Notes: generated by a model from the letters alone, not told the origin. A stretch of DNA of 64,000 nucleotides from an uncultured Candidatus Rokubacteria bacterium (GCA_963826115.1 CAWGVS010000010.1:1-64000); one strand, 5' to 3'. Positions 1-64,000 are shown, counted from the first letter of the stretch. Translations and numbers: made by a program.

Positions 1-2667
1 TCGACACCCTGGGCCCGCGGCTACGCACCGTGAAGGACGCCCGCGGGATCGTCTTCCTGACCAACGAGTACGACGCGAGCTCGGCGGATCAGCCGCCAGA
101 CCCAGGCCGACGGCACGACCTACCAGTTCGCCTACACGCTCGACGGCGCAGGGCCGAGTCACCCAGACCGACGTGACCGACCCACGCGGGCTCGTCCGCC
201 GGCTCACGTTCAACGCCGCCGGGCTACGTCCTGACCGACACCCGCGCGCTCGGGCCGCCCGGAGCAGCAGACGACCACCTCGAGCGCCAGGCGGGGACGC
301 ACTTCGTGACCGCCGCAGGTCGACGCCCTCGGCCGCCGGACCGAGTACGCCTACGACACCAAGGGGAACGTCACGAGCGTGACCCGGCTCGCCGGCACGG
401 CGAACGCCGTCACGACCACGCTCGCCTACGACCCGACCTTCAGCCAGGTCACGAGCGTCACCGATCCGCTGAATCACACGACGACCTTCGGGTACGACAC
501 GCGGGGCGCCCTGACCAGCGATCACCGATCCCCTGAATCACACCACGACGCTCACCCCGGACGCGACCGGGCAGCCGACGGCGATCACGGACCCGCTGAA
601 TCAGACCACCCAGCTCGCCTACGACACGGGCGACCTCGTGACGGTCACCGACCCGCTGGGCCAGGTCACGCGGCGGTTCGTGGACGGCGCCGGGCGCGTC
701 CTCCAGGTCACGGACCCGCTCGGCCAGGCGACGCGCCTACGCCTACGATCGCCTGAACCGCCTGACGTCGGTCGACCGACGCCCAGGGTGGGACGACGGC
801 CTTCGCCTACGACCCCAACGGCAATCTGCTGAGCGTCACCGACGCCGCCAGCCGCCAGACGACGTACACCTACAACAGCATGGACCGCCTCGAGACCCGG
901 ACCGATCCGCTGACCCACGCCGAGAGCTACCAGTACGACGCCAACGGGAACCTCACCCAGGTCACCGACCGGAAGAGCCAGGTCACGACCTTCACCTACG
1001 ACGGGCTCGACCGCCGCACCGTGACGACGTACCCGGGCTCGTCACGGTGACCGCCACCTACGACGCTGGCCACCGCGTCACCCAGCTCGTCGATACCGCG
1101 GCCGGCACGATCACCCGCGCCTACGACGGCCTCGACCGGCTCGACCCAGGAGACGACGCCCCAGGGCACCGTGAGCTACACCTACGATGCGGCCTCCCGC
1201 CGGGCCACGATGACGGTGGCCGGCCAGTCCGCCGTCAGCTACACCTTCGACAACGCCGACCGGCTGACCCAGGTCGCCCAGGGCAGCCAGACCGTCGGGC
1301 TCGCCTACGACGTCGCGAACCGCCGGACGAGCCTGACGCTCCCGAACGGCATCGTCCTCACGTACGCGTATGACCCCGCGATCGCAGCTCACCGGGCTGA
1401 CCTACGCGCTCGGCGGGACCACCGCTTGGGCAGCCTGACCTACACGCCCGACGCCGCCGGGAACCGCACCGCCATCGGCGGCCCCTGGGCGCGCACGAGC
1501 CTCCCCGCCGCCGTCGCCACGCACGAGCTACAATGCCAACCACCAGCAGCTGACCTTCGGCGGCGCGACGATGACCTACGATCTCAACGGCAATCTGGCG
1601 ACGCAGACCGACGGCGGGGCCACGCGGACGTACACCTGGAACCCCCGCAACCAGCTCACGGGGCTCAGCGGGCCCGGCCTCAGCGCGAGCTTCGGCTACG
1701 ACGCGCTGGGCCGCCGCTGGACGAAGACCGTGAACGCCGCGCAGACGGACGTGCTCTACGACGGCCTGAACCCGGTCCAGGAGGGCGTGCTCCCCACCAC
1801 GCCCTCGGCGAACCTCCTCACCGGCCTCGGCCTCGACGAGTTCTTCACCCGGACGGACGCCGCCGGGCTGCGCGCGTTCCTGTCGGACGCCCTCGGCAGC
1901 ACGGTCGCCCTCGCCGACGCCGCCGGCACGGTCCAGACCGCAGTACACCTACGCGCCGTTCGGCGAGACCACGGTCACCGGCGCCGCCAGCAGCAACCCC
2001 TATCAGTTCACCGGCCGCGAGAACGACGGCACCGGCCTCTACTACTACCGGGCGCGGTACTACCATCCGGGGCTCGGGCGCTTTGTCAGCGAGGATCCTA
2101 CTCGATTTGACACGGGCGACGCGAACCTCTATGCCTCCGTCGCCAATAGTCCCCTCAGCTACGTCGACGATCCATCAGGCCTAGACATCGCCGTTGTTGA
2201 GAACGGGCCGACACAAAGGGAACCCGATCGGCCACACTGCCATCGCGATAACGGGTCACGGTGTGTACAGCTTCGGAAATGAGTTCGACCCCGGCCTCAG
2301 TCTTGCGACCTACTTGCTGCGAGAAGCCTCCAGGCGCAACACAGTCGTCTATGTGATCAAAACTGACGCCAGGCAGGACGCGGCGGCGCTCGCTTACCTT
2401 GCGCAGGACCTTCCACAGCCACTCGGTAAGATCTGGGACAACTGCTCGGGTCGGTCGAACGCGGCGTTGGACGCGGCCGGGATCACGAGACTGGTTGCCG
2501 ACCCACGAATCACAGCGGCACTCGGTGTCGCGCCGCTGCTGGGGCTCACGAACCAACCAGGAACAGCCGGACTTCGTGCGGCAACTGCTGGTGCTGTGCG
2601 CTTTAACATGCCGAAGGGCACTACCTTCGTGCCGGTGGGCCTTCTGCCATTCGAACCGCACAAGTGA
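1..2667 (+). CDS. RHS/YD-repeat polymorphic toxin, 5'-truncated by the window edge and broken by many frameshifts; C-terminal toxin domain ~2184-2667
   Basis: YD repeats recur across frames (YDPTFSQVTSVTDPLNHTTTFGYD, YTYDAASRRATMT, YDALGRR). RHS core YQFTGRENDGTGLYYYRARYYHPGLGRFVSEDP and cleavage motif DPSGL (2169-2183) are present. GC drops after ~2100. Confidence 0.9.
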
Positions 2668-2902
2668 GAGCCCGAGCGATTCGAGAACTCATGCTCGCAA
2701 CCGTGATCGTCTGGGTAGCGATCACGGTGATGTACGCGTACGCGTACGTAACCCATAGGCTGGCGCTCCCAGACACCGTGGATACGAAAAGGCATGGGAC
2801 TGGCAGCTCTTCTTTTTCGGGTTGACCAGGCTTCCCATCTTGCTGGTGCTTCTCGTTTTCACCCTGTGGATCGAGAGTAGGTGCCTCTCCTCGGGAAAGT
2901 GA
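2664..2902 (+). CDS. putative immunity protein, small 2-TM membrane protein (one frameshift near 2778)
   Basis: GTG overlaps the toxin stop (GTGA). Joined reading MRARAIRELMLATVIVWVAITVMYAYAYVTHRLALPDT/GYEKAWDWQLFFFGLTRLPILLVLLVFTLWIESRCLSSGK has two hydrophobic segments. Low GC like the toxin tip. Confidence 0.55.
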
Positions 2903-3308
2903 CAGAAGAGCTTCGGCTGCGCTCCCGGCCGGGGACTCTGGAGGTTCCAGTGGAGCTGGTGCCGGAAGTACGGGGAGCTGTGGGCCAAACGCTGAGCGGG
3001 TTGACCCTAGATCGGCGCGAGTTGACGGTCGCGCACGAGAACACCTTCGTGACGCGCTGACCTGAAGGCTTTGGTCGAAAGGCGCCCGACGCCTGGGCGC
3101 ACGGGATCGAGTTCATTCCGGACGCCCTGGTGGTCCACTTGGAGGACGGCCGCTCGCTGACGGTGCGCTGGAGTCGTTTCCGAGACTTCGGGACGCAACG
3201 CCGGAGGCGCGGAATCACTGGCAGCTGATGGGCCGCGGCCAGAGAATCCATTGGCCGGCGCTCGACGAGGGCCTCTCCGTCGCGGGCCCGCTCGGCCTCC
3301 CGGACTAG
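2899..3308 (+). pseudogene. degenerate DUF2442 gene (~3095-3308), preceded by a possible DUF4160 remnant
   Basis: AHGIEFIPDALVVHLEDGRSLTV/LESFPRLRDATPEARNHWQLMGRGQRIHWPALDEGLSV matches the DUF2442 pattern (V.L.DGR...PL.WFPRL..AT...R.......IHWP.LDE). It has a frameshift and no clear start codon. Confidence 0.65.
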
Positions 3309-3337
3309 GCCAGCGGTACCGGTATCTCTCTAGGCGG

Positions 3338-4681
3338 CTACCCGAGGAGCTGCTCGCAGACCTCCACCCACGCCTGGGTGGTGAGCGCGAGCGACTCCAC
3401 GTCGACGCGCTCGTCGTTCCCGTGGAAGCGGCCGGCCATGGCCTCGGCGGTGAGCGTGCGGGAGAAGAGGCCGAAGCCGTAGGCCACCGCGCCCTTCTGG
3501 CGGAAGTACGGCGCGTCGGTGAAGCCGACGATCATCCGGGGGAGGAGCCGCGCGCCGGGGTAGTGCGCGGTCACGACCCGGCGCAGCACGTCCCAGAGCG
3601 GGGTCTCGGTCGGCGAGACGGACGCCGGCTTCGAGAAGAGGGGCTCGACCTCGATCTCGTCGACGAGGCCGCCCAGCGCCTTGTCGAGGTGGCGGCGCAC
3701 CTCGTCGTCGGTGTCGCCGGGGACGGTGCGGATGTCGACCTCCACCTCGACCGTGTCGGGGATCACGTTCGTCTTCACGCCGCCGTGGCAGACGTTCGGC
3801 GAGAACGTCGTGTGGGTCGACGACCACGCGAGCTTCGCCAGGTTGGGCGAGAGCTTCGCGATGGACGACTCGACGCGGTCCGGGTCCGTCAGCGCGGCCT
3901 TCAGCTCCGGGTCGACGGGCAGGGTCTCGACGAAGGTCCGCCAGAGCTCGTCCACGTACGGCGAGGGGCGATAGTCGGCGAGGCGGCTCACGACCTGGGC
4001 GGCCTTCACCAGCGCGTTATCCGACCCGTAGGGCATCGAGCCGTGGCCGGGCGTGCCCTTGACGCGGAGGCGCCGCCAGGCCACGCCCTTCTCGCCGACG
4101 TGCACCGTGACGGTCTCCTCGCCCTGGCGCGTGCGGCCGACGGTGCCGCCGTTCTCGGTCAGCAGGTAGTCGGCGCGGAGCGCGTCCCAGTGCCGCTCGA
4201 CCACGTGCCCGGCGCCGAGCGTGCCGCCCGCCTCCTCGTCGGCGCAGGCGAGGTAGACCAGGGTCCCGCGCGGCCGCCAGCCGCGTCGGGCGAGCGCCCG
4301 GAGCGCCACCGCCTGGGACGCGGTCAGGTTCAGCATGTCGATCGCGCCGCGCCCCCACACCTCGCCGGCGATCAGCTCCCCGCCGAAGGGATCGTGGGTC
4401 CAGGTCTTTGGATTCACCGGCACCACGTCGGTGTGGCCCATGAGGCACAGCGTTGGCGCCTCCGGGTCCGTGCCCTCGATGCGGGCCACGAGGCTCGTGC
4501 GGCCGGGCGCGTGGGCCGGCGCGTAGACCTCGAGGTCCAGGCCGCTGCCCTCGAGGTAGGCGCGCAGCGTGTCGCTGTTGCGCACTTCCTGGCCCGACAT
4601 GACGGTGCCGTCGTTGACGCACCGGTTGCGGATCAGCTGCTGGAGGAGCTCGACGGTCTGTCCGGTGAGGGCGTCGCTCAT
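3338..4681 (-). CDS. M20/M25/M40 family metallo-hydrolase
   Basis: Motifs LMGHTDVVP, WGRGAIDM, ADEEAGG, GHGS, GFTD, HGNDER. Start taken at MSDALTG. Confidence 0.93.
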   Translation of the reverse strand: MSDALTGQTVELLQQLIRNRCVNDGTVMSGQEVRNSDTLRAYLEGSGLDLEVYAPAHAPGRTSLVARIEGTDPEAPTLCLMGHTDVVPVNPKTWTHDPFGGELIAGEVWGRGAIDMLNLTASQAVALRALARRGWRPRGTLVYLACADEEAGGTLGAGHVVERHWDALRADYLLTENGGTVGRTRQGEETVTVHVGEKGVAWRRLRVKGTPGHGSMPYGSDNALVKAAQVVSRLADYRPSPYVDELWRTFVETLPVDPELKAALTDPDRVESSIAKLSPNLAKLAWSSTHTTFSPNVCHGGVKTNVIPDTVEVEVDIRTVPGDTDDEVRRHLDKALGGLVDEIEVEPLFSKPASVSPTETPLWDVLRRVVTAHYPGARLLPRMIVGFTDAPYFRQKGAVAYGFGLFSRTLTAEAMAGRFHGNDERVDVESLALTTQAWVEVCEQLLG

Positions 4682-4740
4682 GAAACGTATCCTAGACAGC
4701 GAGTCCCGGGTTGTCGAGGGTCGCGCCCCGGCGCCCGCGC

Positions 4741-5901
4741 TCACGCGCGCGCGGCGTCGAGCGCCCGGCGGACGCGCTCGCCGAGCGTCTGGAGGCGCGC
4801 CACGGGCTCGTTGCTGAACACGAAGCGCACGTGCCGGTCGGCGATCGGGCCGCCCCAGCCGACCATCGGCGTGGCCGCCACCTTCTGCTCGAGCAGTCGG
4901 CGTGACACCTCGCGCGGGTCGAGCCCGAGCGCCGCGACGTCGAGGAGCAGGGACCACGCGCCGGCCGGGCGGACGGCCGGCAGGCCGGCGAGCTGGCGGA
5001 GCGTCTCGTCGCGCCGGCGCTGCCACTCCGCGTTGGCGGCCGCGAGGTCGCCCGGCGGCTCGGCGAGCGCCACGCGCGTCCCGACCTGGGCGAACCCGCT
5101 CGCGACGAGCCCGTTGTAGATCTGGACGCGCGAGACGTCGTTCACGAGGTCGCCGGGCGCCACCACCCAGCCCACGCGCCAGGCGATCATCCGCTGCTCG
5201 AACGACGGCGCGCCGACGGTCACGGTCCGGTCGCGCATCCCGGGGAGCGCCGCCGGGTGGCGGACGGGCCGGCCGTCGTAGAGGACGCCCTCGAAGCCGC
5301 CCCAGTAGAGGAGCCGGAGGTCGCGCTCGCGGCAGAGGGCGGCGATCGCGTCCCACTCGGCGTCGCTCGCGACCCAGCCGGTCGGGAAGGACGCGTTGTT
5401 GACGAACACTACGCGCGTCCGCGGGCCCGCGGCGGCGCGGAGCGCGTCCAGGTCGAGGCGCCACTCGCCGCCGGCGACCCGGAGCGGCACCAGTCGCGGC
5501 ACGGCGCCGACCAGGCGGACGCGGTTCAGCATGCCCGCGTAGGTCGGGTCGGTGAGGAGGACCTCGTCGCCCGGGTCGGTGAGGCAGAGGAGCGCGTCGA
5601 CCATCGCCTCGCCCTCGCCGCAGGTGATGACGATCTCGCGCCGGCCGTCGTAGCGCGGGCCGCCGCGCCGCTCGACGTACGCGGCCACCGCCTCCTTCAG
5701 GTCGTCGCGGCCGGTGAAGGGGAGCCAGCTGTTCGCCTCGTCCTCGCCGAGGGCGCGCCGCGTCGCCTCGACGGCCGCCGCCGGCGGCGGGACGTCGGTG
5801 TCGAGGTTCTCCATCCGGAGGACGTCCGGGTCGTCGCCCGCGGCGGCGGCGACCCGGTCGATGTTGAAGCCGGGGATGTCGTGGAGCCGGCGGACGCTCA
5901 C
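4741..5901 (-). CDS. PLP-dependent aminotransferase class I/II-like protein
   Basis: Motifs DPGDEVLLTDPTY, NNASFPTG, WRVGW, HVRFVF. The PLP-Lys region reads SFEQ rather than SK. Confidence 0.85.
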   Translation of the reverse strand: MSVRRLHDIPGFNIDRVAAAAGDDPDVLRMENLDTDVPPPAAAVEATRRALGEDEANSWLPFTGRDDLKEAVAAYVERRGGPRYDGRREIVITCGEGEAMVDALLCLTDPGDEVLLTDPTYAGMLNRVRLVGAVPRLVPLRVAGGEWRLDLDALRAAAGPRTRVVFVNNASFPTGWVASDAEWDAIAALCRERDLRLLYWGGFEGVLYDGRPVRHPAALPGMRDRTVTVGAPSFEQRMIAWRVGWVVAPGDLVNDVSRVQIYNGLVASGFAQVGTRVALAEPPGDLAAANAEWQRRRDETLRQLAGLPAVRPAGAWSLLLDVAALGLDPREVSRRLLEQKVAATPMVGWGGPIADRHVRFVFSNEPVARLQTLGERVRRALDAARA

Positions 5902-5908
5902 CCCCGCC

Positions 5909-8104
5909 TCACGCCGAGAAGCGGCGGACGACGTTGTCGATGATGCGGGAGATGTTGTTCCGGTAGCCGTCGTGGAAGAGGCTCCCGCAGAAGGTGATCG
6001 AGCCCACCGAGAAGACGGCGCCGCCGTTCGGCGTCTCGAAGTACACCATGTCGGCGCGGATGAGCTTCTCGGGCGGATCGCCGGGCCAGGTCCACACGTG
6101 GGACAGCACGTCCTCGGGCACGAGCACGAACTTCGTGAGGTCGTGCTTCTCGGACGACGCCAGGACCAGCGCGTGGGGCGGCGTCCCGAGGCGGAAGTCG
6201 GCCCGGTCCAGCTCGAAGCCCGCCGCGCCGCCGCCGGAGAGGCCGAAGTCGCCGAGGATCTCGTCGGGCACGCCCTCGAAGATCCACGCGGCGCGAGGGT
6301 CGCGGGACGCGGGGAGCCGCCGGTAGTACGAGCCCTCGAACGGGCCCTGGGACGTGAAGCCCACGCCCGCGAGCTTCTGGGGCGGCCGGCCGTTGCGGCG
6401 CCAGAGGCCGCCGTACCCGCCGTCGAAGCTCATGTAGTACTCGCCGGGCTCGGCGGCCCAGGCGCGGATGCCGCCCTCGGCGCGCCGCACCTCCAGCACC
6501 CCGGGCAGATCGGAGTGCGCGGCCACGCGCCAGTAGAAGCCGTTCCCGCCGAGGTACATGAGGCGCCCGCCGCGCTCGAGATACGCCGTGAGCGCGTCCA
6601 TGGTCTCGGGGCTGTGGTACTCGGGGTGCGTCGGCGTGAGCACGACCTTGTAGGGCGCGATGAGCTGGAGGCCCTCCGCGTGGAGGTCCTCGTCGGTGAC
6701 GACGTCGTAGCGATGCCCCATCTGCTCGAGCCAGTCGAGGAGATAGAGGTCGGCGCCGAGGTGGCGCACGCCCGACCCCCGCGGGTCGACGTACGCGAGG
6801 AAGCTCGAGCGGAGGTTCATGACGGGCCGGAGGCGCGAGGAGTACGCGATCCCGCTCCCGTCGTGGTGGAAGTTGTACGTCGAGAGCCCGTACTCCTGGT
6901 GCTCGTCGGGCGTCCACGGCCGCGCGCCCCAGGCCTTCGCCCGCGCCCGGTACTCGTCGGTCGTCACGTCGCGCGCGATGTTGGCGTACACGATGTAGGT
7001 GAAGGTCGGCATCAGCACGCAGACGTCCGCCGTCCGCTGGCCGCGCGGCGGCCGCACGAAGAACGGGATCATCTCCTCGACGTCGCCCGCCCGGAGGCGC
7101 GCCGCGTAGACGCCGCTCCGGAGCCCCTCGGGCACCGTGTAGGTGAAGTCGGTGGCCCACCCGCAGTCGTAGAGGTCGTCGTCGTGGAAGTGGATCGCGC
7201 CGTACTCCCCGGGCGCGTGGCGCCAGCACATCTCCTCGCCCGACCAGGTCGAGCCCATCATGGCGCGGGCCGGGAGGTTCACCAGTTCGCCGTCGAGCCC
7301 GTTGGGACCCACGTCGACCGCGCGGGTGCTGGACGTCTCCCGGGCGAAGTCCCAGAGCGCGACCAGATGGCGCCCCGAGTCGCCGTCCGGCGCGCCCGCG
7401 ATGGCCGTCTCGTCGAGGGCGGCGTCGTAGACCGTGGGCCGCTCGATCTTCCCGTTGTAGTGTCCGGCGACCGGCGCGCCGCCGAGCGCGGCGACCAGGA
7501 AGGGCGTGCCGCTGTCGAGCGCCGTGCCGTCCACGACCGCCGAGGCGACGCCGGCGTCGTCCGCCCGGACGCGCGGCGCGAGCGGCGCCTGGCCGACGGT
7601 CAGGGTGCGCGTCGCCGCGTCGTAGGACGCCCACACGCGGTACCACGCCCGCGCCAGGAAGGGCTTGCCGACGTGGACGGCGTGAACGCCACCCCGGCCG
7701 TTCCCGATCAGGGCCCCCGCGCCGCGCTCGTCCACGAAGAGGGCGAAGCCGGCGCCGGTCCCGGGGTCATGGCGCGCGACGATCCCTTGGCGCCCGCGGT
7801 CTGGCAGGGTGGGCCAGATCGTGGCCGCGAGCGTGAAGCTCCGGAGTCGCCGGAACGCCGGCGCGTCGGGGACGCGCATGTAGGAGCCGAGCGGCACCGG
7901 CTGGACGCGCGACGGATAGCGCCCCTCGAACGGCGCGGCGACCGGCTCCTCCTTGATCCCGGGGCCGGCGGGGTTCGGGTCGCCCGAGATCACGCGGACC
8001 AGGCGCACCTGGTACGGCGTCGCGGCGGTGCTGGACACCTTGAAGGCGATCGTCTCGCCCGGGGCGACGGAGAAGCGGTCGGCGTAGCCGGTCAGGGGCA
8101 GCAT
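5909..8104 (-). CDS. N,N-dimethylformamidase large (beta) subunit family protein
   Basis: N-terminal GYADRFSVAPGETIAFKVS, LamG-like domain, HFHDDDL, TYIVYAN, LSTYNFH, HPEY, GGNGFYW, GAVFSVGSI. Confidence 0.9.
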   Translation of the reverse strand: MLPLTGYADRFSVAPGETIAFKVSSTAATPYQVRLVRVISGDPNPAGPGIKEEPVAAPFEGRYPSRVQPVPLGSYMRVPDAPAFRRLRSFTLAATIWPTLPDRGRQGIVARHDPGTGAGFALFVDERGAGALIGNGRGGVHAVHVGKPFLARAWYRVWASYDAATRTLTVGQAPLAPRVRADDAGVASAVVDGTALDSGTPFLVAALGGAPVAGHYNGKIERPTVYDAALDETAIAGAPDGDSGRHLVALWDFARETSSTRAVDVGPNGLDGELVNLPARAMMGSTWSGEEMCWRHAPGEYGAIHFHDDDLYDCGWATDFTYTVPEGLRSGVYAARLRAGDVEEMIPFFVRPPRGQRTADVCVLMPTFTYIVYANIARDVTTDEYRARAKAWGARPWTPDEHQEYGLSTYNFHHDGSGIAYSSRLRPVMNLRSSFLAYVDPRGSGVRHLGADLYLLDWLEQMGHRYDVVTDEDLHAEGLQLIAPYKVVLTPTHPEYHSPETMDALTAYLERGGRLMYLGGNGFYWRVAAHSDLPGVLEVRRAEGGIRAWAAEPGEYYMSFDGGYGGLWRRNGRPPQKLAGVGFTSQGPFEGSYYRRLPASRDPRAAWIFEGVPDEILGDFGLSGGGAAGFELDRADFRLGTPPHALVLASSEKHDLTKFVLVPEDVLSHVWTWPGDPPEKLIRADMVYFETPNGGAVFSVGSITFCGSLFHDGYRNNISRIIDNVVRRFSA

Positions 8105-8256
8105 GGTCCTCCTCGACGCCGGAGCCGGCCACGCCGGTCCGGGATTGGCGTCACGCGCTCGGGATCGGGCTCGAAGCGGGCGGAGTCTATCGCGCCCCGC
8201 GCCGGGCCGGCAAGGCCGGTCGGGCGCGCCGCCGGCGCTCGCGCGGTCGCGGGGGC

Positions 8257-8340
8257 GCGATCCTGCTGACCGTCCTCGGGCTCAACCTGCTCGGAGACGG
8301 CATCCGGGACGTCCTCGACCCGCGCGCGCACGACCGGTGA
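8257..8340 (+). pseudogene. orphan 3' end of a DppC/OppC-type peptide ABC permease
   Basis: Reads AILLTVLGLNLLGDGIRDVLDPRAHDR*, the conserved C-terminus of peptide ABC permeases. No upstream permease sequence. Confidence 0.75.
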
Positions 8341-8371
8341 GGCGCCGCGCGGCGGGCGCGCCCCGCGGGCG

Positions 8372-10426
8372 TCAGCCGGTTGGGACCGCGTAGAGCGTGG
8401 CCGCGCCTTCCTGGTGGAGAGCCGGCCAGGGAAGAGGTGGCGCCGCGCCGTCGCGGACGACGTAGCGCGCGCCGTAGCGCGCGGCGAGCGCGCGGAGCTC
8501 CGTCGGGCCGCGCGCGGCGTAGCCCCGCCCGAGCTGACGGAACGGCCAGGCGCACGGGGGCGCGTTGAGCTCGCGGAGGAACGTCCGCGGGTCCCGGCCC
8601 GGATAGCCCGCCACGTCGGCCACCCGCTGGACCCACTCCCGGATCGCGGTCCGGCCGAAGGGGACCGCGCCCATCTCGACGACGACCGCGCGCTCCGCGG
8701 CGCGGCGCCAGGCGAAGGCGTGGAGCGGGACCAGGAAGACGCCGTCGCGCTCGGTGTGGGCCCGTGCCCACGCCGCGAGGCGGTCGAGGTCGCTCGGCGG
8801 GGGGAGCCCCTCGCGGCCGGCGAGCCCGGGCGCCGTCACGACGATCGCCGCGGCCGTGCCCGCCAGCGCGAGCGCCGTGACCGCGAGCCGCCGCCCCCGC
8901 GCGGGGCCCGCGTCGAGCCACCCGGCGCGCCCGATCGCGGCCATCACGAGCACCGCTGCCGCCACGACGAGCCGCCGTCCATCGACGCCGCCGACGCCGC
9001 CCAGGTGGAGCGCGGCCAGCGCGGTGGCGGTGAGGAGCGCGATCCGCGCGTGGCGCGGCGAGAAGGCCGGCGCGATCGCGAGGCCGGCCAGGGCGAGGAG
9101 GGCGGGCAGCGAGCGACCGCCGAGGAGCGCGACCGTCGCGACCGCGGCAGCGAGCGCCTCGGCGACCGGGCCGCGGAGGAGCGCCCGGGCGAGGGGGCCC
9201 GCGATCAGGACGAGCGCGAGCGCCTTCAGGAAAACGCTGAGCCGCAGGAGCCGGAGCTCCACGGCGAGGCCGAGGGGGAGCACCTCGACGAACAGGACGC
9301 CCGCCACGAGGCCCGCGACGAGGACGGCGCCGATGGCCGTCACCGCCGCGCCCCGCTCCGCCTGGACCGCGTCGCCGGACTCCGACGGGATGCGCGCGGC
9401 GCGGAGTCCCTCCGCGAGCGCCGTCAGTCCCACGGACAGCGTCAGCTCGGGCCACACCTCCTGCCACGCCGGCGGGACCCGGCCCAGCGCCGCGAGGGCC
9501 ACGCCGATCGCGGCGCATCCCGCGAGGCCGAGCGCCACCGGCCACCGGCTCCGCCCGAGGCCGGCCAGGCGGAAGGCGAGGAGGCCGCTCAGGCCGAGGC
9601 TCACGAACGCGGCCACCTCCGCCGGGTCCTGGCATGAAGGGACGAAGTGCCAGGGGAACCGGAAGCGCGCCACGACGAGCTCGAGGAACTCGGCGTCGAG
9701 CGGCGGCCCCGAGCGGAGCACCGGCCACGTCGCCCCCACCGCGACCGCGACGTAGGCCGCCACCGCGAGGACCGGTCCCGCGGGACGCGGGAGCGCGGCG
9801 CCGTGGCGCCACCGCCACGCCGCGCGCGCGACCGAGCCGACCGCGATCAGCCCCGCGGCCTGGAGACCGACCTGGACGTGGACGAGGGTGGCCGCAATCA
9901 GCGCCAGCACCGCGGCGCGCTTCCCCGTGAGCCACCACGCGAGCGCCAGGATCGCCAGCGCCTTCGAGAGTGGCGCCGGGTTCAGCTGGGACCGGACGAG
10001 CCAGTGGTCGGCGAGGGCCGGGCCGGGGACGAGCACGCAGAGAATGGCTCCGAGGTAGCCCGCCGCGCGGCGCTCATGGAGCGCGAGGCCGAGCTGGTAG
10101 CCCGCCGTCGCCAGGAGCGCGACCTGGGCGATCCACAGGAGCAGCACCGCGGCCGGGATACCGGCAACGCGGGACAGGAGCGCGAGCGTGCCGAGATAGG
10201 CGGCCCGGACGCCCTCGCCACCGGCGTTCAGGAACCAGTCGCGCGCCAGGAACTCCGGATCGAGCGCGCGCTGGAGCTCGACGAGGTGGACGAGCTGGTT
10301 GCCGCGATCGAACGTGTAGCCGGCGTCAGAGGTCCACGTCCACGCGAGCACGACGAGGAGGAGCGCGGCGGCGATCGTCACGCGCTCCATCGCGCGGTCC
10401 GCCGGCCCCGCGGGGGCGGGGGTCAT
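8372..10426 (-). CDS. polytopic membrane protein, DUF6798-like (possible GT-C fold)
   Basis: About 12 or more TM segments; DPEFLARDWF, HVQVG, RFPWHF, and C-terminal WAR..T..DGVFLVP...WR..AERAVVV...VPF.....EW..R. Confidence 0.65.
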   Translation of the reverse strand: MTPAPAGPADRAMERVTIAAALLLVVLAWTWTSDAGYTFDRGNQLVHLVELQRALDPEFLARDWFLNAGGEGVRAAYLGTLALLSRVAGIPAAVLLLWIAQVALLATAGYQLGLALHERRAAGYLGAILCVLVPGPALADHWLVRSQLNPAPLSKALAILALAWWLTGKRAAVLALIAATLVHVQVGLQAAGLIAVGSVARAAWRWRHGAALPRPAGPVLAVAAYVAVAVGATWPVLRSGPPLDAEFLELVVARFRFPWHFVPSCQDPAEVAAFVSLGLSGLLAFRLAGLGRSRWPVALGLAGCAAIGVALAALGRVPPAWQEVWPELTLSVGLTALAEGLRAARIPSESGDAVQAERGAAVTAIGAVLVAGLVAGVLFVEVLPLGLAVELRLLRLSVFLKALALVLIAGPLARALLRGPVAEALAAAVATVALLGGRSLPALLALAGLAIAPAFSPRHARIALLTATALAALHLGGVGGVDGRRLVVAAAVLVMAAIGRAGWLDAGPARGRRLAVTALALAGTAAAIVVTAPGLAGREGLPPPSDLDRLAAWARAHTERDGVFLVPLHAFAWRRAAERAVVVEMGAVPFGRTAIREWVQRVADVAGYPGRDPRTFLRELNAPPCAWPFRQLGRGYAARGPTELRALAARYGARYVVRDGAAPPLPWPALHQEGAATLYAVPTG

Positions 10427-10690
10427 CGCGTCCCGACCGTACCACGGCGTTCGTTCCCGCTCGCCGTTTCACGGGACGGCGCGCCGCCCCGGTTCCGAGG
10501 GTCGTACGGGGGACCCGGCCGATCGGACCCGGGTCCCGCCGAAGGCTGCCAAGAAGGGTTGCCGTCCGCGCCGGACACGTGGGATTCTGTCGACGATCCG
10601 GGGGCCATGGCCACGGACGTGGTGAGTGTAACGTGTTGAGATCAAAAGACATTCCGCCGAATGAACCCAGCAGTCCGGGGCGCGATCCCG

Positions 10691-10706
10691 TGGCAATTCG
10701 CTTGCA
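10691..10706 (+). promoter_or_regulatory. sigma-54 (-24/-12) promoter
   Basis: TGGCAATTCGCTTGCA fits TGGCAC-N5-TTGCW with exact spacing, ~50 bp before the start codon. Confidence 0.65.
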
Positions 10707-10758
10707 TCCTCATCCTGCCGTCATGCGAGGAGGGGTCCGCCCGGCCCGCGGAGCCGCC

Positions 10759-12990
10759 ATGCTGGGCCTTCCGGTCCTCCTCTGGGCCTGCCTGTTCGCG
10801 GGGTCGGCGCCCTCGACTCCGGCGGCGTCCGGCGACCGGGTCGACTTCCGGCGGGACATCCAGCCGATCTTCCAGGGGTCCTGCACGAAGTGCCACGGCG
10901 CGGTCCGGCAGCGGAGCCAGCTCCGCCTCGACTCGCGGTCGTACGCGCTCCACGGCGGGGTCATGGGACCCGTGATCGTGCCCGGCGACAGCGCGCGGAG
11001 CCGCCTCGCGCAGCTGATCGGCCACGCGGACCCGGCGGAGCGGATGCCCCAGCCGCCCACCGCGCCGGCTCTCTCCTCCGAGAAGGTCCAGCTCATCCGG
11101 CGCTGGATCGATCAGGGCGCCGTCTGGCTTGAGACCCCGGGCGAGCCGCGGTTCGAGCCCCACTGGGCGTATCGCGAGCCGGTTCGCCCGAGCCCGCCGC
11201 CGGTGCGGACGGCGGGCTGGACGCGGAATCCCATCGACGCGTTCGTCCTCGCGCGGCTCGAGCGCGAGGGGCTGGCGCCCTCGCCCGAGGCGCCGCGCGC
11301 GACCCTCATCCGCCGGGTGAGCCTCGACCTCACCGGGCTGCCGCCGACGCCGGCCGAGGTCGACGCCTTCGTCGCCGACAGCCGGCCCGACGCCTACCAG
11401 CGCGTCGTCGACCGCCTCCTCGCGTCACCGCACTACGGGGAGCGCTGGGCGCGGTCCTGGCTCGACCTCGTGCGCTACGCGGACACGGACGGCGGGAGCT
11501 GGGACCGGCCCCGGTCGATGTGGCCGTACCGCGACTGGGTGATCCGGGCGCTCAACCAGGACATGCCCTTCACGCGCTTCACCATCGAGCAGATCGCCGG
11601 CGACCTCCTGCCGGGCGCCACCGCCAGCCAGCTCGTCGCGGCGGGCATGCACGCCAACACGACCGTGAACCAGGAAGACGGCGTCGACCCCGAGGAGGTC
11701 CGCTGGGAGGCGCTCATCGATCAGGTCGACACCACGGCGACCGTGTGGCTCGGCGCGACCCTCGCGTGCGCCCGCTGCCACAACCACAAGTACGACCCGT
11801 TCACGCAGAAGGACTACTACCGGTTCCTCGCGTTCTTCAACCACGCGGACATCTACGAGTACGAGCTCCCGCGCATCCCCGACCCGGCGCGCGCCGGCAA
11901 GCCCGCGATGACGTCGGTGGTCATCGAGCATCCGACCGGGACTCCGACCGCGAACCTGCGCGTCCGGGGAACCTTCACGCAAAAGGGCGAGCTCCTTTCC
12001 GCCGGCACGCCGCGAATCCTCCACCCCATGCGGCGCGGCTGGCCCGTGAACCGCCTCGGGCTCGCGTACTGGCTGGTCGACGCGGCGAACCCCGTCACGG
12101 CGCGCGTCGTCGTCAACCGCTACTGGGGGGAGATCTTCGGGCGCGCGCTCGCGGAGACCGCCGAGGATCTCGGCACCCAGGGGACGCGGCCGTCCCACCC
12201 CGAGCTTCTCGACTGGCTGGCGACGGAGTTCGTGCGCGGCGGCTGGAGCATGAAGCGGATCCAGCGCGCGATCGTCACCTCCGCCACGTACCGCCAGGCC
12301 TCGCGCGTGACGCCGGCGCTCCTCGAGAAGGACCCCGACAACGTCCTCCTGGCGCGAGGCGCGCGGTTCCGCCTGCCCGCCGAGACCGTTCGCGACGTCG
12401 CGCTCGCGGCCAGCGGCCTCCTCGATCCGCGGATCGGAGGCCCGAGCGTCTTCCCGCCGCTGCCCGACGACCACGGGTTCGTCCCCAACAACAAGGGGCA
12501 GGCGACCTGGAGGACGAGCGGGGGCGAGGACGCCCGTCGTCGCGGACTCTACACGTTCTGGCGGCGCACCGCGCCGTACCCGGCCTTCGCGAACTTCGAC
12601 GCGCCGAGCCGCGAGGTCGCGACCGTCCGGCGCGCGCGGACGAACACGCCGCTCCAGGCGCTGAGCGCGCTGAACGACCCGGCGTTCGTGGACGCGGCGC
12701 GGGGCCTCGCCCGCCGCGTCGCGCGCGAGGCGCCGGCGGAGCCCGCGGCCCGCGCGGCCCACGCCTTCCGGCTCTGCGTCGCCCGGGTGCCGGCCCCGGA
12801 GGAGGTCGAGCTGCTGGTCGCCGAGTACCGGCGCGAGCGCGACCACTTCGCGGCCGATCCGGCGGCGGCGCGGCAGGTCGTCGGGGACGAGCGCGGCGCG
12901 GTCGCCGACGCGGCGCTGACCGACCTGGCGGCGTGGACCGTCGTATCGAGCGTTGTCCTGAACCTCGACGAGACCCTGACGAAGGAGTGA
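10759..12990 (+). CDS. planctomycete-type cytochrome c / DUF1549 (PSCyt2) / DUF1553 (PSD1) protein
   Basis: Signal peptide; CTKCH and CARCH heme motifs; [59 protein letters not shown] before the ATG. Confidence 0.93.
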
Positions 12991-12992
12991 GC

Positions 12993-14441
12993 ATGGCTCC
13001 CGCGGAGAACCCCCTCTCCGGCCTCACGCGCCGGCACTTCTTCCAGCAGACCGGCTTCGGGATCGGCGGGATCGCCCTCCTGGCCCTCCTCCAGCCGGAC
13101 CTCTTCCGGGCGCGGCCGGCGGAGGCCGCCGACCCGATGGCGCCGCGCGCGCCCCACTTCGCGTCGAAGGCGAAGAACATCATCTTCCTCTTCATGGCCG
13201 GGGGGCCGTCGCAGGTCGACCTCTTCGACCCGAAGCCCCAGCTGACCGCGCACGACGGCGAGAAGATCCCGGAGGACATCATCAAGGGCGAGCGGTTCGC
13301 CTTCATCAAGGGCGTCCCGACCCTCCTCGGCTCCCCGTATCCGTTCCGCCGGCACGGGCGGAGCGGCGCCGCGTTCTCGAGCCTCCTCCCGCATCTCGCG
13401 GGGGTCGCCGACGACCTCCTGGTCCTGCGCTCGGTCCACACCGACCACTTCAACCACGCGCCGGCCCAGATCTTCATGAACTCCGGCCATCCGCTCGTCG
13501 GGCGCCCGAGCATGGGCTCGTGGCTCACGTACGGGATCGGGAGCGAGAACGCCGATCTGCCGGGGTTCGTCGTGCTCCTGTCCGGCCGGCCCGATCCCGG
13601 CGCCGGCAACACGTGCTGGGGCAGCGGGTTCCTGCCGACGGCCTACCAGGGCGTCGAGTTCCGCTCGAAGGGGGAGCCCGTGCCGAGCGTGTCGAACCCC
13701 GCGGGCATCACGCCGGAGGTGCGCCGCCGCGCGCTCGACACCGTGCGGAGCCTGAACGAGCGCCGCTACCTCGACGCGGGGGACCCCGAGATCGAGGGGC
13801 GCATCGCCGCGTACGAGAAGGCCTACCGGATGCAGACGAGCGTGCCCGAGCTGACCGACCTCGGGCGGGAGCCGCCGGCGGTCCACGCGATGTACGGGAC
13901 GACGCCGGGCGAGGCCTCGTTCGCGAACAACTGCCTTCTCGCCCGGCGGATGGTCGAGCGGGGCGTCCGCTTCGTCCAGCTCTACCACCGCGGCTGGGAC
14001 CACCACGGCGGGAAGGACCACGACATCTCGACCGGGCTCCCGCGCCTCTGCCAGGAGACGGACCGGCCGGCGGCGGCCCTGATCCGGGACCTCCGCCAGC
14101 GCGGGCTCCTCGACCAGACGCTGGTGATCTGGGGCGGCGAGTTCGGCCGGACGCCGATGAACGAGGGGCGCGAGGGCCCGCCCTACCTCGGGCGCGACCA
14201 CCATCCGCGCGCGTTCACGATGTGGCTCGCCGGCGGCGGCATCGCGGCGGGCGCCACGGTGGGGGCGACCGACGACCTCGGGTACGGCATCACCGAGGAC
14301 CCGGTGCACGTGCACGACCTCCACGCGACGGTCCTCGACCTGATGGGGCTCGACCACCTGAAGCTCACCTACCGCCACCAGGGCCGGGCCTTCCGGCTCA
14401 CCGACACCAGCGGGAAGGTCGTCCGGAAGCTCCAGGCCTGA
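12993..14441 (+). CDS. DUF1501 domain protein (sulfatase-like, Tat signal)
   Basis: TRRHFF Tat motif, [42 protein letters not shown]. Usual partner of DUF1549/1553 genes. Confidence 0.93.
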
Positions 14442-14483
14442 GCCCACGCGCGCCGGTGCGAGCGGCGCGCCTGGGCCCGGCGC

Positions 14484-14786
14484 TCAGTCGGCGGGCTCTC
14501 GGATCTGGGCGATCTTCCGGTCCCGGTCGCGGCCGTAGCGGTCGCGATCCCGGGCCAGCTCCTCGTTGAGCTTCTGGACCTCCTCCGCGCTCTGGGCCCG
14601 GCGGAGGGCGTCCCGGTGCAGGATCTCCCGCTCGGCCACCTTCGCGTCGTAGACGCGCCGCGCCTCCGCGATCGCCGTCTTCTGCGCGTCGGTGAGCGGG
14701 CGCTCCGTGACGCCGCCCTCCTTGTCCTTCTGGCGGAGGCGCTCCATGGCGAGCTCGTACGCGCTCTTCGGTCCGCTGTCCGTCAC
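14484..14786 (-). CDS. conserved hypothetical charged helical protein
   Basis: KSAYELAMERL...LTDAQKTAIAEARRVYDAKVAEREIL; coding-like codon usage; GAGG RBS before GTG. Confidence 0.75.
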   Translation of the reverse strand: MTDSGPKSAYELAMERLRQKDKEGGVTERPLTDAQKTAIAEARRVYDAKVAEREILHRDALRRAQSAEEVQKLNEELARDRDRYGRDRDRKIAQIREPAD

Positions 14787-14874
14787 GGTCGTCACCTCGC
14801 TGGTCGGGGGATGGCGGTAGTGTAGCGCGAGGGACGAGGTGACGCGATGGGAGGGATGCGCTAGCATCCTCGAC

Positions 14875-15612
14875 ATGCTCCCGATCACGCCGACCGTCCG
14901 CGCCGACCTCGCCCCGAGCGGCACGCTCCGCGCCGGGGTCAACTACGCGAACTTCATCCTCGCCACGCGGGACCCGGCGACCGGCGAGTCGCGGGGGGTT
15001 GCGATCGACATCGCCCACGACCTCGGCCGGCGGCTCGGGGTGCCGGTCACGCTCGTGCCCTACGAGAGCGTCGCGGCGATGGTCGACGCGGCGCGGACGG
15101 GCGCCTGGGACATCGCCTTCTGCGGCATCGACCCGGCCCGCGAGGGCGACATCGGCTTCAGCGCGGCCTACCTCGAGATCGAGGCGACCTACCTGGTGCC
15201 GGCCGGCTCGCCGATCCGGACCGTCGGCGACGTGGACCGGCCGGGCGTGCGCGTGGTCGCGGCGGCGCGCGCGAACTACGAGCTCTACCTGACCCGCGAG
15301 CTCAAGCGGGCGGAGCTCCTCCGCGCGCCCAACCACCCTGCCGCCTTCGAGATGCTCGAGACCGGGCAGGCCGACGCGCTCGCCGGGCTCCGGCAGGCGC
15401 TGCTCGGGCTCACGGAGCGGCTGCCGGGCTCGCGCATCCTCGACGGCCGGTTCATGGCCGTGCCGCAGGCGGTCGGCATGCCCCGCGGCCGCGACGCCGG
15501 GCTCGCCTACCTCCGGGCGGTCGTCGAGGAGGCGAAGGCCTCCGGCCTCGTCGCGCGCGCGCTCGAGCGGACGGGGGCGCGCGGCGTGGCCGTGGCGCCC
15601 CGCGCCGGATGA
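14875..15612 (+). CDS. amino-acid ABC transporter substrate-binding domain protein (family 3)
   Basis: DLAPSGTLRAGVN, GVAIDIA, WDIAF...DPAR, DVDRPGVRV, GSRILDGRF. Confidence 0.88.
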   Translation: MLPITPTVRADLAPSGTLRAGVNYANFILATRDPATGESRGVAIDIAHDLGRRLGVPVTLVPYESVAAMVDAARTGAWDIAFCGIDPAREGDIGFSAAYLEIEATYLVPAGSPIRTVGDVDRPGVRVVAAARANYELYLTRELKRAELLRAPNHPAAFEMLETGQADALAGLRQALLGLTERLPGSRILDGRFMAVPQAVGMPRGRDAGLAYLRAVVEEAKASGLVARALERTGARGVAVAPRAG

Positions 15613-16421
15613 TCCCGGACTTCCTCTACGGGACCGCCTGGAAGGAGGACCGGACCGCCGCGCTGACGGAGCTCGCGCTCCGCGCCGGCTTCCGCGGCAT
15701 CGACACCGCGAACCAGCGGCGCCACTACTTCGAGGCCGGGGTGGGGGAGGGCCTGGCCGCGGCCTACCGCGCGGGCGTCGTCTCGCGCGGCGACCTCTTC
15801 CTCCAGACGAAGTTCACGTACCGGCCGGGTCAGGATCACCGCCTCCCCTACGACCCGGCCGCCGATCTGTCGACGCAGGTCGCCCAGTCGCTCCGGAGCT
15901 CGCTCGAGCATCTCGGGACCGACCACGTGGACAGCTTCGTCCTCCACGGCCCCGCGTCCGGCCACGGCTGGACGGAGCACGACACCGAGGTGTGGGCGGC
16001 GATGGCGCGGGAGCGCGACGCGGGGCGCGCGCGGCTCCTCGGCGTCAGCAACGCCTCGCTCCGGCACCTCCAGCAGCTGGCGGCGACGGGCGCCGAGCCG
16101 CCGGCGTTCGTCCAGAACCGCTGCTTCGCCCGCCTCGGCTGGGACCGCGGCGTGCGGGCCTTCTGTGCCGAGCGGCGGATCGTCTACCAGGGGTTCTCGC
16201 TGCTGACCGCCAACCCGGAGGTCCTCGGCCACCCGCTGGTCCGCGCGATCGCCGGGCGGCTCCGGGCCACGCCGGCCCAGGTGGTGTTCCGGTTCTCGCA
16301 GGCGGTCGGCATGCTCCCCCTCACGGGCACGACGGACCCCGACCACATGCGACAGGACCTCGACAGCCGCGCGCTCAAGCTCGCGCCGGAGGAGGTGCAA
16401 GCGATCGACGAGCTCGCCTGA
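15609..16421 (+). CDS. aldo/keto reductase
   Basis: YGTAWK, GFRGIDTA, LFLQTKF, SLEHLGTDHVD..VLHGP, LGVSN. ATGA overlap with the upstream gene. Confidence 0.9.
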   Translation: MIPDFLYGTAWKEDRTAALTELALRAGFRGIDTANQRRHYFEAGVGEGLAAAYRAGVVSRGDLFLQTKFTYRPGQDHRLPYDPAADLSTQVAQSLRSSLEHLGTDHVDSFVLHGPASGHGWTEHDTEVWAAMARERDAGRARLLGVSNASLRHLQQLAATGAEPPAFVQNRCFARLGWDRGVRAFCAERRIVYQGFSLLTANPEVLGHPLVRAIAGRLRATPAQVVFRFSQAVGMLPLTGTTDPDHMRQDLDSRALKLAPEEVQAIDELA

Positions 16422-16464
16422 CGTCCAAGTGATGTAAATCATCCGGACCGAGAGGAGGACCTCC

Positions 16465-16992
16465 ATGGCTACCGAGCGTCCCCGGGTCATCGGTCTCCCG
16501 CAGCTCCTGGCTCTCAGGAAGCCGCTTCGCGAACGGCCGGCCCCCCTCGTTTTCTTCACGAAGAAGGAGTTCACGCGTCTGATCGCGGGCGCCGTGACGC
16601 TCCCGCGCCGCCCGCGCGGCGCGCCGCTCGCGGCCTTCGATCCCTGGCCGACCGGCGGGATGGTCCAGGGCAGGTGCGAGAGCCCGCCGGGCCAGACGTG
16701 CTTCGGGTGGTGGACGCCGGCCGGCGCGGACCACGGGAAGGGCGTCTACTTCGACTGCCGCTGCGTGGTGACCAAGGAGCCGGAGCCCCCGACCGTGAAG
16801 TGCCAGCTCATGCTCGCGGCGTCGGGCCGGTTCCAGTGCACCGGCACGTGCACGGGTCTCCAGACGTGCCAGCTCGGCGCGTGGCGGGATCCGGCGACGG
16901 GGCGGTACGTGCTGGACTGCCGCTGCGGCGGCGGGATCATCGCCACGGGCGCGCGGCGCACCGGCCGCGCGCGTCGGGCCCGGCGCCGCTAG
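16465..16992 (+). CDS. Cys-rich hypothetical protein with internal repeat
   Basis: Strong RBS GAGGAGG; 10 Cys; two C..QTC..W..G..DCRC units. Confidence 0.75.
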   Translation: MATERPRVIGLPQLLALRKPLRERPAPLVFFTKKEFTRLIAGAVTLPRRPRGAPLAAFDPWPTGGMVQGRCESPPGQTCFGWWTPAGADHGKGVYFDCRCVVTKEPEPPTVKCQLMLAASGRFQCTGTCTGLQTCQLGAWRDPATGRYVLDCRCGGGIIATGARRTGRARRARRR

Positions 16993-18092
16993 CCCCGCGT
17001 CTCGAGGTCGGCGAGCCGGGACGACGAGGTCGGCGCCGTCGGGAACGCGAGGTAGCTGAGAAGCCACCCCACGCCGCCCGCGATCACGACGGCGCCGGTC
17101 CAGAGGTGGACCGACCAGGCGACGCGCGCCCAGAGCATCACCGCGAGCATGTAGAGGAGATACTGCACGGCCGGGACGGCGAACGCGACGGCGCGCGTCG
17201 CCAGGACCCGCTCCGACGACGGCCGAAGCCACGCGAGCATCAGGTCCGACAGGATCCCGGCCAGGAGCGCGGCGCCGATCAACGGCGCCGGCCCCGTGTC
17301 CAGGTACTTGTCGTGGATGATCGTCATCATCGCGCCGTTCACCGTCAGGACGAACGTCAGGGCGCCCGCCGGAAGCGGCCGCTGGCGGAGCACGTAGAGG
17401 ACGAGCCCCATCAGGATGGCGGGCTGGACCAGGAACCCCGCGAAGCCCGCCGAGAGGTACGCCTGGGTCCCGGTCCGCGGCGTCTCGCTGACCCACGTCG
17501 ACGCGTGCGGGCTCACGTACTCGGTGAAGAAGGTCAGGAGCGAGAGGAAAACCGTCAGCGACACGACCATCGGCATCCGGGCGAGCCAGCTCGAGCGGGC
17601 CGGCCCGCGGAGCCCGGCGCGGAGCGGCCCGGTCACCATGAGCCCGCCGCCGAGCGCCAGCACCAGGTGGCTCGGGCTGATGAGCCCCTCCACGCCCTTC
17701 TCGATGCCGAAGACCACGTGCCACAGCATGTCGGCCCCGCCGCCGAAGAAGAACACGAAAGCGCCGGCGAGCGACGCCCGGTAACCGGGCGGCAGGGCCC
17801 GGGCGCGCGGCGCGCCGCGACGCCGGTTCCGGACGAAGGCCACCACGAGCGCGGCGGCGCCCGCCGCGTATCCCGAATAGAGGACGGCGTGCCACGGCGT
17901 GAAGAACGTCTCGAGCGCCGGCACGTGGATGTGCGCCCACCCGTCGAGATAGAGGCCGCCGATGAGCCAGGCTCCAAGAATGGCCATCAGCCAGTCGAAC
18001 GCCGGTCCGCCGACCGCCGCGTCGGGGCGTGCGGGCGCGCCCAGGCTCCGGGTACCGTGCTCCGGCTCGACGAGGACCGCGTGCTGTGCCAT
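16989..18092 (-). CDS. polytopic membrane protein with two D-x3-H...P-x-H motifs
   Basis: About 9-10 TM segments; LDGWAHIHVPALETFFTPWH and ADMLWHVVFGIEKGVEGLISPSH. Confidence 0.8.
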   Translation of the reverse strand: MAQHAVLVEPEHGTRSLGAPARPDAAVGGPAFDWLMAILGAWLIGGLYLDGWAHIHVPALETFFTPWHAVLYSGYAAGAAALVVAFVRNRRRGAPRARALPPGYRASLAGAFVFFFGGGADMLWHVVFGIEKGVEGLISPSHLVLALGGGLMVTGPLRAGLRGPARSSWLARMPMVVSLTVFLSLLTFFTEYVSPHASTWVSETPRTGTQAYLSAGFAGFLVQPAILMGLVLYVLRQRPLPAGALTFVLTVNGAMMTIIHDKYLDTGPAPLIGAALLAGILSDLMLAWLRPSSERVLATRAVAFAVPAVQYLLYMLAVMLWARVAWSVHLWTGAVVIAGGVGWLLSYLAFPTAPTSSSRLADLETRG

Positions 18093-18267
18093 TCCGTCCA
18101 GTGACAGTTTAGCGCGCTCCCGCGGGCCCGCGCCGGGCCGGCGCCTGACGCCCCACGGCGGCCGCTGGCCGATTCTCGTCACCGCGGTCACCCGGCGGCG
18201 ACGGACCGTCGGCGGGCAACCGCGCGGATCATTGTGAGAATCGCGACGACGCCTCGCGACCCGCCCG

Positions 18268-18283
18268 TGGCACATGCCTTGCT
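18268..18283 (+). promoter_or_regulatory. sigma-54 (-24/-12) promoter
   Basis: TGGCACATGCCTTGCT is a perfect consensus match, 75 bp before the ATG at 18358. Confidence 0.75.
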
Positions 18284-18357
18284 CGCCCCATCCGAAGCGC
18301 GACGACCGCGCCCGTTGCCCAGCCGTTCCCGACGAGGCGACGGGCCAGGAGGGGCCG

Positions 18358-19608
18358 ATGGCTCTCGACCGGGCGATCACGGGAATCGCACTCACCCTGG
18401 GACTGACCCTCGCGGGCCTGGCCGCACCCGGCCCGACCCTCGCGCAGGGGCCCACCCTGGCCGGGTGCCCGCTGCTTCCCGCCGACAGCGTCTGGAACGC
18501 CCGCGTGGACGGGCTCCCGGTGGCGGCCAGCTCCGCGAGCTACGTCTCGAGCATCGGGCCGACGCGCACGATGCACCCGGACTTCGGCGCCGGGATGTGG
18601 GACGGCGGGCCCATCGGCATGCCCTTCGTCACCGTGACGGGGAGCCAGCCGCGCGTGCCGGTCACGTTCGACTACGACGACGAGAGCGACCCCGGGCCGT
18701 ACCCGGTGCCCGCGAACGCGCCCATCGAGGGCGGCGCGCAGAGCAGCGGCGACCGGCACATCCTGGTCGTCGACACGTCGAGCTGCGTCCTCTACGAGCT
18801 CTACTACGCGTATCCCCATGCGGGCGGCGGCTGGCACGCGGGGTCGGGCGCGGTGTTCAACCTGCGCTCGAACGCGCTCCGGCCCGACACCTGGACGTCG
18901 GCCGACGCGGCGGGGCTGCCGATCCTGCCGGGCCTCGTCCGCTACGAGGAGGTCGCGGCGGGCGAGATCCGCCATGCGCTTCGCTTCACCGCGCCGGTGA
19001 CGCAGAAGCGCCACGTCTGGCCGGCGCGGCACGACGCCTCATCGAACACGAGCACCGCCGTCCCGCCGATGGGCCAGCGCTTCAGGCTGAAGGCCTCGTT
19101 CGACATCTCGAGCTTCCCGCCGGCGGTCCAGGTGATCCTGACCGCGCTGAAGCGCTACGGCATGATGCTGGCCGACAACGGCAGCGCCTGGTATCTCGGC
19201 GGCGTGCCCGACCCGCGCTGGAACGACGACGAGCTGGTGGGGAGCCTCCGGCGGGTGCCGGGGAGCGCCTTCGAGGCGGTCGACGTGTCCCCGCTCATGG
19301 TCGCCGCGAGCTCGGGTCAGGCGAAGACCGCGTCCGGGACGCCCGCCCCGCCGCCGCCGGCGCCCGCCCCGGTGAAAGCCTACACGCTGACCGTGAAGGT
19401 CACCGGTGGCGCGGGCACCGTGACCAGCACGCCCGCTGGGATCAAGTGCACGTCGGGCGTGTGCGGCGCGAGCTTCCCCTCGGGGACCCGGGTCACGCTG
19501 AAGCCATCCGGACGCACGCTCAGGGACTGGAGCGGCGCGTGCTCCGGCAGCGGCGGGTGTGCCGTGACGATGACGAAGGCCCAGACGGTCACCGCCCGGT
19601 TCCGCTGA
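18358..19608 (+). CDS. secreted protein: conserved unknown domain, Pro-rich linker and divergent InlB B-repeat
   Basis: Signal peptide; DESDPGPYP, GDRH, WTSADAAGLPI, HALRFT, YGMMLADNGS; C-terminal YTLTV..TG.GTVTSTPAGIKC....C.ASF..GT.VTL....WSGAC. Confidence 0.85.
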   Translation: MALDRAITGIALTLGLTLAGLAAPGPTLAQGPTLAGCPLLPADSVWNARVDGLPVAASSASYVSSIGPTRTMHPDFGAGMWDGGPIGMPFVTVTGSQPRVPVTFDYDDESDPGPYPVPANAPIEGGAQSSGDRHILVVDTSSCVLYELYYAYPHAGGGWHAGSGAVFNLRSNALRPDTWTSADAAGLPILPGLVRYEEVAAGEIRHALRFTAPVTQKRHVWPARHDASSNTSTAVPPMGQRFRLKASFDISSFPPAVQVILTALKRYGMMLADNGSAWYLGGVPDPRWNDDELVGSLRRVPGSAFEAVDVSPLMVAASSGQAKTASGTPAPPPPAPAPVKAYTLTVKVTGGAGTVTSTPAGIKCTSGVCGASFPSGTRVTLKPSGRTLRDWSGACSGSGGCAVTMTKAQTVTARFR

Positions 19609-19716
19609 GCCGACCCCGTCGGCCGATCCACCGCGGCCGCCGCCGGCGGCCGCCGTGACGCCGGGCGTCCCCCGGGGCCACCCGGCGCGCCTTCGCCCGC
19701 GCATCGGCTATTCGAG

Positions 19717-22410
19717 CTATTCGAGCCGGAAGTTTCGGGTGACGAGGAGCGGGCCCCGATCGCGCCCCACGACCCGCCGGAGCTTGACGGGCCCGAGCGC
19801 CTCGATCGCGGTCCCCGGCGCCGCGCCCTTCACCCCGATCAGGAGGTGCGAGACGAACAGGGCGCCGCGCGGATCGAGCCGCGCGCCCAGCGTCCGGAAG
19901 GCGCGGACCGCGTCGTCGCCGAGCTGCGCCACGCCGTCGTCGCGGATAGCGGCGGCCACGATCCATCCGGGCGGCACGCCGTCGACGAACGTGGCCAGGC
20001 GCGCGCTCTCCGCCCGGTCGGCGAACGTGTCGAACACGTCGCGCCGGTCGACGCGGCCCGACCGCGGGTCCACGACGGCCACGTTGTAGCCCCGGAAGTT
20101 GCGGGCGACCTCCGTCCCGTTGACCTCGATCGAGGCCATCCAGCCGTGCGCCTTTCCCGCGCTGGTCACGACCACATCCGCCGGCGAGTGCACGCCCGTG
20201 CCGCCGATCCGGTAGCGCGGATCCGCCGTCGCGCGGGGCTCGACGCGATAGGTCAGCTCGAGCGTCAGCACGTTGCGGTCGACCCGCGGGTAGGGCGGCG
20301 GGAGCGGGACGTCGAGGTCGACCGGGGCGGCCGACGGGACGAGCTCCAGCAGGTGGCGGCCGTTGAGCTCGACGTCCACCCGGGGCCGGATCTCCGGATC
20401 CTCGCGCGCGAGCGCGACTTCCACGCGGGCGCGCGGGTGCCGGGCGACGAGGTCGGTGGAGAACGTGCGCTCCCAGCGCCGGCTCGTCTCGGGGTCCGGC
20501 GTGAGCGCGAGCGCGACCGAGTCGCCGAACCGGCCGGCCACGCGGAGGCCCGGCGGCGGGGCCTCGACGAGCCGTTCCCAGGCCGTGCGCTCCTCGGGAT
20601 CCGGCAGGCGGTCCAGGTGGACCAGCAGGTACCGCAAGGGATAGATGGTGCGGAGCTCCGCGAGCGAGCGGGAGTCCGGCAGGCGGGCGAGCGCCTCGCG
20701 GACCTCGCCGGTGAACGGGGGGTCGAAGCCGCTCGACCCGTTGACGAGGCGCTTTCCGTGGAGGAGCGACCACATGCCGAGGGTCGCGTCGGGGAGCTCG
20801 GGCCCGGAGGGCCACTCCACGACGGCGAAGTCGCCGGACTGGCCGGCGAGCCATGGATAGACCGGGGGCGGCTGATCCCAGCGGATCACGTCGTACCGAA
20901 GCGGGACGGGCAGGTATTCCACCAGGAGCACCAGGGGGACGATCGCCAGCGCGCGCCGGATCCGGGCGTGTCCGAGGCGGCGCTCGAGCGCGGCCAGCCC
21001 GAACGCGGCGAGAAGCCCGGCGAGCAGCATGACGCTGAAGCCGAGCCGGTGGGTGACGCGGAGCGCGCGGAGCGGGGGAAAGACGTCGTAGAGCCACGCG
21101 TAGAGGCCGACGCCGACGGCCTTGCCGCCCAGATGCATCACGGGCCCGAGCGACAGCAGGACGAAGACGACGGTCAGGAGGCCGAGCAGCGCCGCCCACT
21201 CGCGCGGGTCGAGGCGCGGATCGTCGACGGCGCGCGCCCAGGCCCATCCCTCGAGGGCGAGCCACGCCGCGCCGAGGCCCAACAGGAGCGCGACGGGTCG
21301 CCCGAGCTCGTTCATCCGCAGCCGCACGCCGAACGCCTGGACCTCGCCGCCTCCCGTGACCAGGAAGAGGGCGATCGCGAGGAGCGTGAGGACGAGGGCC
21401 CATCCGACGAGCCGCCTCGCCCATGCGCCGAGCCGCGGGAGCGGGGGTCGCGCCCGCCGCGGAGCGAGCGCGAACGCGGCCACCACCAGCGCGTACGCCG
21501 TGAAGCCCGGGAACATGCCGGGGTGCGTGCCGGACCGGACGATCCGGAGGACCCGGTTCTCGGGGCCGGCGTCCAGGTAGGTGAGGAGGTCGGCGGTCCG
21601 CACGCCGGCGTCGGCGAGGGTCCGCTCGAATCCCATCTCGCGCTGCGCGACCAGGTAGGGCCACGCGACCGGGACGTACGCGACGGCAAGCGCCGCCACG
21701 CCCGCCAGGCCGACGAGGGCGGTGCCGGGACGCCAGCCCCGCGGCCGGAGGAGGAGCACGCCCCCCGTCAGGAGCCCGAGCATGAGGACCAGCGGGATCC
21801 CGAAGTAGATCACGGTCACGAGCTGACACCAGACGAAGACGAGCGCCCAGACGAGGTCGCGCGGACGGCGCCGCTCGAGGAAGCGGGCGAACCCGAAGAG
21901 CCCGAGCGGCATCGCGAACGAGAGCTGCATGTGCGCGAAGTGGTAGTAGCCGGTCCGGATGGGGGACAGCGCGAAGACGATGCCGGCGATCCAGCCCGCC
22001 AGCGCGCTGCCCGTGAGGCGACGGGCGGCGTACTACGCCGCCCAGCCGGCCAGCGCCTGGAACAGGACGACGGTGACGTTGTAGGCGAGGATCGGATTCC
22101 GGCTGACCCAGTACACCGGGGCGAAGGTGACGAGCGCCGGGACCAGCATCGGCTCCGAGAAGGCCAGCGTGAGCCCGTGCGGGTAGAAGATGTGGGCGTC
22201 GAAGAGGGCGCCCGGGGCCTCCACGATCCGCCGGGCCACCCAGCCCATCTCCCACACGAAGTAGTGGACGTCCAGCCACCGGCGGAGGTGGGTGGCCGGG
22301 TGGAGCGCGAGCGGCCACGTGTAGACGAGGACCAGGAGCACGAAGACCAGGTAGATCCCGGCCAGGCGGGCCGGGCTCGTGGCGTCGTCGCGCTGCCCCG
22401 CGCCGTTCAT
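19717..22410 (-). CDS. YfhO/GT-C-like membrane protein with C-terminal ILEI/PANDER-like domain, interrupted by an in-frame TAG at 22033-22035
   Basis: ORFs 22033-22410 and 19717-21930 are in one frame and the 102 nt between them are open. Motifs FYPHGLTLAFSE, HGKRLVNGSSGF, RGYNVAVVDP...FDT...IVAAAIRDD. Confidence 0.8.
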
Positions 22411-22612
22411 GGCTCGTGCGCCCTCGCGCGCGGCCATTGTCCCGCCGGGACCGGTGCGCGGCAAGACGCGGCGGGCGCCCGCCGGCGCGCGCCGGCCACC
22501 GAGTTGACGCGCCGCCGGGAAGATGTTGAGGTTTCCTGGCGTCCCGCAGCCCCACGCGGCCGCAGCTGACGATCACCCGGTGGGAGCCCACCTGGATGGG
22601 AGGGAGGCATCG

Positions 22613-23170
22613 ATGGCGGAGCGGATCATCATACGCATGGGCGAGGCACTCGTGGCCGGCGGGCCGCCGAACACGGCGGCGGAGCCGGAGGTCGTGATCG
22701 GAGCCCTGGACGGCCCGGTGGGCACGGCGATGGCCACCCTCATGGGCGGCCAGGTGAAGGGTCACACGCGCGTGTTCGCGCTCCTCAACACCGATGTCAT
22801 GGTCCGGCCCGCGACCCTCATGGTCAGCAAGGTCACGGTCGGCGGCGCGCAGGCGACCAAGTACACGAACATCCTCATGGGCACCGTGCAGGCGGCGATC
22901 GCCCACGGGGTCCTCGACGCGGTCCGGGTCGGCGACCTGCCGAAGAACCAGGTCAACGAGCTCGGCATCATCTGCGCCGTCTGGCTGGCCCCGGCCATCG
23001 TGGACGTCCAGGATCTCGACCACCGCGTCCTGTTCGACATCCACCGCCGGGGCATGGCGAAGGCGATCGCCAAGGCGATGCGCCACGAGCCGACGATCGA
23101 CTGGCTCCTCGAGAACCAGGACAAGGTGATCCACCGCTACTTCCAGATGGGGCTGGACGGGAAGATCTAG
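22613..23170 (+). CDS. fae: formaldehyde-activating enzyme (Fae) family protein, divergent type
   Basis: GEALV, GPVGTA, RPATLMVSKVTV, GTVQAAIAHGVLDAV, EPTIDWLLEN. RBS GGAGG. Confidence 0.85.
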   Translation: MAERIIIRMGEALVAGGPPNTAAEPEVVIGALDGPVGTAMATLMGGQVKGHTRVFALLNTDVMVRPATLMVSKVTVGGAQATKYTNILMGTVQAAIAHGVLDAVRVGDLPKNQVNELGIICAVWLAPAIVDVQDLDHRVLFDIHRRGMAKAIAKAMRHEPTIDWLLENQDKVIHRYFQMGLDGKI

Positions 23171-23243
23171 CGCGCGACGGGCTCCCGCTGGCTGCCGGCG
23201 ACGGCCAGGCGACCGGCGGGAGCCACTGCGGAGCGACCTGCCG

Positions 23244-23510
23244 CTAGCGCGACCGGAGCCGCGCCTCGAGCCGGTCGCCCTCCTTGAGATCCTGCAGCGG
23301 CTCCTTCGCCGCCTGGAACTCGTGGATCTTGCCGTTGCCTTCCCGGATGGTGACCTTCCCCTGGGCGCGGTCGATCTTGATGACCTGGCCCGACACCGTC
23401 GGCGGTGTGTTCGCCGGGTTCGGTGGGTTGGTCCCCTGCGCGAGCGCCGTGCCGCTCCAGAGAAGCTCGGGGACGACGAGCGCCCCGCCGAGCTGCCGCC
23501 ATGTCTTCAT
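23244..23510 (-). CDS. small exported protein, OB-fold/CusF-like
   Basis: Signal peptide ending ALAQ; VSGQVIKID...KVTIR....HEF......LKEGDRLEARL. RBS GGAGG. Confidence 0.7.
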   Translation of the reverse strand: MKTWRQLGGALVVPELLWSGTALAQGTNPPNPANTPPTVSGQVIKIDRAQGKVTIREGNGKIHEFQAAKEPLQDLKEGDRLEARLRSR

Positions 23511-23559
23511 CTCGCCTCCCGCCCGGGCCTCGCCTGGCTCGGGCCCGCGGCCGGCGAAA

Positions 23560-25143
23560 CTAGCGCGCTCGCTCCCGGTCGATCAGCACGCGGCGCAGGA
23601 TCTTGCCCGACGGCGACTTGGGGATCTGGTCGATGAACACGACCTCCCGGATGCGCTTGTGGGGCGACACGCGCTCGGCCACCCAGGCCATCAGCGCGTC
23701 GCCGCCGGTCGCGCGCGAGGTCTCGTCGGGCTTGAGGACCACGTAGGCCATCGGCACCTCGCCCGCCTCCTCGTCGGCCTTCCGGACCACGGCGGCGTCG
23801 AGGACGGCCGGGTGGGTCACCAGGAGCGCTTCGAGCTCGGCCGGGGCGACCTGGAGCCCCTTGTACTTGATGAGCTCCTTGGTCCGGTCGACGATGTAGA
23901 ACCACTCCTCGTCGTCCACGTAGCCGACGTCGCCGGTGTGGTACCACCCATCGCGGTCGATCGACTCGGCGGTGTCCTGCGGGCGGTTCAGGTAGCCCCG
24001 CATGATCTGCGGGCCGCGGATCAGGAGCTCGCCCGGCTGGCCCGGGCCCACCGGGACGCCGGTGGCGACGTCCACGATCTGCACCTCGGTGTTCGGCACG
24101 ACCTGCCCGATCGATCCCGGCTTGAACGGCGCGTCGACCGTCGGGCTCAGATGCGTGACCGGGCTCGCCTCGGTCATGCCGTAGCCCTGCACGACCGGAC
24201 AGCGGAGCTTCTGGCTGAGGGCGCGGGCGATCTCCTCTCCGAGCGGCGCCGCACCCGAGAAGACGAGGCGGACGCTCGACAGGTCGAACTGGGCGACCGC
24301 CGGGTGCTTCACGAGCCCGAGCACGATGGGCGGGACGAGCGGGAGGACCGTCGCGCGGTGCCGCTGGACGAGGGTCAGGAACTCCATGAGGTCGAAGCGC
24401 GGCATCGTCACGAGCGTGCTGCCGTTGCCGAGCGACAGCTTCATGATGACGACCATGCCGTAGATGTGGAAGAAGGGCAGGGCCGCCATCACCGTGTCGC
24501 GCTCGCCGAAGCACTCGAAGCCCTGCATCCCCTCGCACTGCCGGAGGTTCGCGACCAGGTGCCGGTGGGTCAGCATGACGCCCTTCGGCAGCCCCGTCGT
24601 GCCGCTCGAGTACGGCAGGACCAGGAGGTCGCGGCCCGGGTCGATCGCCACCCGGGGCGGGTCGGGCGGGGCCTCGAGCAGCTCGGCGAGCGAGCGGACG
24701 CCGTCGGCCGCCCCGATGACGAAGATTTCCTCGATACCCGTGCGCGCCGCCGCCTCGCGCGCCCGGTCGAGGACGGCCGGGACCGTGAACAGGAAGCGCG
24801 CCCCGGAGTCCTTGAGCTGGGTGGCGAGCTCGTCGGCGGTGTACGTCGGGTTGACGGTCGTGTTCACCGCGCCCAGCGACGCCACTGCGTGGAACACCAC
24901 GACGTACTCTGGGCAGTTGGGGCTGTAGATCGCCACCACGTCGCCCTTGCGGAGCCCCCGCCGCGCGAGCCCGGTGGCGGCGCGGCGGATGGCGTCCTCG
25001 AGCTGCCGGTACGTCGTCACCCGGCCGCTCGGCCCGTCGATGATGGCCGGCTTGTCGCCGAGCCGGCTCACCTGCCGGAGCATGTACTGGGTGATGGAGA
25101 CGTCGGGCACCGTGACGTCGGCGCTGCGGCTCCTGACGATCAT
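23560..25143 (-). CDS. 4-coumarate--CoA ligase family AMP-binding enzyme
   Basis: YSSGTTGLPKG, LPFFHIYG, QGYGMTE, HTGD, DRTKELIKYKGLQVAPAELE, IPKSPSGKILRR. Confidence 0.93.
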   Translation of the reverse strand: MIVRSRSADVTVPDVSITQYMLRQVSRLGDKPAIIDGPSGRVTTYRQLEDAIRRAATGLARRGLRKGDVVAIYSPNCPEYVVVFHAVASLGAVNTTVNPTYTADELATQLKDSGARFLFTVPAVLDRAREAAARTGIEEIFVIGAADGVRSLAELLEAPPDPPRVAIDPGRDLLVLPYSSGTTGLPKGVMLTHRHLVANLRQCEGMQGFECFGERDTVMAALPFFHIYGMVVIMKLSLGNGSTLVTMPRFDLMEFLTLVQRHRATVLPLVPPIVLGLVKHPAVAQFDLSSVRLVFSGAAPLGEEIARALSQKLRCPVVQGYGMTEASPVTHLSPTVDAPFKPGSIGQVVPNTEVQIVDVATGVPVGPGQPGELLIRGPQIMRGYLNRPQDTAESIDRDGWYHTGDVGYVDDEEWFYIVDRTKELIKYKGLQVAPAELEALLVTHPAVLDAAVVRKADEEAGEVPMAYVVLKPDETSRATGGDALMAWVAERVSPHKRIREVVFIDQIPKSPSGKILRRVLIDRERAR

Positions 25144-25257
25144 GGGGCTCCTCGCGGGGTGAGTCGGGGTGAACCGCTCATCGGATGGGGGGAGCCTAGC
25201 GCCCGCCCTCCGAGGCCGTCAAGCCGGGCCCGCGCCCGGGGCGGCCGCGCCCGCCGG

Positions 25258-25626
25258 CTACGGGCCGGCGTCGATCCAGGCCAGCGCCGCCTCCCGGCCG
25301 TCGGCCTCGAAGGCGCGCACCTCCGCGTTCACGAAGTGGCTCGCGATCCGGGGCGCCGCGGAGAGCAGCGGGCTGTCGGTGACCACCGCGATGCGCCGGA
25401 TCCGCTGATGGTGATCGCGCACGAAGCGGAGGTGCGACACGAGCGCCGCGAAGCTGTCCCAGCCCGGGAACGCCGGCGCCTCGATCATCAGGCCCTTCAG
25501 GTCGCCATGCCGCTCGATGTAGGGGTCGACGGCGGCGGCCAGCGCGGTGAAGTCCTCGGCCCGGAGCGCCCCCTCGGGATGGAGGATCACGATGCCGCGC
25601 TCGGGCATGAGCTCGTGTCGGAGCAT
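25258..25626 (-). CDS. STAS/SEC14 (SpoIIAA-like) domain protein
   Basis: FPGWDSFAALVSHLRFVRDHHQRIRRIAVVTD...ALAWI. Confidence 0.85.
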   Translation of the reverse strand: MLRHELMPERGIVILHPEGALRAEDFTALAAAVDPYIERHGDLKGLMIEAPAFPGWDSFAALVSHLRFVRDHHQRIRRIAVVTDSPLLSAAPRIASHFVNAEVRAFEADGREAALAWIDAGP

Positions 25627-25888
25627 GCCCGGACTCTACCAAGGGACGCGGGAGGCGCCAACGTGGGCGGCGGTCGGGCGTCCGGCGCGGGGGGCCGAGA
25701 ATTCCGTGCAGATCCGGCGGCCGCAGGGTATAGTGGGGACTGTCTGGTTCTGACCTTCGGTTCACCTGCGAGCCCGAGTCCTTCTCAGACCGCGCAACCC
25801 CGCCTCCTCTTCCGCACGGTGGGACGCGACACAAAACATCGCGGAAGACTGGCCGGGCCCAGGTACGCCCCGAAGGGATTCACCCATC

Positions 25889-27130
25889 ATGTCGTTCGAC
25901 ACTTTCCCGCTTCACCCTGACCTCCGCCGCGGCGTCGCGGCTCTCGGATTCGAGACGCCGACGCCGATCCAGCGGGACGCCATCCCCCCGATCCTGGCCG
26001 GCCGCGACGTGCTCGCGTGCGCCATGACCGGGAGCGGCAAGACCGCGGCGTTCCTGCTGCCGGTGCTCCACCGCCTCCTCGAGAAGCCGCGCGGGACCAC
26101 GCGCGTCCTCGTGCTCGCCCCCACGCGCGAGCTGGCGGCCCAGATCGACGAGCACCGCCAGGAGCTCGCGCGCCACACGCGCCTCACCGGCGCCGCCGTG
26201 TTCGGCGGCGTGGGCTACGGCCCGCAGGAGCAGGCGCTCCGACGCGGCTACGACGTCCTGGTCGCCACGCCGGGCCGGCTGCTCGACCACCTCGGGCAGC
26301 CGTACGCGCGGCTCGACGGCCTCGAGGTGCTGGTCCTCGACGAGGCGGACCGCATGCTCGACATGGGCTTCCTGCCCGACATCCGCCGGATCCTCCAGCG
26401 CCTGCCGGCTCGCCGCCAGACGCTCTTCTTCTCGGCGACCATGCCGCCGCCCATCGTGGCCCTCGCCCGGGAGATCCTCCGCGAGCCCGTGACGATCGCG
26501 GTCGAGCGTCCCGCGGCGCCGGCGACGGGGATCACCCACACCGCCTATCCGGTCGCGACCGAGCTCAAGTCGCGCCTCCTCCTGAGCCTCCTCGAGCGGC
26601 CCGGGACCCGGAGCGTCCTCGCCTTCACGCGGACCAAGCACCGCGCGAACCGCCTGGCGGAGTTTCTCGGCCGCCACGGGATCCGCGTGGAGCGAATCCA
26701 CGGGAACCGCAGCCAGGCCCAGCGGACGCAGGCCCTGGCGGGGTTCAAGAGCGGGTTCTACCAGGTGCTGGTGGCGACCGACATCGCGGCGCGCGGCATC
26801 GACATCGACGCCTTGAGCCACGTGGTGAACTTCGACGTCCCGCCGCTCCCCGAGGACTACATCCACCGCGTGGGGCGGACGGCGCGGGCCGAGGCGCGCG
26901 GCGACGCGCTCACCCTGGTGGCCCCGGGCGAGGAGGCGGATCTCCGCACCATCGAGCGGGCCATCGGCACCCGGATCCCCCGGGAGACGCTGCCCGGCTT
27001 CGACTACGCGCAGCGACAGGCCGAGCGCCTCGAGATCCCGCTGGCCGACCGGCTCGCGGCGATGCGGGCCCAGCGCGCGGCGGGCCGCCGGCGCGGACGA
27101 CCCGAGGCCGCCGGCGCCCCGCGGCGGTAG
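25889..27130 (+). CDS. DEAD-box RNA helicase (RhlE-like)
   Basis: Q motif PTPIQ, TGSGKT, PTRELA, DEAD, SAT, ARGID, HRVGRTAR. Confidence 0.95.
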   Translation: MSFDTFPLHPDLRRGVAALGFETPTPIQRDAIPPILAGRDVLACAMTGSGKTAAFLLPVLHRLLEKPRGTTRVLVLAPTRELAAQIDEHRQELARHTRLTGAAVFGGVGYGPQEQALRRGYDVLVATPGRLLDHLGQPYARLDGLEVLVLDEADRMLDMGFLPDIRRILQRLPARRQTLFFSATMPPPIVALAREILREPVTIAVERPAAPATGITHTAYPVATELKSRLLLSLLERPGTRSVLAFTRTKHRANRLAEFLGRHGIRVERIHGNRSQAQRTQALAGFKSGFYQVLVATDIAARGIDIDALSHVVNFDVPPLPEDYIHRVGRTARAEARGDALTLVAPGEEADLRTIERAIGTRIPRETLPGFDYAQRQAERLEIPLADRLAAMRAQRAAGRRRGRPEAAGAPRR

Positions 27131-27141
27131 ACTGGGCCGCG

Positions 27142-27684
27142 ATGGCGCCAGGCGCCTCGCGGCTCTACGAGCTTCGTCTCCCGGGTCTCGCCGATCCGCG
27201 GATCCGCGACGCGGTGCTGACCGTGCTCGGACGGTGGGCGCCGGCGCCCGCCGATCCGGGCCGGGGGGACACGCTTAGCCGCTCCGGCCTGGTCCTCCGG
27301 CTGTCCCTGGAGGACGCCGAGGCGGTGGCGCTCCTGCGCGACCTCTACGCGACCGGGGTGCTGCCGGCCTCCGTGGTCCTCCGCCCGCGCGACGTCGGAT
27401 CGCCGCGCGAGCGGGCGGAGGCCGAGCCCACGTTCGCCATGTTCGCGAGCCGCGGCGGGGCGTTCGTGCCCACGTGGAACTGGCGCGCGTTCGTCTTCGG
27501 CCCGCTCTGGTATCTCCGGCGGGGGCTCTACGCGAAGGGGCTCGTGCTGCTGGGGCTGAGCGTGTGCCCGCTCTTCGGGCTCCTCTTCACCGTCGTCCTG
27601 TCCGGCGCGGTCCTCGTCTACTGCGGCGCCGTCGGGAACTGGGACGACTACCTGTGGAAGGTGAAGGGCACCCAGTGGTGGTGA
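27142..27684 (+). CDS. DUF2628 domain membrane protein
   Basis: C-terminal TWNWRAFVFGPLWYLRRGLY followed by TM helices. Confidence 0.7.
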   Translation: MAPGASRLYELRLPGLADPRIRDAVLTVLGRWAPAPADPGRGDTLSRSGLVLRLSLEDAEAVALLRDLYATGVLPASVVLRPRDVGSPRERAEAEPTFAMFASRGGAFVPTWNWRAFVFGPLWYLRRGLYAKGLVLLGLSVCPLFGLLFTVVLSGAVLVYCGAVGNWDDYLWKVKGTQWW

Positions 27685-27694
27685 CGCCCGGGCG

Positions 27695-28711
27695 CTAGCC
27701 GGAGCGCGCCGGCTCGCGCGGCCCGTCCGCCGGCGCGCCGGCGCCGGGCGCCCGCGGGCCGCGCATGACGGCGAGGCACGCGTACCCGAGGAGGATCCAG
27801 ACGCCCTCCCGGAAGCGCCGCGCCACCCCGAAGGCGAGCCCGGTGCTCGAGCCGAGCCCGAGCATCGCGAAGATGCCGACGATGCCGCCCTCGAGCACGC
27901 CGATAGACCCGGGGATCAGGAATCCGACCGCGCGTACCCCGGTCGCGCCCGCCTCGATGACGAGCGCGGTCATGAGCGAGACGGGCGAGTCCAGCAGGAA
28001 GAGCATGAGCCAGGTCTCGAGGGCGCCCGCCGCCCAGCCGACCACGCTCAGGGCCACGACCCCCGCCGCCGCGGCTCGCCGATCCCGGTAGTACCAGCGG
28101 AGGTCGGCGTCGAGGCGCTCGGCGCCCTCCGCGACGCGATCGCCGAGGCCCATCCACCGGAGGGCCCGGCCCCCCATCCGGAACATGCCACGGACCTGCG
28201 CCCACACGAAGCCCGCCGTGGAGAGCGCCATGTAGAGCGCCAGCAGGGCGAGGACGGAGAGCATCGCCGACGACGTGCTGCCGAGCGCCCAGGCGAGCGC
28301 GACCGCGCAGGCGATGAACGCCGCGAGGGACGCGACCAGGGCGCTCTTGGCCACCACCACCGACACGAGCCCCTCCTCGAGGGGCACGCCGTTGGCGGTG
28401 CCGGCGCGGACCAGGAGGAACGCCTTCAACGCATCCCCGCCCATCGTGCCGGTCGGCGTGGTCTCGTTCACCGCCTCGCCCGCGAGCCGGATCGGGAACA
28501 GCAGCCAGAACCGCGGCCGCCGGCGGGGGAACGCGAGCCGCCAGGCCTCCGTCTTGAAGAGGTTCGTGACGAGCTGGGGCACGAGGATCAGCGGAAGCCG
28601 CCACGACAGCTTCCGGAGCTCGGCGACGAGCGTCGACGGGCCGATCTCCCAGACGAGCGCGGCCACGATCAGCACGCCCGCCGCGACGGCGAGCGGGCGC
28701 AGCCACCTCAC
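27695..28711 (-). CDS. lysylphosphatidylglycerol-synthase-like TM (flippase-like) protein
   Basis: IRLAGEAVNETTPTGTMGGD..K, IPGSIGVLEGG, RRFRE; multiple TM segments. Confidence 0.85.
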   Translation of the reverse strand: MRWLRPLAVAAGVLIVAALVWEIGPSTLVAELRKLSWRLPLILVPQLVTNLFKTEAWRLAFPRRRPRFWLLFPIRLAGEAVNETTPTGTMGGDALKAFLLVRAGTANGVPLEEGLVSVVVAKSALVASLAAFIACAVALAWALGSTSSAMLSVLALLALYMALSTAGFVWAQVRGMFRMGGRALRWMGLGDRVAEGAERLDADLRWYYRDRRAAAAGVVALSVVGWAAGALETWLMLFLLDSPVSLMTALVIEAGATGVRAVGFLIPGSIGVLEGGIVGIFAMLGLGSSTGLAFGVARRFREGVWILLGYACLAVMRGPRAPGAGAPADGPREPARSG

Positions 28712-28990
28712 GGGCCGGGCGCGGCGGCGGTGGTGAGCGAGGCCTCGCGTGGGATGGGAGCGATCGGCTGGCAGCTCACCGCCCGCGCATTGTACCGCGA
28801 GGGTCGCGGGTCTGCCACGCGCCGGCCGTCGCCGGCGACCCCGCGCGGGCGCCCTGCGCGCGTTCGGGCCGTGTCACCTTCCCGCGCTCCGTTCGGGAGG
28901 ATGTTTTTTCGAGGGGATGCACGCGGGTCAGTGCTAACACGGACATGTCCCCGATCTCTACGCACACCCCAACCATGCAAGGAGCGCCCC

Positions 28991-29812
28991 GTGAGGCGAG
29001 CTTCGTTGACCCTTGTCGCATCGGCCACCATGACCCTCGGGGTCGGCTGCAGCGACATCGAGAAGCTGACGAACTCCAAGAGCGAGAACGAGGCCCAGGC
29101 CAGCCGGGTCACCCTCGGCGCCGACGCGACCACGATCCCGCCGGGCGGGTCGACCACCGTCCACGTCCGGGTCACCGGCGCCGACGGCGGCGCCGTCCCG
29201 AACGGCACCCGCATCGAGATGACCGCCCGCCTGGGCCGGATCGAGCCGGCCGAGGTGCGGACGAACGGCGGGGCCGCCGACGTGGGCTACCACGCGGGCA
29301 GCAAGCAGGGCGACGAGGTGGTGACCGCGGCCGTGGGCGACGCCCGCGCCGAGCTGCCGCTCTCCGTGTCGAGCGGCCCCCCGGCGTCCGCGTCCAGCTT
29401 CTCGGGCGGCGGCGACCTGGATCTGCGCCAGGTCACGTGGCTGGACGTCGACGTGTCGGGCTGGTCGGAGACGTCGCGGATCACGAACGCGTTCATCGGC
29501 GACCCGCCGATCTGCTTCCACCACACGAAGGCCGGGCAGTGGCCGGTCAAGGACGGCGCGGAGGGCAACCCCTGGATCTTCGTCAAGATGAACGGGCGGT
29601 GGTACGGGGCCACGTTCGAGTGGCTGTCCCCGGGTCAGCAGTGCAAGGGCCTCACCCGCGATTCCATCGGCCCGCACATCGGGCGCTCGCCGCTCTCCGG
29701 GTGGAAGCCCAAGTCGGGGGAGCTGGTGGGCCTGATGGTCTCGGCGCGGGCCCGATCGGGGTCGGACACCGTCCGCGAGCGCAGCAACGTCGTGATGGTC
29801 CGCTGGCCCTGA
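28991..29812 (+). CDS. lipoprotein with Ig-like (invasin/Big-1-like) domain and unknown C-terminal domain
   Basis: Lipobox LGVGC; TIPPGGSTTVHVRVTGADGGAVPNGTRI...LG. AAGGAG RBS. Confidence 0.75.
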   Translation: MRRASLTLVASATMTLGVGCSDIEKLTNSKSENEAQASRVTLGADATTIPPGGSTTVHVRVTGADGGAVPNGTRIEMTARLGRIEPAEVRTNGGAADVGYHAGSKQGDEVVTAAVGDARAELPLSVSSGPPASASSFSGGGDLDLRQVTWLDVDVSGWSETSRITNAFIGDPPICFHHTKAGQWPVKDGAEGNPWIFVKMNGRWYGATFEWLSPGQQCKGLTRDSIGPHIGRSPLSGWKPKSGELVGLMVSARARSGSDTVRERSNVVMVRWP

Positions 29813-29970
29813 GCCGCCCGACTCTCCGCCCACCGGGTCCGGGGCCCGCCCGGGCCCGGCGGGCGGGCGCCAGGGCGCCGCTTGACGGTGAGCGGCCGGG
29901 CAGGAGAGGATACCGCGGCCGAGAGAGCGCTCTCTCCGCCGCATTTCCGATCCCACAGGAGGACTCAACG

Positions 29971-30978
29971 ATGAGGTTCGAGCGTCGCCGGTTCGCGATA
30001 ACCATCATGATGCTGGTCGGGGCCGCGCTGCTCGCGCTGCCCGGCTCCGCCCTCGCCCAGCGGAAGTTCAGCTTCGGCTACGACCAGCCCAAGAGCACCG
30101 CCTACGGGGTGGCGGCGGACATCTTCGACGCAAAGCTCCAGGAGCTGTCCGGCGGGAAGCTCGGCATCAACCAGTTCCCCGGCGCCCAGCTCGGCCAGGA
30201 GCCGGTCATGCTGCAGAAGCTCCGGGCCGGTGACATCGACTTCATCATCACGTCGACGGCCAATGCGTCGTCGGTGGCGCCGCAGGCCGGCGTCTTCTCG
30301 CTCCACTTCATCTTCCGAGACGACGACCACCTCAAGAAGGTCATCGCCAACAAGCAGGTCGTCGAGGCCTTCCGGAACATGATCGCGGAGTCCGTCCAGG
30401 GGGCCCACGTGATGGCGCTCATGACCATGGGTTTCCGGAACATCTACAGCAAGAAGGAGATCAAGTCGCTCGAGGACATCAAGGGCATGAAGGTGCGGGT
30501 CCAGGCCACCAAGACCGAGGACACGCACTTCCCGGCGTACGGGGCCCAGACCGTGCACATGCCGTTCGGCGAGGTCTACACGTCGCTCCAGACCGGCGTC
30601 GTGAACGCCGCCGAGAACGGGGTGAACGTCTACCTCTCCAACAAGCACTACGAGGTCGCGCCGATCATGTCGATGACCCAGCACGAGGCCAACAACAACT
30701 GCGTCTGGGTCAGCGATAAGACATGGAACGGCCTCACCGACCAGGAGAAGCAGTGGGTTCAGGGGGCCGCCGAGGAGATCGGGCGTGTCGCCCCGGGCCG
30801 AGCCCTGGCCCTCGAGGAGGAGTCGGCGACGAAGCTCAAGGGCATCGGCGTGAAGATCGTCGAAGGCGTGGACAAGTCCGGCTTCGTGAAGGCGGCGCAG
30901 CCGATCCAGGACCAGCTCGCGAAGGAGCTCGGCCCGCACGCCGTGAAGATCCTCCAGCTCGTTCGCGAGGTCAAGTAA
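29971..30978 (+). CDS. dctP: TRAP transporter substrate-binding protein
   Basis: Signal peptide; FPGAQLGQE, DIKGMKVRV, MPFGEVYTSLQTGVVNAAEN. Confidence 0.93.
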   Translation: MRFERRRFAITIMMLVGAALLALPGSALAQRKFSFGYDQPKSTAYGVAADIFDAKLQELSGGKLGINQFPGAQLGQEPVMLQKLRAGDIDFIITSTANASSVAPQAGVFSLHFIFRDDDHLKKVIANKQVVEAFRNMIAESVQGAHVMALMTMGFRNIYSKKEIKSLEDIKGMKVRVQATKTEDTHFPAYGAQTVHMPFGEVYTSLQTGVVNAAENGVNVYLSNKHYEVAPIMSMTQHEANNNCVWVSDKTWNGLTDQEKQWVQGAAEEIGRVAPGRALALEEESATKLKGIGVKIVEGVDKSGFVKAAQPIQDQLAKELGPHAVKILQLVREVK

Positions 30979-31108
30979 GCCGCCGTCGACCGAGCCGCCG
31001 GCCGGCTCGGGCGCCTCACCGCGGCGGCGGCCCACCGGGCCGCCGCCGCCGACCACATCATCGTGTCTCGAACCGGCGAAGAACCGCCGGCCAATCCCGG
31101 AGGATGAC

Positions 31109-31657
31109 GTGAGCCAGCGGGCCCTGGTGCTCGACCGTCACCGTCACCTGAAGTGGAAGGCCCTCGATTCCCTCGAGGCGACGCTCATGGTGCTGTGCGG
31201 CCTCAGCATCGCGGGATTCACCCTCTCGGTGCTGTGCGACGTCGTCACGCGGACGATCGGCCACCCCTGGCTCTGGCTCCAGCAGGTGACGACGGGGTTC
31301 TTCGCCTACGGCGTCTTCATCGGGATGGCGGCGGCGACACGGCGGCTCGACCACCTGTTTCTGAGCGAGATCACCAAGCGGCTGCCCACCGCCACCCGAA
31401 ACATCCTGGAGGTCTTCAACCGGATGGTCGTCCTCGCGGTCGCGCTCGCGATGGTCTGGTTCGGCTACAAGAATTTCCTGCTGGACCTCGGGAGCTTCCG
31501 GATGCCGTCCATGATCCCCCTCGGGACCTACACGATCATCGTGCCGCTGTCGGGCGCGCTGATCGGTCTGTTCGCCGTCGAGCAGGCCGTCAACGGGTGG
31601 CGGCACGGCTTCGCCGGACCCGAGGACCGGGACGACGAGCCGCTGAGCATCGTATGA
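31109..31657 (+). CDS. dctQ: TRAP transporter small permease
   Basis: Four TM segments, VVTR..GHPWLW; lies between dctP and dctM. Confidence 0.9.
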   Translation: MSQRALVLDRHRHLKWKALDSLEATLMVLCGLSIAGFTLSVLCDVVTRTIGHPWLWLQQVTTGFFAYGVFIGMAAATRRLDHLFLSEITKRLPTATRNILEVFNRMVVLAVALAMVWFGYKNFLLDLGSFRMPSMIPLGTYTIIVPLSGALIGLFAVEQAVNGWRHGFAGPEDRDDEPLSIV

Positions 31658-32995
31658 GCAACGGCGCCCTGATCGTCCTGATGTGCCTCCTCTTCCTGGG
31701 CCTGGGCTACGCCGGCGTGCCGGTGGCCTTCGCGCTCATCGCCGGCGTCCTGGTCGCCACGGCCTTCACGCCGGTGAGTTTCCCGTCGATGATCGGTCAG
31801 CTCTTCCACGGCATCGACTCGGAGACCCTCCTGGCCGTGCCGTTCTTCCTCCTGGTGGGCGAGCTGATGACCTCGGCCGACGTCACCCACCGGATGATCC
31901 GGCTGTCCCAGACCCTGGTCGGACACCTGCGGGGCGGGCTGGCCCAGGTCGTCACGCTCTTCAGCATGTTCTTCGCCGGCATCTCGGGCTCGTCGACGGC
32001 GGACGTCGCGGTGCTGAGCCGCACGGTGGCCCCGGAGATGGACCGGGAGGGCTACGACCGGGCGTTCACGGCTGCGCTCATCGCGTCGGCGTCGACGATG
32101 GCGAACCTCATCCCGCCGAGCATCATGGCGGTCGTGTACGGCGCGACGGGCAACGTCTCGATCGGCGGGCTGTTCCTCGGCGGCATCGTGCCCGGCCTGG
32201 TGGTCGGCATGGGGCTCATGGTCTACAGCCACTTCTTCGGCCCGGTCGGCGTCAAGAAGCAACGCGCCGGCCTCGGCGAGATCGGGGAGGCGGCCCGCGG
32301 GGCGGCGCTCCCGCTGGTGATCCCGATCATCATCCTGGGCGGGATCCTGACCGGCTGGTTCACGCCGACCGAGGCCGGGATGATCGCGTCCGTGTACATC
32401 CTGTTCGTGGTCATCCCGCTGATCCGGCCCGGGCACATCCGCAGGCTGCCCGCGGATTTCATGTACACGGGCATGCTCTACGCGATTCCGCTGGCCGCCG
32501 TGGCGGGGGCGTCCGCCTTCGGGTGGATGCTGGCGTACCTCCGGGGGCCCGACGTCATCGCCGGCTACATTTTGGCGTGGGCGGGCGCCGATCCCGCCAA
32601 GATCATGTTCCTGCTGGTCGTCCTGTTCGTGGTCCTGGGGGACTTCATCGACGCCGTGCCCGCCATCATCATCTTCATGCCGGTCATCAACAAGCTCACC
32701 GAGGTCGGGCGGGATCAATCCGGTGCACATGGGCGTGGTGCTCATCACGACCCTCGTGTTCGGGCTCATCACGCCGCCCTACGGGCTGTCGCTCCTGGTG
32801 GCGTCGAAGTTCGTGGGGGTGCCGTTCGGACGCGCGATGCTCCGGTCGCTCCCGCTCTACGTCGTCTTCTTCGTGACGATCGCCTTCGCGGTCCTCTTTC
32901 CGAAGGCCGTGCTCTTCCTGCCGAAGACGTTCCTGCCCGAGTCCGTCGGCTGCTTCCGAAACCCGAGCGGGACCGGCTACATCTGCCCGCCCTGA
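31654..32995 (+). CDS. dctM: TRAP transporter large permease (one frameshift near 32706-32713)
   Basis: LLAVPFF, GISGSSTAD, IPPSI, FTPTEA, then INPVHMGVVL...GLITPPYG in the next frame after a G-rich run. Confidence 0.9.
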
Positions 32996-33032
32996 GCGAC
33001 GCTCGCCGATAGCGCACCGCGCGCCGCTCTCG

Positions 33033-33122
33033 AGCGGCCACGCCGCCTGGGTGGTGGGCGACGAGCCGGTGGTGGTCGTCGACTGGCTCGGGGCGCCCGA
33101 AAACGACGCCCGGCGCGCCTGA
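33033..33122 (+). pseudogene. orphan 3' fragment of a cupin-family gene
   Basis: [21 protein letters not shown] resembles the cupin C-terminal motif [20 protein letters not shown]. No start codon. Confidence 0.6.
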
Positions 33123-33171
33123 GCGCCGAGTGGGTCCGGCCGCGCGGGATCGCGCGGCCGGGCAGCCCGGT

Positions 33172-35760
33172 CTAGGCTCGCACGACGAGAGGGCGACCGG
33201 GCCGGATCACCGCGGGCGGGTCGAGCTGGTGGATCCGGTCCCCGATCTCGAGCCGGGCGAGGGTGAGCTCGCCCGCCTCGACGCGGAGCTCCGTCTCGCG
33301 CGCCGTGATCCGGACGGTGCCCCACGCCGTCCCCGCGGTGAAGAGGCTGCGGAAGTCCGACGCCGCGACGCGCGGGGCGAAGCGGAGGCGCCGGGCGGGC
33401 GCGCTGTACGCGTAGCCCGACAGGGCCAGCAGCAGCGACCACGACGAGAGCGCCCGCGCGTAGTGGTGACCGCACTCGAACTCGTCCCAGGGATTCCGGC
33501 GCACGCCGTCGTGGCGGTCCCGGACGGCGCGCACGACCGCCAGGCCCGCGTCGACCTCGCCCTCGTACATGAGGAGCCCCGCGACCGCGTACTCGGACCC
33601 CGTCCAGGCCTCGTCCGCGTAGGGGAAGGGGTAGCGCGGCCGGCCGCCCCGCGGCCACGTGCACTGGAGGACCGCGCCCTCCTCGTTCACCGCGTAGGCG
33701 CGCTGGCAGCTCTCGTGCTCGGTGAGCGACGGCCTGAAGTTGTGCCGGAAGATCGAGCGCGCCGCGACGCGCACGTGCTCGCCGGGCAGGAGGTGCCCCA
33801 GCCCCACCACGTGGGCGAACCACTGGCCGAGCAGCTGGTCGGCGAGGCACCCGGGCCCGTACTGGTAGCGGGGCGTGTCCTCGCCGTCGCGGATGGCCGG
33901 CGGGTGCCGCTGCGGGTACTTCCCCTTCGTCACCTCGTGGGGCGCGGGCATCCGCACGTGCTGCTCGTAGTACTCGCCGTTCCACAGCTCGCGGTCGTAC
34001 CGGGCCCGGCCCGACGCGTAGAGGCGCGCGTACTCGGCGGCGTCGGGGTCGCCGAGGTGCCGCGCCATCTCCTCGCACGCCCGGAGCGCGCCCAGGTAGA
34101 GGGCGCCGCACATCGTGTTGGGGCCGTAGAACTCGATGTCGTAGGTGTTGTGCTGCTCGCCCTCCATGACCCCGTCGCGGTCCGGGTCCCACAGCTGCCA
34201 CGCGTAGGCGAGCGTCTTCTTGGCCTGGGGCCAGAGGGACCGGAGGTAGGCGTCGTCGCCCGACACGAGCCACTCCCGGTAGAGCTTCATGAGCGTGCCC
34301 ATCTGGCCGTCGGCCGCCGCCACGTAGTTCCAGGTGACGCCGGCCTGGAGCGGGAGCATGGTCCGGAACTTCTGCTCGCCGTCGGGCAGGGTGTTGAACT
34401 GGTAGTCGGTCAGCCGCACCGTGCGCTCGAGCTGGGGGAACAGGAACGCGAGCGCCTGCGCGTAGTTCCACACGTGCGTGCAGTTCATCGGGCAGCAGCC
34501 CGCGTTGTCGTCGCAGCCCTCGAAGGCGTGGAAGCGCCCGTCGGCCGTCCGGAGACACGTCGTCGTCCGGATGATGGACATCTGGCTCGACACGGCGTCG
34601 AGCACCTCGGCGGGGAGCGTCGAGCCGAAGAGCGCGTCGCGGAACGCGTGCGTCCGGGCCGTCAGGTCGGGCAGCCGCTCGAGCGTCTCCGTCGCGGCGG
34701 CCCAGGCGTCCGGCCACTGGGTGGCGAACCAGTTGGTCATCCGTCCGCCCACGACCGACTGGCCGGGCAAGGTCTCGAACGGCCCCCAGTAGTTCACCAG
34801 GCTCGGGAAGTGCCACGCGAGGACGACGGGCAGCTCGATCGTCTGCCCGGGCTCGATCCGCGCGCGGAGGCCGAGGGTGCCGGCGTCCGTCTCGCCGGCG
34901 GGGCTCAGCGTGCCCTCGGCCCGGTCCGGCAGGCGGCCGTCGGCGCGAAAGTCGTCCCAGAAGTTCTGGATGTCGTCGAACCAGCCGCTCCGCTCCCAGT
35001 GCTCGGAGAACGTGACGTCACGCCAGGTCGTCGCCACCGCGACGGTGCCGGACCCGGGGTGGGTCGGATCGAAGCCGGGGCGGCTCATGCGGAGGCCGCG
35101 GACTCCGCCCTCGTCGGTCCACTGGTTCAGGTTGCCGCCGAACATCGCGTGCCGCCGGCCGCGCGGGAGCGTCGTGACCCCGTCGTACCCGACCGCGTTC
35201 AGCTGCGTGTAGGCGAGGGTGACCTCGACGGGCCGGCTCGACGGGTTCCGGAGCCGCCAGAGGAAGACGGCCACCGGCAGGCCCGAGACGCGGTCGTCCA
35301 TCGGCGCGAACGGCGTGAAGGCCTCGAGCTCCGCCTCGACCGGCAGGCTCGCGTCGGTGAAACGGATCGTCGCCGTCGGATACGTGCCGACGAACGTCGC
35401 CTCCTCGAGGCGCGGGAGGGATGCGACCGCCCAGGGCGAGAGGCCGCGGTCCGCCACGAACGGCGGCAGGAGCCGGCGCTCGAGGATCCGCGCCACCGCC
35501 TCGTCACCGTCGCGGCGGGCCCAGAGGGCGAAGAAGCAGAGCGGGAGATCGTGGCCCTTGGCGGGCCGGTTGAAGACCTCCCAGTCCCGCAGCTGGCCGC
35601 GGCCGCCCAGCGAGACCGTGCCCGTCCCGATCCCGCCCAGCGGGAAGGCGATCTCCTTGAGCGCCGCGCCGGTGAAGCGCCGCGGGGGCGGCCCCGCCGC
35701 GCCGGCATGGCCGGACGTGCTCGAGGGGGTGGCGGCGCCGGGCGTGGTCGTCGTGGACAT
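33172..35760 (-). CDS. glycoside hydrolase family 116 (GBA2-like)
   Basis: IAFPLGGIGTG, EG...CC..NCTHVWNY, AADGQ, EGEQHNTYD, GCLADQL.GQW, NPWDEFECGHHYARA. Confidence 0.92.
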   Translation of the reverse strand: MSTTTTPGAATPSSTSGHAGAAGPPPRRFTGAALKEIAFPLGGIGTGTVSLGGRGQLRDWEVFNRPAKGHDLPLCFFALWARRDGDEAVARILERRLLPPFVADRGLSPWAVASLPRLEEATFVGTYPTATIRFTDASLPVEAELEAFTPFAPMDDRVSGLPVAVFLWRLRNPSSRPVEVTLAYTQLNAVGYDGVTTLPRGRRHAMFGGNLNQWTDEGGVRGLRMSRPGFDPTHPGSGTVAVATTWRDVTFSEHWERSGWFDDIQNFWDDFRADGRLPDRAEGTLSPAGETDAGTLGLRARIEPGQTIELPVVLAWHFPSLVNYWGPFETLPGQSVVGGRMTNWFATQWPDAWAAATETLERLPDLTARTHAFRDALFGSTLPAEVLDAVSSQMSIIRTTTCLRTADGRFHAFEGCDDNAGCCPMNCTHVWNYAQALAFLFPQLERTVRLTDYQFNTLPDGEQKFRTMLPLQAGVTWNYVAAADGQMGTLMKLYREWLVSGDDAYLRSLWPQAKKTLAYAWQLWDPDRDGVMEGEQHNTYDIEFYGPNTMCGALYLGALRACEEMARHLGDPDAAEYARLYASGRARYDRELWNGEYYEQHVRMPAPHEVTKGKYPQRHPPAIRDGEDTPRYQYGPGCLADQLLGQWFAHVVGLGHLLPGEHVRVAARSIFRHNFRPSLTEHESCQRAYAVNEEGAVLQCTWPRGGRPRYPFPYADEAWTGSEYAVAGLLMYEGEVDAGLAVVRAVRDRHDGVRRNPWDEFECGHHYARALSSWSLLLALSGYAYSAPARRLRFAPRVAASDFRSLFTAGTAWGTVRITARETELRVEAGELTLARLEIGDRIHQLDPPAVIRPGRPLVVRA

Positions 35761-35769
35761 GCTGATCTC

Positions 35770-36471
35770 CTAGCGAGGGGTCGATGCGCGTCGCACGGCA
35801 TCGGCGTATCCCGCGATGAGCGGGTGCGGCCGGCCGGGCGCCGAGCGGGTCTGGGGCAAGAAGAGCGTGGCGAGGTAGAAGGGGTGGCTGGGCAGCTCGA
35901 CGATGCGCACCTCGCCCTCGTCGCCGAGCCCGCTGACGCGGAGGCCGCCCTTCTCCAGCGCCGCCCGGTAGTCCGGGTTGACGCCGTACGAGCAGTAGTA
36001 GTCCTCGATCACGCGGCCGGGGCCGCCGTACAGCTGGGCGGCCGTCGTCCCGGGGAGCACGGTCACGGCCTGCTCCGTGCCCACCAGCGCGCAGGCGAGC
36101 GCCGTCACCACGGCGCGGGGCGCGTCGGGGTTCGTCTCGGCATGGTCGGCGTCCTCGATCCCGAGGACGTTGCGCGCGAACTCGACGATCGCGTGCTGGA
36201 AGCCCCCTCAGGTCCCGACGAGCGGCACGCCGCGCTCGCGCGCGTACCGGACCGCGCGGAGCGCGCCCTCCATGTCCCGGTACGGGCTGGCGGGCGCGAT
36301 CCAGAGCCCCGCGTACCGGCCGAGCCGCGTGGCGGGGTGGTCGCCCACCGCGTCGGTCGGCACCCAGTCGAAGGGGAGACCCGCGTGTCCGAAGGCTTCG
36401 TTGGTGGCCACGTGCGTCGAGTTCCGCGGGTTGAAGTCGCCCACGACGCCGACGACCCCTCGGGTGCTCAT
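35770..36471 (-). CDS. CTP-synthase C-terminal (GATase)-like protein, probable selenoprotein (UGA at codon 88, 36208-36210)
   Basis: Continuous frame ...ARERGVPLVGT-UGA-GGFQHAIVEFARNVLGIEDADHAE...YYCSYGVN...HPFYLATLF. The UGA occupies the nucleophilic Cys position of the G(T/I)C(L/G)G motif, and a hairpin follows it. Confidence 0.85.
36150..36196 (-). promoter_or_regulatory. candidate bacterial SECIS element
   Basis: Stem GC-A-CGCGA/UCGCG-C-GC starts 11 nt after the UGA and can close on a GUC apical loop. It is followed by a perfect 8-bp hairpin CGUCCUCG-GGAU-CGAGGACG. Confidence 0.6.
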
Positions 36472-37154
36472 GGGGTGGGACCTCCGTGACGCGCGAGTCG
36501 GTCGGTGCTGGCGACGGCCAGCGCCGCGACCGCGGCCGGCAGGATGATGAGCGGCGCCCCGGCGAGCGACCAGGCGAGCACGCCCGCCGCGATGGCCGTC
36601 ACGAGGATGGCCGCGGTCGGCCCGGGGTGCCGCGCCGCGAGGACGAAGCCGTTGCGCGTCGCCTCGCGGGCGCCCTGGCCGTGAAGGCCGACCAGCGGGA
36701 ACGCGTGGACGGCGACCATGGCGCCGAGGACCAGGAGCGCGACCTGGGCGGCCCAGAGGGCGATCGCCGCGGCGCTCGCCGGGTGGGCCATCACCGCGTG
36801 GAGGGCGGCGAGCTGCGCGTGCCAGGCGAGGAGGAGGGCCGCGGCGAGGAGCGCGCCGGTCCGGCCGCGCCGGAGATCGAGGGCGGCCGGGCGCGCGCGC
36901 TCGCCCCGGACGATGCGCGCCGCGGCGGTCGCGAGGCCGGCCGCCCCGGGACCCACGGTCAGCGGCAGGACGGCGAGCGCGAGCCCGGGAAACCCGAGAA
37001 GCGCCAGGAGCCCGTAGGGCGCGCCCCACGCGAGGAAGACGAGGTTCGCCGCGAGCAGGACGGGGAGGCTCTCCCAGAGCCGGCGGGCCTGGGCGACCGC
37101 GACGGGGACGGCCGGCGGCGTGACGGACGGCGCGGCCCCGCCGGGACCGGTCAT
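36468..37154 (-). CDS. membrane protein, YesL/DUF624-like accessory of sugar ABC operons
   Basis: About 5 TM segments, LWE..P.LL.ANL, ATRNGFVLA..HP; coupled to both neighbours by ATGA overlaps. Confidence 0.65.
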   Translation of the reverse strand: MTGPGGAAPSVTPPAVPVAVAQARRLWESLPVLLAANLVFLAWGAPYGLLALLGFPGLALAVLPLTVGPGAAGLATAAARIVRGERARPAALDLRRGRTGALLAAALLLAWHAQLAALHAVMAHPASAAAIALWAAQVALLVLGAMVAVHAFPLVGLHGQGAREATRNGFVLAARHPGPTAAILVTAIAAGVLAWSLAGAPLIILPAAVAALAVASTDRLARHGGPTP

Positions 37155-38038
37155 CCCTTCATCCCCGTGAGCGTCACGCCTTCGATCAGGTACCGCTGCG
37201 CGAGCAGGAACACCACCAGGACCGGGAGGATCCCCATCGACACGCCGGCCATGATGGCGGCGACGTTGCCGACCCCCAGGAAGCCCTTCATGATCGTGAG
37301 CCCGAGCGGGAGCGTCATCCGCTCCCACGTGCTGATGAAGAGGAGCGGCCGGAAGAACTCGTTCCAGTAGAAGTTGAAGGTGAAGATCGTCAGGGTCGCG
37401 AGCGCCGGCCCGGCGAGCGGCAGGATGATCTGGACGAAGGTCCGCACGTAGCCGGCCCCGTCGACCCGCGCCGCGTCCTCGAGCTCGTTCGGGATGGTGA
37501 GGAAGAACTGGCGCAGGAGGAACGTGCCGAACGCGCTGAAGAGGGCGGGCAGGACCAGCGCCCAGTGCGTGTCGAGGAGGCCGAACACGCGGATCAGGAC
37601 GAAGACCGGGATGATCGTCACCTGCTGCGGGACCATCAGCTGGGACAGGAACACGAGGAACAGGACGTCCCGGCCCCGGAACCGGAGCCGCGCGAAGGCG
37701 TAGGCGGCCATCGAGCACGTCACCAGCTGGCCGAGGGTGATCAGCACCGTCACCTGGAGGCTGTTCAGGACGAAGGCGACGAACGGGATGTTGTCCAGGA
37801 CCTCGCGGTAGTTCTCCACGTGCCAGGCCGTCGGCCACCACACGGGCGGCAGCGAGAAGGAGTCCTTCGCGAGCCGCCAGGACGTCGAGAACATCCAGGC
37901 GAACGGGAGCATCATCACCACGCCGCCCACCAGCAGGAGGGCCACGACGAGCCGGTCGACCGCGCGCCCGCGCCCGAGATCGGCGGCGCCCCCCGGCTCT
38001 CGCGCCCGTCGCTCGGCGCGGGCCGCCGTCCGGCTCAC
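37151..38038 (-). CDS. carbohydrate ABC transporter permease
   Basis: MAAYAFARLRF, IPNELEDAARVDGAG (EAA motif), WNEFFRPL. Confidence 0.93.
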   Translation of the reverse strand: MSRTAARAERRAREPGGAADLGRGRAVDRLVVALLLVGGVVMMLPFAWMFSTSWRLAKDSFSLPPVWWPTAWHVENYREVLDNIPFVAFVLNSLQVTVLITLGQLVTCSMAAYAFARLRFRGRDVLFLVFLSQLMVPQQVTIIPVFVLIRVFGLLDTHWALVLPALFSAFGTFLLRQFFLTIPNELEDAARVDGAGYVRTFVQIILPLAGPALATLTIFTFNFYWNEFFRPLLFISTWERMTLPLGLTIMKGFLGVGNVAAIMAGVSMGILPVLVVFLLAQRYLIEGVTLTGMKG

Positions 38039-38937
38039 TGGTAGAAGACCCAGACCCGGCTGAGCCGGAACTGCACGAGGGTCAGGGCGACGACGATCAG
38101 GAAGAGCGAGAGCGCGATCGTCGAGGCGTAGCCCATCTGGAAGAAGCGGAACCCGGTCTCGTAGATGTACATGACGACGGTGCGGCTCGCGTCGCCGGGG
38201 CCGCCGCTGGTCAGGATGTACGGCGAGTCGAAGATCTGGAAGGCGTTGATGAGCCCCCACACGATCGAGAAGAACAGGACCGGGGTGAGCGAGGGCAGGG
38301 TCACGTAGCGGAACCCCGCCCACCGGCCGGCGCCGTCGATCGCCGCGGCCTCGTAGAGGTGCCGGGGGATGCTCTGGAGCCCGGCGAGGAACAGGACGAA
38401 GTTGAAGCCGAGGTTCTTCCACACGCCCAGGATCACGAGCGACGTCACGGCCCACTGGCTCGACGTCAGCCACGGGATGCGGGGGACGCCGATCCGCCCG
38501 AGGTAGTAGTTGATGATGCCGAAGTCGGTGTTGTAGAGGTACTGCCACACGATGGAGACCGAGGCGAGCGACGTCAGGACCGGGAAGAAGTACGTGGTCC
38601 GGATGAGATAGCGCCAGACGCCCAGCATCGGACGGTGGGCGGCGACGGCCAGGACGACGCCGAGGACGGTCGTGGCGCCCACGTACCAGACCACGTAGAC
38701 GAGGGTGTTCAGGTAGATCCGCGGCAGCCGCGCGTCCCGGAAGAACTGGGCGTAGTTGGCGAGCCCGACCCAGCGCGGCGACGTCAGGACGTCGTAGTCG
38801 TAGAAGCTCAGCGCGACGGCCGCCAGCGCCGGGCCGAGGACGAACACCAGGAACCCGACGATGGCCGGGCTGAGGAAGGCGAAGGCGACCCACGTCTCCC
38901 GGCGGCGGGCGCGGCCGCTGGACCTCATCGGTGGCAT
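38035..38937 (-). CDS. carbohydrate ABC transporter permease
   Basis: WVGLANY, LAGLQSIPRHLYEAAAIDGAG, TSGGPGDAS, MGYAS. Confidence 0.93.
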   Translation of the reverse strand: MPPMRSSGRARRRETWVAFAFLSPAIVGFLVFVLGPALAAVALSFYDYDVLTSPRWVGLANYAQFFRDARLPRIYLNTLVYVVWYVGATTVLGVVLAVAAHRPMLGVWRYLIRTTYFFPVLTSLASVSIVWQYLYNTDFGIINYYLGRIGVPRIPWLTSSQWAVTSLVILGVWKNLGFNFVLFLAGLQSIPRHLYEAAAIDGAGRWAGFRYVTLPSLTPVLFFSIVWGLINAFQIFDSPYILTSGGPGDASRTVVMYIYETGFRFFQMGYASTIALSLFLIVVALTLVQFRLSRVWVFYQ

Positions 38938-39057
38938 GTGACCGTGACCGTCGGATCCACGCCCGGCGCGGCGCGCCGGAGGGGCCGCGGGCGCGGCGGG
39001 GCCCCGGCGGACGCGGGTCGCCGGCGACCCCGCCCGCCGGAGCGGTCCGCGCTCGTC

Positions 39058-40356
39058 CTACCGGCTCGCGAGGATGGTGGTGAACTCCTTGTCCGCCTCC
39101 TCGAGGGCCGCGGCCGGCGCCATCTCGTTGGCGAGCACGCGACCGAGGTACCGGCGCCACGTCGCCTCGATCCGGTTGTACGTCCCGGGCGACGGCACCG
39201 GCTTGGCGTTCGGGCCCTCGATCGTCTCGTAGAAGATCTTGGCGTTCTTCGGCGGCAGCTCGAACATGGCGGGGCTGACCGCCACCGAGCGCCGCGCGGG
39301 GATCGCCTGGCCGACCTTGGTCAGGATCTCGTGCGCCCCCTTGGTGGTGAGGAACTTGGCCCACTTCCAGGCTTCCTGGGGGTACTTGGTGCTCTTCATG
39401 ATGACGAAGCCGCCGACCCCGTACTCCGTGACCTGGGCCTTCCAGCGCGGGAAATACTGGATGTCGAAGTCGGAGAACCCGGCCTTCGTCATCTGGAGCA
39501 CCGGCCAGCGGCCGCCGCCCGCCATCGCGATCTTGCCCGCCGCCATCAGGGAGTAGATGTCGGTGTGGGACGCCGGCGGCTTCGGCGAGACCTTGTACTT
39601 CCACACGAGGTCCTGCATGAACTGCAGGACCTCGAGGACCTTCGGGTCCTGGAGGTTCGACTTGGTCCAGTCGTCGCTCAGGATGTTGGTGGCGTTGGCG
39701 AACATCCACGGCATCGTGCCGGAGAAGTACTGGACGGCGAAGCCGAAGCCGAACACCTCGGGCTCGCCCGAGGGGGTGCGCTTCGTCAGCTTGTCGGCCA
39801 GCGTGAGGAACTCGTCCTTGGTCCACTCCTTCTTCGGCGCCGCGAGCTTCTCCTGCTCGATCATCTTGGTGTTGTAGTACATGATCATGTTGTTCCAGTC
39901 GAACGGCAGCTCGTACGTCTTGCCGTCGACCCGGAACACCTCGAGGAGGCGCGGGCTCACGTCCTTCATGTACTCGTCGATCTCGGCGTCGCCCTTCATG
40001 AAGTCGTCGAGGGGCACGGCGAGCCCGCGGGTCACGACGAGGCGCGCGCCCTCGATGGCCACGCGGCTCACGTCGGGCGGATTGCCGCCCGCGATCATCG
40101 TCGCCAGCTTGTCGAAGTAGTCGCCCCAGCTCTCGCCGGGGATCGGCTGGTAGCGGATCACGATGTTGGGGTTGGCCTTCGAGAACTCGCCGATCAGGCT
40201 GTCCCACATCGGCTTGTCCAGCCCCGCGCTGTAGTTGACGTACGTCAGCGTCACCTTCGCCTGGGCGGAGGCGAGCCTCGCTCGACCGACGGCCCCGGCG
40301 GCGGCGGTGGCTCCGAGACCCTTCAGGACCTGCCGGCGCGACACCCTGGTCTTCAC
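39058..40356 (-). CDS. sugar ABC transporter substrate-binding protein (Tat signal)
   Basis: SRRQVLK Tat motif, AGGNPPDV, DGKTYELP, YYNTKM, GKIAM. RBS GGAGGAG. Confidence 0.92.
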   Translation of the reverse strand: MKTRVSRRQVLKGLGATAAAGAVGRARLASAQAKVTLTYVNYSAGLDKPMWDSLIGEFSKANPNIVIRYQPIPGESWGDYFDKLATMIAGGNPPDVSRVAIEGARLVVTRGLAVPLDDFMKGDAEIDEYMKDVSPRLLEVFRVDGKTYELPFDWNNMIMYYNTKMIEQEKLAAPKKEWTKDEFLTLADKLTKRTPSGEPEVFGFGFAVQYFSGTMPWMFANATNILSDDWTKSNLQDPKVLEVLQFMQDLVWKYKVSPKPPASHTDIYSLMAAGKIAMAGGGRWPVLQMTKAGFSDFDIQYFPRWKAQVTEYGVGGFVIMKSTKYPQEAWKWAKFLTTKGAHEILTKVGQAIPARRSVAVSPAMFELPPKNAKIFYETIEGPNAKPVPSPGTYNRIEATWRRYLGRVLANEMAPAAALEEADKEFTTILASR

Positions 40357-40483
40357 TGGCTCTCCTCCGTGTGGGGGACCGTGACGGTGCACCGCGAGCG
40401 GGGGCCACGCCCCTGTCGTGGTACCGTCTGCATATCAGGCAAGTCGATGCGGTGTCAACGGCAGCAGCCGTGATGCGCGATGT

Positions 40484-40495
40484 TGTTGCGCAACA
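40484..40495. promoter_or_regulatory. perfect palindrome TGTTGCGCAACA, candidate operator
   Basis: 12-bp dyad in the divergent intergenic region, 40 bp before the ArsI-like gene and beside a minus-strand TTGACA (40463-40468). Confidence 0.4.
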
Positions 40496-40535
40496 GGCGC
40501 CGGCCGGCCTCGCGCACGCCGCCGGGAGGTTACGG

Positions 40536-41006
40536 ATGATCCGCTTTCACGTGCACGTGACGACCCTGGACCTCGCGAGCAGCATCCGGACCTACTCCCA
40601 GGTCTTCGGCCCCCCGGCCGTCGAGAAGCCCGACTACGCGAAGTGGGAGCCCGACGGATTCCCGGTGATCTTCGCCGTGTCGACGCGCAAGGGCGTGGCG
40701 GGCATCGACCACCTGGGGATCAAGGCCGACTCGGAGGCGGAGCTCGCCGCCATGCGCGCGGGTCTCCAGGCCGAGGGGCTCCCGAGCTCCGAGCAGCGCG
40801 ACGCCGAGTGCTGCTACGTGCGCGCCGACAAGGTGTGGGTGACCGACCCGAACGGCGTGCCGTGGGAGCTCTACGTCGGCAAGGGCTCCATCGAGGTGTT
40901 CGGGGGCGACGGGCGCCCGGCGGACGAGGCGGCGTGCTGCGTGGCCGACCCCGGCGCGGCCCCCGCGCGCCCGACCTTCCTGACACTCGGTCCGTCGCGG
41001 GGCTGA
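40536..41006 (+). CDS. ArsI/CadI family VOC metalloenzyme
   Basis: RFHVHV..DL..SI..Y..VFG, KPDYAKW, IDHLGI, ECCYVRADKVWVTDPNGVPWE, C-terminal CC. Confidence 0.85.
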   Translation: MIRFHVHVTTLDLASSIRTYSQVFGPPAVEKPDYAKWEPDGFPVIFAVSTRKGVAGIDHLGIKADSEAELAAMRAGLQAEGLPSSEQRDAECCYVRADKVWVTDPNGVPWELYVGKGSIEVFGGDGRPADEAACCVADPGAAPARPTFLTLGPSRG

Positions 41007-41039
41007 GCACCGGCGCCCGCGCGGCCCCGGGGCGCCCCT

Positions 41040-41960
41040 CTAGCCGAGCGCCTCGGCGGCGATCCGGTCGCGAAGCCGCGCGTCCGGCAGCCGTCCGTGG
41101 GCGGCCTTCATGTTGTCGCGGAGGTGCGCCACCCGCGACGTCGCGGGGATCGCGCACGTGACGGCGGGATGCGAGACGACCCACTTCAGGAGGACCTGCG
41201 CCCAGCTGTCGCAGTCGATCTCGGCCGCCCACGCCGGCAGCGGCGTCCGGCGCAGCCGGGCGAAGAGGTCTCCGCCCGCGAAGGGCCGGTTCGCGATCAT
41301 CGCCGCGCCGCGCTCCGCCGCGAGCGGCAGGAGGCGCCGCTCGGCCTCTCGCTCGCCGACCGAGTAGTTGATCTGGACGAAGTCGACCGGGCGCGCGGCG
41401 ATGAGGCGGGCGACGGCGTCGTGGCTCCCCGCCGTGTAGTGGGTGACGCCGACGTAGCGGACGCGCCCCTCGCGCTTCCACGCCGCGAGCGTGGCGAGGT
41501 GGGTGTCGGCGTCCACGAGGTTGTGCACCTGCATCAGGTCGACACGCGCCGCGCGGAGCCGGCGGAAGGACTCCTCCATCTGACGGATGCCCGCCGCCTT
41601 GCCCGTCGTCCAGACCTTGGTGGCGAGGAAGAGCTTCGACTGGGCGCCGAGCTTGGCGGCCGCGTCGCCGACGACTGCCTCGGCGCGCCCGTACATGGGC
41701 GACGAGTCGACGAGCGTGCCGCCGACCTCGACGAACGCGCCCAGCACCTCCTCGACCGCGGCGCGCTCGGCCGCGCCGGCGCCGACGTCGAAGGTCTGCC
41801 AGGTCCCGAGCCCGACGAGGGGCAGCGCCTCGCCGGTCGCGGGGATCGGCCGCGTGAGGATCGCGGAGCCCGCCGCCGCTGCGCCTGCCGTGCGCGGGTC
41901 TCCCATCGCCGCTCCCACGCTCGCCGCGCCCAGGAGGCGCAGCGCGTCTCGTCGTGTCAT
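41040..41960 (-). CDS. aldo/keto reductase with Tat-like N-terminus
   Basis: TRRDAL; GLGTWQTF, DSSPMYG, LATKVW, DLMQVHNL, YVGVTHY, IPATS. Confidence 0.92.
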   Translation of the reverse strand: MTRRDALRLLGAASVGAAMGDPRTAGAAAAGSAILTRPIPATGEALPLVGLGTWQTFDVGAGAAERAAVEEVLGAFVEVGGTLVDSSPMYGRAEAVVGDAAAKLGAQSKLFLATKVWTTGKAAGIRQMEESFRRLRAARVDLMQVHNLVDADTHLATLAAWKREGRVRYVGVTHYTAGSHDAVARLIAARPVDFVQINYSVGEREAERRLLPLAAERGAAMIANRPFAGGDLFARLRRTPLPAWAAEIDCDSWAQVLLKWVVSHPAVTCAIPATSRVAHLRDNMKAAHGRLPDARLRDRIAAEALG

Positions 41961-41985
41961 TCCGCGGCCGGACCGGCGCGGTGGG

Positions 41986-42651
41986 CTAGTCGCCGGCTCC
42001 GGCGATGTGGGCGCTCCAGTAGTGGTGCGTCTTCGCCACCACGGTGATCACGCTCTTCACCTCGTCGGTGAGCTTGAAGCCGGGATCCGCCGGCACCAGG
42101 AGCCGCTCCTCGTCGCAGCGCGCGTCGACATTCTCGAGGATGATCGTGGCGCAGAGCCAGGCGGCCATCTTCGGCGAGTCGCAGGTGACCGCGAGCCACC
42201 CGGGCGCCGCCGGCTCGGCGAAGAGCCCGGTCGTCTCCCAGATCCCCCGGCGGATCTCCGCGACCGCGTCCGGGCCATCGGACGCCGGCCGCGCGGTCGG
42301 CTCGACCCGGAGGGTGCTGTCCGGTCCGCGGTGCGGCGGCCCGCCGAAGAGCGCCAGCTCGCAGAAGCTGCTCCACATGGCGCGCCAGTCGGGCCGGCCG
42401 TCGGGCCGCCAGACGAAAGGCGCCGCCGACATCGGCGCGGCCGCCGACGGGCCGGGCTCGATGACCTCCGTGCGTCCCGGCGGGAGACCGCCGAGCGCGG
42501 CCGCGGCCTCGGGCCCGGGAGCGCCGTCGAGCCGGCAGAGCTCCACGGGGCCGCCGAGGAACTCCGCGAGGAGCCGGCACTGTCCGCGCCAGTCGTCCAG
42601 AATCGTGTACGGGAGCTCGGCCGGAGAGACGAGGACCACGCGCGTCGGCAT
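41986..42651 (-). CDS. hypothetical protein resembling the C-terminal domain of some CbiX/SirB-like chelatase fusions
   Basis: MSAAPFVWRPDGRPDW..MW.SFCELALFGGPPHRG, EIRRGI..TTGL, MAAWL..I..ENV, EVKSVITVVAKTHHYW..H. Confidence 0.65.
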   Translation of the reverse strand: MPTRVVLVSPAELPYTILDDWRGQCRLLAEFLGGPVELCRLDGAPGPEAAAALGGLPPGRTEVIEPGPSAAAPMSAAPFVWRPDGRPDWRAMWSSFCELALFGGPPHRGPDSTLRVEPTARPASDGPDAVAEIRRGIWETTGLFAEPAAPGWLAVTCDSPKMAAWLCATIILENVDARCDEERLLVPADPGFKLTDEVKSVITVVAKTHHYWSAHIAGAGD

Positions 42652-42708
42652 CGCACTGTCCTGGTTGGAGTACGATGGAGCCATCACGGGATCCGAGGAG
42701 CGCGCGTC

Positions 42709-42945
42709 ATGGCCCTGTACGACTTCCGCTGCACCGTCTGCGGCCTCGAGTTCGAGGTCTCGCGGCCCATGGCCCAGGCCGCCGATCCCGCGCGCTGCCC
42801 GGTCGACGGCGCGGAGAGCCGCCGCTTCTTCACGATGCCCATGACGTTCTCCAAGGGGAGCGGCGCGTCCCTGGCCGCGCGGCCCCAGGCGTGGCGCCAC
42901 CACGGCCACCGCCACGGGCCGGGAGTCGGCCAGCACTCACACTGA
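42709..42945 (+). CDS. FmdB-family zinc-ribbon protein with His-rich tail
   Basis: MALYDFRCTVCG..FEV...M......CPVDG; tail HHGHRHGPGVGQHSH. Confidence 0.85.
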   Translation: MALYDFRCTVCGLEFEVSRPMAQAADPARCPVDGAESRRFFTMPMTFSKGSGASLAARPQAWRHHGHRHGPGVGQHSH

Positions 42946-43044
42946 CCGCTGCGCGGCGCCGCCGGCCGCCGGACCGGCGAGAGGCGGCCGTCCACCGCGC
43001 CAGTGTACACGTCGCGCGCCGGGGCCCCGGCGCGGCCGTCCGGA

Positions 43045-43422
43045 TCAGCTCTTGCCGCCCGCGCGGCGTCGCATCGAGTCGAGGAACGCGTCGAACTCGC
43101 CGTCGGTCGCGAACACGTCCGTCGACGGCAGGGCCTTCACGATCTCGAACACCTGACGCACCAGGGGCTGGAGGTTCGCCACCGCCACGCCGCCGCCCCG
43201 CGCCTCGAGGACCTTCCGCGATCTGACCAGCACGCGGATGCCGGCGCTCCCGATGTACTCGAGGCCGGCGAGATCGAACAGGAAGGCGGTGATGTCGGGC
43301 GACTCGAGAAGCGGCTCGAGCCGCGCCTCGAGCGCCGGCGCGGTCTCCGTGTCGAGGCGCCCGCGGAGCGCGACGCGACGGCCGCCGGAGCCCACCGCGG
43401 TGATCTGGATGTCCAGCCCCAT
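43045..43422 (-). CDS. STAS domain anti-sigma-factor antagonist
   Basis: LRGRLDTETAP, DLAGLEYIGSAGIR, V.QVFEI. Confidence 0.9.
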   Translation of the reverse strand: MGLDIQITAVGSGGRRVALRGRLDTETAPALEARLEPLLESPDITAFLFDLAGLEYIGSAGIRVLVRSRKVLEARGGGVAVANLQPLVRQVFEIVKALPSTDVFATDGEFDAFLDSMRRRAGGKS

Positions 43423-43543
43423 GCCGCCTCCCCGCGCGCCGCGTGGTCGCGCCCCGGTGGATCGTCCCGTCCTGGCCGTCGTCCCGGCCCGCCAGACCAG
43501 TCTACGCGAGAAGTCGCGGACCGCTCCGCCCGCCGACGCGCCC

Positions 43544-44587
43544 TCAGTATCCGTCCCGGCCGCGCGCCGCGACGACCTTCCCGCGATGCAGCCGGAAGAG
43601 CAGGACGAAGTAGGCGACGGCCAGGGGGGCGCCGATGATCCACCAGCGAAGCGCGATCACCAGGCTCGCCGCCGGCACGCTCGCGTTGTGAACGGTGAGG
43701 GAGGCGCCCTCGCCGATCGCGCGCAGCATCACCGGGAAGACGCACGCCGCCGTCGCGCCCAGCATGCCGGCCACGAAGGCGCAGGAGCCCAGGAACGCCC
43801 GGAGCGGCCGGTCTCCGCGCAGGCCCCGATGGACGGCGAGGAGACCCGCCACGGCCACGAGGAGCGCGAGCCACGCCACGGGCCGCCCGGGCACCGCCGC
43901 CAGCATCGGCGCGTTCACGAGCCAGGTCGCCACCGTCAGGAGGGGCCAGAGGACGGCGACCGCGCCGTAGAGCCATCCGGCCGCGCGCCGGCTCCGCTCG
44001 TGCACCGGCCCGTCCGTCTTCCACAGGAGGAACGTCGCCCCGTGGCCGGCGAGCGCGACCAGCGCGAACACGCCGGCGAGGATCGTGTACCAGTCGAGGA
44101 TGCCGACCGGCGCCCGCGCCGTGAAGTCGGTGAAGAGCGGCAGCTCGAACCAGCCCTCCTGGTCGAGGGGCAGGCCGCGCACGAGGTTCCCGAACGCGGC
44201 GCCGAACAGGACCGGCAGGAGCGCGCTCGCGACGACGAAGCCCGCGTCCCAGCCCGCGCGCCACAGGGGGTGGTCCACGTCGCTGCGGAATTTGACCGAG
44301 ATCCCGCGCAGGACGAGGATCCAGAGCACGAGGAAGAACGCGACGTAGAACCCCGAGAGGCCCGACGCGAGCGCCCGGGGGAAGGCCACGAACAAGGCGC
44401 CGCCGGCCGCGAGCAGCCAGACCTCGTTCCCGTGCCAGTAGGGCCCGATGGCGCCGAGGACTTGCCGGCGCTCCGGGTCGCTTCGAGCGACGAACAGGTG
44501 GAGCGCGCCGGCGCCGAGGTCGAAGCCGTCGAGCACGACGTACGCGGTCAGCATCCCCGCCGTGATGGCGAACCAGAGCTCAGCCAC
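43544..44587 (-). CDS. cydB: cytochrome bd ubiquinol oxidase subunit II
   Basis: YVVLDGFDLGAG, IGPYWHGNEVWL, AFP, GNLVRGLP. Confidence 0.95.
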   Translation of the reverse strand: MAELWFAITAGMLTAYVVLDGFDLGAGALHLFVARSDPERRQVLGAIGPYWHGNEVWLLAAGGALFVAFPRALASGLSGFYVAFFLVLWILVLRGISVKFRSDVDHPLWRAGWDAGFVVASALLPVLFGAAFGNLVRGLPLDQEGWFELPLFTDFTARAPVGILDWYTILAGVFALVALAGHGATFLLWKTDGPVHERSRRAAGWLYGAVAVLWPLLTVATWLVNAPMLAAVPGRPVAWLALLVAVAGLLAVHRGLRGDRPLRAFLGSCAFVAGMLGATAACVFPVMLRAIGEGASLTVHNASVPAASLVIALRWWIIGAPLAVAYFVLLFRLHRGKVVAARGRDGY

Positions 44588-45953
44588 GGGACACCGCGCC
44601 GGTGCCGAGCGGGGACGGCGAGGCGCGGTCGTCGAGCGGCCCCGGCCCGTGGGCGATCTCGCGCCCGATCAGGAAGAGGAAGAGGATGCCCAGCACGAGG
44701 TAGAGGCCGGTGAAGCCGATGAGCGTGAAGAGCGCGGTTCCGGAGTGCACCTTCGGGCTCACGCCGTCCGCGGTGCGCATGAGGCCGTAGACGAGCCACG
44801 GCTGACGCCCGAGCTCGGCCGTCATCCACCCGGTGGTGGTGGCGATGTACGGGAAGGGGAAGGCCAGCATGAGCGTCCACAGCATCGCCCGTGACCGGAC
44901 GAGCGCGCCGCGCGCCTCGAGCCAGGCCGCGAGGCCCATGACGAGGATGAACAGGGTCCCGAGACCCGCCATGATGTGGAACGCGTAGTAGAGCAGCTCG
45001 ATGTTGTCGGGCCACAGGTCCTCGGGGAACTCGGTCAGGCCCTTCACGTTGCTGTGGAAGGTCCCGTAGGCGAGGAAGCTCAAGAAGCCGGGGAGGACGA
45101 TGGGGTTGTCGAGCCGGCGCTCCCGGACGTTCGGCTGGCCGATCATCACGATGCCGGCGCCGCGCTCGCTCTCGAAGTGCCCCTCCATCGCGGCCAGCGC
45201 CACCGGCTGGTAACGCGCGACGAGCTTGGCCTGGTGGTCCCCCGTCGGGAACGCGACCAGGACGCTCGACACGAGGCCGGCCACGACGCCGACCCGGAGG
45301 AAGCGCGGCGCGTAGTCAGGATGGAGCCCCTGGAGCGCGTAGTAGGCGCCGACCGCCGCCACCACGAAGGAGGCGGTGACCACGCTGGCCGCCATGTTGT
45401 GGGCGTACTGCGCCAGCGCCCACGGGTTCAGGAGGAACTCCCAGAAGTCGGCGAGCTGGAGCGTGCCGTCGGCGGCGACCACGTGGCCCACCGGGTGCTG
45501 CATGAAGGCGTTGGTCGCGATGATGAAGTACCCGGACAGCCAGCTGCCGACGAAGAGCGCCAGGGCGGCCAGGAAGTGCCCGCGCCGGCCGAGACGGCGC
45601 TCGCCGAAGACCAGGAGCCCGAGGAAGCTCGACTCCAGGAAGAACGCGAACAGGCCCTCCATCGCGAGGGTCTGGCCGATGACGCCGCCCGCGTAGCGGG
45701 AGAAGTTCGCCCAGTTGGTGCCGAACTGGAACTCCATCGGGATGCCCGTGACCACGCCGACCGCGAAGTTCAGACCAAAGATCTTGATCCAGAAGCGCGC
45801 CGCGTCGTTCCACCGCTCGCCCGACGCGCGGAGGCCGAGGGTCTTCATCACCACGATGAGGAGGGCGAGGCCCATCGTGAGCTGCGGGAACAGGTAGTGG
45901 AAGACGATGGTGAACGCGAACTGGAGGCGGTGCCACAGGAGCGGGTCGGACAT
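44580..45953 (-). CDS. cydA: cytochrome bd ubiquinol oxidase subunit I (short Q-loop)
   Basis: RLQFAFT..FHYLF, GVVTGIPMEFQFGTNW, FFLES, NAFMQHP, FHIM, AELGRQPW. Confidence 0.96.
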   Translation of the reverse strand: MSDPLLWHRLQFAFTIVFHYLFPQLTMGLALLIVVMKTLGLRASGERWNDAARFWIKIFGLNFAVGVVTGIPMEFQFGTNWANFSRYAGGVIGQTLAMEGLFAFFLESSFLGLLVFGERRLGRRGHFLAALALFVGSWLSGYFIIATNAFMQHPVGHVVAADGTLQLADFWEFLLNPWALAQYAHNMAASVVTASFVVAAVGAYYALQGLHPDYAPRFLRVGVVAGLVSSVLVAFPTGDHQAKLVARYQPVALAAMEGHFESERGAGIVMIGQPNVRERRLDNPIVLPGFLSFLAYGTFHSNVKGLTEFPEDLWPDNIELLYYAFHIMAGLGTLFILVMGLAAWLEARGALVRSRAMLWTLMLAFPFPYIATTTGWMTAELGRQPWLVYGLMRTADGVSPKVHSGTALFTLIGFTGLYLVLGILFLFLIGREIAHGPGPLDDRASPSPLGTGAVSRG

Positions 45954-46082
45954 GCGGCGGTCCCTCCGTGCCGGGGTCGGGCGCCCGTCAGAGTAGACGA
46001 GTCGCCAGGCGGTGGCCAGAGGGGGCGGGGAGTCCGGACCCGGGCGGGGTCGCCCGGGTCCGGCTTGGAGCGACCGGCGCGA

Positions 46083-47564
46083 CTAGTGCCCGGTCATGCT
46101 CGGGGCGCCGTCGCCGTGGAACACCTGCGGATTGTCCGGGCCCTCGACGACCAGGAACCCGGCAAGCCCCCGCTCGAGGCGCGACAGGGCATGGTCCACG
46201 AGGATGTAGCGGCCCGGCACCTGGAGCTTGAACTCGACGATCGCGGCGCCGCCGGCGGGGACCAACGTCGTCTGCACGTTGGTGGCCCCCGGCGAGCCGA
46301 CGGCGGCCTGGTCGTAGACCCGGTCGAAGATTTCCCCGATCACGTGGAACGAGGAGGTCGCGTTCGGGCCGCCCACGCCGAAGAAGATCCGCACCGTCTC
46401 CCCGACCTTTGCCTTCATCGGGTGCTCGGTCGTGAGCGCGCCCACCGCGCCGTTGAAGACGAAGTACTCGGCGCGCTCGGCGAGGAGCTTCTCGACGCTG
46501 AACTCGTCGTGTCCCCGCTGCCCGAAGGCCCGGTCGGTGTAGATCTCGCCCTGCATCACGTAGAACTCGCGGTCCACCTTCGGGAGCCCCTCGGCCGGCT
46601 CCACGAGGATGAGCCCGTACATGCCGCTGGTGATGTGGTTGGCCACCATCGGCGTTGCGCAGTGGTAGACGTACAGGCCCGGGTTCAGCGCCTTGAAGCG
46701 GAACGCCTTCGTCTCGCCCGGCGGCGTCTGGGTCAAGACCGCGCCGCCCCCGGGTCCCGTGACCGCGTGCAGGTCGACGGAGTGGATCATCCGGCTCGTG
46801 TCGCGGTTCTTGAACGTGAGCTGGACCGTGTCGCCGACGCGCACGCGGAGGAACGGCCCCGGAACCTTGCCGTTGAAGGTCCAGTAGGTGTACGTGGTCT
46901 CGTTCGCGAGCTTCCCGACGAGCTCCACCGCCTCCAGCTCGACCGACACCGTGCGGGGCGCCGCCGCCGCCGGGAGCGGGCCCGGGAGGTCCGCAGGATC
47001 CCGCACGATGCTGACCGACGGCGGCAGCGCGGCAACCGCGGGCTTGCCGCCGCCCACGACGATCTTGCCCTCCATGCCCGCCTGGCGATGCCCGGGCAGG
47101 GAGCAGAAGTACGCGAACTCACCGGCCTTGTCCGCGCGGAACACGGTGACGCTGCTGGCGCCCTTTCGGTTCACGCGGTCGGTGGCCGCCTTGAAGTCCG
47201 GAAGCACCACGTCGTGCTCGACGCCGTCGCCGTTGATCAGGCCGAGCTGCACGACGTCGCCCTCGGCGACGCGGAGGGTCGGGTTCACGACGCCCTCGAT
47301 GTCGCCGCCGACGCCCACGAAGGCCATCTTGCCCTCCGCCAGCTCGGTGCGGAGGCGGAAGCGGACGGTCGGCGTGTATTCCACGCCTGGGCTCTGCTTG
47401 GACGCCTTCGCGGCGGGAGCCTGGCGCGGGGGCGCCGCGGGCCGGCCGCCCTGGGCCATGTGCGGCTTCCCCTCCATGTGGGGCATCTGGGCGCCCACCA
47501 TGGGGACGAGGGCCGGCGCGAGCAGCGCGACGGCGCAGAGGAGAGACGTCACGACGGCGATCAT
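46083..47564 (-). CDS. nirK: copper-containing nitrite reductase with extra N-terminal cupredoxin domain
   Basis: Signal peptide; EHD...YFCSLPGHRQAGMEG (extra type-1 Cu site); HSVDLH, YHCATP...H...GM, SSFHVIGEIFD, LVDH. Confidence 0.94.
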   Translation of the reverse strand: MIAVVTSLLCAVALLAPALVPMVGAQMPHMEGKPHMAQGGRPAAPPRQAPAAKASKQSPGVEYTPTVRFRLRTELAEGKMAFVGVGGDIEGVVNPTLRVAEGDVVQLGLINGDGVEHDVVLPDFKAATDRVNRKGASSVTVFRADKAGEFAYFCSLPGHRQAGMEGKIVVGGGKPAVAALPPSVSIVRDPADLPGPLPAAAAPRTVSVELEAVELVGKLANETTYTYWTFNGKVPGPFLRVRVGDTVQLTFKNRDTSRMIHSVDLHAVTGPGGGAVLTQTPPGETKAFRFKALNPGLYVYHCATPMVANHITSGMYGLILVEPAEGLPKVDREFYVMQGEIYTDRAFGQRGHDEFSVEKLLAERAEYFVFNGAVGALTTEHPMKAKVGETVRIFFGVGGPNATSSFHVIGEIFDRVYDQAAVGSPGATNVQTTLVPAGGAAIVEFKLQVPGRYILVDHALSRLERGLAGFLVVEGPDNPQVFHGDGAPSMTGH

Positions 47565-47625
47565 GGCTCCGTCCTTTCCGCCGGGGCCTGGTGCTCCCGG
47601 CTTCGTCGGTCCGACGGACGGGGAG

Positions 47626-47641
47626 TGCACCGACGGTGCCA
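47626..47641 (-). promoter_or_regulatory. sigma-54 promoter for nirK
   Basis: Minus strand TGGCACCGTCGGTGCA with exact GG-N10-GC spacing, ~60 bp before the ATG. Confidence 0.6.
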
Positions 47642-47745
47642 GCACAGGGCACGAGGGCGAGCGTGGGTTTACGCGGAGATGCAGAGCGGGCGTCCGGGGC
47701 GGTTGGCCCACGCGCGCCCCACTGGGGCCGGACGGGGGCAGCGGT

Positions 47746-48672
47746 TCAGCCGGATGTCGCGGTGGCGTCCGGGACGCCCGGGCCGACCGTGAGGACGGCG
47801 CAGGGCGAGGCCTGCACGACGTGCTCCGCGACGGAGCCGAGCGCCCAGCGTGCGAGCGCCGAGCGTCCGTGCGTGCCCATCACGGTGACGTCGGCGGCGC
47901 GGAGCGCGGTCCACCGGAGGATCTCCTCCGCCGGCCAGCCCCGCGCGATGAGGATGTCGGGCCGCCGTGCCAGCGCGCGGTGCGCGTGGAGGAACCGCTC
48001 GACGCGGTCGACTGCCTGCTCGTGGATGTGCTGCGCGATCCGCCCGAGCGCGCCGGCCGGGAAACCCGGCTCGGCGGCCGGCAGCGCGGCGACGTGAAGG
48101 ACGTCGATCTCCGCGCCCGCGGCCTCGGCGATCGCGACCGCCCAGGGCCAGGCGGCGGTCGCCGCCGGCGAAAAATCGGTCGCGTAGGCGATTCGCGCGA
48201 TCCGACTCGCCGGCCGCGGCGCGGCGCCCGCCCCGGGCGGCACCGTGAGGACCGGGCCGCACGCCTCGGCCAGGATCCGTCCGGCACCGCGCCCGAGGAC
48301 GCTCTCGCGCAGCGGGTCCCGCGCCGAGGACCCGAGGACGATGACGGCGCCCGGACGCTCGCGGGCGATCGCGAGGACTCGCCTCGCCGGCGGGCCGAGC
48401 TCGATCCGCGGCGTGACCGTGACGCAGCGGTGGGTCCGGCTCGCGACGAGGCGGTCCAGCTCGCGGCGGGCCGCGCGATACCTGTCCTTGTCGACGTCGT
48501 CGATCAGGATCGGGGGCAGGCCCGGCCCGACCGGCGTGACGGGCGCCGACAGGACATGGAGGAGCACCACGTCGGCATGGAAGAGGCGCCCGAGCCGCTG
48601 GGCCTGCTCGAGCGCCGCGTGCGCGCCCGGCGAGAGGTCGGTCGCGCACAGGATCCACTGGACCGTCGTCAC
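47746..48672 (-). CDS. tandem-domain universal stress protein
   Basis: ILCATDLS and IAYATDFS repeats; MGTHGRS...LGSVAEHVV..SPCAVLTV. GTGA overlap with the upstream gene. Confidence 0.9.
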   Translation of the reverse strand: MTTVQWILCATDLSPGAHAALEQAQRLGRLFHADVVLLHVLSAPVTPVGPGLPPILIDDVDKDRYRAARRELDRLVASRTHRCVTVTPRIELGPPARRVLAIARERPGAVIVLGSSARDPLRESVLGRGAGRILAEACGPVLTVPPGAGAAPRPASRIARIAYATDFSPAATAAWPWAVAIAEAAGAEIDVLHVAALPAAEPGFPAGALGRIAQHIHEQAVDRVERFLHAHRALARRPDILIARGWPAEEILRWTALRAADVTVMGTHGRSALARWALGSVAEHVVQASPCAVLTVGPGVPDATATSG

Positions 48673-49136
48673 GATGCGCGGGCCGCCTTCGTCCCGCCGG
48701 CGGTCGCCCGGAACAGGAGGACGGGGACGGGCGAGGCCCGCAGCACCGCCTCCGCCACCGAGCCGAAGAGGAGGCGACCCACCCCCGAGCGTCCGTGGGT
48801 GGTCATCGCGATGAGATCGGCGCCGGCCGCGGCGGCGACGGCGACGATCTCGTCGGCGGCCCGCCCGAGCTGGAGGCGGCGCTGGACGCGCAGGCCCTTC
48901 TGCACCAGGCGTCGCTCGAGCGTGGCCAGGTACTGCTTGGCCTCCAGCTCCTGCACGAGCAGCGCGTCCGGCGCCACGATCCCGGCGCTCGCCATCACCT
49001 CGCCCGCCGACGGCCATTCGATCACGCGGAGGAGCACGACCTCCGCGTCGAGGGGACCGGCCACCTTCTCGACGAACGGGAGGATGGCTTCGGCCTGCTC
49101 GGACCCATCCAGCGGCACCAAGACGCGCGCGTACAT
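48669..49136 (-). CDS. universal stress protein
   Basis: RVLVPLDGS, DLIAMTTHGRSG...FGSVAEAVLR..PVPVL. Confidence 0.93.
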   Translation of the reverse strand: MYARVLVPLDGSEQAEAILPFVEKVAGPLDAEVVLLRVIEWPSAGEVMASAGIVAPDALLVQELEAKQYLATLERRLVQKGLRVQRRLQLGRAADEIVAVAAAAGADLIAMTTHGRSGVGRLLFGSVAEAVLRASPVPVLLFRATAGGTKAARAS

Positions 49137-49183
49137 GCTCGACCTCCGTCGCGCCCGCCCCGACGGTCGCGGGCGTCCTGTCG

Positions 49184-49199
49184 TGCAACCGGAGTGCCG
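49184..49199 (-). promoter_or_regulatory. sigma-54 promoter for the usp pair
   Basis: Minus strand CGGCACTCCGGTTGCA, 48 bp upstream of the ATG at 49136. Confidence 0.6.
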
Positions 49200-49236
49200 G
49201 CAGGGAGGCGGGGAGAACTCCGCGACTTTCCGCGCG

Positions 49237-50568
49237 TCAGCGCGGACGGGCGACCTGGCGGACCGGCGCGCGGGGTGGGGCGGGCGTGACCCGGTCCGGG
49301 CGCAACCGCCCCACGAGGAGGCCGACGACCGCCAGGGCGGCGGTGGCGGCGAGGCTTGGCAAGCCGGTGTGAAGGAGGAGCCACCCGCAGAGCGCGACCG
49401 CCAGGAGCGGCAGCGCGAGGTCCATGGCGCGCCGGGCGCGCGTCCCGCCGGCCACCCGACGCGCCGCGAGCCACGGCAGGCTCAGGTTCACGAGGACGAA
49501 GCTCGCCAGGACCGCGCCGTCGGTGAGACTCGCGGCCCGCGCGAGATCGCCGATGAGGACGAGGGCGACCGTGACCGCGAGGACGGCGAGCGTTGCGCAC
49601 AACGGCACGCGGCGGCCGCCGATGCGCCCGAGGGCCGCCGGCAGCACGCCGGCCGCGGCCATGCCGTGGACGGAGCGGGCCGCCGCGACGAGGAGGAGCA
49701 GGACGGTGTTCCCGGTCGCGGCCAGCGCGACCACGCTGATGGCGGCGTCCGCCCGGTCGCCTAGGACCTGCTGGGCGACGAGGGCGAGCGGCGCGGCGGA
49801 GGCGGCGAGGTCACGCCATGGGACCGCCGCCGTCGCCGAGAGGGCCACCAGGACGTAGATCAGCGTGGCGCCGACCATCGAGACGGCGAGCGCCCGCGGC
49901 AGGTCCCGTTCGGGCCGCTCCATCTCCTCGGCGAGGTTTCCCAGCTCGTCGAAGCCGAGGTAGGCGAAGAAGATGAGCGCGGCCGCCGCGGACAGGCCGC
50001 CGAAGCCCTCGGGCGCGTCCAAATAGTCGAGACGGGGCCAGCCGGGCAGCCCGATCACGATCACGAACAGGAGGCCCGCCGCCTCCACCAGGGTCAGCGC
50101 GAGCGCGAGGCCGATCGACTCCCCGATGCCGACGAGCACGACGAGCCCCGAGACCAGGACGACGCCGACGGCGCTCGCCACGACGGGAGTCCCGACGAGG
50201 TGCGCGAGGTAGCCGCCGAATCCGAGCGCGACCGTCGCGATCGCGAGGAGGTCGGCGATCAGCATGAGCCAGCCCGCGACGAACCCGACCCGCGGCCCGA
50301 ACGCGAGCGACGTGTACTGGAACTCGGGGGAGTTCTTCGGCCGGAGCGAGCCGAGCCGGGCGTACGAGTAGGCGGTGAGGCCCGCGGCGGCGCCCGCGAG
50401 GACGAAGGCGAGCCACAGTGCGCCGCCCGCTCGCGCGGCGGCAGGGCCGATGAGCGCGTAGACACCGGCCCCGAGGATGACTCCGATCCCGGCGAGCGAG
50501 ACCTGCCACAGGCGGAGCGTCCGCCGGAGCGTGGGCCCGGAGGGCGCCGGCCCTGAGGCGGACGTCGT
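49237..50568 (-). CDS. APC-family amino acid permease; N-terminus has no canonical start (ACG 6 nt after AGGAG)
   Basis: The open frame extends ~100 codons upstream of the ATG at 50265 and encodes LRRTLRLWQVSLAGIGVILGAGVYALIG and YSYARL. Motif FFAYLGF..LGNLAEEM..PERDLPRA is present. Confidence 0.85.
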   Translation of the reverse strand, partial: TTSASGPAPSGPTLRRTLRLWQVSLAGIGVILGAGVYALIGPAAARAGGALWLAFVLAGAAAGLTAYSYARLGSLRPKNSPEFQYTSLAFGPRVGFVAGWLMLIADLLAIATVALGFGGYLAHLVGTPVVASAVGVVLVSGLVVLVGIGESIGLALALTLVEAAGLLFVIVIGLPGWPRLDYLDAPEGFGGLSAAAALIFFAYLGFDELGNLAEEMERPERDLPRALAVSMVGATLIYVLVALSATAAVPWRDLAASAAPLALVAQQVLGDRADAAISVVALAATGNTVLLLLVAAARSVHGMAAAGVLPAALGRIGGRRVPLCATLAVLAVTVALVLIGDLARAASLTDGAVLASFVLVNLSLPWLAARRVAGGTRARRAMDLALPLLAVALCGWLLLHTGLPSLAATAALAVVGLLVGRLRPDRVTPAPPRAPVRQVARPR

Positions 50569-50577
50569 GACGCGCTC

Positions 50578-51024
50578 CTACCGCCCGCGGACGGTGAGGA
50601 CCGGGCACGGCGCGGTGGCGACCACCCGCGCCGCCACGCTGCCGAGGATCATCCGCGTGAGCCCGGTGTGCCCGTGGGTGCCCATCACGATGAGGCCCGC
50701 CCGCTTGGCGCGCGCCGCGCGGACGATCCGCTCGGGCGGCACGCCCTCGAGCAGGAGCACGCCGGCTCGGACGCCGGCGGCCTTCGCTCGGAGAGCCATC
50801 TGGCGGAGCTGCTTCCGCGCCCGCGTCTGGAGGTCGGTCGCGATCTGGTCGTAGAGCTGGGGCGAGACGTACCCGTCCCCGACGTACGGGATGGCGGGGC
50901 TCAACACGTGGGCGATCACCAGCTGGGCGCGCGTCAGCCGGGCGAACTCGATGGCCCGGACGAAGGCCCGTCGGGACGGCCGAGAGAAATCCGAGGCGAA
51001 CAGAATGCGATGGATGCGCGGCAT
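50578..51024 (-). CDS. universal stress protein
   Basis: RILFASDFS, LIVMGTHGHTG...LGSVAARVVATAPCPVLTV. Confidence 0.93.
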   Translation of the reverse strand: MPRIHRILFASDFSRPSRRAFVRAIEFARLTRAQLVIAHVLSPAIPYVGDGYVSPQLYDQIATDLQTRARKQLRQMALRAKAAGVRAGVLLLEGVPPERIVRAARAKRAGLIVMGTHGHTGLTRMILGSVAARVVATAPCPVLTVRGR

Positions 51025-51042
51025 GTGGTTCTCCTCCCCGGC

Positions 51043-51246
51043 CTACCTCTCCGGGAGCCGGCCCTTCCGGCGGCCCCGCAGCACGCGGGGCCCCGCGGGG
51101 GCCTGGTACAGCGTGGTGTCCTTCCGGACCGCGACGTGCGCCGTCTTCCGGCGCCGCTGGACCCGCGCGGGCACGCGGACGTCCTCCGGCGGGCGGCCGG
51201 CCTTGGCCGATCGCGGACCTCGCACGGGCGGCTTCCCCTGACCCAT
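51043..51246 (-). CDS. small basic hypothetical protein
   Basis: Strong RBS AAGGAGAGG; 67 aa, Arg/Lys-rich; first gene of the usp operon. Confidence 0.55.
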   Translation of the reverse strand: MGQGKPPVRGPRSAKAGRPPEDVRVPARVQRRRKTAHVAVRKDTTLYQAPAGPRVLRGRRKGRLPER

Positions 51247-51491
51247 GGACCTCTCCTTCTAGTATCGTGCCAGTATCGCGCGCTGCGGGGTCGACCGGCC
51301 ACCCCCACGCCCGGCGGGACCCGGAGCCGAAGGGAGCGATCGGCGCGCCAGCGTCCAGGCCTGGGGAACTCGCGGGTTGGCTCGGGGTGCGAGCATCGTG
51401 ACGAGGCGCACGCTCCGCGACTGCCGCACGCCGCCCCGCCGGCCCTCGGGGCGCGGCCGCGCAGGCTCAGACGCGCTCGGCGGTCGACTCG

Positions 51492-51729
51492 ATGACGCTC
51501 GACCTGGTGGTCACCGATCTCCGGCTCCCGTGCGCCGACGGCCGCGCGGTCGGGCGGCGCGCGCTCGCGCGTCCCGCCGATTCCGGTGACCAGGATCGCC
51601 GCCTACGTCTCGACCTGGGCGCGGCGCGACGCCTGGCAGGCGAGCGTGGCCGCGTACCTGCCCAAGCCGTTCACCGACGCCGCCTTGCTCGACGTCGTCC
51701 GGCGCGTGCTGGCGCAGAAGATGGGCTGA
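51492..51729 (+). pseudogene. degenerate receiver-domain response regulator
   Basis: LDLVVTDLRLPCADG and AYLPKPFTDAALLDVVRRVL lie in different frames. Confidence 0.7.
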
Positions 51730-51839
51730 CGCCAGCGGCGCCCGCGCGCGCCGGGCGCGCCGGGCAGTATCATGTCGGAGCTGGCGCGTGGGCCTTGCGG
51801 GCGATCGGCCGGCGGCCCGGGCCGGGGAACGGGCGGGCG

Positions 51840-52264
51840 GTGAGCGACAAGCCTCGAATCCTCATCGTGGACGACGAGCCGGACTTCGGCGCCAACTGGC
51901 GTCGGGTGCTGGAGCGTGACGGCTACCCGTGCGCCACGGCGACCGACGGCGAGCGTGCGCTCACGCTCCTCGACTCGGAGCACCCGTGATCGAGCGGGCG
52001 TGCGTGCTGGCCGACGGCCCCCGCATCCGGGCGCGGGACCTGCCCGAGCACGTCCGGGGCCGGGCGCGCGCGACGCCGACCATCCCTGGCCGCGACCTCC
52101 CGCTTGCCGAGGCGCGCGAGGCCTGGCTCGGCGCCTTCGCGCAGGAGTACCTGACGGACCTCCTCCGCCGGCACGGGGGAACCATCTCGCGGGCGGCGAA
52201 GACCGCCGGCGTCGACCGGAAGACCCTCCACCGCCTGCTCGCCAAGCACCGGATCCGGCCCTGA
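51840..52264 (+). pseudogene. internally deleted NtrC-family sigma-54 response regulator (REC start joined to Fis-type HTH end)
   Basis: KPRILIVDDEP...DSEHP* abuts VIERACVLADG...GTISRAAKTAGVDRKTLHRLLAKH. The AAA+ domain (GAFTGA) is absent. Confidence 0.85.
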
Positions 52265-53322
52265 TGCCGGGGACCGGCCCCGCCGCGATGACACCGTCCT
52301 GGATGGAATCCGAGGTGCGGAGCCAGCCCGCGATGCTCGCGCGGCTCGCCGAGGACGCCGCTCCGCTGGTCGCGGAGCTCGGGCGGGCGATCGCGCGCCG
52401 GCGGCCGCGCTTCGCCGTCCTGGCGGCGCGCGGGTCGTCGGACCACGCGGCGATCTACGGCAAGTACCTCCTCGAGACCGAGGTGGGCCTGGTCGCGTCG
52501 CTGGCCGCGCCGTCCGTGTACTCGCTCTACGGCCGGAGCCCCGACGTGCGCGACGCGCTCGCCATCGGCATCTCCCAGTCGGGCCAGTCTCCCGACATCG
52601 TCGCGGCGATCGAGGGCGCCGGGCGCGCCGGCGCCCTCACTCTCGCGGTGACCAACGACGAGGCGTCGCCGCTCGCGCGGGTTGCCGACCTCGTGCTGCC
52701 GCTCCGGGTCGGCCCCGAGCGGAGCGTCGCCGCCACGAAGACGTTCACGTCGGAGCTGCTCGCCCTGTGGCTGCTCGTGACCGCCGTCACCGGAGCCGAC
52801 CCGGCCGCCGCCGCCCGCGTCGGCGGGCAGGTGGGCGACGCGCTGGCCGCGGCCGCGACCGCGCTCCCCGGGCTCGCGCTGGGCGAGGCCGCGAGCCCGG
52901 TCGTCGTGGTCGGCCGCGGCTACAGCTTCCCGATCGCGCTCGAGATCGCGCTGAAGCTCCGTGAGGTCGGCGTCCGGAACGCGCAGGGGTTCTCGGCCGC
53001 GGACCTGCTGCACGGCCACATCGCCGCCGTGCAGCCCGGCACGTGGGCGGTCCTCGTCGGCACCGCCGGGCCCACGCTCGCGAGCCTCGTCGATTGCGCG
53101 GCGGCGCTCCGGGCGCGAGGCGCCCGGACCGTCGCGATCAGCGACGCGCCCGAGCTCCTCGGGCCGGCGGACGTGGGTGTGCGGGTCGGGGCGACCGTCG
53201 AGAGTCTGGCCCCGCTGCCCATCACCGCGGCCGGCCAGTGGCTCACGATCCAGGACGCGGTCGCGCGAGGGTTGGATCCCGATCGGCCGCCCGGCCTCTC
53301 GAAGATCGTCCGCACGGTCTGA
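52264..53322 (+). CDS. SIS-domain protein (GlmS/GlmD-like sugar-phosphate isomerase/deaminase)
   Basis: ARGSSDHA, ISQSGQSPD, VTND..SPLA, ERSVAATKTF, EIALKLRE, LHGH. Confidence 0.9.
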   Translation: MPGTGPAAMTPSWMESEVRSQPAMLARLAEDAAPLVAELGRAIARRRPRFAVLAARGSSDHAAIYGKYLLETEVGLVASLAAPSVYSLYGRSPDVRDALAIGISQSGQSPDIVAAIEGAGRAGALTLAVTNDEASPLARVADLVLPLRVGPERSVAATKTFTSELLALWLLVTAVTGADPAAAARVGGQVGDALAAAATALPGLALGEAASPVVVVGRGYSFPIALEIALKLREVGVRNAQGFSAADLLHGHIAAVQPGTWAVLVGTAGPTLASLVDCAAALRARGARTVAISDAPELLGPADVGVRVGATVESLAPLPITAAGQWLTIQDAVARGLDPDRPPGLSKIVRTV

Positions 53323-53447
53323 CGGCTGCGGCCGGACGTCGGGCGGCGCCGCCCGGCGGGGCGGCTTGTCGAACGGGGCGCGGCCCTCTATCTTCGGGAG
53401 GCGCCCGCCGTCGGGCCGCCACTCACGCGAGGAGGCCGGACATCGCC

Positions 53448-54194
53448 ATGCTCGACCGCTTGCTCGAGACGCGCCGCACCCACCGGAAGGCCCCGCTGCC
53501 GTCGCCGCCCATCGCGCTGGATGCCGCCTATCGTCTCCAGGACCAGCTGCGGGAGGCGCTCGTGGCTCGCGGCGAGCGAGTCGTCGGATGGAAGACCGGC
53601 CTGACCAGCCGGGTTGTGCAGCAAACCATGGGCATCCACCACCCCGTCTCGGGCTTCCTCCTCGGCGACGGCGTCTACGCGAGCGGGGACCCGGTGCCGC
53701 TGTCGCGGTTCGCGGAGCTCGTGGTGGAGGCCGAGATCGCCTTCGTGATGAAGCGCGACCTGGCGGGGCCGGGCGTGACATCGGCGACCGCGCTGCTCGC
53801 CGTGGAGGGCGCGCTCCCCGCCCTCGAGCTGCCGGACCTCCGCTGGGACGGCAAGCCCACGGGCGGCGACCTCGTCGCCGACGGCGTGGCGGGGAACGCC
53901 ATCGTGCTCGGCCAGCCCCTCACGCCCGTGGTCGGGCTCGACCTCGCGCTCGAGGGCGTCGTGTACGAGATGAGCGGCCAGATCGTGGCGACCAACACGG
54001 CCGCCGAGGTCCTCGGCAATCCCCTGAACTCGCTCGCCTGGCTCGCCAACAACCTCGGGGAGCGCGGCCTGGGGCTCCGGGCCGGCGATCTCGTGATGAG
54101 CGGCTCGATCTGTCCCTTGCTGCGCCCGAAAGCGGGCGACGTCGTGACCGCGCGCTTCACCCGGCTCGGGTCGGTCAGCGCGCGCTTCGTGTGA
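53448..54194 (+). CDS. fumarylacetoacetate hydrolase family, 2-keto-4-pentenoate hydratase-like
   Basis: DAAYRLQ, VGWKTGLTS, VEAEIAF, VLGNPLNSLAWLAN, AGDLVMSGS. Confidence 0.9.
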   Translation: MLDRLLETRRTHRKAPLPSPPIALDAAYRLQDQLREALVARGERVVGWKTGLTSRVVQQTMGIHHPVSGFLLGDGVYASGDPVPLSRFAELVVEAEIAFVMKRDLAGPGVTSATALLAVEGALPALELPDLRWDGKPTGGDLVADGVAGNAIVLGQPLTPVVGLDLALEGVVYEMSGQIVATNTAAEVLGNPLNSLAWLANNLGERGLGLRAGDLVMSGSICPLLRPKAGDVVTARFTRLGSVSARFV

Positions 54195-54201
54195 GGAGAC
54201 G

Positions 54202-55047
54202 ATGAGAAAGCTACTGAACGCGGAGCAGGTCGAGCGCTACCAGCGGGACGGGATCCTGTTCCCGATTCCGGTCCTGTCACCCGAGGAGACCGCGCACTTC
54301 CGCGCGGCGTTCGAGGAGGTGGCGGCGCGCCTCGGCGGCCGGCCGGTGGCGCAGGAGCTTGGGCACGCGCACGCCCACTTCCGGTGGGCGTACGACCTGG
54401 CGACCCACCCGAGGATCGTGGACGCCGTCGAGGACGTCCTGGGGCCCGACGTGCTCGTGTGGACCGTCTCGATCTTCCCGAAGTACCCGCGGGACCCGGG
54501 GTTCATCTCCTGGCACCAGGACGGCACGTACTGGGGGCTCGACTCGACCCAGGTCACGACGGCCTGGGTGGCGCTGACCGACAGCAGCGTCGACAACGGC
54601 TGCATGCGAGTCGTCCCGGGGTCGCACCGCCGGGCCATCCTCCCGCACCGCGACACCTACGCGGCCGACAACCGCCTGAGCCGCGGGCAGGAGATCGCGG
54701 TCGCCGTGGAGGAGGCCGAGGCCGTCGACGTCGTCCTGCGCGCCGGGGAGATGTCCCTCCACCACGTGAACATCATCCATGGCTCGAATCCGAACCCGTC
54801 GGACCGCTCGCGGATCGGCTTCGCGCCCCGCTACACGACGCCGCGGACCCGCCAGATCGACGGGGAATCGCCGACCGCGGTGCTGGCGCGCGGGCGCGAT
54901 GACTACGGCCACTTCAAGCTCCTGCCCGAGCCGCCGGCGCTCGACCTCGAGGCGGCGCTGGCCACCCAGCAGGCCGCAGCGGCGCGGTTCCTGTCCGAGG
55001 TCCGCAAGACGCGCGGGCACTACGCGGCGGGAGAGCGCCCGGCCTGA
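54202..55047 (+). CDS. phytanoyl-CoA dioxygenase (PhyH) family Fe(II)/2OG oxygenase
   Basis: WHQD, TAWVAL, NGCMRVVPGSH, LRAGEMSLHH...HGS.PN...R. Confidence 0.92.
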   Translation: MRKLLNAEQVERYQRDGILFPIPVLSPEETAHFRAAFEEVAARLGGRPVAQELGHAHAHFRWAYDLATHPRIVDAVEDVLGPDVLVWTVSIFPKYPRDPGFISWHQDGTYWGLDSTQVTTAWVALTDSSVDNGCMRVVPGSHRRAILPHRDTYAADNRLSRGQEIAVAVEEAEAVDVVLRAGEMSLHHVNIIHGSNPNPSDRSRIGFAPRYTTPRTRQIDGESPTAVLARGRDDYGHFKLLPEPPALDLEAALATQQAAAARFLSEVRKTRGHYAAGERPA

Positions 55048-55131
55048 GACGTCCGGCGGGTCCGGGCTCCGCGTCGCCGGGCGCCCCTCGGACCCACTGT
55101 CGCCGGCCCGGGCCTGGTCGAGCCCGCCGCC

Positions 55132-55251
55132 TGCACAGTCCACTGTGCAGGGTGCACTGTGGACTGTGCACTCGTCGTAGCCCGTTGAATCTTAAGGCGC
55201 TCTGGCCCCCCCGTTCCCCCTAGCCCCGCGCCCTGCCCAGTGGGGAGTGCA
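55132..55251. promoter_or_regulatory. enhancer-like dyad array: TGCAC-N8-GTGCA at 55132-55149 and 55153-55170, third degenerate copy at 55234-55251
   Basis: Dyads with a 21-bp period; a near-identical copy lies at 60382-60420; 160 bp upstream of a -24/-12 box. Confidence 0.7.
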
Positions 55252-55329
55252 CCGGCCCCCCCGATCCCTGAGCCGTGGTGTGCCCTCCAACTCCGCGTCG
55301 TCATGGGCGCGCGCCCTTCGTCGCCGGAC

Positions 55330-55345
55330 CGGCACGGGCCGTGCA
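55330..55345 (+). promoter_or_regulatory. sigma-54 promoter of the FN3/Lrp/S8/MBL operon
   Basis: CGGCACGGGCCGTGCA with exact GG-N10-GC spacing; same upstream layout as the promoter at 60569. Confidence 0.55.
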
Positions 55346-55437
55346 CCCCGGGGCTCCCGCGGGACCGGATCCAGGCGTCGTCGCGGCGCCGGGATCGCCT
55401 GCTGTCGGAGGCCACGCACGCGGCGAGGAGGCCGAGC

Positions 55438-56346
55438 ATGGGCTGGCTCGACGATCTGAGGAAGTGGCTGGGCAGCGGGGAGCGGCCGGCGCCGAACGGA
55501 TCGCCCGCGCCGCCACCCGCATTCACGGTCGGCCCACGCCCCTTCGGGGTGGGCCGGGACGTCGCCGGCGTCGAGTGGCAGACCGACAAGCGCACGAGCG
55601 CGCTGGTGCGCTATCGCGCCGCGGGCGCGGAGCCGTGGAGCGAGGTGGTCGACGAGAGCCGCCAGCGCGACCACCAGCGCACGCTGTCGCCGCTGACGCC
55701 GGACACGGAGTACCAGGTCGAGGTGACCGCGACCGTGCCACAGCGCGGCGGCGGCATGGTGTCGCGGACGATCACGCTCCGGACCCTGCCCGTGGCCGCG
55801 CCTCCCCCCCCGCCACCCGACCACGTCCCGCCGTCTCCGCCGCCCGACGACGGCGGCGAGCCCATCCCGCATCCGCCCATGACCGTGAGCGTGCTCGCGG
55901 AGCAGGCGGTGTGGCTCCCGGGCACGCTCACCCGGGTCGATCCGGCCTTCGCGTCGTGGCTCCGGCGCACCTGTGTCGGCGGCGCGACTCGGCTCGTGCT
56001 CGCCGATCTCGGCCAGATCCCCGGCCGGATGCGCCAGGCCGGCTTCCGGGGTCGGGACAACGCGCTCTGGTACACCCTGTCGCGCTCCTACGCGGAGTGG
56101 AACTGGCACGGGGACCCGCACGACCCCGACCGCCACCTGAGCGACCAGCGGCGGGAGCTCCACGACTTCTGGTCGAACTACATCGACGCCGTGCTCGCGG
56201 CCATGACGGCCGCGCCCCAGACGACCGCGCTCATCCTCGACAACGATGGCCCCGACCGCTGCGGCAAGGAGCTGGGGGAGTACACACAGCGCCAGATGCG
56301 CAACGCGGCCGGGCGCGTCGAGCTGGGCCGCTTCCACCACGACTGA
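55438..56346 (+). CDS. hypothetical protein: FN3-like domain, Pro-rich linker and unknown C-terminal domain
   Basis: VEWQTDKRTSALVRY...H.RTLSPLTPDTEYQVEV...LRT fits an FN3 pattern; PPPPPPDHVPPSPPP linker; GAGGAGG RBS. Confidence 0.75.
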   Translation: MGWLDDLRKWLGSGERPAPNGSPAPPPAFTVGPRPFGVGRDVAGVEWQTDKRTSALVRYRAAGAEPWSEVVDESRQRDHQRTLSPLTPDTEYQVEVTATVPQRGGGMVSRTITLRTLPVAAPPPPPPDHVPPSPPPDDGGEPIPHPPMTVSVLAEQAVWLPGTLTRVDPAFASWLRRTCVGGATRLVLADLGQIPGRMRQAGFRGRDNALWYTLSRSYAEWNWHGDPHDPDRHLSDQRRELHDFWSNYIDAVLAAMTAAPQTTALILDNDGPDRCGKELGEYTQRQMRNAAGRVELGRFHHD

Positions 56347-56386
56347 CCGCGCGGCCGCGGGCGCGGCCGCCACGGAGGGCGATCGG

Positions 56387-56629
56387 ATGGTGCGCGCCTA
56401 TCTCCTCGTCGAAGCCGATCCGGCCGGGGCCACGAACCTCCTGGCGCGCGTGCGGAGCGTGAGCCTGGGCAACTGCCTCCTGCTCGCCGAGGAGCTGATG
56501 CCCGGCGAGATCATCGCGCATCTGCACTGCACCGAGCGGGCGGACGTCACCCGGGCCGTCGTCGAGGACATCGCCCGGCTCGACGGTGTCCGGCGCACCA
56601 CGCTCCTGCTCCTGACGGACCAGGGGTAG
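56387..56629 (+). CDS. stand-alone Lrp/AsnC ligand-binding (RAM)-like domain protein
   Basis: MVRAYLLVEADP...IARLDGVRRTT.L; GGAGG RBS. Confidence 0.65.
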   Translation: MVRAYLLVEADPAGATNLLARVRSVSLGNCLLLAEELMPGEIIAHLHCTERADVTRAVVEDIARLDGVRRTTLLLLTDQG

Positions 56630-56661
56630 CGTCTCCCGCGCGCCACCCGGGAAGGGCGACC

Positions 56662-58692
56662 ATGGCGAGCAAGCGCACGCACGCCGGGCGGCCGCAGCGG
56701 CTCGACCGGGATCTCATGGAGCAGCTCCTCTTCGGGACCGGCCGGGCGCGCCGGTTCACGCAGGACTCGCCGGTGCTGCCCGACGTGTGGCTCGAGTACG
56801 CGAAGCAGCCGGCCGAGGACGGTGGGCCCCCCGCGGGGACGGCCCGCGGCCGGAGCCCCGCCGCGCTCCTGCCGCCCGTGAAGCTCCTCCTGACACCCTA
56901 CCGCGAGGTGGCGGCGGGCGAGGTCCGCCGCACCGTCCGCGAGCGCCTGACCGCCGAGCGCCAGACCGCCGCGTGGCGCGCCTTCGGCCACGCGCCGTCG
57001 CCCTTGCCCCGGGTCGTCTACAACCTGTCCACGGTGGCCGCGACGCTCCACTTCGAGGACCTGGTGCGCGTCGTGCTGCCGATGACGGAATGGTGGCACC
57101 GTCTCACCCGGGAATGGAGCGTCGACGACATCCGGGACGAGACCTCGCAGCGCTGGCTCGCGCAGGCGATCCGCGACCCCGAGCACCCGCCGATCGCGCC
57201 GGGGCCGGCGAGCGTGAAGCGGCGGCTCCGGGTGCGCTCCGATCTCCTGTGGATGATCCGCGTGGTGGGGGCGCTCGCGATCGTGCGACGGGGCGGCCGG
57301 CTGCCCCGCGTCTTCACCGAGTCGAAGGAGGGTGTCGCGGCGGCGACGGAGGCCGACTGGCTCCAGCTGATCCGGGCCGTCGCCGACCTGGTGCGCGGGG
57401 TCGCGTCGGAGGCGCGCCCCATGGTCTACTCCGTCAGCATCAACCGCGAGGCGTCGCCCACCGTGGCGCGCTCGACCCTGGCCATCAAGGCCGACGCCGC
57501 TCGCCGCCTCTTCGCCATCTCGTGCCGGGAGATCACGTGGGCGGTCATCGACAGCGGAGTCGACGCCCGCCATCCGGCCTTCCGCGCGCGCGACCCGAAG
57601 AGCGAGGCGCCGGTGAGCGACCGGCCGTTCGTCGACGCGGCCGGGCGCGCCGGGAACTGCACCCGCGTGGTCGAGACCTACGACTTCACGGAGATCGACC
57701 TCCTCCTCGACCCCGACTCGCCCGACGTGCCCGCCGAGCTCCGGAAGCGGCTCGGCGACGGGTCGCCCGACGCCCGAAAGCTTCGCCAGCAGCTCGAGGA
57801 GCTGTACGGCGCCCTGAGCCGGGGCCGCGCGATCGACTGGGGCCAGGTCGCCCCCTTCATCCGCGTGCCGCACGCGGACGGCCAGTACCGCCGGCCGGAG
57901 AACGACCACGGCACGCACGTGGCCGGGATCCTGGCCGGCGACTGGCGGAAGGGGGAGGCGGGCGGGCTCCTCGAGGAGGACCTGATCGGCGTCTGCCCCG
58001 ACCTGCGCCTCTACGACTTCCGGGTCCTGGACGAAGCTGGCCGCGGGGACGAGTTCGCGGTCATGGCGGCGCTCCAGTTCGTGCGCTACCTGAATTCCAC
58101 GAACGAGTACGTCGTCGTGCACGGCGCCAACCTGAGCCTCTCGATCCCCCACGAGATCTCGAACTACGCGTGCGGCCGCACGCCGGTGTGCGACGAGTGC
58201 GACCGGGTGGTGTCGTCGGGGGTGGTGGTGGTCGCGGCGGCCGGCAACCAGGGCCGCCAGCGGTACACGACGGAACAGGGACGGGTCGCCGAGGCCTATC
58301 TCTCCATCAGCATCACCGACCCCGGCAACGCCGAGCAGGTCATCACCGTCGGCGCCACCCACCGGTACCGGCCGCACACGTACGGCGTCAGCTACTTCTC
58401 GAGCCGCGGCCCGACCGGCGACGGCCGGATCAAGCCGGACCTGGTGGCCCCCGGCGAGAAGATCACGGCGCCGGTGCCCGAGGGCGCCTTCGGCCTGAAG
58501 GACGGGACCAGCATGGCGGCGCCGCACGTGAGCGGCGCGGCCGCGCTCCTCATGGCCCGGCACAACGAGCTGGTCGGCCGGCCGGGCCGCCTGAAGCAGA
58601 TCCTCTGCGAGACGGCGACCGACCTCGGCCGCGAGCGCTACTTCCAGGGGGCCGGGATGCTCGACGTCCTCCGCGCGCTCCAGTCGGTCTGA
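56662..58692 (+). CDS. S8 (subtilase) serine peptidase, no signal peptide, long N-terminal extension
   Basis: Catalytic triad in AVIDSG, HGTHVAGI and GTSMAAPHVSG; also VVAAAGN and SSRGPT.DGR.KPDLVAPG. Confidence 0.95.
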   Translation: MASKRTHAGRPQRLDRDLMEQLLFGTGRARRFTQDSPVLPDVWLEYAKQPAEDGGPPAGTARGRSPAALLPPVKLLLTPYREVAAGEVRRTVRERLTAERQTAAWRAFGHAPSPLPRVVYNLSTVAATLHFEDLVRVVLPMTEWWHRLTREWSVDDIRDETSQRWLAQAIRDPEHPPIAPGPASVKRRLRVRSDLLWMIRVVGALAIVRRGGRLPRVFTESKEGVAAATEADWLQLIRAVADLVRGVASEARPMVYSVSINREASPTVARSTLAIKADAARRLFAISCREITWAVIDSGVDARHPAFRARDPKSEAPVSDRPFVDAAGRAGNCTRVVETYDFTEIDLLLDPDSPDVPAELRKRLGDGSPDARKLRQQLEELYGALSRGRAIDWGQVAPFIRVPHADGQYRRPENDHGTHVAGILAGDWRKGEAGGLLEEDLIGVCPDLRLYDFRVLDEAGRGDEFAVMAALQFVRYLNSTNEYVVVHGANLSLSIPHEISNYACGRTPVCDECDRVVSSGVVVVAAAGNQGRQRYTTEQGRVAEAYLSISITDPGNAEQVITVGATHRYRPHTYGVSYFSSRGPTGDGRIKPDLVAPGEKITAPVPEGAFGLKDGTSMAAPHVSGAAALLMARHNELVGRPGRLKQILCETATDLGRERYFQGAGMLDVLRALQSV

Positions 58693-58713
58693 CGCGGGTC
58701 AGGGAAGGCCGCG

Positions 58714-59865
58714 ATGCTGGTGCTCGAGGCACTGCGCGCGCGGTTCGGCGACGCGCTCCTCCTGCACTCCGGCACCACGGCGAAGCCACAGCTCACCGTC
58801 ATCGACGGCGGACCGCCCGGCGTCTACAACGATGCGCTCCGGCCGAGGCTCGAGGCGCTCCGGGCCGAACGCGGCCTCGACGACCGGACGCCCCTCGACA
58901 TCGAGCTCATGATGGTGAGCCACATCGACGACGACCACATCTCGGGCCTCCTCGAGCTGGCGCAGAAGCTCAACGAGCGTCGGGAGAGCGGCCAGCCGCT
59001 CCCGTGGCGGATCCGCCGCGTCTGGCACAATTCGTTCGACGACATCCTCGACAACGACGACCTCAAGGTCGGCGGCGGGGCGTCCACCATGAGCCCCGCG
59101 TCGCTCGACGATTTCCTGGCGCCCGAGGGCTCGCTGATCCTGGCCAGCGTCCCGCAGGGACGGCAGCTCCGGAAGCTGCTCGGCGCCCTGACTCTCGGCG
59201 GCAACCCCCCCTTCAAGGGTCTGGTCTCGGCGGATGGCCTCGCGAAAGCCGTGACGGTGGGCGACCTCAGGATCACGGTGGTGGCGCCCCGGAAGGCCGA
59301 GCTGGCGGCGCTCCAGAAGAAGTGGAACAAGGAGATCGCGCCGCTCCTCGAGAAGGAGCGGAGCCGGCCGCGGCTCGCGGAGATCGCCGCCTACGTGGAC
59401 ACGTCGGTGCACAACCTGTCCAGCATCGTCGTCCTCGTCGAGTCGCAGGGGAAGCGCATCCTCCTGACCGGCGACGGGCGCGGCGACCACACGCTCGCGG
59501 GGCTCAGGAGCGCGAAGCTCCTCGAGGACGGCAAGCTCCGTCTCGATGTGCTGAAGCTGCCGCACCACGGTAGCGAGCGCAACGTCGCCCCCGACTACTT
59601 CGAGACGGTCGTCGCGAAGCACTACGTCGTCTCGGCGGACGGAAAGTTCGACAATCCCGACGTCGGGACGCTCCAGATGATCTCCGCGGCGCGCCGGGAC
59701 GACGACTTCACCATCCACCTCACGTATCCGACAGGCGAGTTCGACGTCCCCCGGATCGGCGAGAAGGTCGAGACGTTCTTCGCGGGCGAGCGGCGAGCCG
59801 GCCGCGCCTACCGCGTGGTGGCGCGGCCGCCGGGCGAGCTGTCGGTGCGCGTTGCGGTCGCGTAG
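58714..59865 (+). CDS. ComEC/Rec2-like metallo-beta-lactamase-fold hydrolase
   Basis: GDALLL, IDGGP, SHIDDDHISG, N.SSIV, LLTGD, LKLPHHGS.RN. Confidence 0.9.
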   Translation: MLVLEALRARFGDALLLHSGTTAKPQLTVIDGGPPGVYNDALRPRLEALRAERGLDDRTPLDIELMMVSHIDDDHISGLLELAQKLNERRESGQPLPWRIRRVWHNSFDDILDNDDLKVGGGASTMSPASLDDFLAPEGSLILASVPQGRQLRKLLGALTLGGNPPFKGLVSADGLAKAVTVGDLRITVVAPRKAELAALQKKWNKEIAPLLEKERSRPRLAEIAAYVDTSVHNLSSIVVLVESQGKRILLTGDGRGDHTLAGLRSAKLLEDGKLRLDVLKLPHHGSERNVAPDYFETVVAKHYVVSADGKFDNPDVGTLQMISAARRDDDFTIHLTYPTGEFDVPRIGEKVETFFAGERRAGRAYRVVARPPGELSVRVAVA

Positions 59866-59893
59866 CCGCCGGCGGGCGGTCGTGCGCGGGCGG

Positions 59894-60298
59894 TCAGGAC
59901 CGAGAGCGACGCGGACCCGACCGGGCGGGGCGCGGCGCGCCCGGCGGCACGACCATGAAGCCGAGCACGCGCATGAGCGCCTCGGTGGGATCGGACGCCG
60001 CGCGACGTCGGTCGCTGTGCCGCCGGTCGTCGTCGACCCGGCGCGGCAACCGGCGCCGCTCACCGACGCGCCGGTCCACGATCACGCGCCCGCGCCCGGC
60101 GGACTCCTGGCGCTCCCGGAGGAAGTCGGCGAGGTCGGTGAGGGCCCGGCTGACGATCACGAGATCGCTGGCGGCGGGGCCCAGCCGGGGACGGCGGCGT
60201 GGCGCGCGCGCGCGGGTCACGCCCGCGCGCTTCGCCGTCCGACGCAGGGACCCCGAGCGATGAGTCGGCGAAGCGTGCCGGCGGCGCGCGCGTTTCAT
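59894..60298 (-). CDS. Arg-rich hypothetical protein with VIVDRR..ERR...DRR motif
   Basis: LVIVSR...L..FL...VIVDRRVGERRR...DRRHSDRR...LGFMVV pattern; GAAGG immediately precedes the ATG. Confidence 0.55.
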   Translation of the reverse strand: MKRARRRHASPTHRSGSLRRTAKRAGVTRARAPRRRPRLGPAASDLVIVSRALTDLADFLRERQESAGRGRVIVDRRVGERRRLPRRVDDDRRHSDRRRAASDPTEALMRVLGFMVVPPGAPRPARSGPRRSRS

Positions 60299-60381
60299 CC
60301 TTCGAGGATGCCAAAGGAGTCGCCGACGGCCAAAGCTTATCGGCTCTCGCCGCCGTCGACCCGAGGACGCCCGCGCGCGGG

Positions 60382-60502
60382 TGCACAGTCCACAGGGCAC
60401 CCTGCACAGTCCACAGTGCAGGCGTGGTAAGCGCCCGCCACATATAGCGTCTCCCGCCGTCTCCGCGCGGCCGTGAGCGGGACCTGCCACCCAGGCAGTG
60501 CA
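60382..60502. promoter_or_regulatory. second enhancer-like dyad array (60382-60399, 60403-60420; third weak copy 60485-60502)
   Basis: TGCACAGTCCACAG occurs twice with a 21-bp period. About 37 of 41 bases match the reverse complement of 55131-55171. Confidence 0.7.
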
Positions 60503-60568
60503 GGTGCCGCTCCGGCGGGCCCCCGGCTAACTCCGCGTACCGTCAAGCGTCCCGAGCCCCGAGGGCCG

Positions 60569-60584
60569 TGGCACTCGGGTTGCT
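60569..60584 (+). promoter_or_regulatory. sigma-54 promoter of the patatin operon
   Basis: TGGCACTCGGGTTGCT is a perfect consensus match, ~50 bp before the GTG. Confidence 0.78.
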
Positions 60585-60635
60585 CCGCCGATCCACGCGG
60601 TCGCGTCGTTCCGAGACCGTTCCGGAGGAGGCGCT

Positions 60636-61751
60636 GTGCCGTTCGGCGTCGAGGGAGTCGAGTCCGGCGTGGGCCTCGCGCTGTCGGGGGGAGGGTTCCG
60701 CGCGACCCTGTTCCACTGCGGCGCGCTCTGGCGTCTCGACGAGCTCGGCTTCCTCCCGAAGCTCGACCGCGTCTCGAGCGTGTCCGGCGGCTCGATCACG
60801 GCGGGCGTCCTGGCGACGCGCTGGACGGAGCTGCGCTTCGCCGGCGCCACGGGCGCGAACCTCCGGGAGACGGTCATCGCGCCGCTGCGGGCGTTCTGCC
60901 ACCGCACCGTGGACGTCCCGGCCATCGGGATCGGGACCCTCCTGCCGGGCCGGCGTCCGGCCGACCTGCTCCAGGCCGCGTACGCGGAGCACCTCTTCGG
61001 GGCGGCCGCGCTCCACGACCTGCCCGACCGCCCGCGCTTCGTGTTCAACGCGACGAACCTCGCGACGGGGGTGAGCTTCCGGTTCTCGAAGCCGTACGCC
61101 GGCGACTACCGGATCGGCCTCATCCCGAAGCCGACGTTCCCGGTCGCGCTCGCGGTGACCGCGTCGAGCGCCTTCCCGCCGTTCCTCTCGCCGGTCGTCG
61201 TCCGGCCGGACCCCGACGCGTTCCAGCGAGTTCCGGGCGCCGACCTCTTCGACCAGGTCGCGTACCGCGAGCGGCTGCTCCTGACCGACGGCGGCGTCTA
61301 CGACAACCTCGGGCTCGAGACCGTGTGGAACCGCTACGACACGGTGCTGACGAGCGACGCCGGCGCGCCGTTCGGCCTGGCGCTCGACCCCGAGACGTCG
61401 TGGCACGGTCAGGTGCTCCGCGCGCTCGACATCGCGACCAACCAGGCGCGCGCGCTTCGCAAGCGGATCCTGATCGACGACTACACGCGGGGCGTGCGGA
61501 AGGGCGCGTACTGGGGCATCGCCACCGACATCCGGGCGTACGGGCTCGCCGACGCGCTGCCGGTGTTGCCGGCGCGCATCGCGGAGCTCGCTGCCCTGCG
61601 CACCCGGCTCGACGACTTCTCCGACGTGGAACAGGGCCGGCTCATCAACTGGGGATACGCCGTGTGCGACGCCGCCATGCGCCGGCACGTCACCGCCGGC
61701 GCCGGCCCCGCCCCGGCATGGCCCGTGCCCGAGCTTCGGCTGGACCAGTAG
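60636..61751 (+). CDS. patatin-like phospholipase
   Basis: ALSGGGFRA, SSVSGGS nucleophile elbow, ASSAFP, DGGVYDNLG; GGAGGAGG RBS. Confidence 0.93.
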   Translation: MPFGVEGVESGVGLALSGGGFRATLFHCGALWRLDELGFLPKLDRVSSVSGGSITAGVLATRWTELRFAGATGANLRETVIAPLRAFCHRTVDVPAIGIGTLLPGRRPADLLQAAYAEHLFGAAALHDLPDRPRFVFNATNLATGVSFRFSKPYAGDYRIGLIPKPTFPVALAVTASSAFPPFLSPVVVRPDPDAFQRVPGADLFDQVAYRERLLLTDGGVYDNLGLETVWNRYDTVLTSDAGAPFGLALDPETSWHGQVLRALDIATNQARALRKRILIDDYTRGVRKGAYWGIATDIRAYGLADALPVLPARIAELAALRTRLDDFSDVEQGRLINWGYAVCDAAMRRHVTAGAGPAPAWPVPELRLDQ

Positions 61752-61779
61752 GCAGCCGCAGGAACCGGAGGACCGTCTG

Positions 61780-61902
61780 ATGAAGCGCTCCGCGTCCCGC
61801 CCGTCTTCCCGCGCGCCTCGATCGCCCGCGCCCCCGGCTCCCGCCGCCGGTCCCGGCCGGCTCCGCCGGATGTGCAGCATCCGCGAGGGCTCGCCGCGGT
61901 GA
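61780..61902 (+). CDS. putative 40-aa small protein, translationally coupled to the next gene
   Basis: GGAGGA RBS; MKRSASRPSSRAPRSPAPPAPAAGPGRLRRMCSIREGSPR*; its TGA overlaps the next GTG (GTGA). Confidence 0.4.
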   Translation: MKRSASRPSSRAPRSPAPPAPAAGPGRLRRMCSIREGSPR

Positions 61903-63269
61903 GCGGGGCGCGGGCCCTCGTACTCGGCGTGCTCCTGTGCGCCGTCCTCCTCGGGGCGGCGCCCGGGCGGGCGCAGGACGCCGATGCGGACAAGCGGGCG
62001 GCCCTCAAGCGCATCGCGGGCTTCGCCGCGCTCATCGACAAGACGGACGTCGAGATCCGGCGGAAGCAGTGGGAGTACCGGCTCCTCCTGTCGTTCGCGC
62101 TCGCCGTCGGCATCCTCGGCGCGGCGAGCGCGGCGGCCCAGAAGTTCGAGGGCACGAAGGCGCGGGTCGCCACGCTCGCCATGGGCGTGCTGATCTCCGC
62201 CCTGACCTTCTCGACGAACACGCTCTTCCCGGACGACCACCGGGCGCTCAAGCGCAACGTCGAGCGGGCGCGCCACGAGCGCGACGTGGGCAAGGTGGTG
62301 GCCGACTCCGCGGACCTGTCGGTCAGCACCGAGGCGCTCCTCCAGCTCGAGCAGCAGGTGCAGGCGCGGTACGCGGCGATCGTCTCCGCGCTGGGGCCGG
62401 ACTCGAAGCAGGCGTCGCTCGCGCCGGCGAGCGCGTGGGCGGCGGCGCCGGGAGCCCCGGAATCCCCGGAGTGCCAGCGCTGGCCGTCGAGCGGCGGCCT
62501 GTGCTTCTCCGGGATCGGCCGCAGCGCGTACCCCGAGCAGGCGCGGCAGAACGCGCTCCAGATCGCGGTCGACCAGGCCTCCCAGTACGTCGCGCGGCAG
62601 GTCGGGAGCCAGCGCCCGCCGGAGGCGTTCCGGGACTACGTCGAGCGGTTCGCGCGCGTGGAGGAGGTGTACCCGAGCCGGGACCTCCGCGCCGGCCGGG
62701 AGTTCGGGTACGTCGCCATCCTCACGCTGAACTCGCGCTTCGCCGACCCGAAGGCCGTGGCCGCCTCGAGCATCGAGCCCCGGACGATCACCTCCGGCGA
62801 CCCCGTGCTCATCCGCGGCTGGCGCGCTCCGCCGGGCGGCCGCCTGCCGGGCGACCCCGCCGGCGAGGCCTGGTTCCGGATCGAGGGACAGGATGTGCGC
62901 GCCGACCGCGGCGCGGACGGGGCGAGCTCGTGGGTGTTCGGGAAGCGTGGCGGCGCGCGGGGCCCTCTCCAGCACGGCGACCTCGTCTCGCTGCGCGGCG
63001 TGTGGGGCGATCCCTACGTCACCGTCGAGCCCGACGGGCGGCTCCTCGCGTACCGCGGTCCCTCGGAGGCCGCGCTCTTCCGCCTCGAGCGGCGCGGCGG
63101 TGGGGAGCTGGTCCGCGAGGGCGACGCCTTTGCGCTCGTGGATCCCCGGAGCGGGCGCGTCCTCCGGGCGGACCGCGGACGCCTGGTGATGAGGCCTCCG
63201 GAGGATGCCGCGTCCACGCGCTTCGCGGCCGTGCTCGTGCCGCGCATCGGCACGGCTGCGAAGTACTGA
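61899..63269 (+). CDS. multidomain membrane protein: signal peptide, 2-TM hairpin, LPP20-like segment, fascin/beta-trefoil-like C-terminus
   Basis: Signal ending GRAQ; two TM helices; FSGIGRS....ARQNAL..A; repeated GDxV/F motifs (GDPVLIR, GDLVSLR, GDAFAL). Confidence 0.7.
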   Translation: MSGARALVLGVLLCAVLLGAAPGRAQDADADKRAALKRIAGFAALIDKTDVEIRRKQWEYRLLLSFALAVGILGAASAAAQKFEGTKARVATLAMGVLISALTFSTNTLFPDDHRALKRNVERARHERDVGKVVADSADLSVSTEALLQLEQQVQARYAAIVSALGPDSKQASLAPASAWAAAPGAPESPECQRWPSSGGLCFSGIGRSAYPEQARQNALQIAVDQASQYVARQVGSQRPPEAFRDYVERFARVEEVYPSRDLRAGREFGYVAILTLNSRFADPKAVAASSIEPRTITSGDPVLIRGWRAPPGGRLPGDPAGEAWFRIEGQDVRADRGADGASSWVFGKRGGARGPLQHGDLVSLRGVWGDPYVTVEPDGRLLAYRGPSEAALFRLERRGGGELVREGDAFALVDPRSGRVLRADRGRLVMRPPEDAASTRFAAVLVPRIGTAAKY

Positions 63270-63305
63270 ACCCGCGCTGCCCAGGCCCGAGGGAGGGAGA
63301 ACGCG

Positions 63306-63755
63306 ATGGCGACGACCAAGACCCGGAAGGGCCCGTGCAATCCGGCCTGCACCACGATCGTCCGGTTCATGACCGACAAGGAGGTCCCGCCCAACGTCGG
63401 GGTCAGCATCCCCGGCTACAAGTCAGTGGACGGCTACCGCCACCTGAACGTCTTCGTCCGCTTCAGCCAGGAGACGTCGGGCGAGCCGCCAGTGGACCTG
63501 GGCGTGCTCTTCGCCTTCGACGTCCAGGGGACCCTGAGCGCCCGCCGCTACGTGAACCTCGAGGCGAACGTGCCGGGCCCCCAGAGCACGAACTTCATCG
63601 AGGTGTCGGGGAGCGGCTCGTGGCACGGCAGCCCGCACAACATCAGCAGCTACATGGCGCGGCTGCCGGTCATGGGGCCCTTCGCATGGGTGGTCGTCTA
63701 CAACCGCGCGCTGGTCAAGCGCGTCGTGACCGTCTGGGGCTACCTCGTCTCGTGA
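63306..63755 (+). CDS. hypothetical beta-rich protein
   Basis: GGAGGGAG RBS; coding-like codon usage; no motif recognised. Confidence 0.75.
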   Translation: MATTKTRKGPCNPACTTIVRFMTDKEVPPNVGVSIPGYKSVDGYRHLNVFVRFSQETSGEPPVDLGVLFAFDVQGTLSARRYVNLEANVPGPQSTNFIEVSGSGSWHGSPHNISSYMARLPVMGPFAWVVVYNRALVKRVVTVWGYLVS

Positions 63756-63790
63756 GTGCCCCGCGTCCCGTTCCCGACAAGGAGACCCTC

Positions 63791-64000
63791 ATGGCCGACC
63801 ACGGTGTGTCCGGGCGTCGGGTGTGGCTGTCCGCGTGCGCCGCCCTCCTCCTGCTGCTCGGCGGGTGCGGGAAGGACGCGCCCCGGCCGGGCACGGTCCT
63901 CGACGAGGCCAGCCGCGCGGGCCGCACCGCGGCGTCGTTCCCGGCGGCGGCCGAGGACTACTTCCACGACATGGACGGCGGCGGCGCCTTGACCCGTGAG
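63791..64000 (+). CDS. lipoprotein, 3'-truncated by the window edge; N-terminus resembles large cytochrome-c-type proteins
   Basis: AAGGAG RBS; lipobox LGGC; PGTVLDEA.RAGR.AASFPAA.EDYFHDMDGG. Confidence 0.65.
   Translation, partial: MADHGVSGRRVWLSACAALLLLLGGCGKDAPRPGTVLDEASRAGRTAASFPAAAEDYFHDMDGGGALTRE

Follow-up and report, generated by a model that had tools for sequence, protein, structure and literature searches.

Two adjacent gene units share a conserved sigma-54-type enhancer and promoter layout around a subtilase–MBL hydrolase pair and a patatin

In a genome resembling those of Methylomirabilota ('Rokubacteria'), two neighbouring gene units lie at the end of the window (the whole 64,000-nucleotide stretch of DNA analysed), each preceded by an array of palindromes and a promoter-like element that we call site A and site B. 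Coordinates are collected in Table 1. Unit A runs from g1 to the MBL-fold hydrolase gene, unit B from the patatin gene to g8, with the small gene gX between them. The neighbours of this island are metabolic (SIS, FAA hydrolase, PhyH and GMC oxidoreductase genes). The FN3-like, S8 subtilase, MBL hydrolase, patatin and lipoprotein gene calls of an earlier note on this DNA hold, and its labels 'Lrp-like' and 'beta-trefoil' have no Pfam support. Both gX and the AT-rich box that separates dyad 2 from dyad 3 had been overlooked.

Table 1 Features of the two units and their upstream sites
Feature	Position	Strand	Description
Site A dyad 1	55132..55149	.	Perfect palindrome TGCACAGT-CC-ACTGTGCA; mean column identity 0.94, 8 sequences
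Site A dyad 2	55153..55170	.	Palindrome with one mismatch, 21 bp past dyad 1; identity 0.98
Site A AT-rich box	55175..55198	.	GTAG...TGAAT..T.AGGCG; identity 0.85 versus 0.61 for the remainder
Site A dyad 3	55234..55251	.	Degenerate here but near-perfect in relatives; identity 0.92
Site A AAC box	55287..55298	.	cCAACT...; relatives share the CAAC core only
Site A -24/-12 promoter	55330..55346	+	cGGCACgggccgTGCAc; cGGCAC-N5-gTGCA; GG/GC spacing kept in 8/8 sequences; identity 0.94
g1	55438..56346	+	302 aa; weak FN3/Ig-like N-terminal domain, C-terminal part without known family
g2	56387..56629	+	80 aa, no family; conserved in 4/7 relatives
S8 subtilase	56662..58692	+	676 aa; family-specific N-terminal domain of ~290 aa; Peptidase_S8 E 1.9e-40
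ComEC-like MBL-fold hydrolase	58714..59865	+	383 aa; Lactamase_B; putative protease-activated pro-nuclease
gX	59894..60298	-	134 aa, arginine-rich, conserved ~80-aa core
Site B dyad 1	60382..60399	.	Identity 0.99, 7 sequences
Site B dyad 2	60403..60420	.	21 bp past dyad 1; identity 0.96
Site B conserved box	60428..60447	.	TAAG...CCG..GAATA; identity 0.84
Site B dyad 3	60485..60502	.	Degenerate; identity 0.89
Site B AAC box	60527..60538	.	CTAACyCCGCrT; identity 0.93
Site B -24/-12 promoter	60569..60585	+	TGGCACtcgggTTGCTc; TGGCAC-N5-TTGCT; TGGCAy-N5-TTGCT in 7/7 sequences; identity 0.93
Patatin-like phospholipase	60636..61751	+	371 aa; Patatin E 4.1e-21; catalytic motifs intact
g6	61872..63269	+	465 aa; hydrophobic N-terminal segments (by eye), no family; present in L004 and L006
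g7	63306..63755	+	149 aa, no family; homologue in L056
g8	63791..64000	+	Start of ~830-aa lipoprotein, lipobox LLGGC; truncated by window end

For comparison we fetched 80 loci with an S8–MBL pair, 7 of them close Methylomirabilota/"Rokubacteria" MAG loci and 73 others. The catalytic triad (D297, H416 and S617) and oxyanion residue N529 of the S8 subtilase are invariant in 49 sequences; the protein matches the PADLOC 'subtilase' model at 1.3e-46, and its structure model has a pTM of 0.86. Its N-terminal domain occurs in 620 cluster representatives, at the N terminus in the 150 listed, and this conserved domain may be the real sensor. The metal-binding motifs of the MBL hydrolase (H70, D72, D74, H75, H284 and H285) are invariant in 22 sequences, and its closest solved relative is the MBL domain of ComEC (profile match E 7.3e-05). 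It matched the PADLOC MBL models of LmuA (2.9e-48) and Avs1a over their full length, and also RTasMBL. Its score with the NCBIfam Avs1a model (5.6e-41, 140.6 bits versus a cut-off of 420) rules out an Avs1a equivalog and indicates a related clade instead. The match of g1 to Pfam fn3 (E 4.9e-05) is below the cut-off and its Atlas leads are below 0.9; it has a homologue in 6 of the 7 relatives. For g2 no Pfam match was found even at E 5.

The S8 and MBL genes are adjacent in 75 of the 80 loci, with a contig end at that point in 4 of the 5 exceptions, and the pair is spread as a unit over at least eight phyla, with a tree at odds with taxonomy. As a core pair it is already described, under the name "MBL clade 3" pro-nuclease modules (Evans et al. 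2025; Tuck et al. 2025): the available text of PMC12642450 places S8-linked MBLs in clade 3 of the protease-activated MBL pro-nucleases, and that of PMC12799240 has partner proteases activating MBL pro-nucleases. The nuclease and defence roles of the S8-linked clade 3 are putative. In HamMAB, Avs1, Lamassu hydrolase-protease and Canu, as here, a ComEC-like MBL hydrolase gene adjoins a protease gene, and Canu loci likewise carry accessory Ig-like and small proteins (PMC12799240, available text). In the known MBL modules, however, the protease is a trypsin or caspase in fusion with a sensor (STAND, helicase or SMC), whereas here the S8 protease stands alone with its own N-terminal domain, its gene comes before that of the MBL protein, regulation seems to act on transcription by way of sigma-54, and a patatin is a frequent third gene. 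No STAND, helicase or SMC sensor gene was found near the S8–MBL pair. PADLOC 2.0, run on 8 window proteins and then on 9 proteins of relatives together with gX, returned no complete known defence system; only its subtilase and MBL models matched, and there was no LmuB, STAND, RT or helicase.

In the patatin of unit B the GGGxR, SxSGG and DGG motifs are kept in 18/18 aligned homologues, the serine motif being S-x-S-G-G and not G-x-S-x-G. As with CapV in CBASS, a patatin-like phospholipase is a likely membrane-damaging effector, although here no cyclase or nucleotide-sensing domain lies nearby and no PADLOC model matches the patatin. The patatin adjoins the S8–MBL pair in 23 of the 80 loci, in several phyla (15 upstream, 8 downstream), and this recurrent linkage supports a functional tie between units A and B. 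The interpretation in the earlier note is supported in part. Two of the close relatives (L001 and L003) keep site B and lack the patatin, a point against the module proposed below. Neither g6 (Pfam, PADLOC, NCBIfam and Atlas) nor g7 (Pfam, PADLOC and NCBIfam) gave a match. Full-length relatives of g8 have 819–910 aa, and the one in L006 resembles cytochrome c weakly, with a score below the threshold; g8 may be flank rather than island. By eye, the S8, MBL and patatin proteins have no signal peptide.

Sites A and B share one cassette, identical in order and spacing: two 18-bp palindromes, an AT-rich box (at site A a possible DNA-bending site, we infer), a third palindrome, an AAC box and a -24/-12 promoter. 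The ideal dyad is the full 18-bp palindrome TGCACAGT-NN-ACTGTGCA, with three copies upstream of each unit; the third, weaker dyads begin 81–82 bp past the start of dyad 2. Scanning the window for TGCAC-N8-GTGCA gave exact matches at 55132, 55153 and 60403 and one-mismatch matches at 60382, 55234 and two more places, that is, 7 matches versus 1.38 expected, a number reached in 1 of 100 shuffles. With up to three mismatches, the 18-mer TGCACAGTCCACAGTGCA gave 5 matches on 4 sites and none elsewhere in the 64 kb (0.03 expected; 0/100 shuffles), and the palindrome TGCACAGT-NN-ACTGTGCA gave 5 versus 0.05 expected in the window. An exact AACTCCGCGT is present at 55289 and 60529 only; of it, relatives keep just the yAAC core at site A and CTAACyCCGCrT at site B.

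At both sites a GG and a GC stand 10 bp apart in a sequence near TGGCAC-N5-TTGCW, the pattern of a sigma-54 promoter, and the GG/GC and their spacing are conserved in 8/8 (site A) and 7/7 (site B) orthologous upstream regions. Transcription is predicted to start near 55356 and 60595, respectively. For the strict core GGCAC-N5-TTGC the window holds 3 matches versus 0.25 expected, the one at 60569 and two further well-placed ones; since 3/3 are intergenic and directed at a gene start, the organism appears to use such promoters. A literature search returned nothing on sigma-54 in Methylomirabilota. Enhancers (UAS) of NtrC-family activators carry at least two dimer-sized inverted repeats in helical phase, 80–250 bp upstream, and sites A and B agree with this, each with three palindromes. 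The dyad pairs, third dyads, box and promoters lie where the earlier note had placed them, and the distances that it gave between the end of dyad 2 and the promoter GG, 160 bp at site A and 149 bp at site B, were recovered. The layout of dyads and promoter at the two sites is confirmed as real.

In the fetched DNA the cassette pattern was counted 17 times, spread over 7 of the 80 loci, all of them Methylomirabilota, and always at the same two orthologous places; it was not found in the remaining 73. Footprint alignments (8 sequences at site A, 7 at site B) gave identities of 0.89–0.99 for dyads and promoter boxes versus 0.61–0.64 for other columns, the intervening DNA having diverged. The shared layout holds in position, order and spacing. 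Dyads 1 and 2 are 21–22 bp apart and dyads 2 and 3 81–83 bp apart, and dyad 3 precedes the GG by 92–97 bp at site A and 82–86 bp at site B, a difference of ~10 bp, or about one helical turn. The cassette persists while its cargo varies: site A lies immediately before the S8 gene in L001 and is followed first by a gene for an Amidase_2–caspase protein in L004, and site B precedes an astacin-like gene in L003. Outside the 7 close relatives no consistent -24/-12 box was found upstream of the module among the 80 loci, including two Methylomirabilota loci with paralogous modules (L057 and L079). On these comparisons the putative sigma-54 layout is a feature of one Methylomirabilota lineage and not part of the S8–MBL module.

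It is highly improbable that these repeats play no part in promoter control and are instead REP-like or mobile-element ends, RNA hairpins or terminators. The first two dyads of site A do jointly form a 39-bp hairpin directly after the PhyH gene, and sites A and B flank unit A as direct cassette repeats, but the dyads of site B are direct, not inverted, and the two sites share sequence only in the functional blocks. Scatter of the kind expected of REP elements was not seen, as the 64 kb and about 130 kb of related DNA hold copies at sites A and B only; nor was there a terminator-like site in 54900–64000 or any Rfam match.

No cognate activator, an AAA+ protein with a GAFTGA loop, turned up in the window, nor, in the 80 loci, within 10 kb. 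A GAFTGA/Walker A pattern search of the window and these loci gave three loose matches, none in the window or a Methylomirabilota locus, and Pfam scans of 34 + 30 ORFs gave no Sigma54_activat domain; the activator gene may lie elsewhere in the genome. This lack of a nearby enhancer-binding protein would also suit a reading in which an ordinary dimeric regulator, a repressor or class I activator, uses the palindromes as its operators and the -24/-12 likeness is secondary or coincidental. The regulator could then be gX, which runs towards the MBL gene and away from the patatin gene, starts 84 bp away from the first dyad of site B, has 63 homologues, is under purifying selection and stands beside site B in 7/7 Methylomirabilota loci and 0/73 others; gX could be the protein that binds the palindromes. 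We nevertheless consider this reading unlikely. The -24/-12 boxes are conserved equally with the dyads and at fixed spacing, and the dyads lie about 100–215 bp upstream of them, a distance typical for enhancers and far for an operator. Moreover, site A has no gX-like neighbour, and gX itself gave no Pfam, PADLOC or DNA-binding family match and a poor, mostly disordered structure model (pLDDT 62).

Because relatives keep the elements of the layout at both units in the same places, order and spacing, one common regulator is the simplest reading. The best explanation, which we hold with middling confidence, is a sigma-54-gated kill or growth-arrest module in two units under a single activator. 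One NtrC-type enhancer-binding protein, encoded elsewhere, would bind the three palindromes as dimers, which would assemble to an oligomer and loop to the sigma-54 polymerase at each promoter, so that one signal would open both. Unit A would then supply the FN3-like protein, the small protein, the cytoplasmic S8 subtilase and the ComEC-like MBL hydrolase, and unit B the patatin phospholipase and envelope proteins without known family. By homology with characterised MBL–protease modules, the subtilase would most likely cleave the MBL protein and free a DNA nuclease; the patatin would add membrane damage, and the two units together would make a module of the abortive-infection type. A sigma-54 promoter stays silent as long as its activator is missing, and for this reason the dangerous enzymes would be kept fully off until the activator fires. 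Conflict or repair operons are gated until a stress signal by the CapW/BrxR WYL regulators and by RtcR, which has a CARF domain and activates rtcBA with sigma-54. The genes of those regulators adjoin their operon, whereas none lies nearby here and the sites are common to two operons.

As in NtrC-type enhancers such as that of glnAp2, several dimer-sized palindromes with TGCAC/GTGCA ends stand here on one helix face, 100–215 bp before a GG-N10-GC promoter. The NtrC palindrome is 17 bp long, whereas that found here has 18 bp (8 + 2 + 8), and the genes served have no part in nitrogen metabolism. The TGCAC/GTGCA half-sites resemble the NtrC site, and a starvation or developmental regulon, for example under NtrC-like control, might deploy these degradative enzymes for scavenging or autolysis rather than immunity or suicide. 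The cargo consists entirely of hydrolases, to which relatives add an astacin-like peptidase, the surroundings are metabolic, and PADLOC found no complete known system. We regard this alternative as improbable all the same. The lack, by eye, of signal peptides in the S8, MBL and patatin proteins, the full-length matches of the MBL protein to defence-system models, the mobility of the S8–MBL pair across phyla against taxonomy, and the caspase–Amidase_2 protein of one relative, typical of conflict systems, all speak against it.

The earlier note knew of no described system with this combination. For the S8–MBL pair, a named clade (PMC12642450, available text), this does not stand; what is new is the apparent sigma-54/enhancer control of the S8–MBL module, the repeated occurrence of a patatin phospholipase gene beside the pair across phyla, and gX as a conserved small arginine-rich gene read divergently from the second enhancer. 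The soil bacterium with this layout probably has a single switch for a self-destruct or defence kit.

Each of the two transcription units of the island, g1–g2–S8 subtilase–MBL-fold hydrolase and the patatin unit, is preceded by a cassette of palindromic sites and a putative sigma-54-type promoter (sites A and B, respectively). Within the window, which is about 73% G+C, we found two pairs of 18-bp sites with members 21 bp apart, followed in identical order at A and B by a third dyad, the decamer AACTCCGCGT and a −24/−12 box. The coordinates and distances that an earlier note had assigned to these elements were all correct on recheck. The dyad it had described, TGCAC-N8-GTGCA, is indeed present (7 matches in the window with at most one mismatch versus 1.38 expected), but the true site is longer, its ideal form being the full 18-bp palindrome TGCACAGT-NN-ACTGTGCA. 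Searching the window for TGCACAGTCCACAGTGCA with up to three mismatches gave 5 matches (both strands counted), exclusively on the four paired sites, against 0.03 expected and 0 of 100 shuffles. Rfam had no match over the whole window, and a scan of 54900–64000 returned neither a sigma-70 promoter nor a terminator. Genes were called from reading-frame composition and ORFs.

Features of the island and sigma-54-type promoters in the window
Feature	Position	Strand	Description
Sigma-54-type promoter	18268–18284	+	TGGCAC-N5-TTGCT, 75 nt before signal-peptide protein gene
Sigma-54-type promoter	49183–49198	−	cGGCAC-N5-TTGCA, 48 nt before universal stress protein gene
PhyH	54202–55047	+	
Paired 18-bp sites, site A	55132–55170		
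Third, weaker dyad, site A	55234		81–82 bp past the pair (range for A and B)
Shared decamer, site A	55289		
−24/−12 box, site A	55330		cGGCAC-N5-gTGCA
g1	55438–56346	+	weak FN3 match; ESM Atlas FN3-type leads only, <0.9
g2	56387–56629	+	no family
S8 subtilase	56662–58692	+	
MBL-fold hydrolase	58714–59865	+	
gX	59894–60298	−	134 aa, arginine-rich; inside the 770-bp MBL–patatin 'gap'
Paired 18-bp sites, site B	60382–60420		
Third, weaker dyad, site B	60485		81–82 bp past the pair (range for A and B)
Shared decamer, site B	60529		
−24/−12 box, site B	60569		TGGCAC-N5-TTGCT
Patatin-like phospholipase	60636–61751	+	
g6, g7	downstream of patatin	+	no family
Lipoprotein start	63791 onward	+	

We scanned one genome per species with the MBL protein, for which close homologues of the same length are numerous, and retained the best 80 loci from 335 relatives. 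The seven closest loci (L001–L006 and L056; 77–84% identity in the best matching segment) all come from Methylomirabilota/'Rokubacteria' MAGs and have the SIS–FAA–PhyH flank in common with the window, which forms a fully supported clade with L001–L005 in a quick MBL tree; this is the most probable lineage of origin of the window. The 14-base palindrome core occurs 17 times in these seven loci, always at two orthologous places, and not once in the other 73 of the best 80. Site A is kept in 7/7 and site B in all six loci that extend far enough (L002 ends before it). Because the only copies in around 190 kb of lineage DNA sit at sites A and B, REP-like repeats are an unlikely explanation of the palindromes. 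In alignments, mean column identity was 0.89–0.99 for the dyads and promoter boxes and 0.84–0.93 for two auxiliary boxes, compared to 0.61–0.64 for the remaining columns, and the GG and GC doublets were preserved at equal spacing in all aligned sequences. Across the lineage, dyads 1 and 2 are separated by 21–22 bp and dyads 2 and 3 by 81–83 bp; the distance from dyad 3 to the GG doublet is 92–97 bp at site A and 82–86 bp at site B, so that the two sites differ by about one helical turn, as expected if helix face matters. The decamer AACTCCGCGT was rejected as a conserved box in its written form: it stands at site B as CTAACyCCGCrT, but site A retains a (C)AAC core only.

No consistent −24/−12 box precedes the module in the remaining loci, among them L057 and L079, which are Methylomirabilota loci as well but carry paralogous modules and have no palindrome either. 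By these comparisons, the enhancer layout belongs to one orthologous island and not to the S8–MBL module generally. At L056 (7909–11155), the S8 and MBL genes gave partial or split tblastn matches only, with DNA 81% identical in the best segment, which suggests frameshifts or assembly errors.

The strict promoter core GGCAC-N5-TTGC had 3 matches in the window against 0.25 expected (18268, 49198 on the minus strand, and site B), all intergenic and each aimed at a nearby gene start; these predicted promoters bear indirectly on whether the organism uses sigma-54. The promoters at 18268 and 49198 are near consensus, and the TGCACAGT palindrome is absent upstream of both. At 49216–49225, around 25 nt upstream of the universal stress protein promoter, lies AACTCCGCGA, an inverted, one-mismatch copy of AACTCCGCGT that may be there by chance. 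Sigma-54 promoters are strictly activator-dependent and show zero leak. Searching the window and the 80 loci for a GAFTGA loop with a Walker A motif yielded just three loose matches, attributable to chance and lacking any activator-like context, and neither a Sigma54_activat domain nor another obvious regulator near the island emerged from Pfam searches of 34 window ORFs and 30 further ORFs, including the relatives' flanks. Our best reading, to which we give an even chance, is that a single activator of the NtrC type, with its gene elsewhere, fires the two sigma-54 promoters together and so switches on both units. Such an activator would occupy all three palindromes of each cassette, and the outcome would be to switch on a latent protease/pro-nuclease pair together with a phospholipase.

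A rival to this distant activator is an ordinary regulator, possibly gX, that uses the palindromes as operators. The gX gene is divergent from patatin, and the second enhancer, at site B, therefore sits between the two, 84 bp from gX. In the protein set 63 homologues of gX turned up, among them one from a Methylomirabilota MAG that is annotated as hypothetical. The gX protein is lineage-specific, with a conserved core of around 80 aa; neither Pfam nor PADLOC gave a match, and its AlphaFold model is poor (pLDDT 62), with two helices and mostly disorder. A minus-strand sigma-54 box considered for gX (60495–60508) was rejected, as it is not kept in relatives. The start codon of gX is overlapped by a palindrome, CATCCT-TCG-AGGATG, at 60296–60310, and the same DNA (TTTGGCATCCTCGAAG, minus strand) is found in all relatives; it could form an RNA hairpin hiding the start codon.

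While the cassette is constant among the closest relatives, the genes behind it vary. In L001 site A directly precedes the S8 gene, whereas in L004 (1164–5896) it is followed by a gene whose 946-aa product combines Amidase_2 (PGRP-like) at the N-terminus with a caspase domain at the C-terminus, next by one for a 629-aa protein without a family, and then by g1. In L003, which has no patatin, site B precedes an astacin-like peptidase gene. To judge from these arrangements, the island's cargo is swappable. Pfam gave no match to g2, g6, g7 or the N-terminal part of S8 even at an E value of 5, and the ESM Atlas held no usable match to g6; the 'Lrp-like' and 'beta-trefoil' labels proposed previously were confirmed by no search. 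The lipoprotein that begins at the window end is 819–910 aa long in relatives (L003, L005 and L006), with cytochrome c matches of the L006 protein that are no more than weak and sub-threshold, and is followed by a GMC oxidoreductase and a 433-aa protein, a syntenic block that could form the right flank of the island instead of belonging to the regulon. Elsewhere in the window, a short ORF at 766–1050 (+), near the start, carries three RHS repeats (Pfam E 1.2e-27) and may belong to a longer RHS/toxin gene, and a large protein encoded at 9970–12990 (+) has PSCyt1, PSCyt2 and PSD1, cytochrome domains of planctomycete type, in a Methylomirabilota-like genome.

S8 and MBL are adjacent in 75 of the best 80 loci from the 335 relatives, and the contig ends just upstream of MBL in four of the remaining five; no further gene recurs between phyla in these 80 loci. 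As to what the units do, a starvation or developmental hydrolase regulon competes with an immune module. The MBL protein gave a full-length match (2.9e-48) to the LmuA MBL model of PADLOC and further PADLOC matches to Avs1a and RTasMBL, while its match to NCBIfam Avs1a fell below the cut-off; its nearest solved relative by profile is the ComEC MBL domain. Tuck et al. show such MBL proteins to be gated pro-nucleases that a partner protease, trypsin-like or caspase, sets free (PMC12799240). Evans et al. show that cleavage is double and that the nuclease activity on dsDNA is Zn-dependent, and they name a third MBL clade encoded beside S8 subtilisin-like proteases, with no experiments on this clade in the sections consulted (PMC12642450).

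The S8 subtilase of the window retains its catalytic residues. Its N-terminal domain is confidently modelled, with no known assignment: comparison of the S8 model with the PDB returned subtilisins only, pro-forms ranking highest, and left this domain without a match. An exhaustive search found the domain in 620 cluster representatives, N-terminally placed in all of the 150 listed, and full-length proteins among those 150 span around 600–870 aa; longer proteins with the domain were not found, which we count as weak evidence. It may serve the module as a built-in sensor, or it may be a pro-region.

Next to S8–MBL, 23 of the best 80 loci from 335 carry a patatin homologue whose motifs are intact, directly upstream (patatin–S8–MBL) in 15 and downstream in 8, including the window's lineage. 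Loci with a linked patatin are dispersed across the quick MBL tree, for which 17 of the 24 patatin-linked rows (23 loci and the window) passed the ORF filter. Because this linkage recurs, it supports the idea, raised in the earlier note, that the two units go together. Among the 80 loci, Qipengyuania mesophila YG27 (L058) is the only cultured strain; it carries the triad at 7009–11077 and is a tractable model for it.

Protease-activated effector modules have come to be seen as one of the principal architectures of bacterial immunity, and to our knowledge every such module studied has its protease fused to a sensor and is regulated post-translationally. A more speculative proposal, which we regard as doubtful, is that the module's infection or damage sensor is a distant sigma-54 enhancer-binding protein, unfused to the protease, such that one activator licenses swappable latent killers by transcription alone. 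The killers would be the S8-activated MBL nuclease and patatin and, in relatives, the caspase–Amidase_2 protein and the astacin-like protease; immunity would take the form of a small regulon, with zero-leak sigma-54 promoters standing in for the post-translational trigger.

The S8–MBL pair is already described in print, so the suggestion that no such system had been described does not stand for the pair itself; it does stand, in the literature searched, for sigma-54/enhancer control, the cassette common to two operons with swappable cargo, and gX. The same holds for the patatin–S8–MBL triad, judged by title or the start of the abstract among the papers listed. A search for literature on sigma-54 in 'Rokubacteria' found nothing, nor was any paper among those listed by a wider search relevant. 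If true, a module standing alone behind a strictly activator-dependent promoter, in common with a phospholipase operon, would represent a second strategy for holding such enzymes in check, and would suggest that immune or stress sensing falls to an enhancer-binding protein. Patatin, S8 and MBL make up a candidate three-gene system present in many soil phyla as well as in the cultured Q. mesophila strain, and the sharply defined 18-bp site offers a handle for tracking down the activator together with the other members of its regulon.
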